Source: Macrostomum lignano | Taxonomy: Eukaryota | Assembly (NCBI GenBank): GCA_002269645.1 | Contig: NIVC01000572.1 | Span: 482,925 to 533,220, forward strand | Direction of reading: 5' to 3' | Length of the DNA stretch: 50,296 bases | Shown here: positions 1 to 50,296 of the stretch, piece by piece | Layout: each line of letters opens with the position of its first letter | How positions within the stretch are numbered: position 1 is the first letter of the stretch | The notes under the pieces: model-generated | What the model was told of the DNA's origin: nothing | The model's database searches: none | What the model saw: only the letters and a program-made list of their open reading frames with translations | Made by a program: the position numbers and the translations under genes

Positions 1-1114
1 CCAAATCCCTTAGCTAATGATCCCAAATCCCTTAGCTAATGATCCCAAATCCCTTAGCTAATGATCCCAAATCCCTTTGCTAAGCATCCCAAATCCCTTA
101 GCTAAGCATCCCAAATCCCTTAGCTAATGATCCCAAATCCCTTAGCTAAGCATCCCAAATCCCTTAGCTAAGCATCCCAAATCCCTTAGCAATAACATCC
201 CAAATCTCTTAGCAAAGCATCCCAAATCCCTTAGCTAAGCATCCCAAATCCCTTAGCTAATGATCCCAAATCCCTTAGCTAAGCATCCCAAATCCCTTAG
301 CTAAGCATCCCAAATCCCTTAGCAAAACATCCCAAATCTCTTAGCAAAGCATCCCAAATCCCTTAGCTAAGCATCCCAAATCCCTTAGCTAATGATCCCA
401 AATCCTTAGCTAAGCATCCCAAATCCCTTAGCTAAGCATCCCAAATCCCTTAGCTAATGATCCCAAATCCCTTAGCAAAGCATCCCAAATCCCTTAGCAA
501 AGCATCCCAAATCCCTTAGCTAATGATCCCAAATCCCTTAGCTAAGCATCCCAAATCCCTTAGCTAAGCATCCCAAATCCCTTAGCAAAGCATCCCAAAT
601 CCCTTAGCAAAGCATCCCAAATCCCTTAGCTAATGATCCCAAATCCCTTAGCTAAGCATCCCAAATCCCTTAGCTAAGCATCCCATATCCCTTAGCAAAG
701 CATCCCAAATCCCTTAGCTAATGATCCCAAATCCCTTAGCTAAGCATCCCAAATCCCTTAGCTAAGCATCCCAAATCCCTTAGCAAAGCATCCCAAATCC
801 CTTAGCAAAGCATCCCAAATCCCTTAGCTAATTATCCCAAATCCCTTAGCTAAGCATCCCAAATCCCTTAGCTAAGCATCCCATATCCCTTAGCAAAGCA
901 TCCCAAATCCCTTAGCTAAGCATCCCAAATCCCATAGCAAAGCATCCCAAATCCCTTAGCTAATGATCCCAAATCCCTTAGCTAAGCATCCCAAATCCCT
1001 TAGCTAAGCATCCCAAATCCCTTAGCTAAGCATCCCAAATCCCTTAGCTAAGCATCCCAAATCCCTTAGCAAGCATCCCAAATCCCTTAGCTAAGCATCC
1101 CAAATCCCTTAGCT
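1..1114. repeat. Minisatellite, 22-bp unit (ATCCCAAATCCCTTAGCTAAGC / ...CTAATG)
   Basis: About 50 tandem copies visible; runs off the window start. Confidence 0.97.
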
Positions 1115-1337
1115 GAGCATGGTGACACTTTAGTTCCTTGGCACCAGTTGCCAGCAGTTGAAATGCGAAGTCTTTTGTCAAGTAGTTATGTACGCCTGTG
1201 CCATGAAATATATTTTATGAATTTTATCATTGGAGCGAGGTATTCATGCCTCGCTGTATTTTACAGACATGTATCATCACTGTACTGAGCGTAAAATGAA
1301 CGAAATCACCACGTATTTTTACGTTATCTCAATGAGT

Positions 1338-1693
1338 GACGGACAGTGGCCGTAGCCCAGTGGTCTAGCGCAGGCTCTGGTGTGCCAGCGGTCCAGGCTC
1401 GATTCCAAGTGCAGTCACGTTAATTTGGGGCTAAATTGGATTCTCGGCTTGGCTCTGCTCGTGCAATCAACGCCCTTGAGGGCCAACCCCAAGGCACGGT
1501 GAAGTGTACTTGCCTAACGATAAAATAAAGTTAGGGCCGCTGTCCACTCCTTGCACTTGCGCTTGCGCTTGTGAGCCTACTCAGGGGAGTCTGCGGAATG
1601 GGCAGTAATGCCTCTCGCCGGTTGTGTGCCTATGTCGCTTAAAGTGCGCCAAGGTGCACACAACGGCCCTGCCTCTTCTACCTCTAATAAATA
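1338..1693 (+). mobile_element. tRNA-derived SINE (family 1)
   Basis: A-box-like TAGCCCAGTGG at 1353-1363, B-box-like GGCTCGATTCC at 1396-1406, (AATA)n tail, candidate 7-bp TSD AATGAGT at 1331-1337 and 1694-1700. Confidence 0.7.
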
Positions 1694-1730
1694 AATGAGT
1701 TAGGGAATGAGGATACGCTTGAGTCTGAAA

Positions 1731-3470
1731 ATTGGATTGGATGGGGTCAGGCAATTGGGTTGGATGGGGTCAGGCAATTGGATTGGATGGGTCAGGCAAT
1801 TGGGTTGGATGGGGTCAAGCAATTGGGTTGGATGGGGTCAGGCAATTGGATTGAATGTGGTCAGGCAATTGGATTGGATGGGGTCAGGCAATTGGATTGA
1901 ATGTGGTCAGGCAATTGGATTGGATGGGGTCAGGCAATTGGGTTGGATGGGGTCAAGCAATTTGGCTGGATGGGGTCAGGCAATTTGGCAGGATGGGGTC
2001 AGGCAATTGGGTTTGATGGGGTCAGGCAATTGGATTGGATGGGGTCAGGCAATTGGGTTGGATGGGGTCAGGCAATTGGATTGAATGTGGTCAGGCAATT
2101 GGATTGGATGGGGTCAGGCAATTTGGCTGGATGGGGTCAGGCAATTTGGCTGGATGGGGTCAGGCAATTTGGCTGGATGGGGTCAGGCAATTGGGTTGGA
2201 TGGGGTCAGGCAATTGGATTGGATGGGGTCAGGCAATTGGATTGGATGGGGTCAGGCAATTGGGTTGGATGGGGTCAGGCAATTGGATTGAATGTTGTCA
2301 GGCAATTGGATTGGATGGGGTCAGGCAATTGGATTGAATGTGGTCAGGCAATTGGATTGGATGGGGTCAGGCAATTGGATTGGATGGGTCAGGCAATTGG
2401 GTTGGATGGGGTCAAGCAATTGGGTTGGATGGGGTCAGGCAATTGGTTGGATGGGGTCAAGCAATTGGGTTGGATGGGGTCAGGCAATTGGGTTGGATGG
2501 GGTCAGGCAATTGGATTGGATGTGGTCAGGCAATTGGATTGAATGTGGTCAGGCAATTGGGTTGGATGGGGTCAGGCAATTTGGCTGGATGGGGTCAGGC
2601 AATTTGGCTGGATGGGGTCAGGCAATTGGGTTGGATGGGGTCAAGCAATTGGATTGGATGGGTCAGGCAATTGGTTGGATGGGGTCAGGCAATTTGGCTG
2701 AATGGGGTCAGGCAATTTGGCTGGATGGGGTCAGGCAATTTGGCTGGATGGGGTCAGGCAATTGGATTGGATGGGGTCAGGTTGGATGGGTCAGGAAATT
2801 TGGCTGGATGGGGTCAGGCAATTTGGCTCGATGGGGTCAGGCAATTGGATTGGATGGGGTCAGGCAATTGGATTGGATGGGGTCAGGCAATTGGATTGAA
2901 TGTTGTCAGGCAATTGGATTGGATGGGGTCAGGCAATTGGGTTGGATGGGGTCAGGCAATTTGGCTGGATGGGGTCAGGCAATTTGGCTGGATGGGGTCA
3001 GGCAATTGGGTTGGATGGGGTCAAGCAATTGGATTGGATGGGGTCAGGCAATTGGGTTGGATGGGGTCAGGCAATTGGATTGAATGTGGTCAGGCAATTG
3101 GATTAGATGGGGTCAGGCAATTGGGTTGGATGGGGTCAGGCAATTTGGCTGGATGGGGTCAGGCAATTTGGCTGGATGGGGTCAGGCAATTTGGCTGGAT
3201 GGGGTCAGGCAATTGGATTGGATGGGGTCAGGTTGGATGGGGTCAGGAAATTTGGCTCGATGGGGTCAGGCAATTGGATTGGATGGGGTCAGGCAATTGG
3301 ATTGGATGGGGTCAGGCAATTGGATTGAATGTGGTCAGGCAATTGGATTGGATGGGGTCAAGCAATTGGGTTGGATGGGGTCAGGCAATTGGATTGAATG
3401 TGGTCAGGCAATTGGATTGAATGTGGTCAGGCAATTGGGTTGGATGGGGTCAGGCAATAGGATTGAATGG
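1731..3470. repeat. Minisatellite, 23-bp unit (GGATTGGATGGGGTCAGGCAATT)
   Basis: About 75 tandem copies; accounts for all ORF-track entries from 1707 to 3630. Confidence 0.97.
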
Positions 3471-3763
3471 TGTCCTTAAACTCCCGATTCAAAGGTTGTT
3501 AATTAATTTTCTCAGATGTATATTTCACTGTGACGAGCCGGCACATCTGGATATATGCGCTATATACAGTATATCTTATTATTACTATAATATAGGTATT
3601 CATTACTTGCGCAGTAAAATGATATGGTGACTACTGTAATGCTAGATGCATTGCTTCGTTTATCTTATTACAAAAACAAATTGTCTTCAACAATTGCCAA
3701 CAGAAAGTTTTTTATCTAATCTCCCTATTGCACAAGCGCGTGCATAAATATCGTTTTATAGCG

Positions 3764-3848
3764 TCCGTCTGCCTGTCCGTCTGCCTGTCCGTCTGTCTGC
3801 CTGTCCGTCTGTCTGCCTGTCCGTCTGTCTTCCTGTCCGTCTGTCTGC
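3764..3848. repeat. Short (GTCC/GTCT/GCCT)n array
   Basis: Tandem 12/16-bp units GTCCGTCTGTCTGCCT. Confidence 0.85.
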
Positions 3849-4127
3849 GTCGCTACTTCCGCCAGCTGCCGCTCTGAAAGTGAAAATTAAAAACACTATA
3901 ATAATTTGTTTTAAATTCAGCAACATAAACACACTATACTGCTTTAAGAAGTTTCATCAGTAGAACAATCTGCGCATGAAAATTGTTTGTTTCATGGTCG
4001 ACTGTATGCAAATGTACTTGTAATATTTATCTCACCTTCTGAGACCTCTCAATTACAAACTGTGCAGGTACATGTACATTTGTACATATGTGCTTTGCCA
4101 ATTAGTGAAAACTGCAGCTTCGCTCAC

Positions 4128-4593
4128 CGTGTGGATTTCGTAGATGCAGTTGCGCAGCCGGCCGCCGCAGAACTCGTCCCGGTTGCCGTTGCAGCGCAGG
4201 TTGCACTCCCGTTCGCTCTTCTGTCCGTACAACCCGTAGGTGTTGCCGCAGAAGCACAGGCGCCCGTTCTGCAGCCCGAAGTACCGGTAGCGGAGCCTGT
4301 CGCACTCCCTGTAGCAGAACTCTACCGACATGCGGCTGCGGGCCACGTAGTTGGAGAGGTCCGCCGGCTGGTGTCGCCATAGCAACCAATGTAGGAGTAC
4401 TTCGGCCCTGCGATCGATAGGAGAATGGAAAAAATAACCCCAGTTCAGTTGAAAGACAGACAGACAGACAGACAGACATACATACAGACAGACAGACAGG
4501 CAGACAGACAGACAGACGGACACTAAGACAGACAGACAGGCAGGCAGGCAGACTGTCAGGCAGACAGACAGACAGACAGACAGACAGGCAGGC

Positions 4594-4636
<43 letters not shown>

Positions 4637-4750
4637 GACAGATGGACACTAAGACAGACAGACAGGCAAGCAGACAGAGCAGACAGACGGACAGACAGAG
4701 ACAGACAGACAGATGGACACTAAGACAGACAGACAGGCAGGCAGACTGTC

Positions 4751-4787
<37 letters not shown>

Positions 4788-4938
4788 GTCAGACGGACAG
4801 ACAGGCAGACAGACAGAGACAGACAGACAGATGGACACTAAGGAAGACAGACAGACAGACAGACAGAGCAGACAGACGGACAGACAGAGACAGACAGACA
4901 GATGGACACTAAGACAGACAGACAGGCAGGCAGACTGT

Positions 4939-4973
<35 letters not shown>

Positions 4974-5132
4974 ACGCACAGACAGACACTAAGACAGTCA
5001 GACAGACAACACAAGGAATCAAAACAGGCAAATTGCCTGTCAAATAGATGCCTTACGGTATTGTTCAGCAGTACAGCCAGCTATGAAGAACAGTGCTGCT
5101 GCAGCCAGATACAAAATGGTTAATTTCGACAT
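4128..5132 (-). CDS. Secreted single WSC-domain protein (apparent 1-nt frameshift in exon 2; 3' end uncertain)
   Basis: Exon 1 5132-5057 encodes a signal-peptide-like [25 protein letters not shown] with a phase-1 GTAAG donor. Exon 2 4407-4128 follows a pyrimidine tract and CAG and encodes YIGCYGD..R[D]L...MSVEFC...C...YFGLQNG..CFCGN...C...C.G...E.CGG...IY, the WSC cysteine pattern. One extra G is needed near 4361 (CGG[G]AC) to join the two frames. A possible micro-exon lies at 4059-4036. Confidence 0.8.
4452..5008. repeat. (AGAC)n compound microsatellite in WSC gene intron 1
   Basis: AGAC/AGGC tetramers punctuated by GACACTAA. Confidence 0.95.
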
Positions 5133-5960
5133 TTGCAATTTGTAGATACAGTAATTCAGCTAGATATAGTAGACAACTTTAAAAGATCTGTAGTCAGTTG
5201 TTGACGGCTGAAGTTTTAAATCTTGCTAAGCAATTTATAAACATTATGCCCAAACAACTCAGCATGAGTCCCAATTCGAAGGCAACCCCGCTAGCTACAG
5301 CAGATTAGATTACGCGAGCGACGCGAGCCTTTATGCCCGCGGTTTTTAAAATCTACGGGTCGATTTCTGCTCTGAACAGCAGTACAGATTGTCGGCATGG
5401 CAACTAAGGAAAGTAGAGACGACCTCTGCATTTTTTGGCATTTATGTGGTGCTCACATGGTAAAGATAAGCTTTTTATTTCATTATTTTACAAGATCAAC
5501 GTTAAGTCGAGCATTTTACTGTGTAATTTGTGTGTCTGGTAAAATTGTGATGCACAGCTGTATAGAGATTTTACCAGCTGACTGCATCCGTTGCAGGTTT
5601 GTTAAAAAACCCGGCCTGTTAAAAAAAAACAATTAACAGATCAGACTCAAGACTCGCTCATAACTATATACATGTATTAATTTACATGTAAGTACATATC
5701 ATGGACATGCAAAAATTGAAAGTGTGCCTGCACGTGTGTTACATATGTGTACATGCATTTTGGTAGGTGAAATCTGCATTTGCATGTACATTTCCGTGTA
5801 GTACGCAAAAAATTGAATCTCACGAATATATTATTAATATATTACAAATTTATGTACATGATACCTACACATTTATAATCTTGAGGTACTTCGAGAACAA
5901 TTTATACATGTACATATATGCAGAGCAATAAAACAGTCAAACAGTCATATGTTGCAGTAC

Positions 5961-6350
5961 CCCCTAGAGGACATTCTGTTTCTCAAACTTAGCAGAACTA
6001 GTCTCTGTGCCATTCTTAGCAGATCTTCTCAATCTGCTCGGTTCTTGCAGGATCTTCTACGATGGGAGGTACATTTGTTTTGTTATTCATTTGGCTAAGT
6101 GTTCTGCTGAACTATATTTGATTTTATGACAAAATGGGACAATAAATTTAAGAAAATATGCGATTCGAAGCTATAAAAGGACATAAAAGATAAGATCTTA
6201 TACGATGTAGCAAGTCGCCCAGATCTGGTAAGTTTACCTAAGTATTTATTATAGTAAAGATCTTGCACGTTTTTGCAAGTTACTTGCGCAGCAACCCAAG
6301 AAGCTGATAGACAAGATCTGCTAGAATCAACAAGTCAATGTCTTCTAGGG
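5961..6350. mobile_element. MITE-like element
   Basis: Terminal inverted repeats CCCTAGAGGACATT and AATGTCTTCTAGGG, plus subterminal inverted T(T)AGCAGATCTT; no ORF; no TSD identified. Confidence 0.55.
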
Positions 6351-8203
6351 ACTAATATATGTTGTTGTATTGCTATTTTGTGTCGAAAAATATACGTCTG
6401 TTTAAAAATGCAATTGCATTTTTATGTTTACGTCAACTACATGTAAATGTGTATGCCAGTGTGCACATTTTTAATTCCCAAGTCGATCATACTTGTATTT
6501 TTTGAGCCAACAAAGCCTAAAAAATTCTTCAAAGTTTTCCTAACTATTGTACAGCACCGCATATGCAGTAGACATATGATACATCTACCATGACTGTCAA
6601 TGTCTGTCAATCCAACCTTATATACATGCTTGTACATGTGCCAAATTGTATTTTTTTAATGTTACATGTAGCACTATAGCTTAGCTACCGATTCATCTTC
6701 ACCCAGCACAACTCCTGGGGAAGAGGTCGGCTTCTTGTTCTAAAGTGACCTTCATTTTTATTATATTTTTTGCGCTCTCAAAAGTCCGACTTACTGGAAC
6801 TCTAAAAAGACCATTGCGTGAGCCCGCATGCGCCTTTCAGCAGTTTAAACAAAAATTCACAGTTCTCATTTATATGAGTGATAAAATCAACGTAAATCCA
6901 TAAAATATCTTGTAAAAGTTACAATTTATTACTTTGCTTTGGGTAAAAATGTGAATTTAATATTTTCATATTCATGGGGAATTTTTAACTTAAGGAGACG
7001 ATGCCAATTTTTAGATCCTTGTTAACTGTTGTTCAACTACATATCCGTGTGCCAATTATTTCAAAGGCTGTATAAATTCTTTAACGGCTAAATGCTGAAT
7101 CAATAAATCAAAGTAATTTGAACCTTATAGTATAACACTTTATGCCAACCTCATCTCATCTGAATCGTCTACTGATTTATTTAAATTCAATTTATTCAGT
7201 TGTCATCACCTTACCTAAAGTAAAGACCAATTTTCTAGCCTCCTAGCTCCAAAGCATAAAGCAAGCACAAAGTAGTTAGCTACTTTGCTAATTAAGCTAT
7301 ATTTAATCCAGGCTTTCTATATTGAAAACTTGAAAATGCATTAAGTATGGATGATGTAGGCCTGATTTTTTAAGTAAAATTTAGAAGCCTGATGGCGATG
7401 CTTTAAAGCAGAAGTTATGAGTATGATTTTTGTTTGTTGCATTATCCTTCTGAATAATTTTCAGACAGTCACTTTAAAATTATTGAAAAAGCTATTGCTA
7501 ATCTAGTAAGCCTATTGTAATTTTTAAACTAGAATTTCATCAACATGTATACTATATTATATATATAGTGATCATCCCATTTGGCATTAATACTGAATAT
7601 TATTTGTTAGTATCTCATAATCTTTTACTATACTCCATTGCCATTTTATAGACTATAAAATCTAATATGAAAAAATAAATTTATAAGTTGCAATTTTGTA
7701 ATAATAAAATATATTAAAATGAAATAATAGATAAAATAAAAAGTTTCAGTAAGGCATAACTGCCATTGAGTTTCACTACTACAAATTTTTTTTTCTTTGA
7801 CCTAATCTATATCCAATCCATAGGTGTACCTAGATTTTTCTTATAATAGTCTGACTACTATGAATATCCATAGTTAATTAATATCCCTAGGCTATAACCT
7901 ATAACTTGATATCAATAATTGAACTTATTACTTATTAATAATGTCTCATTTAATTACCTTAATATATAAGAAGAATGTCTAAACTTGTATTGTTTGAACA
8001 CCTGACCCTAGGGACTTTAGAGTTCCCTTCTTAAAAGCTACTGGCAAAATTTATTCATTTCTATTGCTTTACCACCGTCTGCCGAAGTGGCCACCATGTT
8101 GCTACTATTGCGCGTTCAGGGACGCCAACACGCACAGCCACTTTGCTAGCACTTTCATCACTGCACTTGGTGGCAAGCGTGGAGGTGCTTAGTACGCGGA
8201 GGT

Positions 8204-9991
8204 ATGCACTGCAGTTTGAGCCACCGCGGAACAAGCAGTCCTGCTAATGCGACCAGCCTAGAGAGAGCAGCCGGTATGGCGAGCCGACCCCGCAATTTGG
8301 CAAGCGAGGGAAGAGCTGGAGAGACACCGTTTGAGCAGGCGACCAACACGCGAGGCAGAGGAGGCTCTGCTGCTGGGCCCGATACCAGAGGCCGCGTGGC
8401 CTGGTCGGCTATCAATGCTCTGACAGGGCGAAAGCGGCGCATTCCGCTAAACCTGGCAGGCGACTCTGCGGACGAGCGCAGGAACGAGCTGCGTGAGTTC
8501 TTCGACGCCGTTGTCAACGCGCCGCCACCCCCGCTGCCAGACAGTCTGACGCTGCCGCCGGAGATGTCGTTGCCGGCAAAGGAGAGCTTCAGCCTAGCAC
8601 CAGTCAGCACAGCCGACGTTGTGAGGTTCGCCCAACAGTCACCGGGCGGGAAAGCGCTGGGTCCGGACGAGGTGCCCATCGAGGCGCTGCGCATCCACTG
8701 TGTGGCCAGTGGGGTCGCCAGCGTGATGAACTGCGTGCTTTTCGGTGAGGCGGCACCCAACGAATGGACCACGGCGCACATCGTCGCAGTTCCAAAGAAG
8801 CCGGGCACCACGAGGCTTGAGGAGCACCAAGGCATCTGTCTGCAGTCCTGTGCTGCGAAGTTGTTCAACCGGTTGCTGTTATCGCGGTTGCAGCCCGTGC
8901 TGGATCCGTACCTGCGTCCTGAGCAGAACGGCTTCCGGCCCCATCGCGGCACAGTGACGCAGATCCTGGCTCTTCGGCGAGTCATCGAGAAAGCACGGAT
9001 ACGTCAGTCGATCCTGATTGTTATCTTTATAGATTTCAAGAAGGCATTCGACTCGGTCGTCAGGTCTGTGCTCCCAAAGGTGCTCCGTGCGTACAACGTG
9101 CCAGAGCAGCTGATTTCCGCCATCATGGCGATGTACCGTGATACGAAAGCTGCTGTTTCAACACCAGACGGCCTATCGGACTTCTTTGAGACATTTTCCG
9201 GGGTGCTTCAGGGAGATACGCTTGCGCCGTTCCTGTTCGTTCTGGTGCTTGACTGGGTGCTGCGGACCGCTCTTCCTACCAACGATGACGGCTTTCTGTT
9301 ACGGCGACGCGTCGGTCGACGTCAACCGGAGAGGCGGCTCAGCGTGCTTGGCTACGCCGACGACCTCGCCTTGCTGTCCTCAACTGTCGAGGGCGCCCAG
9401 CGACAACTGGACAAGCTAGATGATGTTGCGGCGAGTGTCGGCCTGGTGGTCAACACGCAGAAGACCATCGTGCTCTGCGTGCCAGACGACATCGAGGCAG
9501 CGATTTTGTGCCGAGGCGCTGATGGACAGGCGACAGAGCTTCCGCGTTGTCAGCAGTTCGTCTACCTCGGCAATCTAGTTCCCGGTGTCCGCGAGGATTT
9601 GCGGCGTCGCCGCGGGCTCGCCTGGGCTGCCTTTCGTTCTGTGAGGGCAGCCCTGCAGTCCGAGGCCTTACCTGACCGCCAGAGGGCGGCGTTGTTCCAG
9701 GCGGTGATCGATACCGTCCTGCTGTACAACGCCGAGTCGCTGACGGAGTCGCTCGAGCAGCAAGTTGACGCGGCGCACGCTGGCCTGCTGCGCGCCGCCT
9801 TCAAAATCGGCGACAAGCGAGTGACCAACGCGGCTTTGTATCGCCGCGCCGGCCTGGTCCGTCCAAGCGACCTGCTGCGCCGTCGGCGACTCCAGCTGGC
9901 AGGCCACATCATCCGTGCCGAGTCGAACTGCCCAGAGCCGGTTCTTCTTCATTCTTCTTCTTCATCTTCGGGTCACGGACATTGTAGCTAG
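8204..9991 (+). CDS. Reverse transcriptase of the RTE-like LINE (N-truncated, C-terminus displaced by the nested insertion)
   Basis: Motifs KALGPDEVP, EQNGFR..R.T..QI..LR...EK, FIDFKKAFDSV, GVLQGDTLAPFLF, YADD, GLVVNTQKT, FVYLG and RRRRLQLAGHIIR. Removing the insertion rejoins CPEP-VQVLLLTLQAPYRRGQERAL* in frame, with the stop at 10397-10399. Confidence 0.9.
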   Translation: MHCSLSHRGTSSPANATSLERAAGMASRPRNLASEGRAGETPFEQATNTRGRGGSAAGPDTRGRVAWSAINALTGRKRRIPLNLAGDSADERRNELREFFDAVVNAPPPPLPDSLTLPPEMSLPAKESFSLAPVSTADVVRFAQQSPGGKALGPDEVPIEALRIHCVASGVASVMNCVLFGEAAPNEWTTAHIVAVPKKPGTTRLEEHQGICLQSCAAKLFNRLLLSRLQPVLDPYLRPEQNGFRPHRGTVTQILALRRVIEKARIRQSILIVIFIDFKKAFDSVVRSVLPKVLRAYNVPEQLISAIMAMYRDTKAAVSTPDGLSDFFETFSGVLQGDTLAPFLFVLVLDWVLRTALPTNDDGFLLRRRVGRRQPERRLSVLGYADDLALLSSTVEGAQRQLDKLDDVAASVGLVVNTQKTIVLCVPDDIEAAILCRGADGQATELPRCQQFVYLGNLVPGVREDLRRRRGLAWAAFRSVRAALQSEALPDRQRAALFQAVIDTVLLYNAESLTESLEQQVDAAHAGLLRAAFKIGDKRVTNAALYRRAGLVRPSDLLRRRRLQLAGHIIRAESNCPEPVLLHSSSSSSGHGHCS

Positions 9992-10326
9992 ACGATGTAG
10001 CTAATAGGACCGGGTGCCTAGCACCATGCAGTCGGGGCGCTGACTCCGCGTGGGCGGACAGTAGATGGTAAAATCCAATTTGCGGCCTGCGGCGGGTGGC
10101 CAGAAAGCAAGGGAACCCGAGTCCCGGTGCGCAGGGCTCCTCCGCAGACCGACTTACGCTGTAAAAAGCGCCACCCACCGCCAACCTAATGGTGAGGGAC
10201 AGCTCCAGGCTGCATACCCGGAGGTGAGACCAATTCGTCACCCCGTCGATGGCAGGGACGGACGGAGCTCCTGCCACATTGGCGGGGTGTCCAGGGGCGC
10301 GACGTGGATGCTGGTCTCGTGCCACC
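9943..10326 (-). mobile_element. 384-bp non-autonomous retroposon headed by an HDV-like ribozyme
   Basis: Exact 12-bp TSD CCCAGAGCCGGT at 9931-9942 and 10327-10338; (GAA)n-type 3' tail on the minus strand; no RT and no Pol III A/B boxes seen. Confidence 0.9.
10226..10326 (-). ncRNA. HDV-like (CPEB3-type) self-cleaving ribozyme
   Basis: Minus strand: P1 GGUGGC/GCCCCU (G1.U wobble, one U-C mismatch); P2 GAGACCA/UGGUCUC; P3 GCA/CGC (one A-C mismatch); L3 UCCACGU; P1.1 CC/GG; P4 CACCCCG/CGGGGUG with inner stem UGGCAGG/CCUGCCA; J4/2 ACGAAU with the catalytic C at 10237. Confidence 0.85.
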
Positions 10327-10772
10327 CCCAGAGCCGGTGCAGGTGCTGCTGCTGACGCTGCAGGCACCCTACCGGCGGGGACAGGAGCGCGCCCTGTGAC
10401 GCTAACCTGCGTATTCTATTGTTGTTGTTGTTGTTGTATTGCTTTACCCTTCAAGCATAAAATCAATGGCTCTAATAGTCTTTTAGTGGCCAATAATATT
10501 AAACACAGGAACTGTATATCTTCTTGCAACTTTCCATAGCCATACCTGCTGCTATGGTAGAGTCAAATATATTATCAAATAATTATACTCTTTAAATACG
10601 AATAATAGGCCTATATCAGTTCTCTAAATTAAAACTGCAATTAGCTATGGAGTTATATCATTATGCTTAGATTTTATTTTTGTATAAAAATGTGTCATCT
10701 ATAAGCAGACAAAGCCATTATTGGGCCTGACAGATTCTATTGAAAATAATACAATGATTTCAGCCAACAGTC

Positions 10773-12017
10773 ATGGCATCTGAAGACAATTACTATGCCA
10801 TCCTTGAGATCAACCCAGACGCTTCTGAGGCTGAGGTGCGCAAAGCCTACAGGCAAATGGCACTTCGCTGGCACCCAGACAAGAATCAGACAAATCCTGA
10901 TGAGGCTGAACGCCGGTTCAAACTCATCAGCGAGGCCTACGAGGTATTGAAAATTCACGTTGATATATGTATGTTTTGCTATTATAATTAATCATCGCTT
11001 GACTCTACTGCTCTCAGTAGAAAAATTAGCACACGATAGAATTTTTATCAGAATACGTTATATTACTAATAATAGTTGCTTGACTCTACTTTTGTCAGTA
11101 GAAAAATTAGCACACTACAGTTATTTTTTAAGAAATAAGAAATAATCCGACCAAATATCTGCCAGGTTCTGTCCGACCCGGAGAAGCGGCGAATCTACGA
11201 TTTCTACGGCAAGGAAGGCCTCGCTGAGGCGGCGGCGGCTGAAGAGGGTGAAACCAGGGCAGACGATTTCTTCCGCCGTCAGCAACAGCAGCAGCAGCAG
11301 CGCCAGCAGCAGCGACAGCAACGCAGCTATCAGCCGCGCCACGACAGAGATTGGTACGACCAGCATCAGTATCATTTCCGCGATCCACGCGACGTATTTC
11401 GCGACTTTTTTGGGCCGAGCGACCCGTTCTCGCGCATTTTCAACCCGGACCCGTTCAAGGTAAGAACAGCAACAATGTGATACGTGATATCGGATTAGTC
11501 GTAAGAATACTGCACAAATCCTCATTTTTCTACTTAGAAACTCTATATAAGTAGAGTGTTGCAGATATTCTTCATATTTTTTAATTGGCATTGTCGGTTA
11601 AATTTCCAACCAACCCATCAGACGCTAGAGGAGTCGATGCGCGACATCGGCGACCGGCACCGCGCCAGCAACAACATCGGAGGGCCCGGCAGCAACTTCT
11701 TTAACTTCGCCAACTTCAACCAGCACACCGGCGCCGGCTTTGCCTCGTCGTCCAATACGGCCGGCGCAGGCCGGTCGTCTAGAAACGCAGCCAGCAGCGG
11801 CCGAGGCGGCAGTCAGCGGTTCGCGCCGCTGCACTCCACCCGGGTGACGCAGACCTTCACAAACACGCGCGATGGCAGGCGGGTGGTGGTGCACAAGGTG
11901 GTGGAGAACGGGGTGGAGACGGTCACTGAGACTGTGGACGGCCGGGTGACGAAGAAAACAGTGGACGGCCGTCTTGTCGCTGGCGGTGACCAGCAGCCGA
12001 GCATCCGGGTCAAGTGA
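10773..12017 (+). CDS. DNAJB6: DnaJ class B co-chaperone, DNAJB6/B2/B8-like, about 286 aa
   Basis: Exons 10773-10943, 11166-11459 and 11622-12017, all GT-AG phase 0. J domain with [22 protein letters not shown] region, and a C-terminal STRVTQ...[16 protein letters not shown] segment typical of DNAJB6. Confidence 0.9.
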
Positions 12018-12201
12018 CCTCCCACTGGGAGTTCAGAGTTGAATCGGGCCTGATCAGTTTTTCCTTGAACTCGACAAAGCGGCACTGCGGTATTAAAATC
12101 ATAATTTCGAGCGTACTGCTCCTTAACCACTGAGAATTGCCCATAACCCCAAAAATCGTCTTTAAGATACCGATAATCGCCCATACCACAGATACTAAAA
12201 T

Positions 12202-12644
12202 AACTAGATGGGCAACTCGGGCATATATACTTAGTAAAACAGCTTTCTACTTTCAGTGCAGTAGCAAAGAAGAATACATAAGCTATTTTATAAAAATAAA
12301 GGCAGCTGAAATGACGTTGATAAGTTTAGAAGCCCAAAGCTTACAGGCGTAAACAACTTGCTAATTGGTCCAGCCATAATGTACATTTAGCCAGTCCACT
12401 GAAATGTACATGGCAGCTTTAGGCTGGAATTCCGAGAAAGGCAATAAAAATTGGGGCGGGGCGGGTGTAGTGTGGAAAGGCGCGTTTGGAGGGTGTTTTA
12501 AGCTGGAGAGGGGGCGGTTAGATCCAATAAATGACCCTTGGCTTTAAAAATGCTTCTGTTTTAGCTTCTGTTGCTAAAAAAGTTTAACTTACTACTGAAC
12601 TGAAAGTAGCTTACACGCATATGTGCTGAGTGACCCATCTAATT
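12202..12644. mobile_element. MITE-like element with about 60-bp imperfect TIRs (AACTAGATGGG...CTACTTTCAGT)
   Basis: Ends are mutual reverse complements. Related copies lie at 34445-34631 and about 39485-39530. Confidence 0.65.
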
Positions 12645-12654
12645 ATTCTAGTAC

Positions 12655-14770
12655 TTGCGCCTATAACGCACTGAGAATCGCCCATAACACACTGAACATC
12701 GCCATAACACACTGAGAATCGTTCATAACAGATAATCGCCCATAGGCCATAACACACTGAGAATCGTTCATAACACACAGATATAATCGCCCATAGGCCA
12801 TAGCACACTGAGAATCGTTCATAACACACAGATAATCGCCCATAGGCCATAGCACACTGAGAATCGTTCATAACACACAGATAATCGCCCATAGGCCATA
12901 GCACACTGAGAATCGTTCATAACACACAGATAATCGCCCATAGGCCTTACACACTGAGAATCGTTCATAACACACAGATAATCGCCCATAGGCCATAGCA
13001 CACTGAGAATCGTTCATAACACACAGATAATCGCCCATAGGCCATAGCACACTGAGAATCGTTCATAACACACAGATAATCGCCCATAGGCCATAACACA
13101 CTGAGAATCGTTCATAACACACAGATAATCGCCCATAGGCCATAGCACACTGAGAATCGTTCATAACACACAGATAATCGCCCATAGGCCATAACACACT
13201 GAGAATCGTTCATAACACACAGATAATCGCCCATAGGCCATAGCACACTGAGAATCGTTCATAACACACAGATAATCGCCCATAGGCCATAGCACACTGA
13301 GAATCGTTCATAACACACAGATGATCGCCCATAGGCCATAACACACTGAGAATCGTTCATAACACACAGATAATCGCCCATAGGCCATAGCACACTGAGA
13401 ATCGTTCATAACACACAGATAATCGCCCATAGGCCATAACACACTGAGAATCGTTCATAACACACAGATAATCGCCCATAGGCCATAACACACTGAGAAT
13501 CGTTCATAACACACAGATAATCGCCCATAGGCCATAGCACACTGAGAATCGTTCATAACACACAGATAATCGCCCATAGGCCATAGCACACTGAGAATCG
13601 TTCATAACACACAGATAATCGCCCATAGGCCATAACACACTGAGAATCGTTCATAACACACAGATAATCGCCCATAGACCATAACACACTGAGAATCGTT
13701 CATAACACACAGATAATCGCCCATAGGCCATAGCACACTGAGAATCGTTCATAACACACAGATAATCGCCCATAGGCCATAACACACTGAGAATCGTTCA
13801 TAACACACAGATAATCGCCCATAGGCCATAGCACACTGAGAATCGTTCATAACACACAGATAATCGCCCATAGGCCATAACACACTGAGAATCGTTCATA
13901 ACACACAGATAATCGCCCATAGGCCATAACACACTGAGAATCGTTCATAACACAGATAATCGCCCATAGGCCATAACACACTGAGAATCGTTCATAACAC
14001 AGATAATCGCCTATAGGCCATAACACACTGAGAATCGTCCATAACACACTGAGAATCGTCCATAACACACAGATAATCGCCCATAGGCCATAACACACTG
14101 AGAATCGTTCATAACACACAGATAATCGCCCATAGGCCATAGCACACTGAGAATCGTTCATAACACACAGATAATCGCCCATAGGCCATAACACACTGAG
14201 AATCGTTCATAACACACAGATAATCGCCCATAGGCCATAACACACTGAGAATCGTTCATAACACACAGATAATCGCCCATAGGCCATAACACACTGAGAA
14301 TCGTTCATAACACAGATAATCGCCCATAACACACATATATAATCGCCCATAGGCCATAGCACACTGAGAATCGTTCATAACACACAGATAATCGCCCATA
14401 GGCCATAACACACTGAGAATCGTTCATAACAGATAATCGCCCATAGGCCATAACACACTGAGAATCGTTCATAACACACAGATAATCGCCCATAGGCCAT
14501 AACACACTGAGAATCGTTCATAACACACAGATAATCGCCCATAGGCCATAACACACTGAGAATCGTTCATAACACAGATAATCGCCCATAGGCCATAACA
14601 CACTGAGAATCGTTCATAACACAGATAATCGCCTATAGGCCATAACACACGGAGAATCGTTCATAACACAGATAATCGCCCATAGGCCATAACACACTGA
14701 GAATCGTTCATAACACAGATAATCGCCTATAGGCCATAACACACGGAGAATCGTCCATAACACACAGATA
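12655..14770. repeat. Minisatellite, 49-bp unit (ATAACACACAGATAATCGCCCATAGGCCATAGCACACTGAGAATCGTTC)
   Basis: About 42 copies; the unit is a dimer of related 22- and 27-bp subunits. Confidence 0.97.
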
Positions 14771-15244
14771 ATGACAATTTTGACGACCCCGAGAATTGAT
14801 TATCCATTAATTCGATTTGCGGAAGCCAAAATTTCAATTTTTTTCCAGTGCTAATTTTCAGTTAAAAATATTTGTAATAATTATTTGTGCAGTTGCTACC
14901 GTGCTCCATAAATGCAGATATCAAAACGATTTGATTTTTTTCCTGTAAAGTGTTTTTTTCTAATGCTATTTAGTATTCACCCATCATTTAAAATGACGAC
15001 CCTGTGATGGAGCCGCAGGCTTTGATCAAGTATTATCTAGAACATTTCATTTCCTAGCTTTTCATTCCAGTTACAAGTTAAATCAGCTTGTCACCCATTA
15101 AATATAATATATTTGAAATCTGTATCCAAGATACCTGCATTAAACCGGAAAATATTTTATTTAATTCAATAGTAGCTTGCAAACTATCTTTGCTGATTTT
15201 CAGTACATGTACACTGCCCTAACAACTGCCAAGGCTACTCAGAA

Positions 15245-16685
15245 CCTGGAGTGCCAAGGGATCAATTCAGCATCTGGAGTGCCAAGGCAATTTAGAATCT
15301 GGGAATTCAGCACCACTTGGAGTACCAAGGCAATTCAGCACCTGGAGTGCCAAGGGAATTCAGCACTTGGAGTGCCAAGGGATTCAGCACCACTTGGAGT
15401 ACTAAGGCAATTCAGCACCTGGAGTGCCAAGGGAATTCAGCACTTGGAGTGCCAAGGCAATTCAGCACCTGGAGTGCCAAGGGTATTCAGCACCTGGAGT
15501 ACCAAGGCAATTCAGCATCTGGAGTGCCAAGGAAATTTAGAATCTGGAGTGCCAAGGCAACTCAGCATCTGGAGTGCCAAGGAAATTTAGAATCTGGAGT
15601 GCCAAGGCAATTCAGCATCTGGAGTGCCAAGGAAATTTAGAATCTGGAGTGCCAAGGCAATTCAGCATCTGGAGTGCCAAGGAAATTTAGAATCTGGAGT
15701 GCCAAGGCAACTCAGCATCTGGAGTGCCAAGGAAATTTAGAATCTGGAGTGCCAAGGCAATTCAGCATCTGGAGTGCCAAGGAAATTTAGAATCTGGAGT
15801 GCCAAGGCAATTCAGCATCTGGAGTGCCAAGGAAATTTAGAATCTGGAGTGCCAGGGCAATTTAGCATCTGGAGTGCCAAGGCAATTCAGCATCTGGAGT
15901 GCCAAGGAAATTTAGCATCTGGAGTGCCAAGGCAATTCAGCATCTGGAGTGCCAAGGAAATTTAGAATCTGGAGTGCCAAGGCAATTCAGCATCTGGAGT
16001 GCCAAGGAAATTTAGAATCTGGAGTGCCAGGGCAATTTAGCATCTGGAGTGCCAAGGCAATTCAGCATCTGGAGTGCCAAGGAAATTTAGAATCTGGAGT
16101 GCCAAGGCAATTCAGCATCTGGAGTGCCAAGGAAATTTAGAATCTGGAGTGCCAGGGCAATTTAGCATCTGGAGTGCCAAGGCAATTCAGCATCTGGAGT
16201 GCCAAGGAAATTTAGCATCTGGAGTGCCAAGGCAATTCAGCATCTGGAGTGCCAAGGAAATTTAGAATCTGGAGTGCCAAGGCAATTCAGCATCTGGAGT
16301 GCCAAGGAAATTTAGAATCTGGAGTGCCAGGGCAATTTAGCATCTGGAGTGCCAAGGCAATTCAGCATCTGGAGTGCCAAGGAAATTTAGCATCTGGAGT
16401 GCCAAGGCAATTCAGCATCTGGAGTGCCAAGGAAATTTAGAATCTGGAGTGCCAAGGCAATTCAGCATCTGGAGTGCCAAGGCAATTTAGCATCTGGAGT
16501 GCCAAGGCAATTCAGCATCTGGAGTGCCAAGGCAATTTAGAATCTGGAGTGCCAAGGGAATTCAGCATCTGGAGTGCCAAGGCAATTTAGAATCTGGAGT
16601 GCCAAGGCAATTCAGCATCTGGAGTGCCAAGGCAATTTAGAATCTGGAGTGCCAAGGGAATTCAACACCACTTGGAGTGCCAAGT
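15245..16685. repeat. Minisatellite, 25-bp unit (GGAGTGCCAAGGCAATTCAGCATCT) with higher-order structure
   Basis: About 55 copies with alternating variants. Confidence 0.97.
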
Positions 16686-17319
16686 GGTATCTGGGCTAGA
16701 CTTGTATCTGCAACAATTGAGCAAACAATCCGAAAAAAGTAAAGGCGTGCTCAAGAAACCAGCCGGACTCCTGGCAGGCGTTCAATAAACAACAATATCA
16801 GGCTCAAGAAGTCCGTCACTCAGTTATACAATAATAACAACTGCAATGGACAAGGCTACACAGGACTCGTATATTCAAGCAGCTATGAGACAATAGCGTG
16901 ATTATTGCAACAATAAGCATTTCAATGTCAAGCAGCAGCATTAGAATAGGTGGTAAAGAAAACAAAGACAAAAGTTCATATCAACTCAAAATAACAAAAA
17001 AGGAACGGAGGAAAAGCAAAACAAGATTTAGAATAGAAGTGTAAAGAGAATAACAGTTCCATTGAAGTATTGCTTTGCAGTCAGCAATAAACCTGTCAAA
17101 AATGATGCAATCAGTTAAATTGAAACGGCGGTCTTTATTGCTCGAAGGTTCAATGAATCGTAAACCAAATAGTTTATTTACATAACAATTAAGAAGACAT
17201 TGGAACTGGCCTTGCCAGCGTTAAATAACAGAAATACGAGTTAATGAGGACTTGCTGCAGTCTGCACTTTATTGTCAGAAACTGCAGGATTTACGAAGCA
17301 CTTTTAAAACCACCCCATA

Positions 17320-17680
17320 CCTGCAGGGATAGATTAGCAATCCATTCTTTTCAATACCTGCAGGGATAGATTAGCAATCCATTCTTTTCAATACCTGCAG
17401 AAATAGATTAGCAATCCATTCTTTTCAATACCCGCAGGGATAGATTAGCAATCCATTCTTTTCAATACCTGCAGGGATAGATTAGCAATCCATTCTTTTC
17501 AATACCTGCAGGGATAGATTAGCAATCCATTCTTTTCAATACCTGCAGGGATAGATTAGCAATCCATTCTTTTCAATACCTGCAGGGATAGATTAGCAAT
17601 CCATTCTATTCCCTAACTGCAGGGATAGATTAGCAATCCATTCTATTCCCTAACTGCAGGGATAGATTAGCAATTCATTG
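17320..17680. repeat. Minisatellite, 37-bp unit (ACCTGCAGGGATAGATTAGCAATCCATTCTTTTCAAT)
   Basis: About 10 copies, probably within the 3' UTR region of the RRM gene. Confidence 0.95.
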
Positions 17681-17865
17681 CAGCACTTAACAAAATGCTA
17701 CAATAAAAGTTGACTTGCACAGTTCAAATAAAACAATGTAACGCAACAAGATGTTAATCTTGAATAAGCAAGCAAAACAAACAGTTGGAGAGTGATTAGA
17801 ATTAAGATGCGAGCGAGAACGTCTTCCCCCTCCCCCCCCAATCAAAGGAATCAAAGCTGAATGAG

Positions 17866-18001
17866 TTAATAATTGCCATTTCCGCTAGCTGTGTACCAAG
17901 CCGGGTAAGACTGCTGCTGGAGCTGCTGCTGGTGCACGTAGCCACCGGGGCCGCCGCCCCCGCGCGGCCTTGCATGGGGCCGGTGGAACTGCTGCTGGTT
18001 G

Positions 18002-18036
<35 letters not shown>

Positions 18037-19323
18037 ATGCGGCTGGCGAGGCAAGTAGAAATTGCGGCCACCCCGGCTGCCGCTGAACGGAGGCCGGACC
18101 TTCTTTTCGTTCTCGTCGGCGAAGCGGATCTGCGCGGCAACGGGAGAACGCCGAAAGCATATATACAGTATAATATATATGTACATGGTAAATTTCAGAT
18201 CTCACATTCTAATCGTTAATCCTTTTAAATGCCTATGCCAGATTCCACACCCATTTCAAATATCCCATATTTCATTCAGATCCCACATCCCAATGTAAAA
18301 TCCCATATCCCAATGTCAGATCCCAAATCATAATTTCAGATCCCAAATCCCAATTTCCGATCCCAAATCCCAATTTCCGATCCCACATCCCAATTTCAGA
18401 TCCCAAATCCCAATTTCAGATCCCACATCCCAATTTCAGATCCCAAATCCCAATTTCAGATTCTAAATCCCAATTTCAGATCCCACATCCCAATTTCAGA
18501 TCCCAAATCCCAATTTCAGATCCCACATCCCAATTTCAGATCCCAAATCCCAATTTCAGATTCTAAATCCCAATTTCAGATCCCACATCCCAATTTCAGA
18601 TCCCAAATCCCAATTTCAGATCCTAAATCCCAATTTCAGATCCCACATCCCAATTACAGATCCCGAATCCCAATGTCAGATCCCACATCCCAGTGTCAGA
18701 TCCCACCACATCCCAGTGTCAGATCCCACATCCGTGTCAGACCACACATTCCAAGTTCAGATCCCACATCCCAATGTCACCTGCACAAGCTGCTGTTCCG
18801 AGTTGGCAGCCGAGTCGCCAGATGCAGCAGGCCAGGGCCTGTTGTGCAGGGCATCCAGAGCGGCCTGGGCCGAGCTGTGAGTTTCGAACAAGCAGAAGCC
18901 GAGCAGACCGCGCGGAGCCACCGCCGGCTGCTGCTGCTGCCCCTGCAACAAGCGGCAGTTAATAATCGGACCGAATCTTCCCAGCACCTGTTGCAGAGCC
19001 TCCTCTGTGATGCCGAACGGCAGGCAGGAGATGTGCAGCTTGCAGTTTCTGGTCTCCTCGCTGCGCAGGCGGGCGAAGGCCACTTTAATAGTTTTCCTGC
19101 CCAGCTGGTGGCCGTTCAGGTTGTCTATGGCCCGGGCCGCGGCCTCGTGCGAGTTGTAGTCGCAGAAGCCGTAGCCGTAGCTGTAGCCTGTGGCGTTGTT
19201 GCGGCAGATCTTCACCGACTTCACGCCCGGAGCCAGAGAGTCGAACAGCTTATGGAGCTCGTCGTCTCTAAGCTCCTGCGGCAGGTAGTTCACGATTAGG
19301 TTCGTGTCGGAGTACTGGGCCAT
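17866..19323 (-). CDS. Sex-lethal/ELAV-family RNA-binding protein: two RRMs plus a Gln-rich tail, about 268 aa
   Basis: Exon 19323-18781 contains TNLIVNYLPQ...TGYSYGYGFCDY...IKVAFAR...KLHISCLP and ends at CAG|GTGACA. Exon 18129-17866 starts IRFADENEKK, carries polyQ and ends at the stop. The phase-0 join gives LVQ-IRFADE, completing RRM2. An upstream in-frame ATG at 19386 is possible. Confidence 0.88.
18300..18776. repeat. Intronic minisatellite, 20-bp unit (AGATCCCAAATCCCAATTTC)
   Basis: About 22 copies inside the RRM gene intron. Confidence 0.95.
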
Positions 19324-19489
19324 GCCTCTGATTGGCTGCGTAGTCAACAGTGAGTGAGCCTTTAGCAGCGAGGATGGCGACAGCATGAAATGTTGGATAG
19401 AATAGAGCAGCTTGCTTACTAGTGTGATTTGATTACCTGTGGCATCTCAGTTTTGGGATCAGTGTTCAAGATTACAGAAGAGACTATGG

Positions 19490-20795
19490 GATTACGGTTT
19501 GGGATTAGGGATCAATGATTACGGTTTTGGAATCTATGATTACGATTTGGGATCTATGATTACGGTTTGGGATCTATGATTACGATTTGGGATCTATGAT
19601 TACGGTTTTGGGATCTATGATTACGGTTTTGGAATCTATGATTACGGTTTGGGATCTATGATTATGGTTTTGGGATCTATGATTACGGTTTTGGGATCTA
19701 TGATTACGGTTTGGAATTTATGATTACGGTTTTGGGATCTATGATTACGGTTTGGGATCTATGATTATGGTTTTGGGATCTATGATTACGATTTGGGATC
19801 TATGATTACGGTTTTGGGATCTATGATTACGGTTTGGGATCTATGATTACGATTTGGGATCTATGATTACGGTTTTGGGATCTATGATTACGGTTTTGGA
19901 ATCTATGATTACGGTTTGGGATCTATGATTATGGTTTTGGGATCTATGATTACGGTTTGGGATCTATGATTACGGTTTGGAATTTATGATTACGGTTTTG
20001 GAATCTATGATTACGGTTTGGGATCTATGATTATGGTTTTGGGATCTATGATTACGATTTGGGATCTATGATTACGGTTTTGGGATCTATGATTACGGTT
20101 TTGGAATCTATGATTACGGTTTGGGATCTATGATTATGGTTTTGGGATCTATGATTACGGTTTTGGGATCTATGATTACGGTTTGGAATTTATGATTACG
20201 GTTTTGGGATCTATGATTACGGTTTGGGATCTATGATTATGGTTTTGGGATCTATGATTACGATTTGGGATCTATGATTACGGTTTTGGGATCTATGATT
20301 ACGGTTTGGGATCTATGATTACGATTTGGGATCTATGATTACGGTTTTGGGATCTATGATTACGGTTTTGGAATCTATGATTACGGTTTGGGATCTATGA
20401 TTATGGTTTTGGGATCTATGATTACGGTTTTGGGATCTATGATTACGGTTTGGAATTTATGATTACGGTTTTGGGATCTATGATTACGGTTTGGGATCTA
20501 TGATTATGGTTTTGGGATCTATGATTACGGTTTTGGGATCTATGATTACGGTTTGGGATCTATGATTACGATTTGGAATCTATGATTATGGTTTTGGGAT
20601 CTGGGATTACGATTTGGGATTATGGTTTTGGAATCAGGGATTATGGTTTTGGGATCTGGGATTACAGTGTTGAGATTTTATATTACGGTTTTAGGATCTA
20701 AGATTGCGGCTTTGGGATCTGGGATTACAGTTTTGGGATCTGTGATTACGGTTTAGGGGTCTGGGATTACGGTTTTGGGGATTAAGATTGCGGTT
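19490..20795. repeat. Minisatellite, 20/21-bp unit (GGGATCTATGATTACGGTTT(T))
   Basis: About 60 copies between ORC2 and the RRM gene. Confidence 0.96.
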
Positions 20796-21247
20796 TTGGT
20801 ACATTGGATTATTTTGGGGATTTTTGGTCCAGAACCCGAAGATACTAACCTAGATCAGCCTCTGAGCCTCTTTAAGTGTAAAAAATTAGTAAACACGTAA
20901 AGAAAACGACATGACAGAATGAAAATTTGATAAGTTCAGGCGTAAAAGTAATAACTGCGGCTCGTTTTTGTAATAAAAATGCTTACAACTATTGCACAAT
21001 AGATTAATATTATTACTATTTACGTGATAGCACCAACATGAAAAAAAAACAAATTACGTTAGAAAATAAAAATTCTATGCTCGAGAACATTATTGGGCAG
21101 CAACAATTTTAGCATTAAAAAGCTGCATGAATGGTTAGCAGACTACTCATAGTAGCAGCTGCAAAATATTAAATACAAAGTGATATATAATGCGGCTATG
21201 GGGTCAAACAGGCGACTTCCTAATTTTCAAGGGGCGATTCGAAAGGG

Positions 21248-21500
21248 GCGGATTGGGGCGATTCTCATGGGGGTGGATTGGGGCGATTCTCAAGGGGGCA
21301 GATTGGGGCGATTCTCATAGGGGGCGGATTGGGGCGATTCTCATAGGGGGCGGATTGGGGCGATTCTCATAGGGGGCGGATTGAGGCGATTCTCATAGGG
21401 GGCGGATTGGGGCGATTCTCATAGGGGGCGGATTGGAGCGATTCTCATAGGGGGCGGATTAAGGCGATTCTCATAGGGGCGGATGGGACGATTCTCAAGG
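21248..21500. repeat. Minisatellite, 26-bp unit (GGATTGGGGCGATTCTCATAGGGGGC)
   Basis: About 9 copies just downstream of the ORC2 stop. Confidence 0.93.
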
Positions 21501-21544
21501 GTTTCAGAGGTTCCAGCTGACTCTCAGGGCGCCAGGCCGCAGTG

Positions 21545-23592
21545 TCAGTCGCACTCGTCGCCGAACGCAGCCAGGAACTGCACCAGGGTGTCGGCAGGCA
21601 GCGGCACCAGCGCAGAGTCGCCGGCCTGGCCGCGGCCGTCGAATTTCAGCCTGACGAGGCCGTGGTCGCGGAACTCGCGGAGGTGAGCCTGCAGAGTGAG
21701 CTCGGAGGTGACCAACATGCCGTCCCGGCAGGCCGTGTAAACCTCATCCAGCGGCCAGGGCTCACCGGGCCGCTCCAGCTGCCGCCTGGCCAGCATGACG
21801 AACAGCGACCTGGCGTTCTGCGTCAGCGAGGCCATGAGGTGCCGCAGGCTGGACAGCTGCAGCGCGACCGACACTTCGCCGCCGATGCCAACGGCGCCAG
21901 AACCGGCGCCGGCGGTTGTCGACTCGACGGCCCGGCCGGTGTAGGCGGCGCTGGCAGGCAATTCCTCGATATAGGGGCGCAGCGGCTTGGGCAACTGGCA
22001 CCACAGGCAGGCCATGCTGGTGAGCTGGCCGCGGTCCCACAGCAACTGGCACAGCCGGTGATCCAGACTGGCGATCATTCGGACAGTCGGTGATGAGACC
22101 AGCGCCGTGATGGCCTCCGCGGCTTTGTCCGTGCGCAGCTGCGGCCCGTCAAGGCTGTGGAACTGAGGGCGGCGTATTGGGACTGGACTATGGGGATCTG
22201 AGAGATTTGGGAATCCAGTATGGGGATCTGGGAGATTTGGGAATTCAGTATGGGGATCTGAGAGATTTGGGAAGACAGAATGGGATCTAGGAGATTTGGG
22301 AATGCAGTATGGGGATCTGAGAGGTTTGGGAATTCAGTATGGGGATCTGAGAGATTTGGGAATGCAGTATGGGGATCTGGGAGATTCGGGAATTCAGTAT
22401 GGGGATCTGAGAGATTTGGGAATGCAGTATGGGGATCTGGGAGATTCGGGAATTCAGTATGGGGATCTGAGAGATTTGGGAATGCAGTATGGGGATCTGA
22501 GAGATTTGGGAATGCAGTATGGGGATCTGAGAGATTTGGGAATTCAGTATGGGGATCTGAGAGATTTGGGAATGCAGTATGGGGATCTGGGAGATTCGGG
22601 AATTCAGTATGGGGATCTGAGAGATTTGGGAATGCAGTATGGGGATCTGGGAGATTCGGGAATTCAGTATGGGGATCTGAGAGATTTGGGAATGCAGTAT
22701 GGGGATCTGAGAGATTTGGGAATTCAGTATGGGGATCTGAGAGATTTGGGAATTCAGTATGGGGATCTGAGAGATTTGGGAATGCAGTATGGGGATCTGA
22801 GAGATTTGGGAATTCAGTATGGGGATCTGGGAGATTTGGGAATGCAGTATGGGGATCTGAGAGATTTGGGAATTCAGTATGGGGATCTGGGAGATTTGGG
22901 AATCCAGTATAGGGATCTAGATTAAAGACCCGAGATCATGAGGGGTTGGTAGGTTGGGATTAAGCCTGAGGGTTCAAGTTTGTGAGGTTGACAGAGCTGA
23001 GGTCAACCAGTCTCACCACAATGTACAGAGTGAGGCCGACAGTCTCCAGAGTAGAAGCAATCAGCCTGGCCATGTCAGGCAGCGACTTGGCAGAGCTGGG
23101 CGTCACCTCGCCGATCAGTTCCTCAACAAGCGCCGTCAGGATGGCCTTGGGACCGGCCTCGGGATGGAAGCCGTCAATCTCGGCGCAGAGCTGATCGCCG
23201 AGGCAGGCAGACTTGAACTGGCGCAGCAGGTGCCGCTTGGACCCCAGGCCATACACTAGCAGGCTGAATCCGCCCACGCGAAGGCGGCGCGACCAGTCAG
23301 CAAAGTAGATCCGGGCGCACTCGGCCTCGGCTGCGGTTGGCGAGCTGGCCGCAGCTTCGGTGGCTTCGATGTACTCTTCGGCCAGGCGCAGCGAAGTCTC
23401 CTCGTCCGGCCGGTTGGCCAGGGAGGCGAGCGTGGCTGGGCGGGATCTACTTGCCGATTTATTCTTGTTATTCTTGTACTTTTTATTATTATAATTCGAC
23501 TTTAACCTGGGCGCCGATGCGGCATTGAAATATCGATCAGTTTCTTCGGCAGCTTGGCGAATTGCATCATCTCGGTTGGCTTCTAGGGGCAT
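21545..23592 (-). CDS. ORC2: Origin recognition complex subunit 2, about 397 aa
   Basis: Exons 23592-23017 and 22162-21545 (phase 0, GTGAGA...CTCAG). Motifs GFSLLVYGLGSKR.LL..F, LYIV|FHSLDGP.LR, IASLDH...LLWD and TSELTLQAHLREFRDH.LV match ORC2. Confidence 0.93.
22190..22920. repeat. Intronic minisatellite, 30-bp unit (GAGATTTGGGAATGCAGTATGGGGATCTGA)
   Basis: About 24 copies filling the ORC2 intron. Confidence 0.96.
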
Positions 23593-25296
23593 TTTGATTG
23601 GCTGCGGGTGTATGGTTAGGTTGGAGCTGTGTAGCATTGGGGAGATAACTTACGAGTATAAGGCTCAAACAGAACTCAGAACTATAATAGGCCTCTATTT
23701 TAATTTTACAGGTTATAAATTTCTATGCTGCAGGACTCTTAGTACTACTACGAGTATAATTTTTACTATTTTTAGTACAACTACGTAGTATACTGTGAAT
23801 AGTATTACTATTATTATTAGTATCCCTAAGCTGCATCACTTAACTCCTATCTTTTATTATGGTATATCTTGTATATGTGGATTTTATTCTTAAAATATAT
23901 GCTTCTCTCTCTATTTAATTGTTAATATATTCTTTTAGCATACATGCACAACACCTGGCTAAGCTGGCCTAGATAAGTGGATAGCCAAGACAGATATGTT
24001 GCAAAACTGATTAACTAAGAACAAAAATGGTACAGATAGTACATAGGACAAAAAGAATAAATGGGATTAATATATAAAGTGAGAAAAAACATGGAAAATG
24101 AAAAATGGGTCTAAAAACTATCATTCCAATGGTACAATGATGACAATTTTCTATATCTATAGATTAAGATAAGATACTCCCAATTTGGCTTATCTAATAT
24201 ATTTCTAAGCTTTATAACTTTGTATATTAATATTATATATAATAATATATATACATATATAAATGTAGATTATTATGTATTCAATGTTTTGTTTTTTGAA
24301 TTATTAAAAAAATACTCATATATTGATTTTAAGTTCGCCCTGGCTTATATGATCATATAAAAAAGCTTATTTATTGTAACAGGTAGTATTCTGTGTCTTG
24401 TCGATAACAAAGAATTGAACTTGAAGCACAGCATTCCTGGACCAAGGCTACTGCTGTCTATAGCCCAACTAAGGCAATGGCCATGCCTTTGGGCCAATAG
24501 ATGTAGGCAGGAGAAAAGTGAAGCAAGGGCCTCCACTGTCTCTCCTTTTTATTTAAAACACTGAAGAACAGGCACATAGGAATGAAAATTCTTATAAGCT
24601 ACACAAAACAAATGCAAATTATATATCAAGTTTTAGGTGCAGCCATCCTTTGCAAATATGACTATATTTTATGCAGCTTATTTTTATGACTCTCATGAAT
24701 TTAAATTTACAAATAAAAGATTTGGTAGAAAATAAATAATTAGTTTATCTTTACAAGTATAAACTACAGCCCTCATTGACTACATAGCTGCAATGATTGC
24801 ATTTATATTTTGCAAATGAGTCACAGACAATTAGCAATAGATAAAATAACTATCAACCCTTGTATGCAATAGCATTTATTAATTGAGTCTACAATGGTTT
24901 ATGTTAATTGATGATAACAAACTGATCAAACTCTAAAGTATATAAATTGGCTAGATAACAAAGTATCTTATCTTTAAAATAGATAATAAATATAGGCCTA
25001 ACTTATAAGATGACAAAGTTGTAAATATAAGAATAAGATAATACTTGTGTCTAGAAACTATTATAGCCTACTCATTGGCCTAGGCCTATTATTACTAACT
25101 TATTTACTAACAAAAGTAAATGCTAGTAACTTATTTTTAATTTACCATTTTTTCATTTTATTTAGTTTAAATTAAGTTAATTTAATTTACTTTTGTTGTT
25201 TTGTACCAAAATGTATAAATGTTAGGCCCTAGTTGCATATGATTATATAATCAAACCAGCTAATAAAGGCCACAATACAAGGATTAGGCCTAGCCA

Positions 25297-25415
25297 AGGT
25301 GTTGGATTTATAATTTAAAAGGTTCTAAGTCTAAAAAATTATATTCTTGAGCAAGAGTAGACCTAAGACATTTAACTCTATATTGCTTTAGTTCACCCAG
25401 CTATAAAATGGGTGC
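25297..25415 (+). mobile_element. Decayed copy of the CORE-SINE
   Basis: TTGAGCAAGA[12-bp insert]CATTTAACTCTATATTGCTTTAGTTCACCCAGCTATAAAATGGGTGC aligns to 35095-35151; upstream GTGTTGGATTTA corresponds to GCGTCGGACTCA. Confidence 0.75.
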
Positions 25416-25583
25416 TTTGCTTTGTCTGCTTTAGTTTACTAGTATTAGCTAGAATAATTGAATGTAGGCCTATATTTGGTTCTTGGCTATCTTCAATTAT
25501 ACCACACAATAGCTATGCCTATGGCTAAGCTGTCAATTGCATAGGCCTATGCTATACTGCATCTACCTATTGCCATTGGCTAT

Positions 25584-26053
25584 CAGGCCAGCCATAGTTA
25601 GGAAGGTGGCACAGTGTGCGCCGGAACTATTTTGATGGCTTTTGAGCACTGTGCGCCGTGCGCCGTGAAGAAGAAAAGTTTTTATGTGCCGCAGCGTGCC
25701 ATGATAAGGTAAGTCTAAGGTAAGGTACGGTAAATTTGAATTTACAGTAGACAAATTTGAATTTCATTAACGTATTTTATATCGTGATTTACGTAATTTT
25801 AGTATTCTTTGATAGTATAACATCTTATTTTACGAATTATGGAATTAGGCCTGACACTATATATTTTGCAAAGTATAACGAAGTGTAGGCCTAGGCCCTA
25901 ACTATATATTTTTTAGCGCCATGCGCCATGTGCGCCGCTAGAGCATTTTCAATTTTTCCTTGTATGCCGTGTGCACCGTGTGTGCCAAAAAAGGGCCAAT
26001 TTGCACCAGAAAATTCACCAAAAACTGCCACCTTCCCAGCTATGGCAGGCCAG
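25584..26053. mobile_element. MITE, possibly hAT-like
   Basis: TIRs GGCC(A/T)GCCATAG(T/C)T(A/G)GGAAGGTGGCA; repeated subterminal TGCGCC(G/A)TG motifs; no TSD found. Confidence 0.65.
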
Positions 26054-26245
26054 AGCACTTGTAATCAACAAAAACAATTACTTACTAAATAGTAGCCTAA
26101 TCCTAGGCTCTATTCCATAGCCCAATGCAGATTCGGATCTAGAATTTGATTTTGGGAAGCCAACCTAAGGAAAAAAACCTAAGATTAAGAATAATTACCT
26201 AAGCTAAGGTAAACCAAACTTAGCCAAGCCAACTAGTCTTTACTA

Positions 26246-26623
26246 TGTAGCGTACTTTAATAACTTTCCCGAAATTTCTTCAGATTTCTAAAAGTCAAAA
26301 ACTATTTCCAGAAACTTCTTTGAGTTAGCAGCTAATCTATAACATACGCATATAAATAGTAAATAACTATTTATTACTTAACTGTTAATATTCTAATCGT
26401 ATTTGCGTAACGTATATAATTAAGTGTTAAATCGCTTTGTTAAGATGCGCTCAATCTTTCTAGAAATTTCCGGAAGACAGTTACAAATCTATAAATATAC
26501 GGCGACGGCAGTGACACGACTCACTCTCCCCTTGTTTTCTCTTTGATCTAAGTTACGTTGGTAAATAACTAAATGAACCACCGCCTTGCTCTTATTCAAT
26601 AACAAATTAAAGAAAATTCTACA
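26246..26623 (+). repeat. 5' LTR
   Basis: Direct repeat of 27549-27926. Confidence 0.93.
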
Positions 26624-27548
26624 ATGGTCCGGTGAGGCGTCGAGCGATCTCTTTCAGAATGCGTGTGCATACGCACGCCCGTGACCGCTCATCACGCCAT
26701 CATTCGCGATCAGCACCGCCGTCGCTACCAACGCCGAAACATCATAGCACACCACTGTCTACTGTCCGCTGTCATCACTTCTCAGCGTGTCTCCCGTCGC
26801 CGTCATGTAATATAAATTTAGCTAAACCGTCGCCAACCTCCCTGTTCCCACATCTAAAAACGACACGGTATCTCGTCGGTGACCAAATAAACTACGCCTA
26901 CACGGGCTCACGAACGGCCATCCGATCGAGCCATCCGCGCAGCTACACGTATGACCTCCACGTATACGTACCAGCGACATCAACCGCAGCACCGCGCAGA
27001 CGCGACGTTAGCACTGGGTCTCATCCATCGCGAAAACTCAATTAGCAATCCACAATAAACCGGCTGGCACTACTGGCGAGTCTACACATTGCAACCTTCT
27101 ACGAGGTTCCTCGATAAGCCGGTGGTCAACCAGCTGGCCTAACCCGGACGACACCCATGAATCTTCTCGGTTCTGTTTCAGCCGCAGAGCGACTACCCGC
27201 CTTGATCCCTGGCGCCTATCCGTAGTTCGGGAGTCGTCTGTCTGCAAACCGGCAATAACCCGCAGGTCGTTCCAAACTACAGCGACAAACCGCCATCCTG
27301 GAGCAGTGCCGCAGAGACCACGGACTCCACGGACTTGTTAACCGCCATAATGTACAATCAGTCTGAACTCCTCGACCGCAGTGCGAGCCCAGCTGCCCCT
27401 ATCCGTCTCGCGGTGAACCCAGTCGTCATCTGTATTAATTTTCAGCAGCGTAATTTCAACCTGGACTTTATTCACGGTAACCCAGCAACTAATTAACATT
27501 AATTAACCGTCATACCTTAGGGACTCCGTCTCCCGTGGGGGGAACTGT

Positions 27549-27926
27549 TGTAGCGTACTTTAATAACTTTCCCGAAATTTCTTCAGATTTCTAAAAGTCA
27601 AAAACTATTTCCAGAAACTTCTTTGAGTTAGCAGCTAATCTATAACATACGCATATAAATAGTAAATAACTATTTATTACTTAACTGTTAATATTCTACT
27701 CGTATTTGCGTAACGTATATAATTAAGTGTTAAATCGCTTTGTTAAGATGCGCTCAATCTTTCTAGAAATTTCCGGAAGACAGTTACAAATCTATAAATA
27801 TACGGCGACGGCAGTGACACGACTCACTCTCCCCTTGTTTTCTCTTTGATCTAAGTTACGTTGGTAAATAACTAAATGAACCACCGCCTTGCTCTTATTC
27901 AATAATCAATTAAAGAAAATTCTACA
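27549..27926 (+). repeat. 3' LTR
   Basis: Direct repeat of 26246-26623. Confidence 0.93.
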
Positions 27927-28640
27927 ACTAGCCTAGGCCTACCTCTTCTCTTACAAATCAGCAGACCCACCAAAGTATTGTCATTTCATAGTCATAGATA
28001 GGTCATAGATCCAATATATTCCAATAATCATTGAAACAAAGCAATAGATATTTCGATTTTTAGTAAAAAGGCCTATGGAATGGAATTAATAAATAAATTA
28101 AATATTTTGACCATAAGAGATGCCTGGGAAGGTGTCATGGCCCCATGGCCATAACCCCTCTCTTATATCCGCCACTGCCATTGGCCACATATATACGTAA
28201 GGGGTAGGCCTAGGGCTAGGCATGGCGTGGCTTGGCGTAGCTTTCTTTATATGACAAAAAATTACAAAAAATAAATACAGCTTTGCTGTCAAACAACCAC
28301 CATAAATATAATCTGACAATGTTAGCTTTCGGCTAATAAACTAATTAAAGCACGCATAAAAATTGTAAATGACTTATTATTTCCTTTTAATTTTTTATTC
28401 AGTAATTAAAAAGGTTACACAATTAAAGTACTTTGTTGAAACCATTTACGCCGTTTTAAAGTCTTTTTAAACTCGGAAACCAAACTTTTGAAACTGTTTG
28501 AAACTTCTTAGAAAAAATATTTGTGCATTTTTTATTCAAATAAGCTTTGATAGGTAGTAGTGCGTTGGTTTGGTCTTAATTATGTCTTGCGAGTTGCTAA
28601 TTAGAGTATTTTTCCTATTTTACATCTTAAGATGTAAAAA

Positions 28641-28763
28641 TGACAAATTTGGTGTAATACTTTTGATTCATGCAAATGAGATTTCCTCGCGAGATTTCGC
28701 GAGAATCTGTGTGTAACTAAGATCTCATTTGCATGAATCAAAAGTATTACACCAAATTTGTCA
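28641..28763. repeat. 123-bp foldback with perfect 42-bp arms (mini-MITE-like)
   Basis: TGACAAATTTGGTGTAATACTTTTGATTCATGCAAATGAGAT and its exact reverse complement. Confidence 0.93.
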
Positions 28764-29456
28764 ATAGACCTTGGCTAAAGTTAAAATTGGAGAAAATTAA
28801 ATCTACCAACAGTTAAAACAAGCTGAGCAAATTCTTTAACAACAAGATAGACTTCTAAAGTTGTTCCTTAATGCAATGACATAAATTTCTATAATTCAAT
28901 GAGCAAAATATTGCCAAGGACAAGGACTTCAACATGACCATTGGCTTCATAAATATATATTCTAAATGCTATTAAAAGTGTGTAAATGTGTACAACTCAA
29001 AATCTAGGCCTAATAATTTAGGCAATCAATGCTATGTACATAATTCTACATTGTATTGTTTACTCAGTAACAGTCAAAAGTTCCACATGTACAAATCAGG
29101 CGTAGTTAGAGAGAAAATTTCTCATTTAAAATGCACAGTAAAAAGTGAATAAAAATATTCTTGCTTGGTTGGTAGGTGTAACTTTTGACTGTTGTTTGGT
29201 GTATATAGTTAGCTATTTAAATACAAGTATATCAAGAGTCTATTGGGGTAGGCCTATAATGGTTTATGTACTGCATAGTGCATATGCTTTATTACACTTT
29301 ATTGCATCTTTTGCTTGAGTAAAGCAGTTCACTTTAATTCAAATTTAATCCTAAGGCTAAGTGTTGTTTATTTCCTTTCCTTAACCATTAGTAAGGTTTT
29401 GTTTGAGTCTATAGGCCCCCTACGGCCTACCCTAGTTCCCAGTGAGCTCTGCGAAA

Positions 29457-29505
29457 CCCACAAACCCAAGGACACGCGCGAAGCGCGTGTCCTTGGGTTT
29501 GTGGG
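29457..29505. repeat. Perfect palindrome, 23-bp arms with a GAA loop
   Basis: CCCACAAACCCAAGGACACGCGC-GAA-GCGCGTGTCCTTGGGTTTGTGGG. Confidence 0.93.
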
Positions 29506-32500
29506 GTGAGCGGAGCAAACGCGCGAGGCACAAAGTGCCGAGCATGAGGAACAAACAGCCAGCCAATGCGCAAAGCGCATTGGGTGGTCTGGCTTGTGAC
29601 GAATATAATAATATGAGACGTGTGCATCGAAAAAATGACAAGAAAAATCTCACAAAAACTGCTGTAACTTCAAAACTACAAGTGCGAATTTCACAAGTGA
29701 GGTGTCATTTTAAAGAGAAGAATCTGATCTATTTAATGAGTATAGTTTTGTATGGATTCACTGCGGAGAAAAGGAACAGGCTTCAGTTGAAATGTTTGTC
29801 TTAAGATTATGTCTTTACAAAAGTGCATTTCCTCATGCACATTAAAACTCGAGCTAAAAATGTTCGAGGGTTATAGGTGCGCCTTACTAAGATGCATAAC
29901 ATTATTGGGTTGTTTTTTTCAATTGTATCAAAAAGTTGGCACTTTGGTTGCAAAAAATGCAAAAATTGAAAATGTACTTTTACAGTTTTTTGCATTTTTT
30001 TCTATACTGCTAATAGTTAAGCATACATACTATGCACCAATTGATGCGCAATTCAAAGATACACAAGTGTGGAAGTTTTCAATTCTTAAACATTTGAAAT
30101 CAGAAAGTTATCAACGAAAGACTAAAAATCATGATCTCAAACTGATTTGAGGAAAAGTGCTCATTATAATTTTTGGAATATGGAAGAAACAATTCAACGC
30201 CGTCATCTAATTCCAAACTAACTGTACTTTAAGGTACTGCGATGATTTTTTTATTGAAAGAGCGAAACCTGTTTAAATATTTGAAAAAATGGAAAAAAGT
30301 ACCTTTTTTCATAGAAATACACTCTTTTGACTGCTTAATCCGATTTCCAACAACAAAATAGTTGCTTTCCTGCTGGTGCAAACCGTTATTAGGGTGAATT
30401 TTCAAAATTGCATACTGTGCCAAAAGTAAACTGAAGCTTAATATTTATAAACATTAGAAACGGGACCACTAATGGGTATTTTACTTTGGTTACTTACTAT
30501 GGACTAAACTGGCACTGGCAGAGACAGATTTGAGAGAAACTAATTGCTCCATTGTATTTGTATTTGGCTCCAGCGTTACAAATTACAATAGCTATTTCGG
30601 GGTCTAACCGGCTAAGTTATCAAAAAAGCTAGATACCAATCACCAGTTTCATCATCAGCTATACCTACCACGATTTTATAGTCACATGCAACAGTAATAC
30701 CCTCCTTTAAAAGTTTTCAATATCTAAAATGATGTGTTAAATTTTATAAAATTTCATAAACAGTGAAATTTTAGCTGTTTACATGCTGGTGGTTTGAACG
30801 TAGCTACTTTGTGCGAAAATACACTGTCATTAATACCGTACCTATTATTGTATTTATTGTATTGAAAGTTGATGTGTAAATTGTACTTTTCTATTTTTTT
30901 GTCATTCGTTATCGCACTCGGGCCGGCCTGCCTGCCTTGTGGGGTGTGGTGGCCTTGGCCACTTTCTCCCCCTTCTGCTAGGATCCAAAGCAAGCTTTCA
31001 AGTGTACATTTAATATTATCGATCGATTATTTAAAACAAGCCTCTAGTGGCTGGTGTTGAGAGTGAGTGGCCTTGAGTGTATGCGAAAGCAAGAGGAAGC
31101 CCATGGGCGGACTATATGAACCTTCCTTTAGTGGAAAGTTGGGCCTTGTGCATTGGATAGTGTACGCTACACAAGACAGAAGGTAAAGAGAAAGAGAACG
31201 ACAGGCTAGCCAATAGCGATAGCATGTGCTTCTTTCTCTCCAGTCCACTATGGTAGGGGGGGGAGGGGGGTGTCAGACGGCCCAACTCTAACCCCCATAC
31301 CCAAAACAGCGTACATGTAGAATAAGAAGGGATTGGGTCCAGATAAGTCTTCCCAAATGTACATGTATGTACAAAGACAAACACAGACTCTAAATGGCTC
31401 TAAAAACCATTGTTATTGTTACACTGTATGTCTATTTTTATTAACTTGACTTTGACTTGTCTAGATCATATTAGATCTAGATGCATACCTAGGCCCTAAA
31501 ACCAAAATGGAATAGGCCTAGTTATAAATGCATATCAAAAAATTAAAGTGCATACCCTACCCATACTTTTGAATCTAGGCTGATATTGCAACAATAAATG
31601 ACCCTTTTTGGCTAATTATTTGGTTGTTTATTTATTTACGATTTATAAATATTTATTTATAGCAACAAATGAATATACATAAACATTTGTTTAAATACCT
31701 TATTGTGAACTAAAAAACTAGAAAGCTTGAAATTTATGCTTAAAAATAATCTTTTCAATCATTTTTATTTAATTCTTTTGTGTGATTTTTTTAAAATACA
31801 TACCAAGTATATATAAGCCCTACACTATTTTCTTAAGAAGTCATATATGCCAACTATGTAGGCCTAACTTTTGGCATGCAAGGCCAATACATACCTATAT
31901 TTTTGGATTCATATTAGCCTATATGATCTAGAATATGGATTTGAAGAATGACTTCAGATTTAAAAATTTATACAAAAATAGTTCTAAGGATTTTTTGGAA
32001 TTCAATAAGTTTTAAATCTGTGGGTTTTAATAGCTCATTCTTAACAGGCCCCTAAAAATGTCAATTTTTAGCTTTTTATATAGAATATTAGTAGACACAA
32101 TAGCTATCTAAAATATTAGAGTTTTAATTTAGGGACTGAGTGGTGCAAACTCAAGTTTAATTGATTCTAAATGTTTTTTTAAGTTATACTAATTATTTTA
32201 ATTAAAGTAATAGCCTTTTACTTAGCCCAACAAAACTTAAACTTAACCCTAAAATTTATCAAGCTATGAAATAGTCTGATAGGTCTAGTGTAGCAATGTA
32301 TATATAATTAAAAATGCAAAATCAGGGGCCAAAAGGCATCTGATTTTAAAATTATAAGAAAGATCTAGTTTAGTTATAGCATAAATACATAGTTTAAGCA
32401 ATATAATGCATGATTTTTGTATCTATCCTTAAAACACCATATCAAAGTTAAAACAAAAATGAAAAAGCAAATTATCTAGTTTTTTTTCTGTTTTGTCTTT

Positions 32501-33154
32501 TTTAAACCAGATGTCTTGAATATTAATTTAATATTTAATGTTTGCATAATAGTAGAACTAGAGGAGATAGGAAAAGGCAGTTGCCCCCTTCATTAGGCAA
32601 AGACCAGAAAAAATAAAGGTGGGGACCAAGCAAATTTTTGCTATAATCAAGAGCCACCCCTTCTTTCCCCATTAGAGCTTTAGGCTCTCAAATTGGCCTT
32701 TCCTCAAAAAAATTGCTTGCACTACTGTGCTTTCATTTCTATTTTTGTATTATAAAATGAGGTTAGGTATAGAGATAGGACAAATATTTAGAATTGAATC
32801 AAATTGACCAAATATTCAGTTCAATTTGGAATAGAAAAGTTGACAATCCAAATACCAAATACTAGATTTTATGTGTGACAAAGATTTGGAACAAGTCAAA
32901 AGTTGAGTATTAGTGTTGTGGCTTATAAATGAAATGAAGGGATTAGTGATAAAAAGGAGTTAGGGAATTAAGGACTAAGAAGTTTGCATTTTAAGAGATG
33001 AGAGTGTTTAGGGTTGTAAGCTTATGGCTCATAAAAAGTCTATCATCAGCAATATATTTTCAAGTTGCTATTATTTGGCTCAGCATTAATTCTGAGATGC
33101 TAGGTACCTAAATTTCAGTCTAGTCCAATTTCCCACTGCAGCCAATTTTGCATC

Positions 33155-33864
33155 ATGGGTGGCCAGTCCTCCAAGCCACAGCAGAGGGTGCTGATTGCTG
33201 TTGACGGCTCCAGCCACAGCCAGAACGCATTCGACTGGTACCGCACCAACCTGGCCACGCCAGGGGAGGATGTGATTCTCTTCCACACTGGCAGCCTGCC
33301 CAACTATCTGATGGCGCCCACTGGCATATCGGCATCCGATAGCGATGTTCAACGTGCCAACGAGAGCTTGAGAAAGCGGGTGGCCCAGCTGGAGGAGAGC
33401 ATGATGGAGCAGTGCAAGCGGCACAGCATGCAGTGCAGGTGGAAAAACTGATGGGCAGGCGTTGAGGCAGACAGACATGTAGACACTAAGATGGACAGAT
33501 AGAGATAGACAAACCGTAAGACAGACAGACAGAAAGACACTAAGACAGGCAGGCAGACAACCTTAGACAGATAGGTTGGCAGACACTAAGACAGACAGAC
33601 ACTAGGGCAGGGCAGGCTAACAGACAGTAAGACAGACAGACCCTAGGGCAGGGCAGGCTAACAGACAGTAAGACAGACAGACACTAGGGCAGGGCAGGCT
33701 AACAGACAGTAAGACAGACAGACACTAGGGCAGGCAGACACTGGGGCAGACACTAGGGCAGGCAGACACTGGGGCAGACACTAGGGCAGACAGACAGACA
33801 CTCAGACACTAGGATAGGTTGACAAACAGACAGACAGACAGACACTCAGACACTAGGATAGGTT

Positions 33865-33897
<33 letters not shown>

Positions 33898-34391
33898 GCT
33901 GGCAGACAGACACTAAGACAGGCTGGCAGGCAGACAGACACTCAGACACTACGATAGGTTGACAAACAGACAGACAGGCTGGCAGACAGACACTAGGGCA
34001 GGCTAACAGACACTAAGACAGACAGACAGACACTAGGGCAGGCTGACAGACAAACACTAGAGCAGACATGCAGAAATAGTTACAGTCTCCAACTCTACAA
34101 TATGTGCCCCACAGCGGCGCAGAGTGGCGCATTTATCGAGTAAGCCAATGAACTCAGTTGTGGGTGCGCGCGCACTGACTCTCGGCCGCCCGCAGGTGGA
34201 AGTACGCCGACTCGCTGAGCCCCGGCCCGGCCGTGGTGGACGCCTCAGCCGAGGAGAAGGCCGACCTGGTTGTCATGGGAACGCGCGGCCTCGGCACTAT
34301 TCGCCGCACAATCCTGGGCTCAGTTAGCGAGTTTGTCATCTCGCACAGCCGCAGGCCCGTGGTTGTGGTGCCCCCGCCGCCTCAGCAGTAA
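33155..34391 (+). CDS. Universal stress protein (UspA domain), paralog 1, 159 aa
   Basis: Exons 33155-33438 and 34196-34391 (phase 2, AG|G). Motifs RVLIAVDGS..S..AFDWY and DLVVMGTRGLGTIRRTILGSVSEFV.SHS..PVVVVP. Confidence 0.93.
33470..34065. repeat. AGAC/GACACTAG compound microsatellite in the USP paralog 1 intron
   Basis: Direct inspection. Confidence 0.9.
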
Positions 34392-34444
34392 CTGCGATGA
34401 CTGCAAATGCTATGATAACTATATGGGCCGCTCAGGTAGCATAG

Positions 34445-34631
34445 CAGCTTATCTTACTGTCAGTTCAGTAGCAAGGAAGGATATGTAAGCTATTTTTTAA
34501 AAGAAAATGCCAGTTGGGTTTGTAGCCAGTGCAAATAAACGAGTTCTTTTGTCTTAAAAATGATTAAATGTTTCTATTCAACGTTCTACTGAAAGTAGCT
34601 TGCACGCAAATGTGCCGAGTGGCCTATCTAG
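34445..34631. mobile_element. Internally deleted copy of the 12202-12644 MITE
   Basis: CAGTTCAGTAGCAAGGAAGG...AAGCTATTT and ACTGAAAGTAGCTTGCACGCAAATGTGCCGAGTGGCCTATCTAGTT match both ends of that element. Confidence 0.6.
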
Positions 34632-35012
34632 TTAAGTTATTACAGTATCCATGAATTGTTTGCATTGTTGCAAATTGTTCTGTAGACTTGTTATTTAGTG
34701 TTTTTAATAGCAAAAATCTCTTAATACCCACATAGCTAATTAATTTAATCGTGATCCAACAAATTCTCTGTTTCAGCAAGTTTTTTTTACTGCAAATTCG
34801 GTTTTATCATCAGCCTATTGCTCTCTATCAGATCTATTCTCACTATCTTCTGCAGGCGTGCGGCACTGGGTCGATTGATACTTTTGCTTTATCAAGATTA
34901 TTTGCCCAAGTAAATACATTTCCTATTACGCCTGGTGATTATCGAAATTACCTTTAGCTCCCAGGCAAAGTCTGAAAATATTATCTGTTTTTGCGAGTTT
35001 CTTTTAATTATA

Positions 35013-35307
35013 GGGCTGTAGCCTAGTGCTTAGAGTAGAGCGTCGGACTCAACTTGAAGGCCAGGGGTTCGATTCCCGATGCCACTTAAGCACTTTGAGC
35101 AAGACACTTAACTCTGCATTGCTTCAGTTCACCCAGCTGTAAAATGGGTGCCAGCATTAGCTGGGGAAATTGAGGGTGTGTATGACGACCCCCCAGTCCT
35201 TGGACTGAACAGCCGTACGTAGCCTTCAGATGCGCCGCGCAATAGCTGCGGCTGAGCTGTCGGTTGCACATCTGGTCATTAGTGCAGGTGTAATCAATTA
35301 TTATTTA
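35013..35307 (+). mobile_element. tRNA-derived CORE-SINE (MIR-like core)
   Basis: A box TAGCCTAGTGC at 35019, B box GGTTCGATTCCC at 35066, core TTGAGCAAGACACTTAAC...CAGCTGTAAAATGGG, AT-rich tail and TTTTAATT flanks. Absent at the paralogous site near 39915. Confidence 0.85.
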
Positions 35308-35350
35308 TTTTAATTCTGATTATGATACTTTTTCTGGGAATGTTAACTTG

Positions 35351-37030
35351 CTTTCCTTTCCCTCACTTCCGGTCATTCTAGCTAGCTTCCCTTTCCCTCA
35401 CTTCCGGTCATTCTAGCTAGCTTCCCTTTCCCTCACTTCCGGTCATTCTAGCTAGCTTCCCTCTCCGTCACTTCCGGTCATTCTAGCTAGCTTCCCTTTC
35501 CCTCACTTCCGGTCATTCTAGCTAGCTTCCCTTTCCAGTTTCCCTCACTTCCGGTCATTCTAGCTAGCTTCCCTTTCCCTCACTTCCGGTCATTCTAGCT
35601 AGCTTCCCTCTCCGTCACTTCCGGTCATTCTAGCTAGCTTCCCTTTCCGTCACTTCCGGTCATTCTAGCTAGCTTCCCTTTCCCTCACTTCCGGTCATTC
35701 TAGCTAGCTTCCCTTTCCCTCACTTCCGGTCATTCTAGCTAGCTTCCCTTTCCGTCACTTCCGGTCATTCTAGCTAGCTTCCCTTTCCCTCACTTCCGGT
35801 CATTCTAGCTAGCTTCCCTTTCCCTCACTTCCGGTCATTCTAGCTAGCTTCCCTTTCCCTCCCTGTCATTCTAGCTAGCTTCCCTTTCCCTCACTTCCGG
35901 TCATTCTAGCTAGCTTCCCTTTCCCTCACTTCCGGTCATTCTAGCTAGCTTCCCTCTCCGTCACTTCTGGTCATTCTAGCTAGCTTCCCTTTCCCTCACT
36001 TCCGGTCATTCTAGCTAGCTTCCCTTTCCCTCACTTCCGGTCATTCTAGCTAGCTTCCCTTTCCCTCACTTCCGGTCATTCTAGCTAGCTTCCCTTTCCC
36101 TCACTTCCGGTCATTCTAGCTAGCTTCCCTTTCCCTCACTTCCGGTCATTCTAGCTAGCTTCCCTTTCCCTCCCTGTCATTCTAGCTAGCTTCCCTTTCC
36201 CTCACTTCCGGTCATTCTAGCTAGCTTCCCTTTCCCTCACTTCCGGTCATTCTAGCTAGCTTCCCTTTCCAGTTTCCCTCACTTCCGGTCATTCTAGCTA
36301 GCTTCCCTTTCCCTCACTTCCGGTCATTCTAGCTAGCTTCCCTCTCCGTCACTTCCGGTCATTCTAGCTAGCTTCCCTTTCCGTCACTTCCGGTCATTCT
36401 AGCTAGCTTCCCTTTCCCTCACTTCCGGTCATTCTAGCTAGCTTCCCTTTCCCTCACTTCCGGTCATTCTAGCTAGCTTCCCTTTCCGTCACTTCCGGTC
36501 ATTCTAGCTAGCTTCCCTTTCCCTCACTTCCGGTCATTCTAGCTAGCTTCCCTTTCCCTCACTTCCGGTCATTCTAGCTAGCTTCCCTTTCCCTCCCTGT
36601 CATTCTAGCTAGCTTCCCTTTCCCTCACTTCCGGTCATTCTAGCTAGCTTCCCTTTCCCTCACTTCCGGTCATTCTAGCTAGCTTCCCTCTCCGTCACTT
36701 CCAGTCATTCTAGCTAGCTTCCCTTTCCGTCACTTCCGGTCATTCTAGCTAGCTTCCCTTTCCCTCACTTCCGGTCATTCTAGCTAGCTTCCCTTTCCCT
36801 CCCTGTCATTCTAGCTAGCTTTCCTTTCCCTCACTTCCGGTCATTCTAGCTAGCTTCCCTTTCCCTCGCTTCCGGCCATTCTAACTAGCTTCCCTTTCCC
36901 CCACTTCCGGTCATTCTAGCTAGCTTCCCTTTCCCTCACTTCCGGTCATTCTAGCTAGCTTCCCTTTCCCTCACTTCTGGTCATTCTTGCTAGCTTCCCT
37001 TTCCCTCACTTCAGTCAATTTTGCTAGCCT
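35351..37030. repeat. Minisatellite, 35-bp unit (CCCTTTCCCTCACTTCCGGTCATTCTAGCTAGCTT)
   Basis: About 48 copies. Confidence 0.97.
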
Positions 37031-38098
37031 CCCTTTACCTCACTTAACTTAATTCTTGGTACACCTATTTTGCATTCTATAATGATATGGTTAATAAATT
37101 CATTTTTGCAAAAATTAATACATACATAATTAGAAATAATCAATGTATGTCATATAGCAACCCATTTTTAATGAATTTTTGTTTCTTTATTTATTCGGAT
37201 ATAATGAAATTTCTAGAAAGCCTTAATATTCAGACTAGGCCCATCTGATTTTTATATAATCTTATCTACTATACTTGTTTACTAAAGGTATGTTGCAAAA
37301 TTGACCCCTTCAGAAAGGTATAAAAGGGCAAAAAAAGTAATATTGAAAGAGGAAAGAAAAGATCATATATGCCCAAACCTTATTAATTTATGCTAGCTAT
37401 GCAACTTTGTTTCAACAAAGATGTACTTTCTTTGTTATTGAATTTTTCTCCTTCTGTTGTCCCTTTTTTCTGTTTTCTTTCCAACTCCATTATAAACCAA
37501 GTTTTTATCTAGAGGGTATGATGTCATATCTAGAATTAGGGTATAATTTTGAAGTTTTAAATAATAACTTGCACAAAAAACTTAATCATTTTTAAGAGGC
37601 AGTTTTGAAATTTTGGGTGTTTTACATGTCTGTTTGCAGAGACCTTGGCTAAAAAAACTTTGAAAGAAATTAATGTAGTTAATAAAACTTATTTATGCTG
37701 GCATTTTCATATAAAGTCAAAGTGTAAATGGGTTATGATACAAATTCTCTTATTTAGTATAATATGCCATTAGCAAAATTGAATAAGTATTATTACTTCT
37801 TTTTATACTTTTACTAGAAGTCTAGCGGGTATAGATAAAATCCACTGAACTATGTGCTGACATGACCTTTTCTGCTTGTAACTATTCTTAAGCCTTTCAT
37901 CTATATCATAGTTGATGTAGTTAGTGTACATGTATATGTATGACAGACAGTTGCTATAACCTGGCTTGGCATTAGTTTTATGATGCTGGGTACCTAAATT
38001 ATGAAAGTTTTCTAATTGCTACAGATGGCTAGAAGTTCGTCTGCGTGGTCAGTAGTTTAGCCTAGTCCAATTTCCCCCACTGCAGCCAATTTTGCATC

Positions 38099-39259
38099 AT
38101 GGGTGGCCAGTCCTCCAAGCCGCGGCAGAGGGTGCTGATTGCTGTTGACGGCTCCAGCCACAGCCAGAACGCATTCGACTGGTACCGCACCAACCTGGCC
38201 ACGCCAGGGGAAGATGTGATTCTCTTCCACACTGGCAGCCTGCCCAGCCACCTGGTGGCGCCCACCGGAATTCCGGCATCCGATAGCGACGTTCGACAAG
38301 CCGAGGAGAGCTTGAGAAAGCGGGTGGCCCGGCTGGAAGAGAGCATGATGGAGCAGTGCAAGCAACACAGCATGCAGTGCAGGTGGGCTGGCGGGCAGGC
38401 ATTGAGGCAGAGAGCCAGATAAACACTAACAAAGGCACTAAGACAAACGCTAGAACAGACTGACAGGCAGACACTAGGGCATTCTGACAGACATAGACAC
38501 AGACACTAGGGCAGGTTGACAGACAGACAGACAGGCTGGCAGACAGACACAAAGACAGGCTGGCAGGCAGACAGACACTAAGACAGGTTGACAAGCAGAC
38601 AGACACTCAGACACTAGGATAGGTTGACAAACAGACAACAGACAGACAGACAGACAGACACTCAGACACTAGGATAGGTTGACAAACAGACAGACAGACA
38701 GACACTCAGACACTAGGATAGATTGACAAACAGACAGACAGACAGACAGACACTCAGACACTAGGATAGGTTGACAAACAGACAGACAGACAGACAGACA
38801 CTCAGACACTAGGATAGGTTGACAAACAGACAGACAGACACTAGGGCAGGTTGACAAACAGACAGACAGACACTAGGGCAGGTTGACAGACAGACAGACA
38901 GGCTGGCAGACAGACACTCAGACAGGCAGGCAGACATGCAGAAATAGTTACAGTCTCCAACTCCACAATATGTGCCCCACAGCGGCGCAGAGTGGCGCAT
39001 TTATCCAGTAAGCCAATGAACTCAGTTGTGGGTGCACGCGCACTGACTCTCGGCCGCCCGCAGGTGGAAGTACGCCGACTCGCTGAGCCCCGGCCCGGCC
39101 GTGGTGGACGCCTCAGCCGAGGAGAAGGCCGACCTGGTTGTCATGGGAACGCGCGGCCTCGGCACTATTCGCCGCACAATTCTGGGCTCAGTTAGCGAGT
39201 TTGTCAGCTCGCACAGCCGCAGGCCCGTGGTTGTGGTGCCCCCGCCGCCTCAGCAGTAA
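38099..39259 (+). CDS. Universal stress protein (UspA domain), paralog 2, 159 aa
   Basis: Exons 38099-38382 and 39064-39259; same structure as paralog 1 with 11 amino acid differences. Confidence 0.93.
38420..38935. repeat. AGAC compound microsatellite in the USP paralog 2 intron
   Basis: Direct inspection. Confidence 0.9.
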
Positions 39260-39959
39260 CTGCTAAGACTGCAAATGCTATGATAACTATATGGGCCGCT
39301 CAGGTAGCATTTCCAATATATAGTCAGAAAGAATACTCAAGTTATTCTATGAAAAATATGAGTAAGAGTAGTTAGCAGACAGATGAGAACAAATTGCTAT
39401 TGCTGCAGCCGTAATGTACTTTAGCCAGCTCCAATATAGCCAAGTCGTGTCCTGAAAAACAATAAAGTGCTTAAATTTAACTTCTACTGAAAGTAGCTTA
39501 CACGCAAATGTTCCGAGTGGCCCGTGTAGTTGGCTCGTGGACTTGTCGTTCAATTTTTTTTAATAGCTAAAATCCCTTAACTAACATAATTAATCTAATT
39601 ATGCTCCAAGTAATTCTCTGTGTCAGCGAGTTTTGTTTTACTGCAAATCCGGTTTTTAACACCAGTCTACTGCTCTCTATCAGATCTACGCGTATTCTCA
39701 CTATCTTCTGCAGGCGTGCAGCACTGGGTTTGTATTGCTGAAAATTCATGCAACAAATTTCTGCTTAAGCCGTTCATACTATTTATTGATTAAATTTCCT
39801 CGCCTAAATAAATACATTTCCTATGCGCCTGGTGATTGCCTAATTTATAAATTAACTTTAGCTCCCAGTATATAAAATTTGGGTTTTTCTGAACATACCG
39901 GCTGTTTATGAGTCTTCTTTTTATTATGATTCTGATACTAATGGGAATGTTGACTTGCC

Positions 39960-40735
39960 TCCCTTCCCGCACTTCCGGTCATTTTGGCTAGCCTCCTTTT
40001 CCCTTTCCGGTAATTCTGTCTGGCCTCCCTTTCACTTCCGGTCATTGTGTATTGCCTCCATTTCACTTCCGGTAATTCTGTCTGGTCTCCCTTTCACTTC
40101 CAATCATTCTGTCTGGCCTCCCTTTCACTTCCGGTCATTCTGTCTGGCCTCCCTTTCACTTCCGGTCATTCTTTCTGGCCTCCCTTTCGCTTCTGGTCAT
40201 TCTGTCTGGCCTCCCTTTCACTTCCGGTCATTCTGTCTGGTCTCCCTTTCACTTCCAGTCATTCTGTCTGGCCTCCCTTTCACTTCCGGTCATTCTGTAT
40301 CATCTCCTTTTCACTTCCGGTCATTCTGTCTGGTCTCCCTTTCACTTCCAGTCATTCTGTATCGTCTCCTTTTCACTTCCGGTCATTCTGTATCATCTCC
40401 TTTTCACTTCCGGTCATTCTGTCTGGTCTCCCTTTCACTTCCGGTCATTCTGTATCGTCTCCTTTTCACTTCCGGTCATTCTGTCTGGTCTTTTCACTTC
40501 CAGTCATTCTGTCTGGCCTCCCTTTCACTTCCGGTCATTCTGTCTGGTCTCCCTTTCACTTCCGGTCATTCTGTCTGGTCTCCCTTTCACTTCCGGTCAT
40601 TGTGTCTGGCCTCTCTTTCACTTCCAGTCATTCTGTTTGGCCTCCCTTTCGCTTCTGGTCATAATTTCTGGTCTCCCTTTCGCGTCCGGTCATTTTGGCT
40701 GTCTTTTTACATGTGCTTCACTTCCGGTCACTATG
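39960..40735. repeat. Minisatellite, 31-bp unit (CCCTTTCACTTCCGGTCATTCTGTCTGGCCT)
   Basis: About 24 copies ending about 60 bp before the NCLX-like ATG. Confidence 0.95.
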
Positions 40736-40796
40736 CCCGCAATAGCTGCACTGTAGTGCTGAATTTTTGTGTTGCTGCCGCTGCCCCGTCAACCGC

Positions 40797-43700
40797 ATGA
40801 CGTCACTGGCCCCGCAGCCGGCCGACATTTGGCCGGCCGATTGCGCCAGCTATTGGCGGATCGCCAACGCCACAGCCAGGTGCCAGTTTGTGCGTTCAGC
40901 TGAGGCGTGCGACGCCGAGTCCGGTTTGATTGCCTACCTGTCAGCATTTGTGTGCCAGGTGCCGGACTGGGCCAAGCCGCTGTACCTGGCCGCCTGCGCA
41001 ATATGGCTGCTGCTCCTATTTGTAACTCTGGCCACTACGGCCGACAATTTCTTCTGCCCGTCGCTCACGGTGATGTCTGACAATCTCAGGCTCAGCCACA
41101 ACCTCGCCGGCGTCACCCTGCTGGCCTTCGGCAACGGCGCCCCCGACATTTTCTCGTCTCTGGCGGCCGTGCTGCAGTCCGACAGCGGCGATGCATCCTT
41201 AGCCTTTGGCGCCCTGCTTGGCGCTGGCGTCTTTGTTACCACCGTGGTTGCCGGCGTCGTGTCCGCTGTGCGGCCCTTTAAGGTGGGCGGCAGCTTAGAG
41301 CTGATTGAGAATCAATACTAGGTTGGTTGAGACCAGGTTAAGATGATAGAGACCAGGTGAGATTAGGAATGACAAAGACCAGGTGAGGTTAGGAATGACA
41401 AAGACCAGGTGAGGTTAGGAATGACAAAGACCAGGTGAGGTTAGGAATGACAAAGACCAGGTGAGGTTAGGAATGACAAGGACCAGGTGAGGTTAGGAAT
41501 GACAAAGACCAGGTGAGGTTAGGAATGACAAAGACTAGGTAAGATTAGGAATGACAAATACCAGGTGAGGTTAGGAATAACAAAGACCAGGTGAGGTTAG
41601 GAATGACAAAGACCAGGTGAGGTTAGGAATGACAAAGACCAGGTGAAATTAGGAATAACAAAGACCAGATGAGAGTAAGAATGACAAAGACTAGGTGAGG
41701 TTAGGAATGACAAGGACCAGGTGAAGCGGCCAGACAGGCATCAGGAAGCCTTTCTTCCGTCACAATTCTCGCAGGCAATGGAGCGGCCTCTTCTGAAAGA
41801 CCTAGTATTTTACCTGGCCGCTCTCTACCTCGCATTCTACGCGATCTACCGCGGCCGGATCAACCTGGCCGAGGCCGTCTGCTTTCTCGGCCTGTACCTG
41901 GCATTCGTAGTCGTCACCCTGGTTTCGCGGCTCATTCGCAGCTACGCCCGCCGGCGCCGACACGGCCACAGAAGGCCGCATCCGCACGGAGCCGCGATCG
42001 GCGTCAACTCGCCAGCCGATCAGCTGACTGCGGCGGCAGCGGGCAGTTACGGCGAGCGGGCGCCCCTGCTGCACTCCTACGTTGCCGACGAGTTGCAAAG
42101 CGGTCGGGTTGGCGTCAGCAGCAGCGGCAGCGTCGGTGCTGCCACCGTCAACGACGGCCTGCTGTACACCGTTCGCTACGCCATCCAACACCCGCCTTCT
42201 GGGAGAAGGTGCGGCTCACTGAGAATCTCCCTCAAGTCCACTGTCTATCTCACTGAGAATCTCCCTCAACTCTACTGTCTATCTCACTGAGAATCTCCCT
42301 CAACTCTACTGTCTATCTCACTGAGAATCTCCCTCAACTCTACTGTCTATCCCACTGAGAATCTCCCTCAACTCTACCGTCTATCCCACTGAGAATCTCC
42401 CTCAACTCTACTGTCTATCTCACTGGAATCTCCCTCAACTCTACTGTCTATCCACTGAGAATCTCCCTCAACTCTACCGTCTATCCCACTGAGAATCTCC
42501 CTCAACTCTACTGTCTATCCCACTGAGAATCTCCCTCAACTCTACTGTCTATCTCACTGAGAATCTCCCTCAACTCCACTGTCTATCCCACTGAGAATCT
42601 CCCTCAACTCTACTGTCTATCTCACTGAGAATCTCCCTCAACTCTACTGTCTATCTCACTGAGAATCTCCCTCAACTCCACTGTCTACCTCACTGAGAAT
42701 CTCCCTCAACTCCACTGTCTATCCCACTGAGAATCTCCCTCAACTCCACTGTCTACCTCACTGAGAATCTCCCTCAACTCCACTGTCTATCTCACTGAGA
42801 ATCTCCCTCAACTCCACTGTCTATCCCACTGAGAATCTCCCTCAACTCCACTGTCTATCTCACTGAGAATCTCCCTCAAGTCCACTGTCTATCCCACTGA
42901 GAATCTCCCTCAACTCTACTGTCTATCTCACTGAGAATCTCCCTCAACTCCACTGTCTATCCCACTGAGAATCTCCCTCAACTCCACTGTCTATCTCACT
43001 GAGAATCTCCCTCAAGTCCACTGTCTATCTCACTGAGAATCTCCCTCAAGTCCACTGTCTATCTCACTGAGAATCTCCCTCAAGTCCACTGTCTATCTCA
43101 CTGAGAATCTCCCTCAAGTCCACTGTCTATCCCACTGAGAATCTCCCTCAACTCTACTGTCTATCTCACTGACAATCTCCTCAAATCCATCTTTTCCATG
43201 TTAATCCTAAACGTTATTAACAAGAGCGAGAGCAATGACTGTAAGAAACAAACTTTTCTCCGCCAGGTACGACCTCGACGGCGCCGAGTTGGACATCGAT
43301 GAAGACGAAGACGACGTCGAGAATGTCGCTGAGTTCCGCGGCGGCCGCGCCGACGCCCTGTCGGCCGACGTCGCCGTCTCCCGTTCGCTGCAGTCGGTCG
43401 ACCTCGCCACTCCGCCGTCGGCATCGCCCTCCGCCGGCCTCCTTGGTTGCGGTGGCGGCGGCGGCGGCTTCTCCGCTGACTCCTCGCTGCTGGTTCAGCT
43501 GGCGCGCCGCCTGGCGCCAATCGATCTGGTAGCCTGGCGCGAAGGCGGCCTCGCAGCCCGCCTGCTGGAGCTGGCGAAGGCGCCCTGCCTGCTGCCGCTC
43601 AGCCTGGCCGTGCCGGTCGTCGACGACGACCAGCCGTTGCGCGGCTGGTGCCGGCCGCTGAACTGCCTTCAACTGGCCGTCGGCCCGCTGGTGTGCCTGC

Positions 43701-44860
43701 TGGCCAGCGGCCTGTACAGCGTGCCGGTGCCCACTGCCGACTCTCAAGTGCTGCTGCTGTACATCTGCGCTCCCGTGCTGGCCGTCATCGCCATTGTGGC
43801 CCTGTGCAAATCTGAGACAGACAGGCCGCCTGTGTGGCATGACTGCCTGGCTTGGCTGGGCTTCATCACCGCTGTGCTCATCATCTACCTGGTGGCTAAT
43901 GAGGTGGTGGCTCTGCTGCAGGTGCGTTTTCAGCATCCCGGATCCTCAGTTGCTGGGCCAGCCTCCGAGATCCTCAGTTGCTGGGCCAGCTTCCCAGATC
44001 CCCAGTTGCTGTGCCAGCCTCCCAGATCCTCAGTTTCTGGGCCAGCCTCCCAGATCCTAAGTTTCTGGGCCAGCCTCCCAGATCTGATCCTCAGTTGCTG
44101 GGCCACCAGCCTCCCAGATCCTCAGTTGGTGGGCCAGCCCCCAGATCCCCAGTTGCCGTGCCAGCCTCCCAGATCCCCAGTTGCTGGGTCAGCCTCCCAG
44201 ATCCCCAGTTGCTGGGCCAGCCTCCCAGATCCCCAGTTGCTGGTCAGCCTCCCAGATCCCCAGTTGCTGGGCCAGCCTCCCAGATCCCCAGTTGCTGGGC
44301 CAGCCTCCCAGATCCCCAGTTGCTGGGTCAGCCTCCCAGATCCCCAGTTGCTGGGCCAGCCTCCCAGATCCTCATTTGCTGGGCCAGCCTCCCAGATCCT
44401 CAGTTCCCCAATTTCAAGTTTCAAGTTTCCCAATCCACTTCAGGCATTCGGCGTCCTGTTGAACGTCTCGAAGGCGACCCTGGGGCTGACCCTGCTAGCC
44501 TGGGGCAACAGCGTCGGCGACCTGATCAGCAACGTGGCCCTGGCCCGCCGCGGCTACCCCAGAATGGCCATCTCCGCCTGTTTCGGCGGCCCAATGTTCA
44601 ACCTGTTGGTGGGCGTTGGCCTGTCCTTCACAGTGCTGCTGGCCAGGCATCGAGCGAGCAGCGTGCGGCTGTTAGGCGACAGGCTCGACTTTGTGCTGCT
44701 GGGCGGCCTGGCGGCCAGTCTGTGCTTCACTCTGGTGTACTCGGTGTTCGGCCGGTTTCAGCTGGGCCGCGGCTACGCCATCGTGCTCCTGCTCATGTAC
44801 GCTGCCTTTCTCACGCTGGCTCTGCTGGTTGAGTTCAGGCTGGTGCCGATCTTTGGCTGA
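40797..44860 (+). CDS. SLC8B1: Cation/Ca2+ exchanger of the CCX (NCLX) subfamily, about 663 aa
   Basis: Exons 40797-41282, 41775-42208, 43267-43921 and 44444-44860 (phases 0, 2, 0, all consistent). Alpha-1 GVTLLAFGNGAPDIFSS, alpha-2 GLTLLAWGNSVGDLISN, and GYPRMAISACFGGPMFN. Confidence 0.92.
41345..41722. repeat. Intronic minisatellite, 26-bp unit (GACCAGGTGAGGTTAGGAATGACAAA)
   Basis: About 14 copies in NCLX-like intron 1. Confidence 0.94.
42215..43170. repeat. Intronic minisatellite, 34-bp unit (CTCACTGAGAATCTCCCTCAACTCTACTGTCTAT)
   Basis: About 28 copies in NCLX-like intron 2. Confidence 0.96.
43940..44405. repeat. Intronic minisatellite, 28-bp unit (GCTGGGCCAGCCTCCCAGATCCCCAGTT)
   Basis: About 16 copies in NCLX-like intron 3. 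Confidence 0.93.
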
Positions 44861-44937
44861 TCCATCACCTGCTGCTGGCATTGGGATTGGCTAGAGAGAT
44901 GGATTTGAGATAGTTGAATGGGCTTGTGAGTGCGTTG

Positions 44938-45790
44938 GGTGGGTCAGGATTCGGTTTGGTGGGTCAGGATTCGGTTTGGTGGGTCAGGATTCGGTTTGGT
45001 GGGTCAGGATTCGGTTTGGTGGGTCAGGATTCGGTTTGGTGGGTCAGGATTCGGTTTGGTGGGTCAGGATTCGGTTTGGTGGGTCAGGATTCGGTTTGGT
45101 GGGTCAGGATTCGGTTTGGTGGGTCAGGATTCGGTTTGGTGGGTCAGGATTCGGTTTGGTGGGTCAGGATTCTGTTTGGTGGGTCAGGATTCTGTTTGGT
45201 GGGTCAGGATTCGGTTTGGTGGGTCAGGATTCGGTTTGGTGGGTTAGGCTTCGATCAGGTGTGTCAGGGTTATTTTAAATGGGTTAGGATTACTTCATAG
45301 GTCAGGACTCAGTCACATGAGTCAGGATTTAATCAGGTTCAAGATTCAGTCAGATGGGTCAGGATTCAATTAGATGGGTCAGGACTCAGTCAGATGGGTC
45401 AGGGTTTAATCACATAAGTTAGTATTAAGCCAGATGGGTCAGGATTGAATCAGGTTCAGGATTCAGTCAGATGGGTCAGGATTCAATCAGATGGGTCAGA
45501 GTTCAGTCAGATGGTCAGGATTTAATCAGGTGGGTCAGGAATTGATCAGATGGGTCAGGAATGGATCAGATGGGTCAGAAATTGATCAGATGGGTCAGGG
45601 TTCAGTCAGATGGCTCAGGAATTGATCAGATGGGTCAAGGATCAGTTAGCTGGGTCAGGATTCAATCAGGTGGGCCAAGATTCAATTCGATGGGTCAGGA
45701 TTCAGTCAGATGGGTCAGAATTCCATCAGATGGGTCATGTTCAGTAGAGGTAGATCAGGATTCAATCAGGTGGGTCCACAGACTAGCCAA
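44938..45790. repeat. Minisatellite, 20-bp unit (GGGTCAGGATTCGGTTTGGT), degenerate after 45250
   Basis: About 15 near-perfect copies followed by diverged GATGGGTCAGGATTCAGTCA copies. Confidence 0.93.
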
Positions 45791-46269
45791 TGGGCCAAAA
45801 TTGTGTCAGATAAGTTATTTGCAAATCTTGTTTGTGACTCACTTTTATAAATGGAAAATCAGAGTTGAAAATCGATAGATGTCTTGCATTACAAAAAACA
45901 GCGCAGTGTGTCATAGGCGTGCTGCACTTATCATTCGCTGCATTATGACGTTGCTGTATGATTAGATTATATATTTTCTGAACTAATTGGACCACAGATT
46001 CGATCAATATTTATTGCAATTTTCTGGATATTTCACAGAATATTTCTTTTGTTTATACCGAAAATTTATCGCGTTGAATCGAAATATTTTGTACCTCATC
46101 GGGTATTTTGCGTATTTTTTATATTTCTTGATTGCCAAATAGCTTTGAACCTATTGAGAATATGAAATTAATAAATTTTCGTACTCTGATAGCCCCTATT
46201 TCGGTTAGGTTTATCTTTCTGAAATTCTTGCCGCTTTTCTAAATTAATTTTTCTGGTAAATTTGTCCAG

Positions 46270-46797
46270 TCCAACACCCTAGAGAATCGCCCTGTAACAC
46301 CCAAGGGAATCGCTCTGTAATACCCTCGAGAATCGTCCTGTAACACCCTCGAGAATCGCCCTGTAACACCCAAGGGAATCGCCCTGTAACACCCTCGAGA
46401 ATCGCCCTGTAACACCCAAGGGAATCGCCCTGTAACACCCTCGAGAAGCGCCCTGTTACACCCCGAGAATCGCCCTGTAACACCCTCGAGAATCGGCCTG
46501 TAACACCCAAGGCAATCCGCCCTGTAACACCCTCGAGAAGCGCCCTGTAACACCCTCGAGAACCGCCCTGTAACACACGCGACAACGGCTCTGTAACACC
46601 CTCGAGAATCGCCCTGTAACGCCCAAGGGAATCGCCCTGTAACACCCCAAGGGAATCGCCCTGTAACACCCCAAGGGAATCACCCTGTAACACCCAAGGG
46701 AATCGCCCTGTAACGCCCTCGAGAAGCGCCCTGTAACACCCAAGGGAATCGCCCTGTAACACCCTCGAGAATCGCCCTGTAACACTCTTGAGAATCC
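46270..46797. repeat. Minisatellite, about 23-bp unit (CTCGAGAATCGCCCTGTAACACC / CAAGGGAATC...)
   Basis: About 22 copies ending at the acceptor upstream of ATG10. Confidence 0.94.
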
Positions 46798-46822
46798 CGT
46801 CACCTTCAGCCTGTCCGGCCCC

Positions 46823-47717
46823 ATGCTGTCCCGGTCGGCTTTCAACGAGGCGCTGCCGCAGCTCCTCGCCCGCCTCTCTGGCCGCCTCTCCTGGCCGATG
46901 CGCCTGGCAACCGTCGGAGCCGAATCCGACACGCCCGTGATGGAGCTGCAGACCAGCTTCCTGGTTGCCGGCCCTGCTGCTGATGCGTCCGATTCTGCTC
47001 CCGTGTTGGTGCAGGTAAATCTCTATCTGCCAATCCGCCTCTGTCTCTATCTGCCAATCTGCCAATCCGCCTCTGTCTCTATCTGCCAATCTGCCAGTCC
47101 ACCTCAGTCTCTATCTGCCAATCTACCTCAGTCTCTATCTGCCAATATGCCAATCCGCCTCTGTCTCTATCTGCCAATCTGCCAATCCACCTCAGTCTCT
47201 ATCTGCCAATCTACCTCAGTCTCTATCTGCCAATATGCCAATCCACCTCAGTCTATATCTGCCTATCTGCCAATCTGCCGGCCCCAATTCATCTCAGTAT
47301 CTATCTGCCGGCCTTCCCCTGCCAGTGCGACTGCACATTGGCTTCAGCTCTGCCTACGCCTGCCCGGTGCTGCACTTCTGCCTCAGCCAGCCCGACGGCG
47401 TCCCCCTGGCAGCCTCCGACGCCGCCGATTTCGTTCGCGTCAACGTGGAATCGTCGACTGGCGAGGCAGCCGGGCAGCTGGATCTGGCCTCGGTGCTGTC
47501 GCAGGTGCCGCATCCGCAGCTGGGCTGCCCCATGTACACCCTGCACCCGTGCCGCACCGCAGAGCTCATCGGCAGGCTGACGTCAGCCTCTGAAGCTGAC
47601 AGAGATGGCAGCGGCGAAGTCCGCGACACGAATGCCGCCGCGCTGGCGGTGCTGAGCTGGCTGACTGTCTATGGCCGGGCCGTGGGACTGCAGGTGCCCC
47701 CAGAGTGCTTCCTGTAG
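46823..47717 (+). CDS. ATG10: E2-like Atg12-conjugating enzyme ATG10
   Basis: Exon 1 is 46823-47014 (CAG|GTAAAT, phase 0). Exon 2 starts at 47298 (in phase) or at 47326 (needs one missing G). It encodes HIGFSSAYACPVLHF, HPQLGCPMYTLHPC (catalytic Cys) and LSWLTVYGRAVGL. Confidence 0.88.
47020..47310. repeat. Intronic CTCTATCTGCCAAT-based array
   Basis: 24/32-bp variants fill the ATG10 intron. Confidence 0.88.
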
Positions 47718-47806
47718 CTGACTGACTGACTGACTGACTGACTGACTGACTGACTGACTGACTGACTGACTGACTGACTGACTGACTGACTGACTGACTG
47801 ACTGAC
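47718..47806. repeat. (CTGA)n microsatellite directly after the ATG10 stop
   Basis: About 22 perfect tetramers. Confidence 0.97.
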
Positions 47807-48054
47807 TCTATCAAGCGATGCACTGTATCTTGTCTTTCATGTTTATATTCTTTACTATGCTGCTGATAATTTTGTTAAGTAGTATGATGTAAATTTTCTG
47901 TTTATTATTCGTAGCGAAAATGATGGCTATTTGTTCACGGAATATTCGGGCCTGATGGCCCACGTCCTTTTTCAAAAGGCTGAACGCAGGGACTTCAATG
48001 TGTTGTTTTAATTTCTAATTCTAAACATAATTCTTTTAAGGTCAAGTAATCTCT

Positions 48055-48290
48055 CATTCAGGGATGAGATTTTAGAGATCTCAAATCTCAGGGATAAGAT
48101 TCTAGGATCTCAATCTCTCTCAAGACTCTAGCATGAGATCATAGAATCTCAATCTCAGTGATGAGATCATAGAATCTCAATCTCAGGGATGAGATCATAG
48201 AATCTCAATCTCAGGGATGAGATCATAGAATCTCAATCTCAGTGATGAGATCATAGAATCTCAATCTCAGGGATGAGATCAAAGAATCTC
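48055..48290. repeat. Minisatellite, 28-bp unit (GGGATGAGATCATAGAATCTCAATCTCA)
   Basis: About 5 good copies plus degenerate ones upstream of ARMC7. Confidence 0.88.
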
Positions 48291-48385
48291 CAGACCCAAA
48301 AGCCGCTGCAGTGCGGCGATCTCAACCAGCTCCGATCTCTTCAGCCCGCAGCCCTGCCGGCCACCAAAGTGGCTCAGCAGTCTCC

Positions 48386-49015
48386 ATGTTCACCTCTCCG
48401 CGCCAGCTGGTCCGCCAGTCCGGCCCCTACGCTATCGGCCGCCTCGCCTACCTGCGCCAGCTCGTGTCGAGTTCCGCCGCTCGGCCGGCCAGCCCGGCGA
48501 CTCGGACAGCCGACGGCAGGTGCTGGCCAACCTGGCCAACTTCGCCTACGACCCCGTCAACTTCGATTTCCTCCGCCATCTCAACGTCGTGCCCGGCCTG
48601 CTGATGGAGTGCGCAGCCTCCCAGGCAGCCGCCCCGGACGCTGAGGAGCTGCGCCGATTTGCCTTGGCCGGCATCGCCAACTGCTGTCCGGACCGGACAA
48701 TGCCCGCCTGCTGTTGGCGGCCGGCCTGCTGCCCTGCCTGCGCCAACTCGTCATGGAGCCGCGGCAGCTCCGCGATGCCAGTGATGAGGCTTGGGAGATG
48801 CTGCGGCTCAGCCTGACCGTGCTGGCCAGCTGGTCGTGTCCGAGAGCGGCGAGAAGCGGCGGCTTCGGCCGGCTGTCGTCGGGCGATGCCGAGCTCTGCA
48901 GAGGCTGCGCGACTTGCTGACGGCGGGCGCCGGCGACGACACGACCGGCGGGTGCAGCGGGCGGCTGGTGTCCAACCTGGCCAGGGTCATCTGCATGGAG
49001 CTGGGCGTGGGCTGA
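48386..49015 (+). CDS. ARMC7: Armadillo repeat protein ARMC7, about 210 aa, single coding exon with three apparent 1-nt deletions
   Basis: MFTS...IGRLAYLRQLVS[E]F...QVLANLANFAYDPVNFDFLRHLNV...FALAGIANCCPD matches ARMC7. The frame is restored by TCG[G]AG (~48469), CGG[G]AC (~48696) and GCC[C]AG (~48827). More likely consensus errors than a pseudogene. Confidence 0.82.
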
Positions 49016-49059
49016 CGTCCGGCTGCTGCTGCTGGCGCACCATGCCTCTCTCTTCCTAA

Positions 49060-50296
49060 TGGTGCTTCAATGGCGCCCTTAATGACCCCCTGAGCTTCAA
49101 TGGCGCCCCAATAACGTCGGCGCTTCACTGGCGCGCCCAATGACCCTCGGCGCTTTAAATGTCGCCCAATGACCCTCGGCACTTCAATGACGCCCCCAAT
49201 GATCCTCGGCGGTTCAATGGCGCCCCAATGACCCTCGGGGCTTCACTGGCGCTCTCTATGACCCTCGCGGTTCAATGGCGCTCCTAATGACCCCCGAGCT
49301 TCACCGGCGCCCCCAATGACCCCCGAGCTTCACTGGCGCCCTCAATGACCCCGACGAGCTTCACTGGCGCCCCCAATGACCCCGAGTTCACTGGCGCCCC
49401 AATGAATCCCGACTTCACTGGGCCACCAATGACCCTCGCGCTTCAATGGCGCCCAATGACTCTCGGCCTTCAATGCGCCCTATGACCTCTGTCGCTTCAA
49501 TGGCGCCCCCAATGACCCTCGGGGGCTTCACTGGCGCTCTATGACCCTCGGCGGTTCAATGGCGCTCTTAATGACCCCGAGCTTCACTGGCGCCCCAATG
49601 ACCCTCGAGCTTCGCGTTGGCGCCCCAATGACCCTCGGCTGGCTTCAATGGCGCCCCAATGACTCGGCGCTTCAATGGCGCCCCAATGACCTCGGCTTCA
49701 ATGGCGCCCCAATGACCTCTCGGCACTTCACATGGCGCCCCAATGACCTCGGCGGCGTTCAATGGCGCCCAATGACCCTCGGGGGCTTCACTGGCGCCCC
49801 CAATGACCCTCGGCACTTCAATGACGCCCCCAATGATCCTCGGCGGTTCAATGGCGCTTCAATGACCCCCGAGCTTCACCGGCGCCCCAATGACCCCCGG
49901 CAGCTTCACTGGCGCCCCCAATGACCCCCCGAGCTTCACTGGCGCTCAATGACCCCGAGCTTCACTGGCGCCCCCAATGACCCCCGAGCTTCACTGGCGC
50001 CCCAATGACATCCCGAGCTTCACTGGCCCCAATGACCCTCGGCGCTTCAATGGCGCCCCAATGACTCTCGGCGCTTCAATGGCGCCCCAATGACCTCGAA
50101 GCTTAGATGGGCGCAATGACCCTCGGCGCTTCAATGACGCCTCAATGACTCGATCGGCACTTCAATGGCGCCCCCAATGATCCTCGAGCTTATGGCGCCC
50201 CAATGACCCCGAGCTTCAATGGCGCCCCAATGACCCCGAGGCACTTCACTGGCGCCCCCAATGACCCCCCGACTTCAATGGCGTCCCCAATGACCC
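49060..50296. repeat. GC-rich minisatellite, about 28-bp unit (GGCGCCCCAATGACCCCCGAGCTTCACT)
   Basis: Over 40 indel-ridden copies to the window end. Confidence 0.92.

What the first reader, a model, noticed from the sequence alone, without database searches (positions are those of the whole stretch)
9931..10338. Ribozyme-headed, Pol III-independent SINE-like element nested antisense in an RTE LINE
Seen: a 384-bp non-coding unit with ribozyme head, GC-rich body, (GAA)n tail and 12-bp TSD, splitting the LINE ORF at CPEP|V. The host LINE also has a 12-bp TSD and a trinucleotide tail, (TTG)n. No A/B boxes were seen. Inference: a short internally deleted or independently built parasite of an RTE-type LINE that uses read-through transcription plus self-cleavage instead of a promoter, analogous to R2 SIDEs or trypanosomatid SIDERs. 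It may be an undescribed family in this lineage. The different tails suggest the mobilising LINE is a sister family rather than the host copy.
Basis: partly seen in the sequence, partly recalled or inferred. Interest (0 to 1): 0.85.

Follow-up and report, generated by a model that had tools for sequence, protein, structure and literature searches.

The report
Ribozyme-headed short retroelement in a flatworm LINE
A 384-bp non-coding retroelement sits inside a LINE of the flatworm Macrostomum lignano and starts exactly with a sequence that folds like an HDV-type self-cleaving ribozyme; this is a new example of a known trick (cutting one's own 5' end out of a read-through transcript), and I could not test whether it belongs to a multi-copy family.

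Summary
Window 9943-10326 (sense on the minus strand) is a 384-bp insert flanked by an exact 12-bp target site duplication. It ends in an imperfect (GAA)n tail and splits the reading frame of a 5'-truncated RTE LINE, which has its own 12-bp duplication and a (TTG)6 tail. The "ribozyme head" is real in silico. Nt 1-101 fold into the HDV-like nested double pseudoknot, and the predicted cleavage site lies within 1 nt of the duplication boundary. A strict descriptor hits only this position in the window, against about 0.25-0.75 hits per Mb in random sequence. Of 4227 Rfam families the best match is HDV_ribozyme over the full model, but below threshold (21.4 bits, E 0.19). This copy has one defect in P1 and one in P3. 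The source is Macrostomum lignano (NIVC01000572.1). No second copy, partner LINE or homologous ribozyme could be retrieved, so "SINE-like family mobilised by a sister RTE" remains inference. The closest known elements are R2 SIDEs, NARTc/L1Tc and HDV-like-headed RTEs. It is a new member of a known kind, of moderate interest.

The parts
9931..9942 (.). Target site duplication, copy next to the element's 3' tail (CCCAGAGCCGGT on +; ACCGGCTCTGGG in element sense)
   Evidence: Exact 12/12 repeat of 10327-10338
10327..10338 (.). Target site duplication, copy next to the element's 5' end. Its last base in element sense (G10327) could equally be the ribozyme's first base.
   Evidence: the Rfam alignment register starts P1 at 10327
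9943..10326 (-). Whole 384-bp non-coding retroposed element
   Evidence: Bounded by the duplication; excising it restores the host LINE ORF; no protein homology in any frame
10226..10326 (-). HDV-like self-cleaving ribozyme candidate, element nt 1-101 (window = 10327 - nt)
   Evidence: Strict descriptor hit only here; random expectation 0.25-0.75 per Mb; best Rfam family RF00094, full model, 21.4 bits, E 0.19; all drawn pairs canonical
10321..10326 (-). P1 5' strand (nt 1-6 GGUGGC); predicted cleavage is 5' of G1. It pairs with nt 29-34 (10293-10298), with G1.U34 and a U3xC32 mismatch.
10312..10318 (-). P2 5' strand (nt 9-15 GAGACCA); 7 perfect pairs with nt 95-101 (10226-10232)
10299..10311 (-). 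P3 (nt 16-18 / 26-28; G-C, C-G, AxC) enclosing L3 UCCACGU (nt 19-25). C20 and C21 pair with G36 and G35 (10291-10292) to form P1.1.
10239..10289 (-). P4, a long imperfect hairpin (nt 38-44/82-88, 46/80, 50-57/71-78)
   Evidence: Present in the MFE fold
10233..10238 (-). J4/2 ACGAAU (nt 89-94) with the putative catalytic C90 at window 10237, directly before P2'
   Evidence: Aligned to the model's GGCuAAu; CNRA term of the descriptor
10163..10167 (-). Internal T5 run (nt 160-164) in the sense strand, inside a small hairpin GCGCU-UUUUAC-AGCGU
   Evidence: A Pol III terminator-like run in mid-element (inference from general knowledge).
9985..10003 (-). 3' stem-loop UAGCUA-CAUCGUC-UAGCUA (nt 324-342), a candidate RT recognition hairpin
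   Evidence: MFE of the last 84 nt; function inferred
9943..9969 (-). Imperfect (GAA)n microsatellite tail (nt 358-384)
   Evidence: no such repeat at this site in the uninterrupted relative L002
8074..10436 (+). Host: a 5'-truncated RTE-clade LINE copy interrupted by the element. Duplication TATTGCTTTACC at 8062-8073 / 10437-10448; (TTG)6 at 10419-10436.

Best explanation
The insert is a short, non-coding, non-autonomous non-LTR retroelement of Macrostomum lignano whose first ~101 nt encode an HDV-like self-cleaving ribozyme. Proposed mechanism: a source copy with no promoter of its own is transcribed as part of a longer Pol II read-through transcript. The ribozyme folds (P1, P1.1, P2, P3, P4) and cleaves immediately 5' of its own first G, so the whole ribozyme stays on the downstream RNA and defines its 5' end. 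A LINE reverse transcriptase supplied in trans recognises the 3' hairpin and (GAA)n tail, nicks a target, and copies the RNA to its very 5' end by target-primed reverse transcription. This produces a 12-bp target site duplication. Here the target happened to be an RTE LINE, in antisense orientation. Shown: the insert and its boundaries, the duplication, the tail, the absence of coding capacity or a Pol III head, the HDV-like fold, and the coincidence of its cleavage site with the insert's 5' end. Inferred: catalytic activity, read-through transcription, mobilisation in trans, family status, and the identity of the partner (RTE-like is plausible but unsupported).
For: The duplication, tail and ORF restoration are. 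The HDV-like fold has P1 of 6 bp starting with G.U, P2 of 7 perfect bp, P3 with L3 UCCACGU, a two-pair P1.1 (C-G, C-G), a long P4, and J4/2 ACGAAU with C90. A strict descriptor hits the window once, at 10326(-), the first base after the duplication. Composition-matched random sequence gives 1, 3 and 1 hits per 4 Mb. RF00094 HDV_ribozyme is the top match among 4227 families, on the right strand, over model positions 1-89 of 89, with P1 starting within 1 nt of the boundary. The two long helices P2 and P4 are already in the pseudoknot-free MFE. There is no tRNA, 5S or 7SL signal, and there is an internal T5 run. No similarity to RT or endonuclease proteins was found in any frame. R2 ribozymes tolerate P1 mismatches, a P3 mismatch and a variable P4 (PMC3774820). 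Ribozyme-headed non-autonomous elements exist elsewhere (PMC3414825; PMC3383444 and PMC3185411). The first duplication base (A) matches the last tail base, as reported for RTE-related retroposons (PMC6007223).
Against: Only one copy was seen: none elsewhere in the window and none in L127/L128. No homologous ribozyme or element was retrieved, so there is no covariation support. The Rfam score is far below gathering (21.4 vs 50). This copy has a U3xC32 mismatch (or a U3 bulge) in P1 and an AxC in P3, so it may be inactive. Overall folding energy is not unusual (z = -1.1 for 110 nt, -0.3 for 384 nt). Nt 1-7 can instead pair with 73-79. My descriptor was written after I had seen the sequence. The host RTE family and three sister RTEs share neither head nor tail and show no HDV-like head. 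The T-stretch near P-10 reported for some RTE-related insertions is absent.
Confidence: 0.6

Rival explanations
1. A one-off product: a single internally deleted (or template-switched) copy of an autonomous ribozyme-headed LINE, made at or after this insertion event, and not a propagating non-autonomous family.
For: Only one copy was observed in about 100 kb of M. lignano DNA. No trace was found in 15 billion predicted proteins or in JGI metagenomes. The head and tail are what the two ends of a LINE would contribute.
Against: No remnant of a LINE ORF in any frame. Internal deletions are rare compared with the output of an established short family (general knowledge). The DNA sampled is far too small to call the element single-copy.
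Confidence: 0.22
2. The ribozyme resemblance is fortuitous. The insert is simply a 5'-truncated 3' fragment of a (GAA)n-tailed LINE, or another retrocopy, that happens to start here.
For: The Rfam score is below threshold. Two helix defects are present. Folding energy is unremarkable. Most LINE insertions are 5' truncated (general knowledge). Sense frame 2 is open over all 127 codons (P about 0.02 per frame).
Against: A full HDV-like architecture begins exactly at the insert's first base. The expected rate of such hits is about 0.25-0.75 per Mb, and an independent covariance model picks the same fold and register. The open frame has no homologues.
Confidence: 0.1
3. A conventional Pol III SINE whose small-RNA-derived head was not recognised.
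For: Its size (384 bp), microsatellite tail and duplication are typical of a SINE.
Against: ARAGORN and Rfam find no tRNA, 5S, 7SL or snRNA similarity. T5 and T4 runs at nt 160 and 254 would terminate Pol III.
Confidence: 0.04

Closest known systems
R2 SIDEs and R2/R1 hybrid SIDEs of Drosophila (PMC3414825)
   Same: Short, ORF-less non-LTR elements made of a 5' HDV-like ribozyme plus a LINE 3' end. The 5' end is made by self-cleavage of a co-transcript, and the elements are mobilised in trans. The hybrid SIDEs show that head and tail can come from different LINE families.
   Different: SIDEs insert site-specifically in rDNA and their parents (R2, R1) are identified. This insertion is in an RTE LINE, no parent is known, and family status is unproven.
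NARTc / L1Tc (L1TcRz) and related trypanosomatid elements (PMC3185411, PMC3383444, PMC4035085)
   Same: A dispersed non-autonomous element that carries the same 5' HDV-like ribozyme as its autonomous LINE.
   Different: These belong to the ingi/L1Tc clade, have poly(A) tails, and the same 77 nt also act as an internal promoter. Here there is a (GAA)n tail, no evidence of a promoter, and the host is a flatworm.
[quoted passage not shown] 2011, as summarised in PMC6765202)
   Same: The same ribozyme class in the same position, with the same proposed role of release from a read-through transcript. RTE elements are among the known carriers.
   Different: Those are autonomous elements. The RTEs examined here (host family and three sisters) show no such head.
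Flatworm ribozyme-bearing retroelements: twister variants at the 5' end of Perere-3 (PMC8501958) and the hammerhead SINE-like Sm-alpha (PMC6765202)
   Same: Same phylum and the same strategy. Duplications abut the ribozyme cleavage site in Perere-3.
   Different: A different ribozyme class. No twister or hammerhead signature is present here (motif inspection).
Mammalian CPEB3 ribozyme and the Rfam HDV_ribozyme consensus
   Same: The core is strikingly similar: L3 UCCACGU, P3' CGC, P1' GCCCCU, GG for P1.1, and J4/2 CGAAU before P2' (alignment). The CPEB3 comparison is from my own knowledge and was not tool-checked.
   Different: P4 is much longer. P1 and P3 each carry a defect. The score is below Rfam gathering. 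The context is a retroelement rather than an intron or a viral genome.

Membership tests
HDV-like self-cleaving ribozyme (fold class) | P1 of 6-7 bp that starts at the cleavage site with G1.U and pairs with the strand directly 3' of P3 | tested here: met
   nt 1-6 / 29-34 with G1.U34: 5 pairs plus one U3xC32 mismatch (or a U3 bulge in the CM register). This is within the range seen in R2 ribozymes.
HDV-like self-cleaving ribozyme (fold class) | P2 pseudoknot of at least 5 bp between the segment after P1 and the 3' end | tested here: met
   nt 9-15 / 95-101, 7 Watson-Crick pairs
HDV-like self-cleaving ribozyme (fold class) | 3-bp P3 closing a 7-8 nt L3 whose C residues pair with GG after P1' (P1.1) | tested here: inconclusive
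   L3 UCCACGU and P1.1 (C20-G36, C21-G35) are present. P3 has only 2 pairs plus A18xC26, which could reflect decay of a CpG (inference).
HDV-like self-cleaving ribozyme (fold class) | Catalytic C in J4/2 (CNRA) immediately before P2' | tested here: met
   A89-C90-G-A-A-U94 followed by P2'
HDV-like self-cleaving ribozyme (fold class) | Compensatory changes in the helices among homologues | not testable with these tools
   No homologue was retrieved
HDV-like self-cleaving ribozyme (fold class) | Self-cleavage 5' of G1 | not testable with these tools
   Needs an in vitro transcription/cleavage assay
Rfam RF00094 HDV_ribozyme (the viral family proper) | Score at or above the gathering threshold (50 bits) | tested here: not met
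   21.4 bits, E 0.19. It is the best of 4227 families but below threshold, and there was no hit in the larger scans. I therefore file it as HDV-like by fold, not as a member of RF00094.
Non-LTR retroelement inserted by target-primed reverse transcription | Target site duplication, a 3' simple-repeat tail, and interruption of an otherwise contiguous sequence | tested here: met
   12/12 duplication, (GAA)n tail, host ORF restored on excision and colinear with L002
Classical SINE | Pol III head derived from tRNA, 5S or 7SL with internal promoter boxes | tested here: not met
   No ARAGORN or Rfam signal; internal T5 and T4 runs
Classical SINE / SIDE / NARTc-type non-autonomous family | Many dispersed copies with different flanks | tested here: inconclusive
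   One copy in the 50-kb window and none in about 48 kb of paralogous M. lignano DNA. The genome itself could not be searched.
SIDE / NARTc-type (internally deleted LINE derivative) | 5' ribozyme and/or 3' end shared with an identified autonomous LINE | tested here: inconclusive
   No shared head or tail with the host RTE family (L001-L003) or sister RTEs (L004-L006). The only match is a 20-nt stretch to an RTE 3' terminus (E 0.02).
RTE-mobilised short retroposon | Insertion signature: the first duplication base matches the last base of the microsatellite tail, with a T-stretch about 10 nt upstream (PMC6007223) | tested here: inconclusive
   An A-first duplication with an A-ending tail fits, but there is no upstream T-stretch, and n = 1

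The most novel reading that the evidence does not exclude
This may be the founding example of a multi-copy family of HDV-like-ribozyme-headed, promoter-less SINE-like elements in Macrostomum lignano, mobilised by an RTE-type LINE with a (GAA)n tail. Flatworm non-LTR elements would then use a third ribozyme class, alongside the hammerhead of Sm-alpha and the twister of Perere-3. It would also provide a tractable, transgenesis-capable animal in which to study ribozyme-dependent retrotransposition.
Probability: 0.3. Interest if true: 0.55.

Novelty: new member of a known kind. Interest (0 to 1): 0.38.

Why it matters
If this is a real family, it extends ribozyme-defined 5' ends from autonomous LINEs and a few special cases (rDNA SIDEs, trypanosomatid NARTc) to a dispersed short element in a free-living flatworm model. 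It would also add HDV-like ribozymes to the twister and hammerhead motifs already tied to flatworm retroelements. In practice it would give genome annotators a head motif for a class of SINE-like repeats that Pol III-based SINE finders miss. It does not open a new mechanism.

Tried and rejected
1. My first manual fold used P1 = nt 1-7/73-79, which leaves a 40-nt insert between P2 and P3. I dropped it once the register P1 = 1-6/29-34 gave a canonical HDV-like topology, with 38-88 as P4.
2. Twister was rejected: the conserved L4/L2 motifs listed in PMC8501958 are absent and there is no Rfam hit. Hammerhead was rejected: there is no CUGANGA...GAAA core and no Rfam hit.
3. My first loose HDV descriptor gave hundreds of hits per 100 kb and was discarded. 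It was replaced by the strict descriptor with random-sequence controls.
4. I tried to find copies through translated frames. The search for homologous proteins and the full HMMER scan of 1.84 billion representatives gave nothing. The single hit, P0121, is a translated tandem repeat.
5. Degenerate-peptide scans of JGI metagenomes and IMG/VR gave nothing.
6. An exact 18-mer of the ribozyme core against metagenomes returned 120 hits, all chance matches in GC-rich bacterial contigs with random flanks. A 23-mer against GTDB genomes gave 0 hits.
7. I searched for a partner LINE in full-length relatives of the host RTE (L001, L003) and in sister RTEs (L004-L006). None has an HDV-like head by Rfam or by descriptor, and none shares the tail.
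8. I tried to reach the paralogous site for an empty-site test through exact-protein look-ups of window ORFs. These were not on record. The paralogous loci I did obtain (L127-L129) cover only window ~29-50 kb.
9. A coding role for the fully open sense frame 2 was rejected: it has no homologues and no Pfam domain, and the chance probability is about 0.02 per frame.
Full report
**Observation**

The window is from Macrostomum lignano. An exon in the window is 100% identical to BOX15_Mlig023439g3. Locus L129, from GCA_002269645.1 contig NIVC01000572.1, is 100% identical to window 30779-50296.

- CCCAGAGCCGGT occurs at 9931-9942 and again at 10327-10338.
- The 384 bp between the two copies (9943-10326) are 61% GC.
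- Read on the minus strand, they end in GAAGATGAAGAAGAAGAATGAAGAAGA.
- The insert lies in a 5'-truncated RTE-type LINE at 8074-10436. This LINE has an RVT_1 domain, and its full-length relatives carry Exo_endo_phos + RVT_1. The closest named relatives are M. lignano reverse transcriptases.
- The LINE has its own 12-bp duplication TATTGCTTTACC (8062-8073 / 10437-10448) and a (TTG)6 tail.
- Removing the insert and one repeat copy restores ...AESNCPEP|VQVLLLTLQAPYRRGQ.... This is colinear with the uninterrupted metagenomic relative L002. L002 therefore serves as an empty-site proxy.

**The head**

Whole-window Rfam scans found nothing. My first manual attempt at a fold was unconvincing. A second register gives a textbook HDV-like nested double pseudoknot:
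- P1: nt 1-6 / 29-34, with G1.U34 and a U3xC32 mismatch.
- J1/2: A7, C8.
- P2: nt 9-15 / 95-101, seven perfect pairs.
- P3: nt 16-18 / 26-28 (G-C, C-G, AxC), closing L3 UCCACGU.
- P1.1: C20-G36 and C21-G35.
- P4: nt 38-88, a long imperfect hairpin.
- J4/2: ACGAAU, with C90 in the position of the catalytic cytosine, directly before P2'.

Three checks speak against chance.
1. A strict descriptor encoding these consensus features hits the 100.6 kb of both strands exactly once, at 10326(-), the first base after the duplication.
2. The same descriptor gives 1, 3 and 1 hits per 4 Mb in Markov sequence trained on the GC-rich LINE plus element, on the element alone, and on the window. I wrote this descriptor after seeing the sequence, so its significance is overstated by an unknown but not enormous factor.
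3. An independent model agrees. When only 121 nt are scanned, the best of 4227 Rfam families is RF00094 HDV_ribozyme. It matches on the minus strand across model positions 1-89 of 89, at 21.4 bits and E 0.19, and it aligns L3, P3', P1', GG and C-AAU as in my fold.

That score is well below the gathering threshold of 50 bits, so I call the structure HDV-like by fold and not a member of RF00094.

The covariance-model register starts P1 one base earlier, at G10327 with U3 bulged. Because the duplication ends in GGG, both registers place the cut within 1 nt of the boundary.

P2 and P4 are already the main helices of the pseudoknot-free MFE. Overall stability is unremarkable (z = -1.1 and -0.3).

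The defects in P1 and P3 mean this particular copy may be inactive. R2 ribozymes tolerate P1 mismatches in about a quarter of elements, a P3 mismatch occurs in Nasonia, and P4 is highly variable (PMC3774820). GCG to GCA in P3 is the change expected from CpG decay (inference).

**Body and tail**

- No frame resembles RT or endonuclease proteins or any Pfam family.
- Sense frame 2 is open throughout but has no homologue among 5.8 billion clusters or 1.84 billion representatives. Its openness has a chance probability of about 0.02 per frame.
- There is no tRNA, 5S, 7SL or snRNA signal.
- T5 and T4 runs at nt 160 and 254 would terminate Pol III (the termination rule is from general knowledge).
- A 6-bp hairpin UAGCUA-CAUCGUC-UAGCUA (nt 324-342) precedes the tail. 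This is the usual layout of stringent LINE/SINE 3' ends (inference).

**Mechanism**

The 5' end of a full-length reverse transcript coincides with the predicted cleavage site of a ribozyme that remains entirely on the downstream product. The most economical reading has three steps:
1. The source copy is transcribed as part of a read-through transcript.
2. The ribozyme cleaves itself free at G1.
3. A LINE enzyme acting in trans copies the RNA by target-primed reverse transcription.

Only the anatomy is shown here. Activity, read-through transcription and the trans-acting partner are inferred.

**Family and partner**

- The element is single-copy in the window and absent from about 48 kb of paralogous M. 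lignano DNA.
- The M. lignano genome could not be searched with the tools available.
- Translated-frame tricks, metagenome scans and exact-word scans returned nothing or only chance hits.
- Full-length relatives of the host RTE and three sister RTEs share neither head nor tail, and show no HDV-like head.

The hints for an RTE-type partner are weak:
- The tail is a microsatellite.
- The 12-bp duplication is the same length as the host RTE's.
- The first duplication base (A) matches the last tail base, as reported for RTE-related retroposons. The upstream T-stretch reported in the same study is missing (PMC6007223).
- A 20-nt internal stretch (nt 154-173) resembles the terminal hairpin of RTE 3' UTRs (E 0.02).

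A one-off internally deleted LINE copy cannot be excluded.

**Comparison and novelty**

[quoted passage not shown] So are ribozyme-headed non-autonomous derivatives: R2 SIDEs and R2/R1 hybrids (PMC3414825) and NARTc (PMC3383444). [quoted passage not shown]
- In flatworms, twister variants head Perere-3 (PMC8501958) and hammerheads sit in Sm-alpha.
- I found no paper in the held library that links HDV-like ribozymes to Macrostomum or other flatworm retroelements. That library is incomplete.

**Verdict**

- The element is a new member of a known kind.
- Interest is moderate, at about 0.38.

Noticed in passing
window 30779-50296; L127, L128, L129: The window is the terminal 50.3 kb of M. lignano contig NIVC01000572.1. 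Two paralogous loci exist in the same assembly: NIVC01001599.1 at ~99% identity and NIVC01000546.1 at ~89-97%. They differ mainly in minisatellite array lengths, which is consistent with recent large-scale duplication.
   Followed up: partly
window 1-5008, 12658-22918, 33580-50296: The window is exceptionally dense in minisatellite arrays with 20-49 bp periods (50 TRF rows). Some lie inside long ORFs, for example a 28-bp array at 43931-44405 within the Na/Ca-exchanger gene region.
   Followed up: no
window ~10385-10400 versus L002: The host RTE copy lacks about 100 bp of the 3' coding/UTR region that is present in the metagenomic relative L002.
   Followed up: no
window 10154-10173 (element nt 154-173); L006 3910-3929; L002 3' end: The internal hairpin GCGCUUUUUACAGCGUAAG resembles the hairpin + GUAG/GUAA motif that ends RTE 3' UTRs just before their microsatellite. 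It could be a fossil RTE 3' end inside the element, or it could be chance (E 0.02).
   Followed up: partly
window 10272-10278 and 10320-10326 (element nt 49-55 and 1-7): GGUGGCA at the 5' end is nearly repeated as UGUGGCA inside P4. Both can pair with nt 73-79, which gives a possible alternative, non-catalytic fold.
   Followed up: no
L004 1-100 and L005 1-115: Two sister RTE elements from JGI metagenomes begin directly after 17-18-bp tandem repeats ending in ...TTTTCA. This could be 5' monomer repeats of the element or a satellite-specific insertion preference.
   Followed up: no
window 18757-19386 (-) and 11556-12017 (+): Exons of an RRM (ELAV-like) gene and of a gene with a DnaJ-B-like C-terminal region lie within 2-9 kb of the element. 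Neither ORF is on record as an exact annotated product.
   Followed up: partly
L001 293-348 (-): A sub-threshold Rfam match to the archaeal C/D snoRNA sR42 (23.3 bits, E 0.0019) falls in the 5' UTR of an RTE. It is almost certainly spurious.
   Followed up: no

What the first reader, a model, noticed from the sequence alone, without database searches (positions are those of the whole stretch)
10226..10326. Complete HDV-like self-cleaving ribozyme whose G1 is exactly the first base of an inserted element
Seen on the minus strand: GGUGGC-AC-GAGACCA-GCA-UCCACGU-CGC-GCCCCU-GG-A-CACCCCG...CGGGGUG-ACGAAU-UGGUCUC. This gives every element of the nested double pseudoknot in the correct order: P1 with a G1.U wobble, a 7-bp P2, P3/L3 nearly identical to CPEB3 (GCG UUCACGU CGC), P1.1, a long P4 and J4/2 CGAA with the catalytic C at 10237. 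The predicted cleavage-site G (10326) coincides with the TSD boundary. Established: HDV-like ribozymes trim the 5' ends of R2, RTE and Ingi/L1Tc retroposon RNAs. Inference: this copy was retroposed from a ribozyme-cleaved RNA. The A-C mismatch in P3 looks like CpG decay (GCG to GCA) and P1 has a U-C mismatch, so this copy may be weakened. Target-derived Gs (10329-10325) offer an alternative mismatch-free P1, GGGGGU/GCCCCU.
Basis: partly seen in the sequence, partly recalled or inferred. Interest (0 to 1): 0.92.

Follow-up and report, generated by a model that had tools for sequence, protein, structure and literature searches.

The report
Ribozyme-headed short retroposon, nested insertion
A 384-base mobile-element copy has landed inside another retrotransposon, and its first ~100 bases have the full layout of an HDV-like self-cleaving RNA, which fits the known way promoter-less retrotransposons trim their own 5' ends; it is a clean new example of a known mechanism.

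Summary
It satisfies a strict HDV-like descriptor, and nothing else in the window does. About 0.03 such matches are expected per window from shuffles.

The motif is the 5' end of an independent 384-bp insertion (10326->9943, minus strand). This insertion is flanked by a perfect 12-bp target-site duplication and ends in a (GAA)n-like tail. It sits antisense inside a 5'-truncated RTE-like retrotransposon (8074-10436, plus strand). Cutting it out restores that element's conserved C-terminal motif.

The best explanation is a promoter-less, non-autonomous non-LTR retroposon whose RNA 5' end is set by ribozyme self-cleavage.

Caveats:
- G1 is ambiguous by 3 nt. The register starting at 10329 gives a mismatch-free P1.
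- P3 carries an A-C mismatch.
- Rfam models and CPEB3-derived covariance models give no significant hit.
- No second copy was found in any collection I could reach, so covariation and 5'-end uniformity remain untested.
- Catalysis is untested.

This is a new member of a known kind (compare L1Tc/NARTc, R2 SIDEs, RTE and Baggins ribozymes).

The parts
10327..10338 (.). Upstream copy of the 12-bp target-site duplication of the inner element (minus strand ACCGGCTCTGGG). Its last three G (10329-10327) could instead be the first three bases of the element RNA (register B).
   Evidence: Perfect direct repeat D5; sequence read.
10226..10326 (-). HDV-like ribozyme candidate, 101 nt. P1 5' strand 10326-10321; J1/2 10320-10319; P2 5' 10318-10312; P3 5' 10311-10309; L3 10308-10302; P3 3' 10301-10299; P1 3' 10298-10293; P1.1 G10292/G10291 pairing with C10306/C10307; P4 10289-10239; J4/2 10238-10233 with the putative catalytic C10237; P2 3' 10232-10226.
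   Evidence: Sequence. It is the only strict-descriptor match in the window. Shuffle rate is 0.3-0.9 per Mb. P4 is predicted in the MFE fold.
9970..10225 (-). Non-coding body of the 384-bp inner element. It has no ORF with relatives and no tRNA, 5S or 7SL head.
   Evidence: Six-frame protein search found nothing. phmmer against 1.84 billion representatives gave only one weak low-complexity hit. No tRNA. No Rfam family. No Pfam domain.
9985..10003 (-). Small hairpin, UAGCUA-CAUCGUC-UAGCUA, about 15 nt upstream of the tail. It is a candidate recognition element for the reverse transcriptase that copies the RNA. This role is inferred.
   Evidence: Sequence; the stem appears in the MFE fold of the whole element.
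9943..9969 (-). 3' simple-repeat tail of the inner element, GAAGATGAAGAAGAAGAATGAAGAAGA.
   Evidence: Sequence. It abuts the downstream TSD copy.
9931..9942 (.). Downstream copy of the 12-bp target-site duplication of the inner element.
   Evidence: D5.
8074..10436 (+). Host element: a 5'-truncated RTE-like non-LTR retrotransposon. Its RT ORF runs 8204-9991 as interrupted. It has a (TTG)5 tail at 10422-10436 and is itself flanked by the 12-bp TSD TATTGCTTTACC at 8062-8073 and 10437-10448. The inner element interrupts it at 9942/10339.
   Evidence: RVT_1 E=3.1e-28. Relatives are 59-84% identical and many carry the Exo_endo_phos endonuclease domain. TSD D4. The ORF is restored by excision.

Best explanation
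The 384 bp at 10326->9943 (minus strand) are a copy of a short, non-coding, promoter-less non-LTR retroposon whose first ~101 nt encode an HDV-like self-cleaving ribozyme.

Proposed mechanism:
1. A source copy is transcribed as part of a longer read-through transcript.
2. The nested double-pseudoknot ribozyme cuts immediately 5' of its own G1, removing all upstream RNA.
3. The resulting RNA (ribozyme, ~255-nt body with a 3' hairpin, then a (GAA)n-like tail) is taken in trans by the endonuclease and reverse transcriptase of an autonomous LINE, probably of the RTE type.
4. It is copied by target-primed reverse transcription to its very 5' end.

Here it inserted, with a 12-bp target-site duplication, into the 3' end of the ORF of a resident RTE-like element, in antisense orientation.

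Shown: the motif, its rarity, the nested insertion, the TSD, the tail, and the coincidence of the ribozyme start with the insertion boundary.

Inferred: catalysis, read-through transcription, and mobilisation in trans.

The true RNA 5' end is either G10326 (12-bp TSD, P1 with one U-C mismatch) or G10329 (3-nt GGG microhomology at the 5' junction, mismatch-free P1).
For: - The exact motif is present.
- It is the only strict-descriptor hit in the window. Shuffles predict ~0.03 hits per window.
- P4 is a well-formed 7+8-bp hairpin.
- The core from the last P3 5'-strand base through L3 and the P3 3' strand into the P1 3' strand matches 12 of 15 bases of the mouse Cpeb3 ribozyme primer GTTCACGTCGCGGCC, which lies 18 nt from that ribozyme's cleavage site.
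- There is a perfect 12-bp direct repeat at both ends.
- Excision restores the RTE C-terminal motif shared with P0001-P0018, whereas the interrupted reading frame runs into unrelated sequence.
- The element has a simple-repeat tail.
- It has no coding capacity and no Pol III head.
- The literature says HDV-like ribozymes process the 5' ends of R2, L1Tc/NARTc, RTE and Baggins elements and of some non-autonomous derivatives, and that such elements lack their own promoters (PMC6765202; PMC3383444 and PMC3414825).
- The literature also says 5' junctions formed after cleavage at the element's 5' end use chance microhomologies (PMC3774820).
Against: - No Rfam family, HDV-like or otherwise relevant, matches, even at E<=10 on a 601-nt slice.
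- Covariance models built from CPEB3 give only 9.7 bits, E=1.5, or no hit at all.
- P3 has an A-C mismatch next to L3, and register A has a U-C mismatch in P1, so this copy may be slow or dead.
- Only one copy is available, so there is no covariation, no proof that family members share this 5' end, and no autonomous partner.
- The RTE relatives I fetched have no such motif at their 5' ends.
- The MFE z-score of the motif is unremarkable (-0.82), although MFE folding cannot represent the pseudoknots.
Confidence: 0.75

Rival explanations
1. The fold is a true descendant of an HDV-like ribozyme and did define the 5' end of the parental RNA, but this copy, and possibly its whole subfamily, is catalytically dead or very slow because of the P3 A-C mismatch and the P1 U-C mismatch. 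It would then be a fossil rather than a working ribozyme.
For: A10309-C10301 closes L3, next to the active site. In register A, P1 has an internal mismatch and is weaker (-6.6 kcal/mol). The copy lies antisense in a dead-ended, truncated RTE, with no evident promoter driving the minus strand.
Against: Both TSDs are perfect and the host ORF is open over ~600 codons. The insertion is therefore young and few post-insertion mutations are expected, which suggests the parent had the same sequence and still produced an RNA ending at G1. Register B removes the P1 mismatch.
Confidence: 0.15
2. The ribozyme-like motif is a chance arrangement in GC-rich DNA. The 5' end of the 384-bp retroposon would then be set by something else, such as an internal promoter or a transcription start.
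For: There is no Rfam hit and no significant covariance-model hit. A loose descriptor hits ~8 other loci in the window. GC-rich sequence pairs easily (z = -0.82). No covariation is available.
Against: The strict descriptor expects ~0.004 hits within this GC-rich element and ~0.03 per window. The hit would also have to start within 3 nt of the insertion boundary on the correct strand. The L3/P3/P1' and J4/2 sequences resemble a validated ribozyme. No tRNA, 5S or 7SL promoter head is present.
Confidence: 0.05
3. The 384-bp segment is not a retroposed RNA copy. It could be another kind of insertion, such as a MITE-like DNA element, or a rearrangement or template switch made while the host RTE was being copied.
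For: Only one copy was seen. A single exact 12-mer repeat within 2.7 kb is not vanishingly rare on its own (roughly 0.2 expected from length alone; my estimate, not simulated).
Against: The repeat brackets the exact segment whose removal restores a conserved protein motif. One end is a simple-repeat tail and the other is not, so there are no terminal inverted repeats (sequence). TSD length matches the host RTE's own 12-bp TSD. Template switching would not duplicate 12 bp of target.
Confidence: 0.05

Closest known systems
L1Tc / NARTc (and ingi/RIME) of trypanosomatids, with the L1TcRz HDV-like ribozyme in the first 77 nt
   Same: An HDV-like ribozyme forms the very 5' end of both an autonomous LINE and its short non-autonomous partner. 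The ribozyme releases the element RNA from longer co-transcripts. The elements are dispersed and have TSDs, usually of 12 bp (PMC3383444; PMC6765202).
   Different: In trypanosomatids the same 77 nt also act as an internal promoter (Pr77). The host is a protist with polycistronic transcription. Here the host is an animal-like genome, the tail is (GAA)n-like, no partner LINE was identified, and the ribozyme is ~101 nt with a long P4.
R2 SIDEs (short internally deleted, non-autonomous R2 and R2/R1 elements of Drosophila)
   Same: Short non-coding derivatives that keep the 5' HDV-like ribozyme and the 3' end needed for TPRT, and are mobilised in trans (PMC3414825).
   Different: R2 and its SIDEs insert site-specifically in 28S rDNA and are co-transcribed with rRNA. 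This element inserted into an arbitrary site, inside another transposon, with a 12-bp TSD typical of APE-type endonucleases.
[quoted passage not shown] 2011, as summarised in PMC6765202)
   Same: Promoter-less elements, read-through transcription, and 5' processing by an HDV-like ribozyme. RTE-type elements end in short simple repeats, as this one does.
   Different: Those are autonomous, protein-coding elements. This one is 384 bp and non-coding. The RTE relatives of the host element fetched here have no such motif at their 5' ends. I could not read the primary paper.
Mammalian CPEB3 intronic ribozyme
   Same: Same topology. The segment from the last P3 5'-strand base through L3 and the P3 3' strand into the P1 3' strand is nearly the same: 12 of 15 bases against the mouse primer GTTCACGTCGCGGCC. 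The J4/2 CGAAU motif also matches, but that comparison is from memory.
   Different: CPEB3 is a single-copy, conserved intronic element with a short P4. P2 and P4 sequences are unrelated. CPEB3-based covariance models score the candidate at 9.7 bits, E=1.5, or not at all, and Rfam's model does not hit. It is not a member of that family. [quoted passage not shown]
Twister-variant ribozymes at the 5' end of Perere-3/SR3 (RTE clade) in Schistosoma mansoni
   Same: The same biological role: a 5' self-cleaving ribozyme in an APE-type, TSD-generating non-LTR element of a flatworm (PMC8501958). The closest named relatives of the host RTE here are from the flatworm Macrostomum lignano.
   Different: A different ribozyme class (twister, not HDV-like). 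That paper states that no S. mansoni non-LTR element had previously been linked to a ribozyme.

Membership tests
HDV-like self-cleaving ribozymes (structural class) | Nested double pseudoknot with elements in the order P1-J1/2-P2-P3-L3-P3'-P1'-P1.1-P4-J4/2-P2' | tested here: met
   My own descriptor scan finds the site in loose and strict form. The definition is from PMC4908430.
HDV-like self-cleaving ribozymes (structural class) | The cleavage site is the first nucleotide of P1, a G forming a G.U wobble with the last base of the P1 3' strand | tested here: met
   G10326.U10293 in register A, or G10329.U10293 in register B. Which register is used cannot be decided from one copy.
HDV-like self-cleaving ribozymes (structural class) | Three-base-pair P3 closing a 7-8-nt L3 | tested here: inconclusive
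   G10311-C10299 and C10310-G10300 pair, but A10309-C10301 is a mismatch. L3 is the 7-nt UCCACGU.
HDV-like self-cleaving ribozymes (structural class) | P1.1: two pairs between L3 and the bases just 3' of P1 | tested here: met
   C10307/C10306 pair with G10291/G10292.
HDV-like self-cleaving ribozymes (structural class) | Catalytic cytosine in J4/2 (C-N-R-A context) just before the P2 3' strand | tested here: met
   C10237 in A-CGAA-U, followed by UGGUCUC.
HDV-like self-cleaving ribozymes (structural class) | Helices supported by compensatory changes among relatives | not testable with these tools
   No second copy was found in the window, in the protein collections, in JGI metagenomes (one chance bacterial hit), in IMG/VR or in GTDB genomes.
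HDV-like self-cleaving ribozymes (structural class) | Mg2+-dependent self-scission abolished by mutating the catalytic C | not testable with these tools
   This needs an in vitro transcription and cleavage assay.
Curated Rfam HDV-type families (HDV_ribozyme, CPEB3_ribozyme, drz-Agam and others) | A covariance-model score at or above the gathering threshold, or at least a significant E-value | tested here: not met
   No hit at gathering thresholds in the whole window. No HDV-type hit at E<=10 in 10000-10600. CPEB3-derived models R1 and R2 gave no hit and 9.7 bits (E=1.5) respectively. These models cannot encode pseudoknots and are specific to the P2 and P4 sequences of their families.
Ribozyme-terminated non-LTR retroposons (as L1Tc/NARTc, R2/SIDE, RTE) | An insertion made by TPRT: target-site duplication and a 3' tail | tested here: met
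   Perfect 12-bp TSD, a (GAA)n-like tail, and excision that restores the host ORF motif.
Ribozyme-terminated non-LTR retroposons (as L1Tc/NARTc, R2/SIDE, RTE) | The ribozyme cleavage site coincides with the 5' end of full-length copies | tested here: met
   G1 (register A) is the first base after the TSD. Register B lies 3 nt upstream, within GGG shared by the TSD and the element. This rests on one copy only.
Ribozyme-terminated non-LTR retroposons (as L1Tc/NARTc, R2/SIDE, RTE) | Many copies with the same downstream sequence and different upstream flanks, plus an autonomous partner sharing the 5' and/or 3' ends | not testable with these tools
The host ORC2-like exon has no relative in the protein collection. 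The RT ORF is not on record.
Classical Pol III SINEs | A tRNA-, 5S- or 7SL-derived head with an internal promoter | tested here: not met
   ARAGORN finds no tRNA in the window. No Rfam tRNA, 5S or 7SL hit over the element.

The most novel reading that the evidence does not exclude
This copy may represent an undescribed and recently active family of HDV-ribozyme-capped, non-coding mini-retroposons in an animal lineage absent from current protein collections. The nearest named relatives of its host RTE element are from the free-living flatworm Macrostomum. In flatworms, transposon-associated ribozymes known so far are hammerhead and twister types. The element's catalytic core is close to that of the mammalian CPEB3 ribozyme. 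It could therefore inform whether such cores arise repeatedly by convergence or spread with retrotransposons.
Probability: 0.4. Interest if true: 0.5.

Novelty: new member of a known kind. Interest (0 to 1): 0.4.

Why it matters
If confirmed, this is a tidy natural example of how a promoter-less retroposon gets a defined 5' end. A single nested insertion shows the ribozyme start, the TSD and the tail together, and an interrupted host ORF proves the boundaries. It would add a non-autonomous, HDV-ribozyme-headed family in a lineage where such ribozymes have not been reported in the literature I could search. It also shows that curated covariance models miss this class, so genome annotation needs structure descriptors as well. 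It does not change the understanding of the mechanism, which is established for R2, L1Tc/NARTc, RTE and Baggins.

Tried and rejected
1. My first reading was that the RT ORF lies on the plus strand, so the motif looked like an antisense feature in the 3' UTR of one RTE element. I rejected this once the inner 12-bp TSD and the ORF restoration showed a separate minus-strand insertion.
2. Rfam at gathering thresholds and at E<=10 gave nothing relevant.
3. The loose descriptor was not discriminating and I replaced it with a strict one plus shuffles.
4. Searches for more copies all failed or gave chance hits:
   - blastn of the window and of fetched loci;
   - a concatenated six-frame protein query;
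   - phmmer of the 152-aa read-through ORF against 1.84 billion representatives, which gave one weak low-complexity hit;
   - a core pattern with a variable P4 gap in JGI metagenomes, which gave one hit in a GC-rich bacterial-type contig lacking P1 and P2;
   - IMG/VR, with no hit for the first pattern and one chance hit in a GC-rich viral contig (IMG/VR) lacking P1 and J4/2 for the second;
   - GTDB genomes, with no hit.
5. I looked for the ribozyme at the 5' ends of three near-full-length RTE relatives (L001-L003) and found none. Two of them (L001, L002) start almost at the ORF, so the host RTE lineage is not the obvious partner.
6. CPEB3-derived covariance models were not significant.
7. 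Organism identification failed. The RT ORF is not on record, and the ORC2-like exon finds no relatives. The Macrostomum lignano link rests only on transposon RT similarity and may reflect transposon relatedness rather than host identity.
8. Ruminski 2011 and Webb 2009 are not held in the library.

Full report
**The sequence**

Mapped onto the HDV-like topology it gives:
- P1, 10326-10321 with 10298-10293: a G.U wobble at the base, four Watson-Crick pairs and one U-C mismatch.
- J1/2: AC.
- P2: 7 Watson-Crick pairs, 10318-10312 with 10232-10226.
- P3: G-C, C-G and an A-C mismatch, 10311-10309 with 10301-10299.
- L3: the 7-nt UCCACGU.
- P1.1: C10307/C10306 with G10291/G10292.
- P4: 10289-10239. 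The MFE fold predicts a 7-bp stem, an internal loop and an 8-bp stem.
- J4/2: ACGAAU, with C10237 in the catalytic-cytosine position.

The class is defined by this nested double pseudoknot, with cleavage at the first nucleotide of P1 (PMC4908430).

**The surroundings**

The only long ORF nearby is on the opposite (plus) strand. ORF 8204-9991 is a reverse transcriptase (RVT_1, E=3.1e-28). Its relatives are RTE-type elements with an Exo_endo_phos endonuclease domain. They include UniRef entries from Macrostomum lignano and ~3.3-kb metagenome contigs.

The GC-rich block 8074-10436 ends in (TTG)5 and is flanked by TATTGCTTTACC at 8062-8073 and 10437-10448 (D4). It is therefore a 5'-truncated RTE-like insertion on the plus strand.

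Inside it, a second perfect 12-bp direct repeat, CCCAGAGCCGGT, lies at 9931-9942 and 10327-10338 (D5). It brackets 384 bp. Read on the minus strand, those 384 bp start with the ribozyme motif and end in GAAGATGAAGAAGAAGAATGAAGAAGA.

Deleting those 384 bp and one repeat copy makes the RT frame read ...AESNCPEPVQVLLLTLQAPYRRGQERAL*. This aligns with ...AESYCPQPVQEVLLLTLQAPYRRGQ... in the relatives. The interrupted frame instead runs into unrelated ...VLLHSSSSSSGHGHCS*. The 384 bp are therefore a later, independent, minus-strand insertion with a TSD and a simple-repeat tail, which is the signature of target-primed reverse transcription. Both TSDs are perfect and the host ORF is open over ~600 codons, so both events look recent.

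**Chance**

A loose descriptor matched about eight other loci in the window, mostly in tandem repeats, so it is uninformative.

A strict descriptor matched only this site on either strand. It required G1.U, P1 of 6-7 bp with at most 1 mismatch, P2 of at least 7 Watson-Crick pairs, P3 with at most 1 mismatch, L3 of 7-8 nt, a 2-bp P1.1, P4 of at least 6 bp, and J4/2 CNRA. Dinucleotide-preserving shuffles gave 12 hits in 40.2 Mb at whole-window composition and 43 hits in 47.3 Mb at the composition of the GC-rich element. That is about 0.03 expected per window and about 0.004 within the element.

This figure leaves out two further points. The hit begins within 0-3 nt of an independently defined insertion boundary on the correct strand. 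Its core also resembles a validated ribozyme: the 15 bases from the last P3 5'-strand base through L3 and the P3 3' strand into the P1 3' strand match 12 of 15 bases of the mouse Cpeb3 ribozyme primer GTTCACGTCGCGGCC, which lies 18 nt from that ribozyme's cleavage site.

**The exact 5' end**

The TSD ends in GGG on the element's strand and the element begins with GG. Two models give the same DNA:
- An RNA beginning at G10326, joined without microhomology.
- An RNA beginning at G10329 (GGGGGUGGC...), joined through 3 nt of microhomology.

Register B gives a mismatch-free P1, GGGGGU/GCCCCU, at -9.4 kcal/mol. Register A gives -6.6 kcal/mol. Register B also gives a 5-nt J1/2. Microhomology-mediated 5' junctions are what R2 work reports when cleavage is at the element's own 5' end (PMC3774820). 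One copy cannot decide between the registers. Either way the ribozyme marks the 5' end.

**What could not be shown**

No Rfam family matches, at gathering thresholds or at E<=10 on a 601-nt slice. Covariance models I built from the CPEB3 ribozyme rank the site first in one version, but at only 9.7 bits, E=1.5, and miss it in the other. I took the human CPEB3 sequence from memory and the mouse variant from the primer. These models cannot encode pseudoknots and are dominated by family-specific P2 and P4 sequence. The element is therefore not a CPEB3-family member, and the negative result says little about the structural class.

No second copy could be found:
- Not in the window.
- Not through six-frame protein queries.
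- Not by pattern scans of JGI metagenomes (one chance hit in a GC-rich bacterial-type contig), IMG/VR or GTDB genomes.

Covariation, uniformity of 5' ends and the autonomous partner are therefore untested. Three RTE relatives of the host element have no such motif at their 5' ends.

The host organism is unresolved. The window carries animal-type genes (RRM/ELAV-like, ORC2, Na/Ca exchanger). The ORC2-like exon finds no relative in the protein collection.

**The mismatches**

CpG observed/expected is 0.87 in the insert and 1.07 in the host element, and the insertion is young. The mismatch may belong to the master copy or be a single recent change. It may slow this copy or kill it.

**Mechanism and comparison with known systems**

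The best explanation is the established one for promoter-less non-LTR elements. The element is transcribed by read-through. An HDV-like ribozyme at its 5' end cleaves itself free. The RNA is then copied by TPRT (PMC6765202). Here the RNA is non-coding, with no ORF relatives, no Pfam domain and no tRNA, 5S or 7SL head. It must therefore be mobilised in trans.

The closest analogues are NARTc next to L1Tc, which has a ribozyme in its first 77 nt and 12-bp TSDs, and the R2 SIDEs. The simple-repeat tail, and a 12-bp TSD equal to that of the host RTE, point to an RTE-type partner. That is an inference.

In flatworms, the transposon-linked ribozymes described so far are hammerhead (Sm-alpha) and twister variants (Perere-3). 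A search for Macrostomum together with ribozyme found nothing relevant.

**Verdict**

This is a new member of a known kind and of moderate interest.

Noticed in passing
window 8074-10436 (+), TSD 8062-8073 / 10437-10448: The host of the finding is itself a young, 5'-truncated RTE-like retrotransposon with a (TTG)5 tail and a perfect 12-bp TSD. Compared with its relatives it lacks one codon just after the inner insertion site (PVQ-V versus PVQEV) and about 30 codons before the stop (RRGQ|...|RAL*).
   Followed up: partly
window 1-1120, 1730-3474, 12701-14772, 15227-16664, 19508-20799, 22189-22918, 35350-37045, 39970-40701, 42215-43189, 49064-50296 and others: A very high density of 20-50-bp minisatellite arrays and (GACA)n/(AGAC)n tracts lies between GC-rich (~60%) exon-like blocks and AT-rich (27-35% GC) unique sequence. 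This produces many long spurious repeat ORFs.
   Followed up: no
window 18757-19386 (-), 22960-23637 (-), 40767-44860 (+): Host gene fragments are present: an RRM/ELAV-like protein, an ORC2 RecA-like domain and a Na/Ca-exchanger (NCKX/NCLX-like). The ORC2-like exon found no relative in the word-indexed search of the 5.8-billion-protein collection, so the source species seems unrepresented there. The Macrostomum link comes only from transposon RT similarity.
   Followed up: partly
window 27293-27220 (-), 26725-26621 (-), 11758-11669 (-), 40917-40973 (+): Loose HDV-like descriptor matches with G.U-rich or mismatched helices. None passes the strict descriptor. They look like chance matches.
   Followed up: partly
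L001 1-240 and 3380-3641; L002 1-130: The metagenome contigs that carry near-full-length RTE relatives start almost directly at the ORF (ATGCCGCGACCTCC...), with essentially no 5' UTR. L001 ends in a (TTG)n tail like the host element here. L002 is preceded by a 17-nt tandem repeat.
   Followed up: no
window 9978-10003 (+): A tandem 13-nt near-repeat, GACATTGTAGCTA/GACGATGTAGCTA (D6), forms the UAGCUA...UAGCUA hairpin just upstream of the inner element's tail on the minus strand. It is a possible 3' recognition structure.
   Followed up: no
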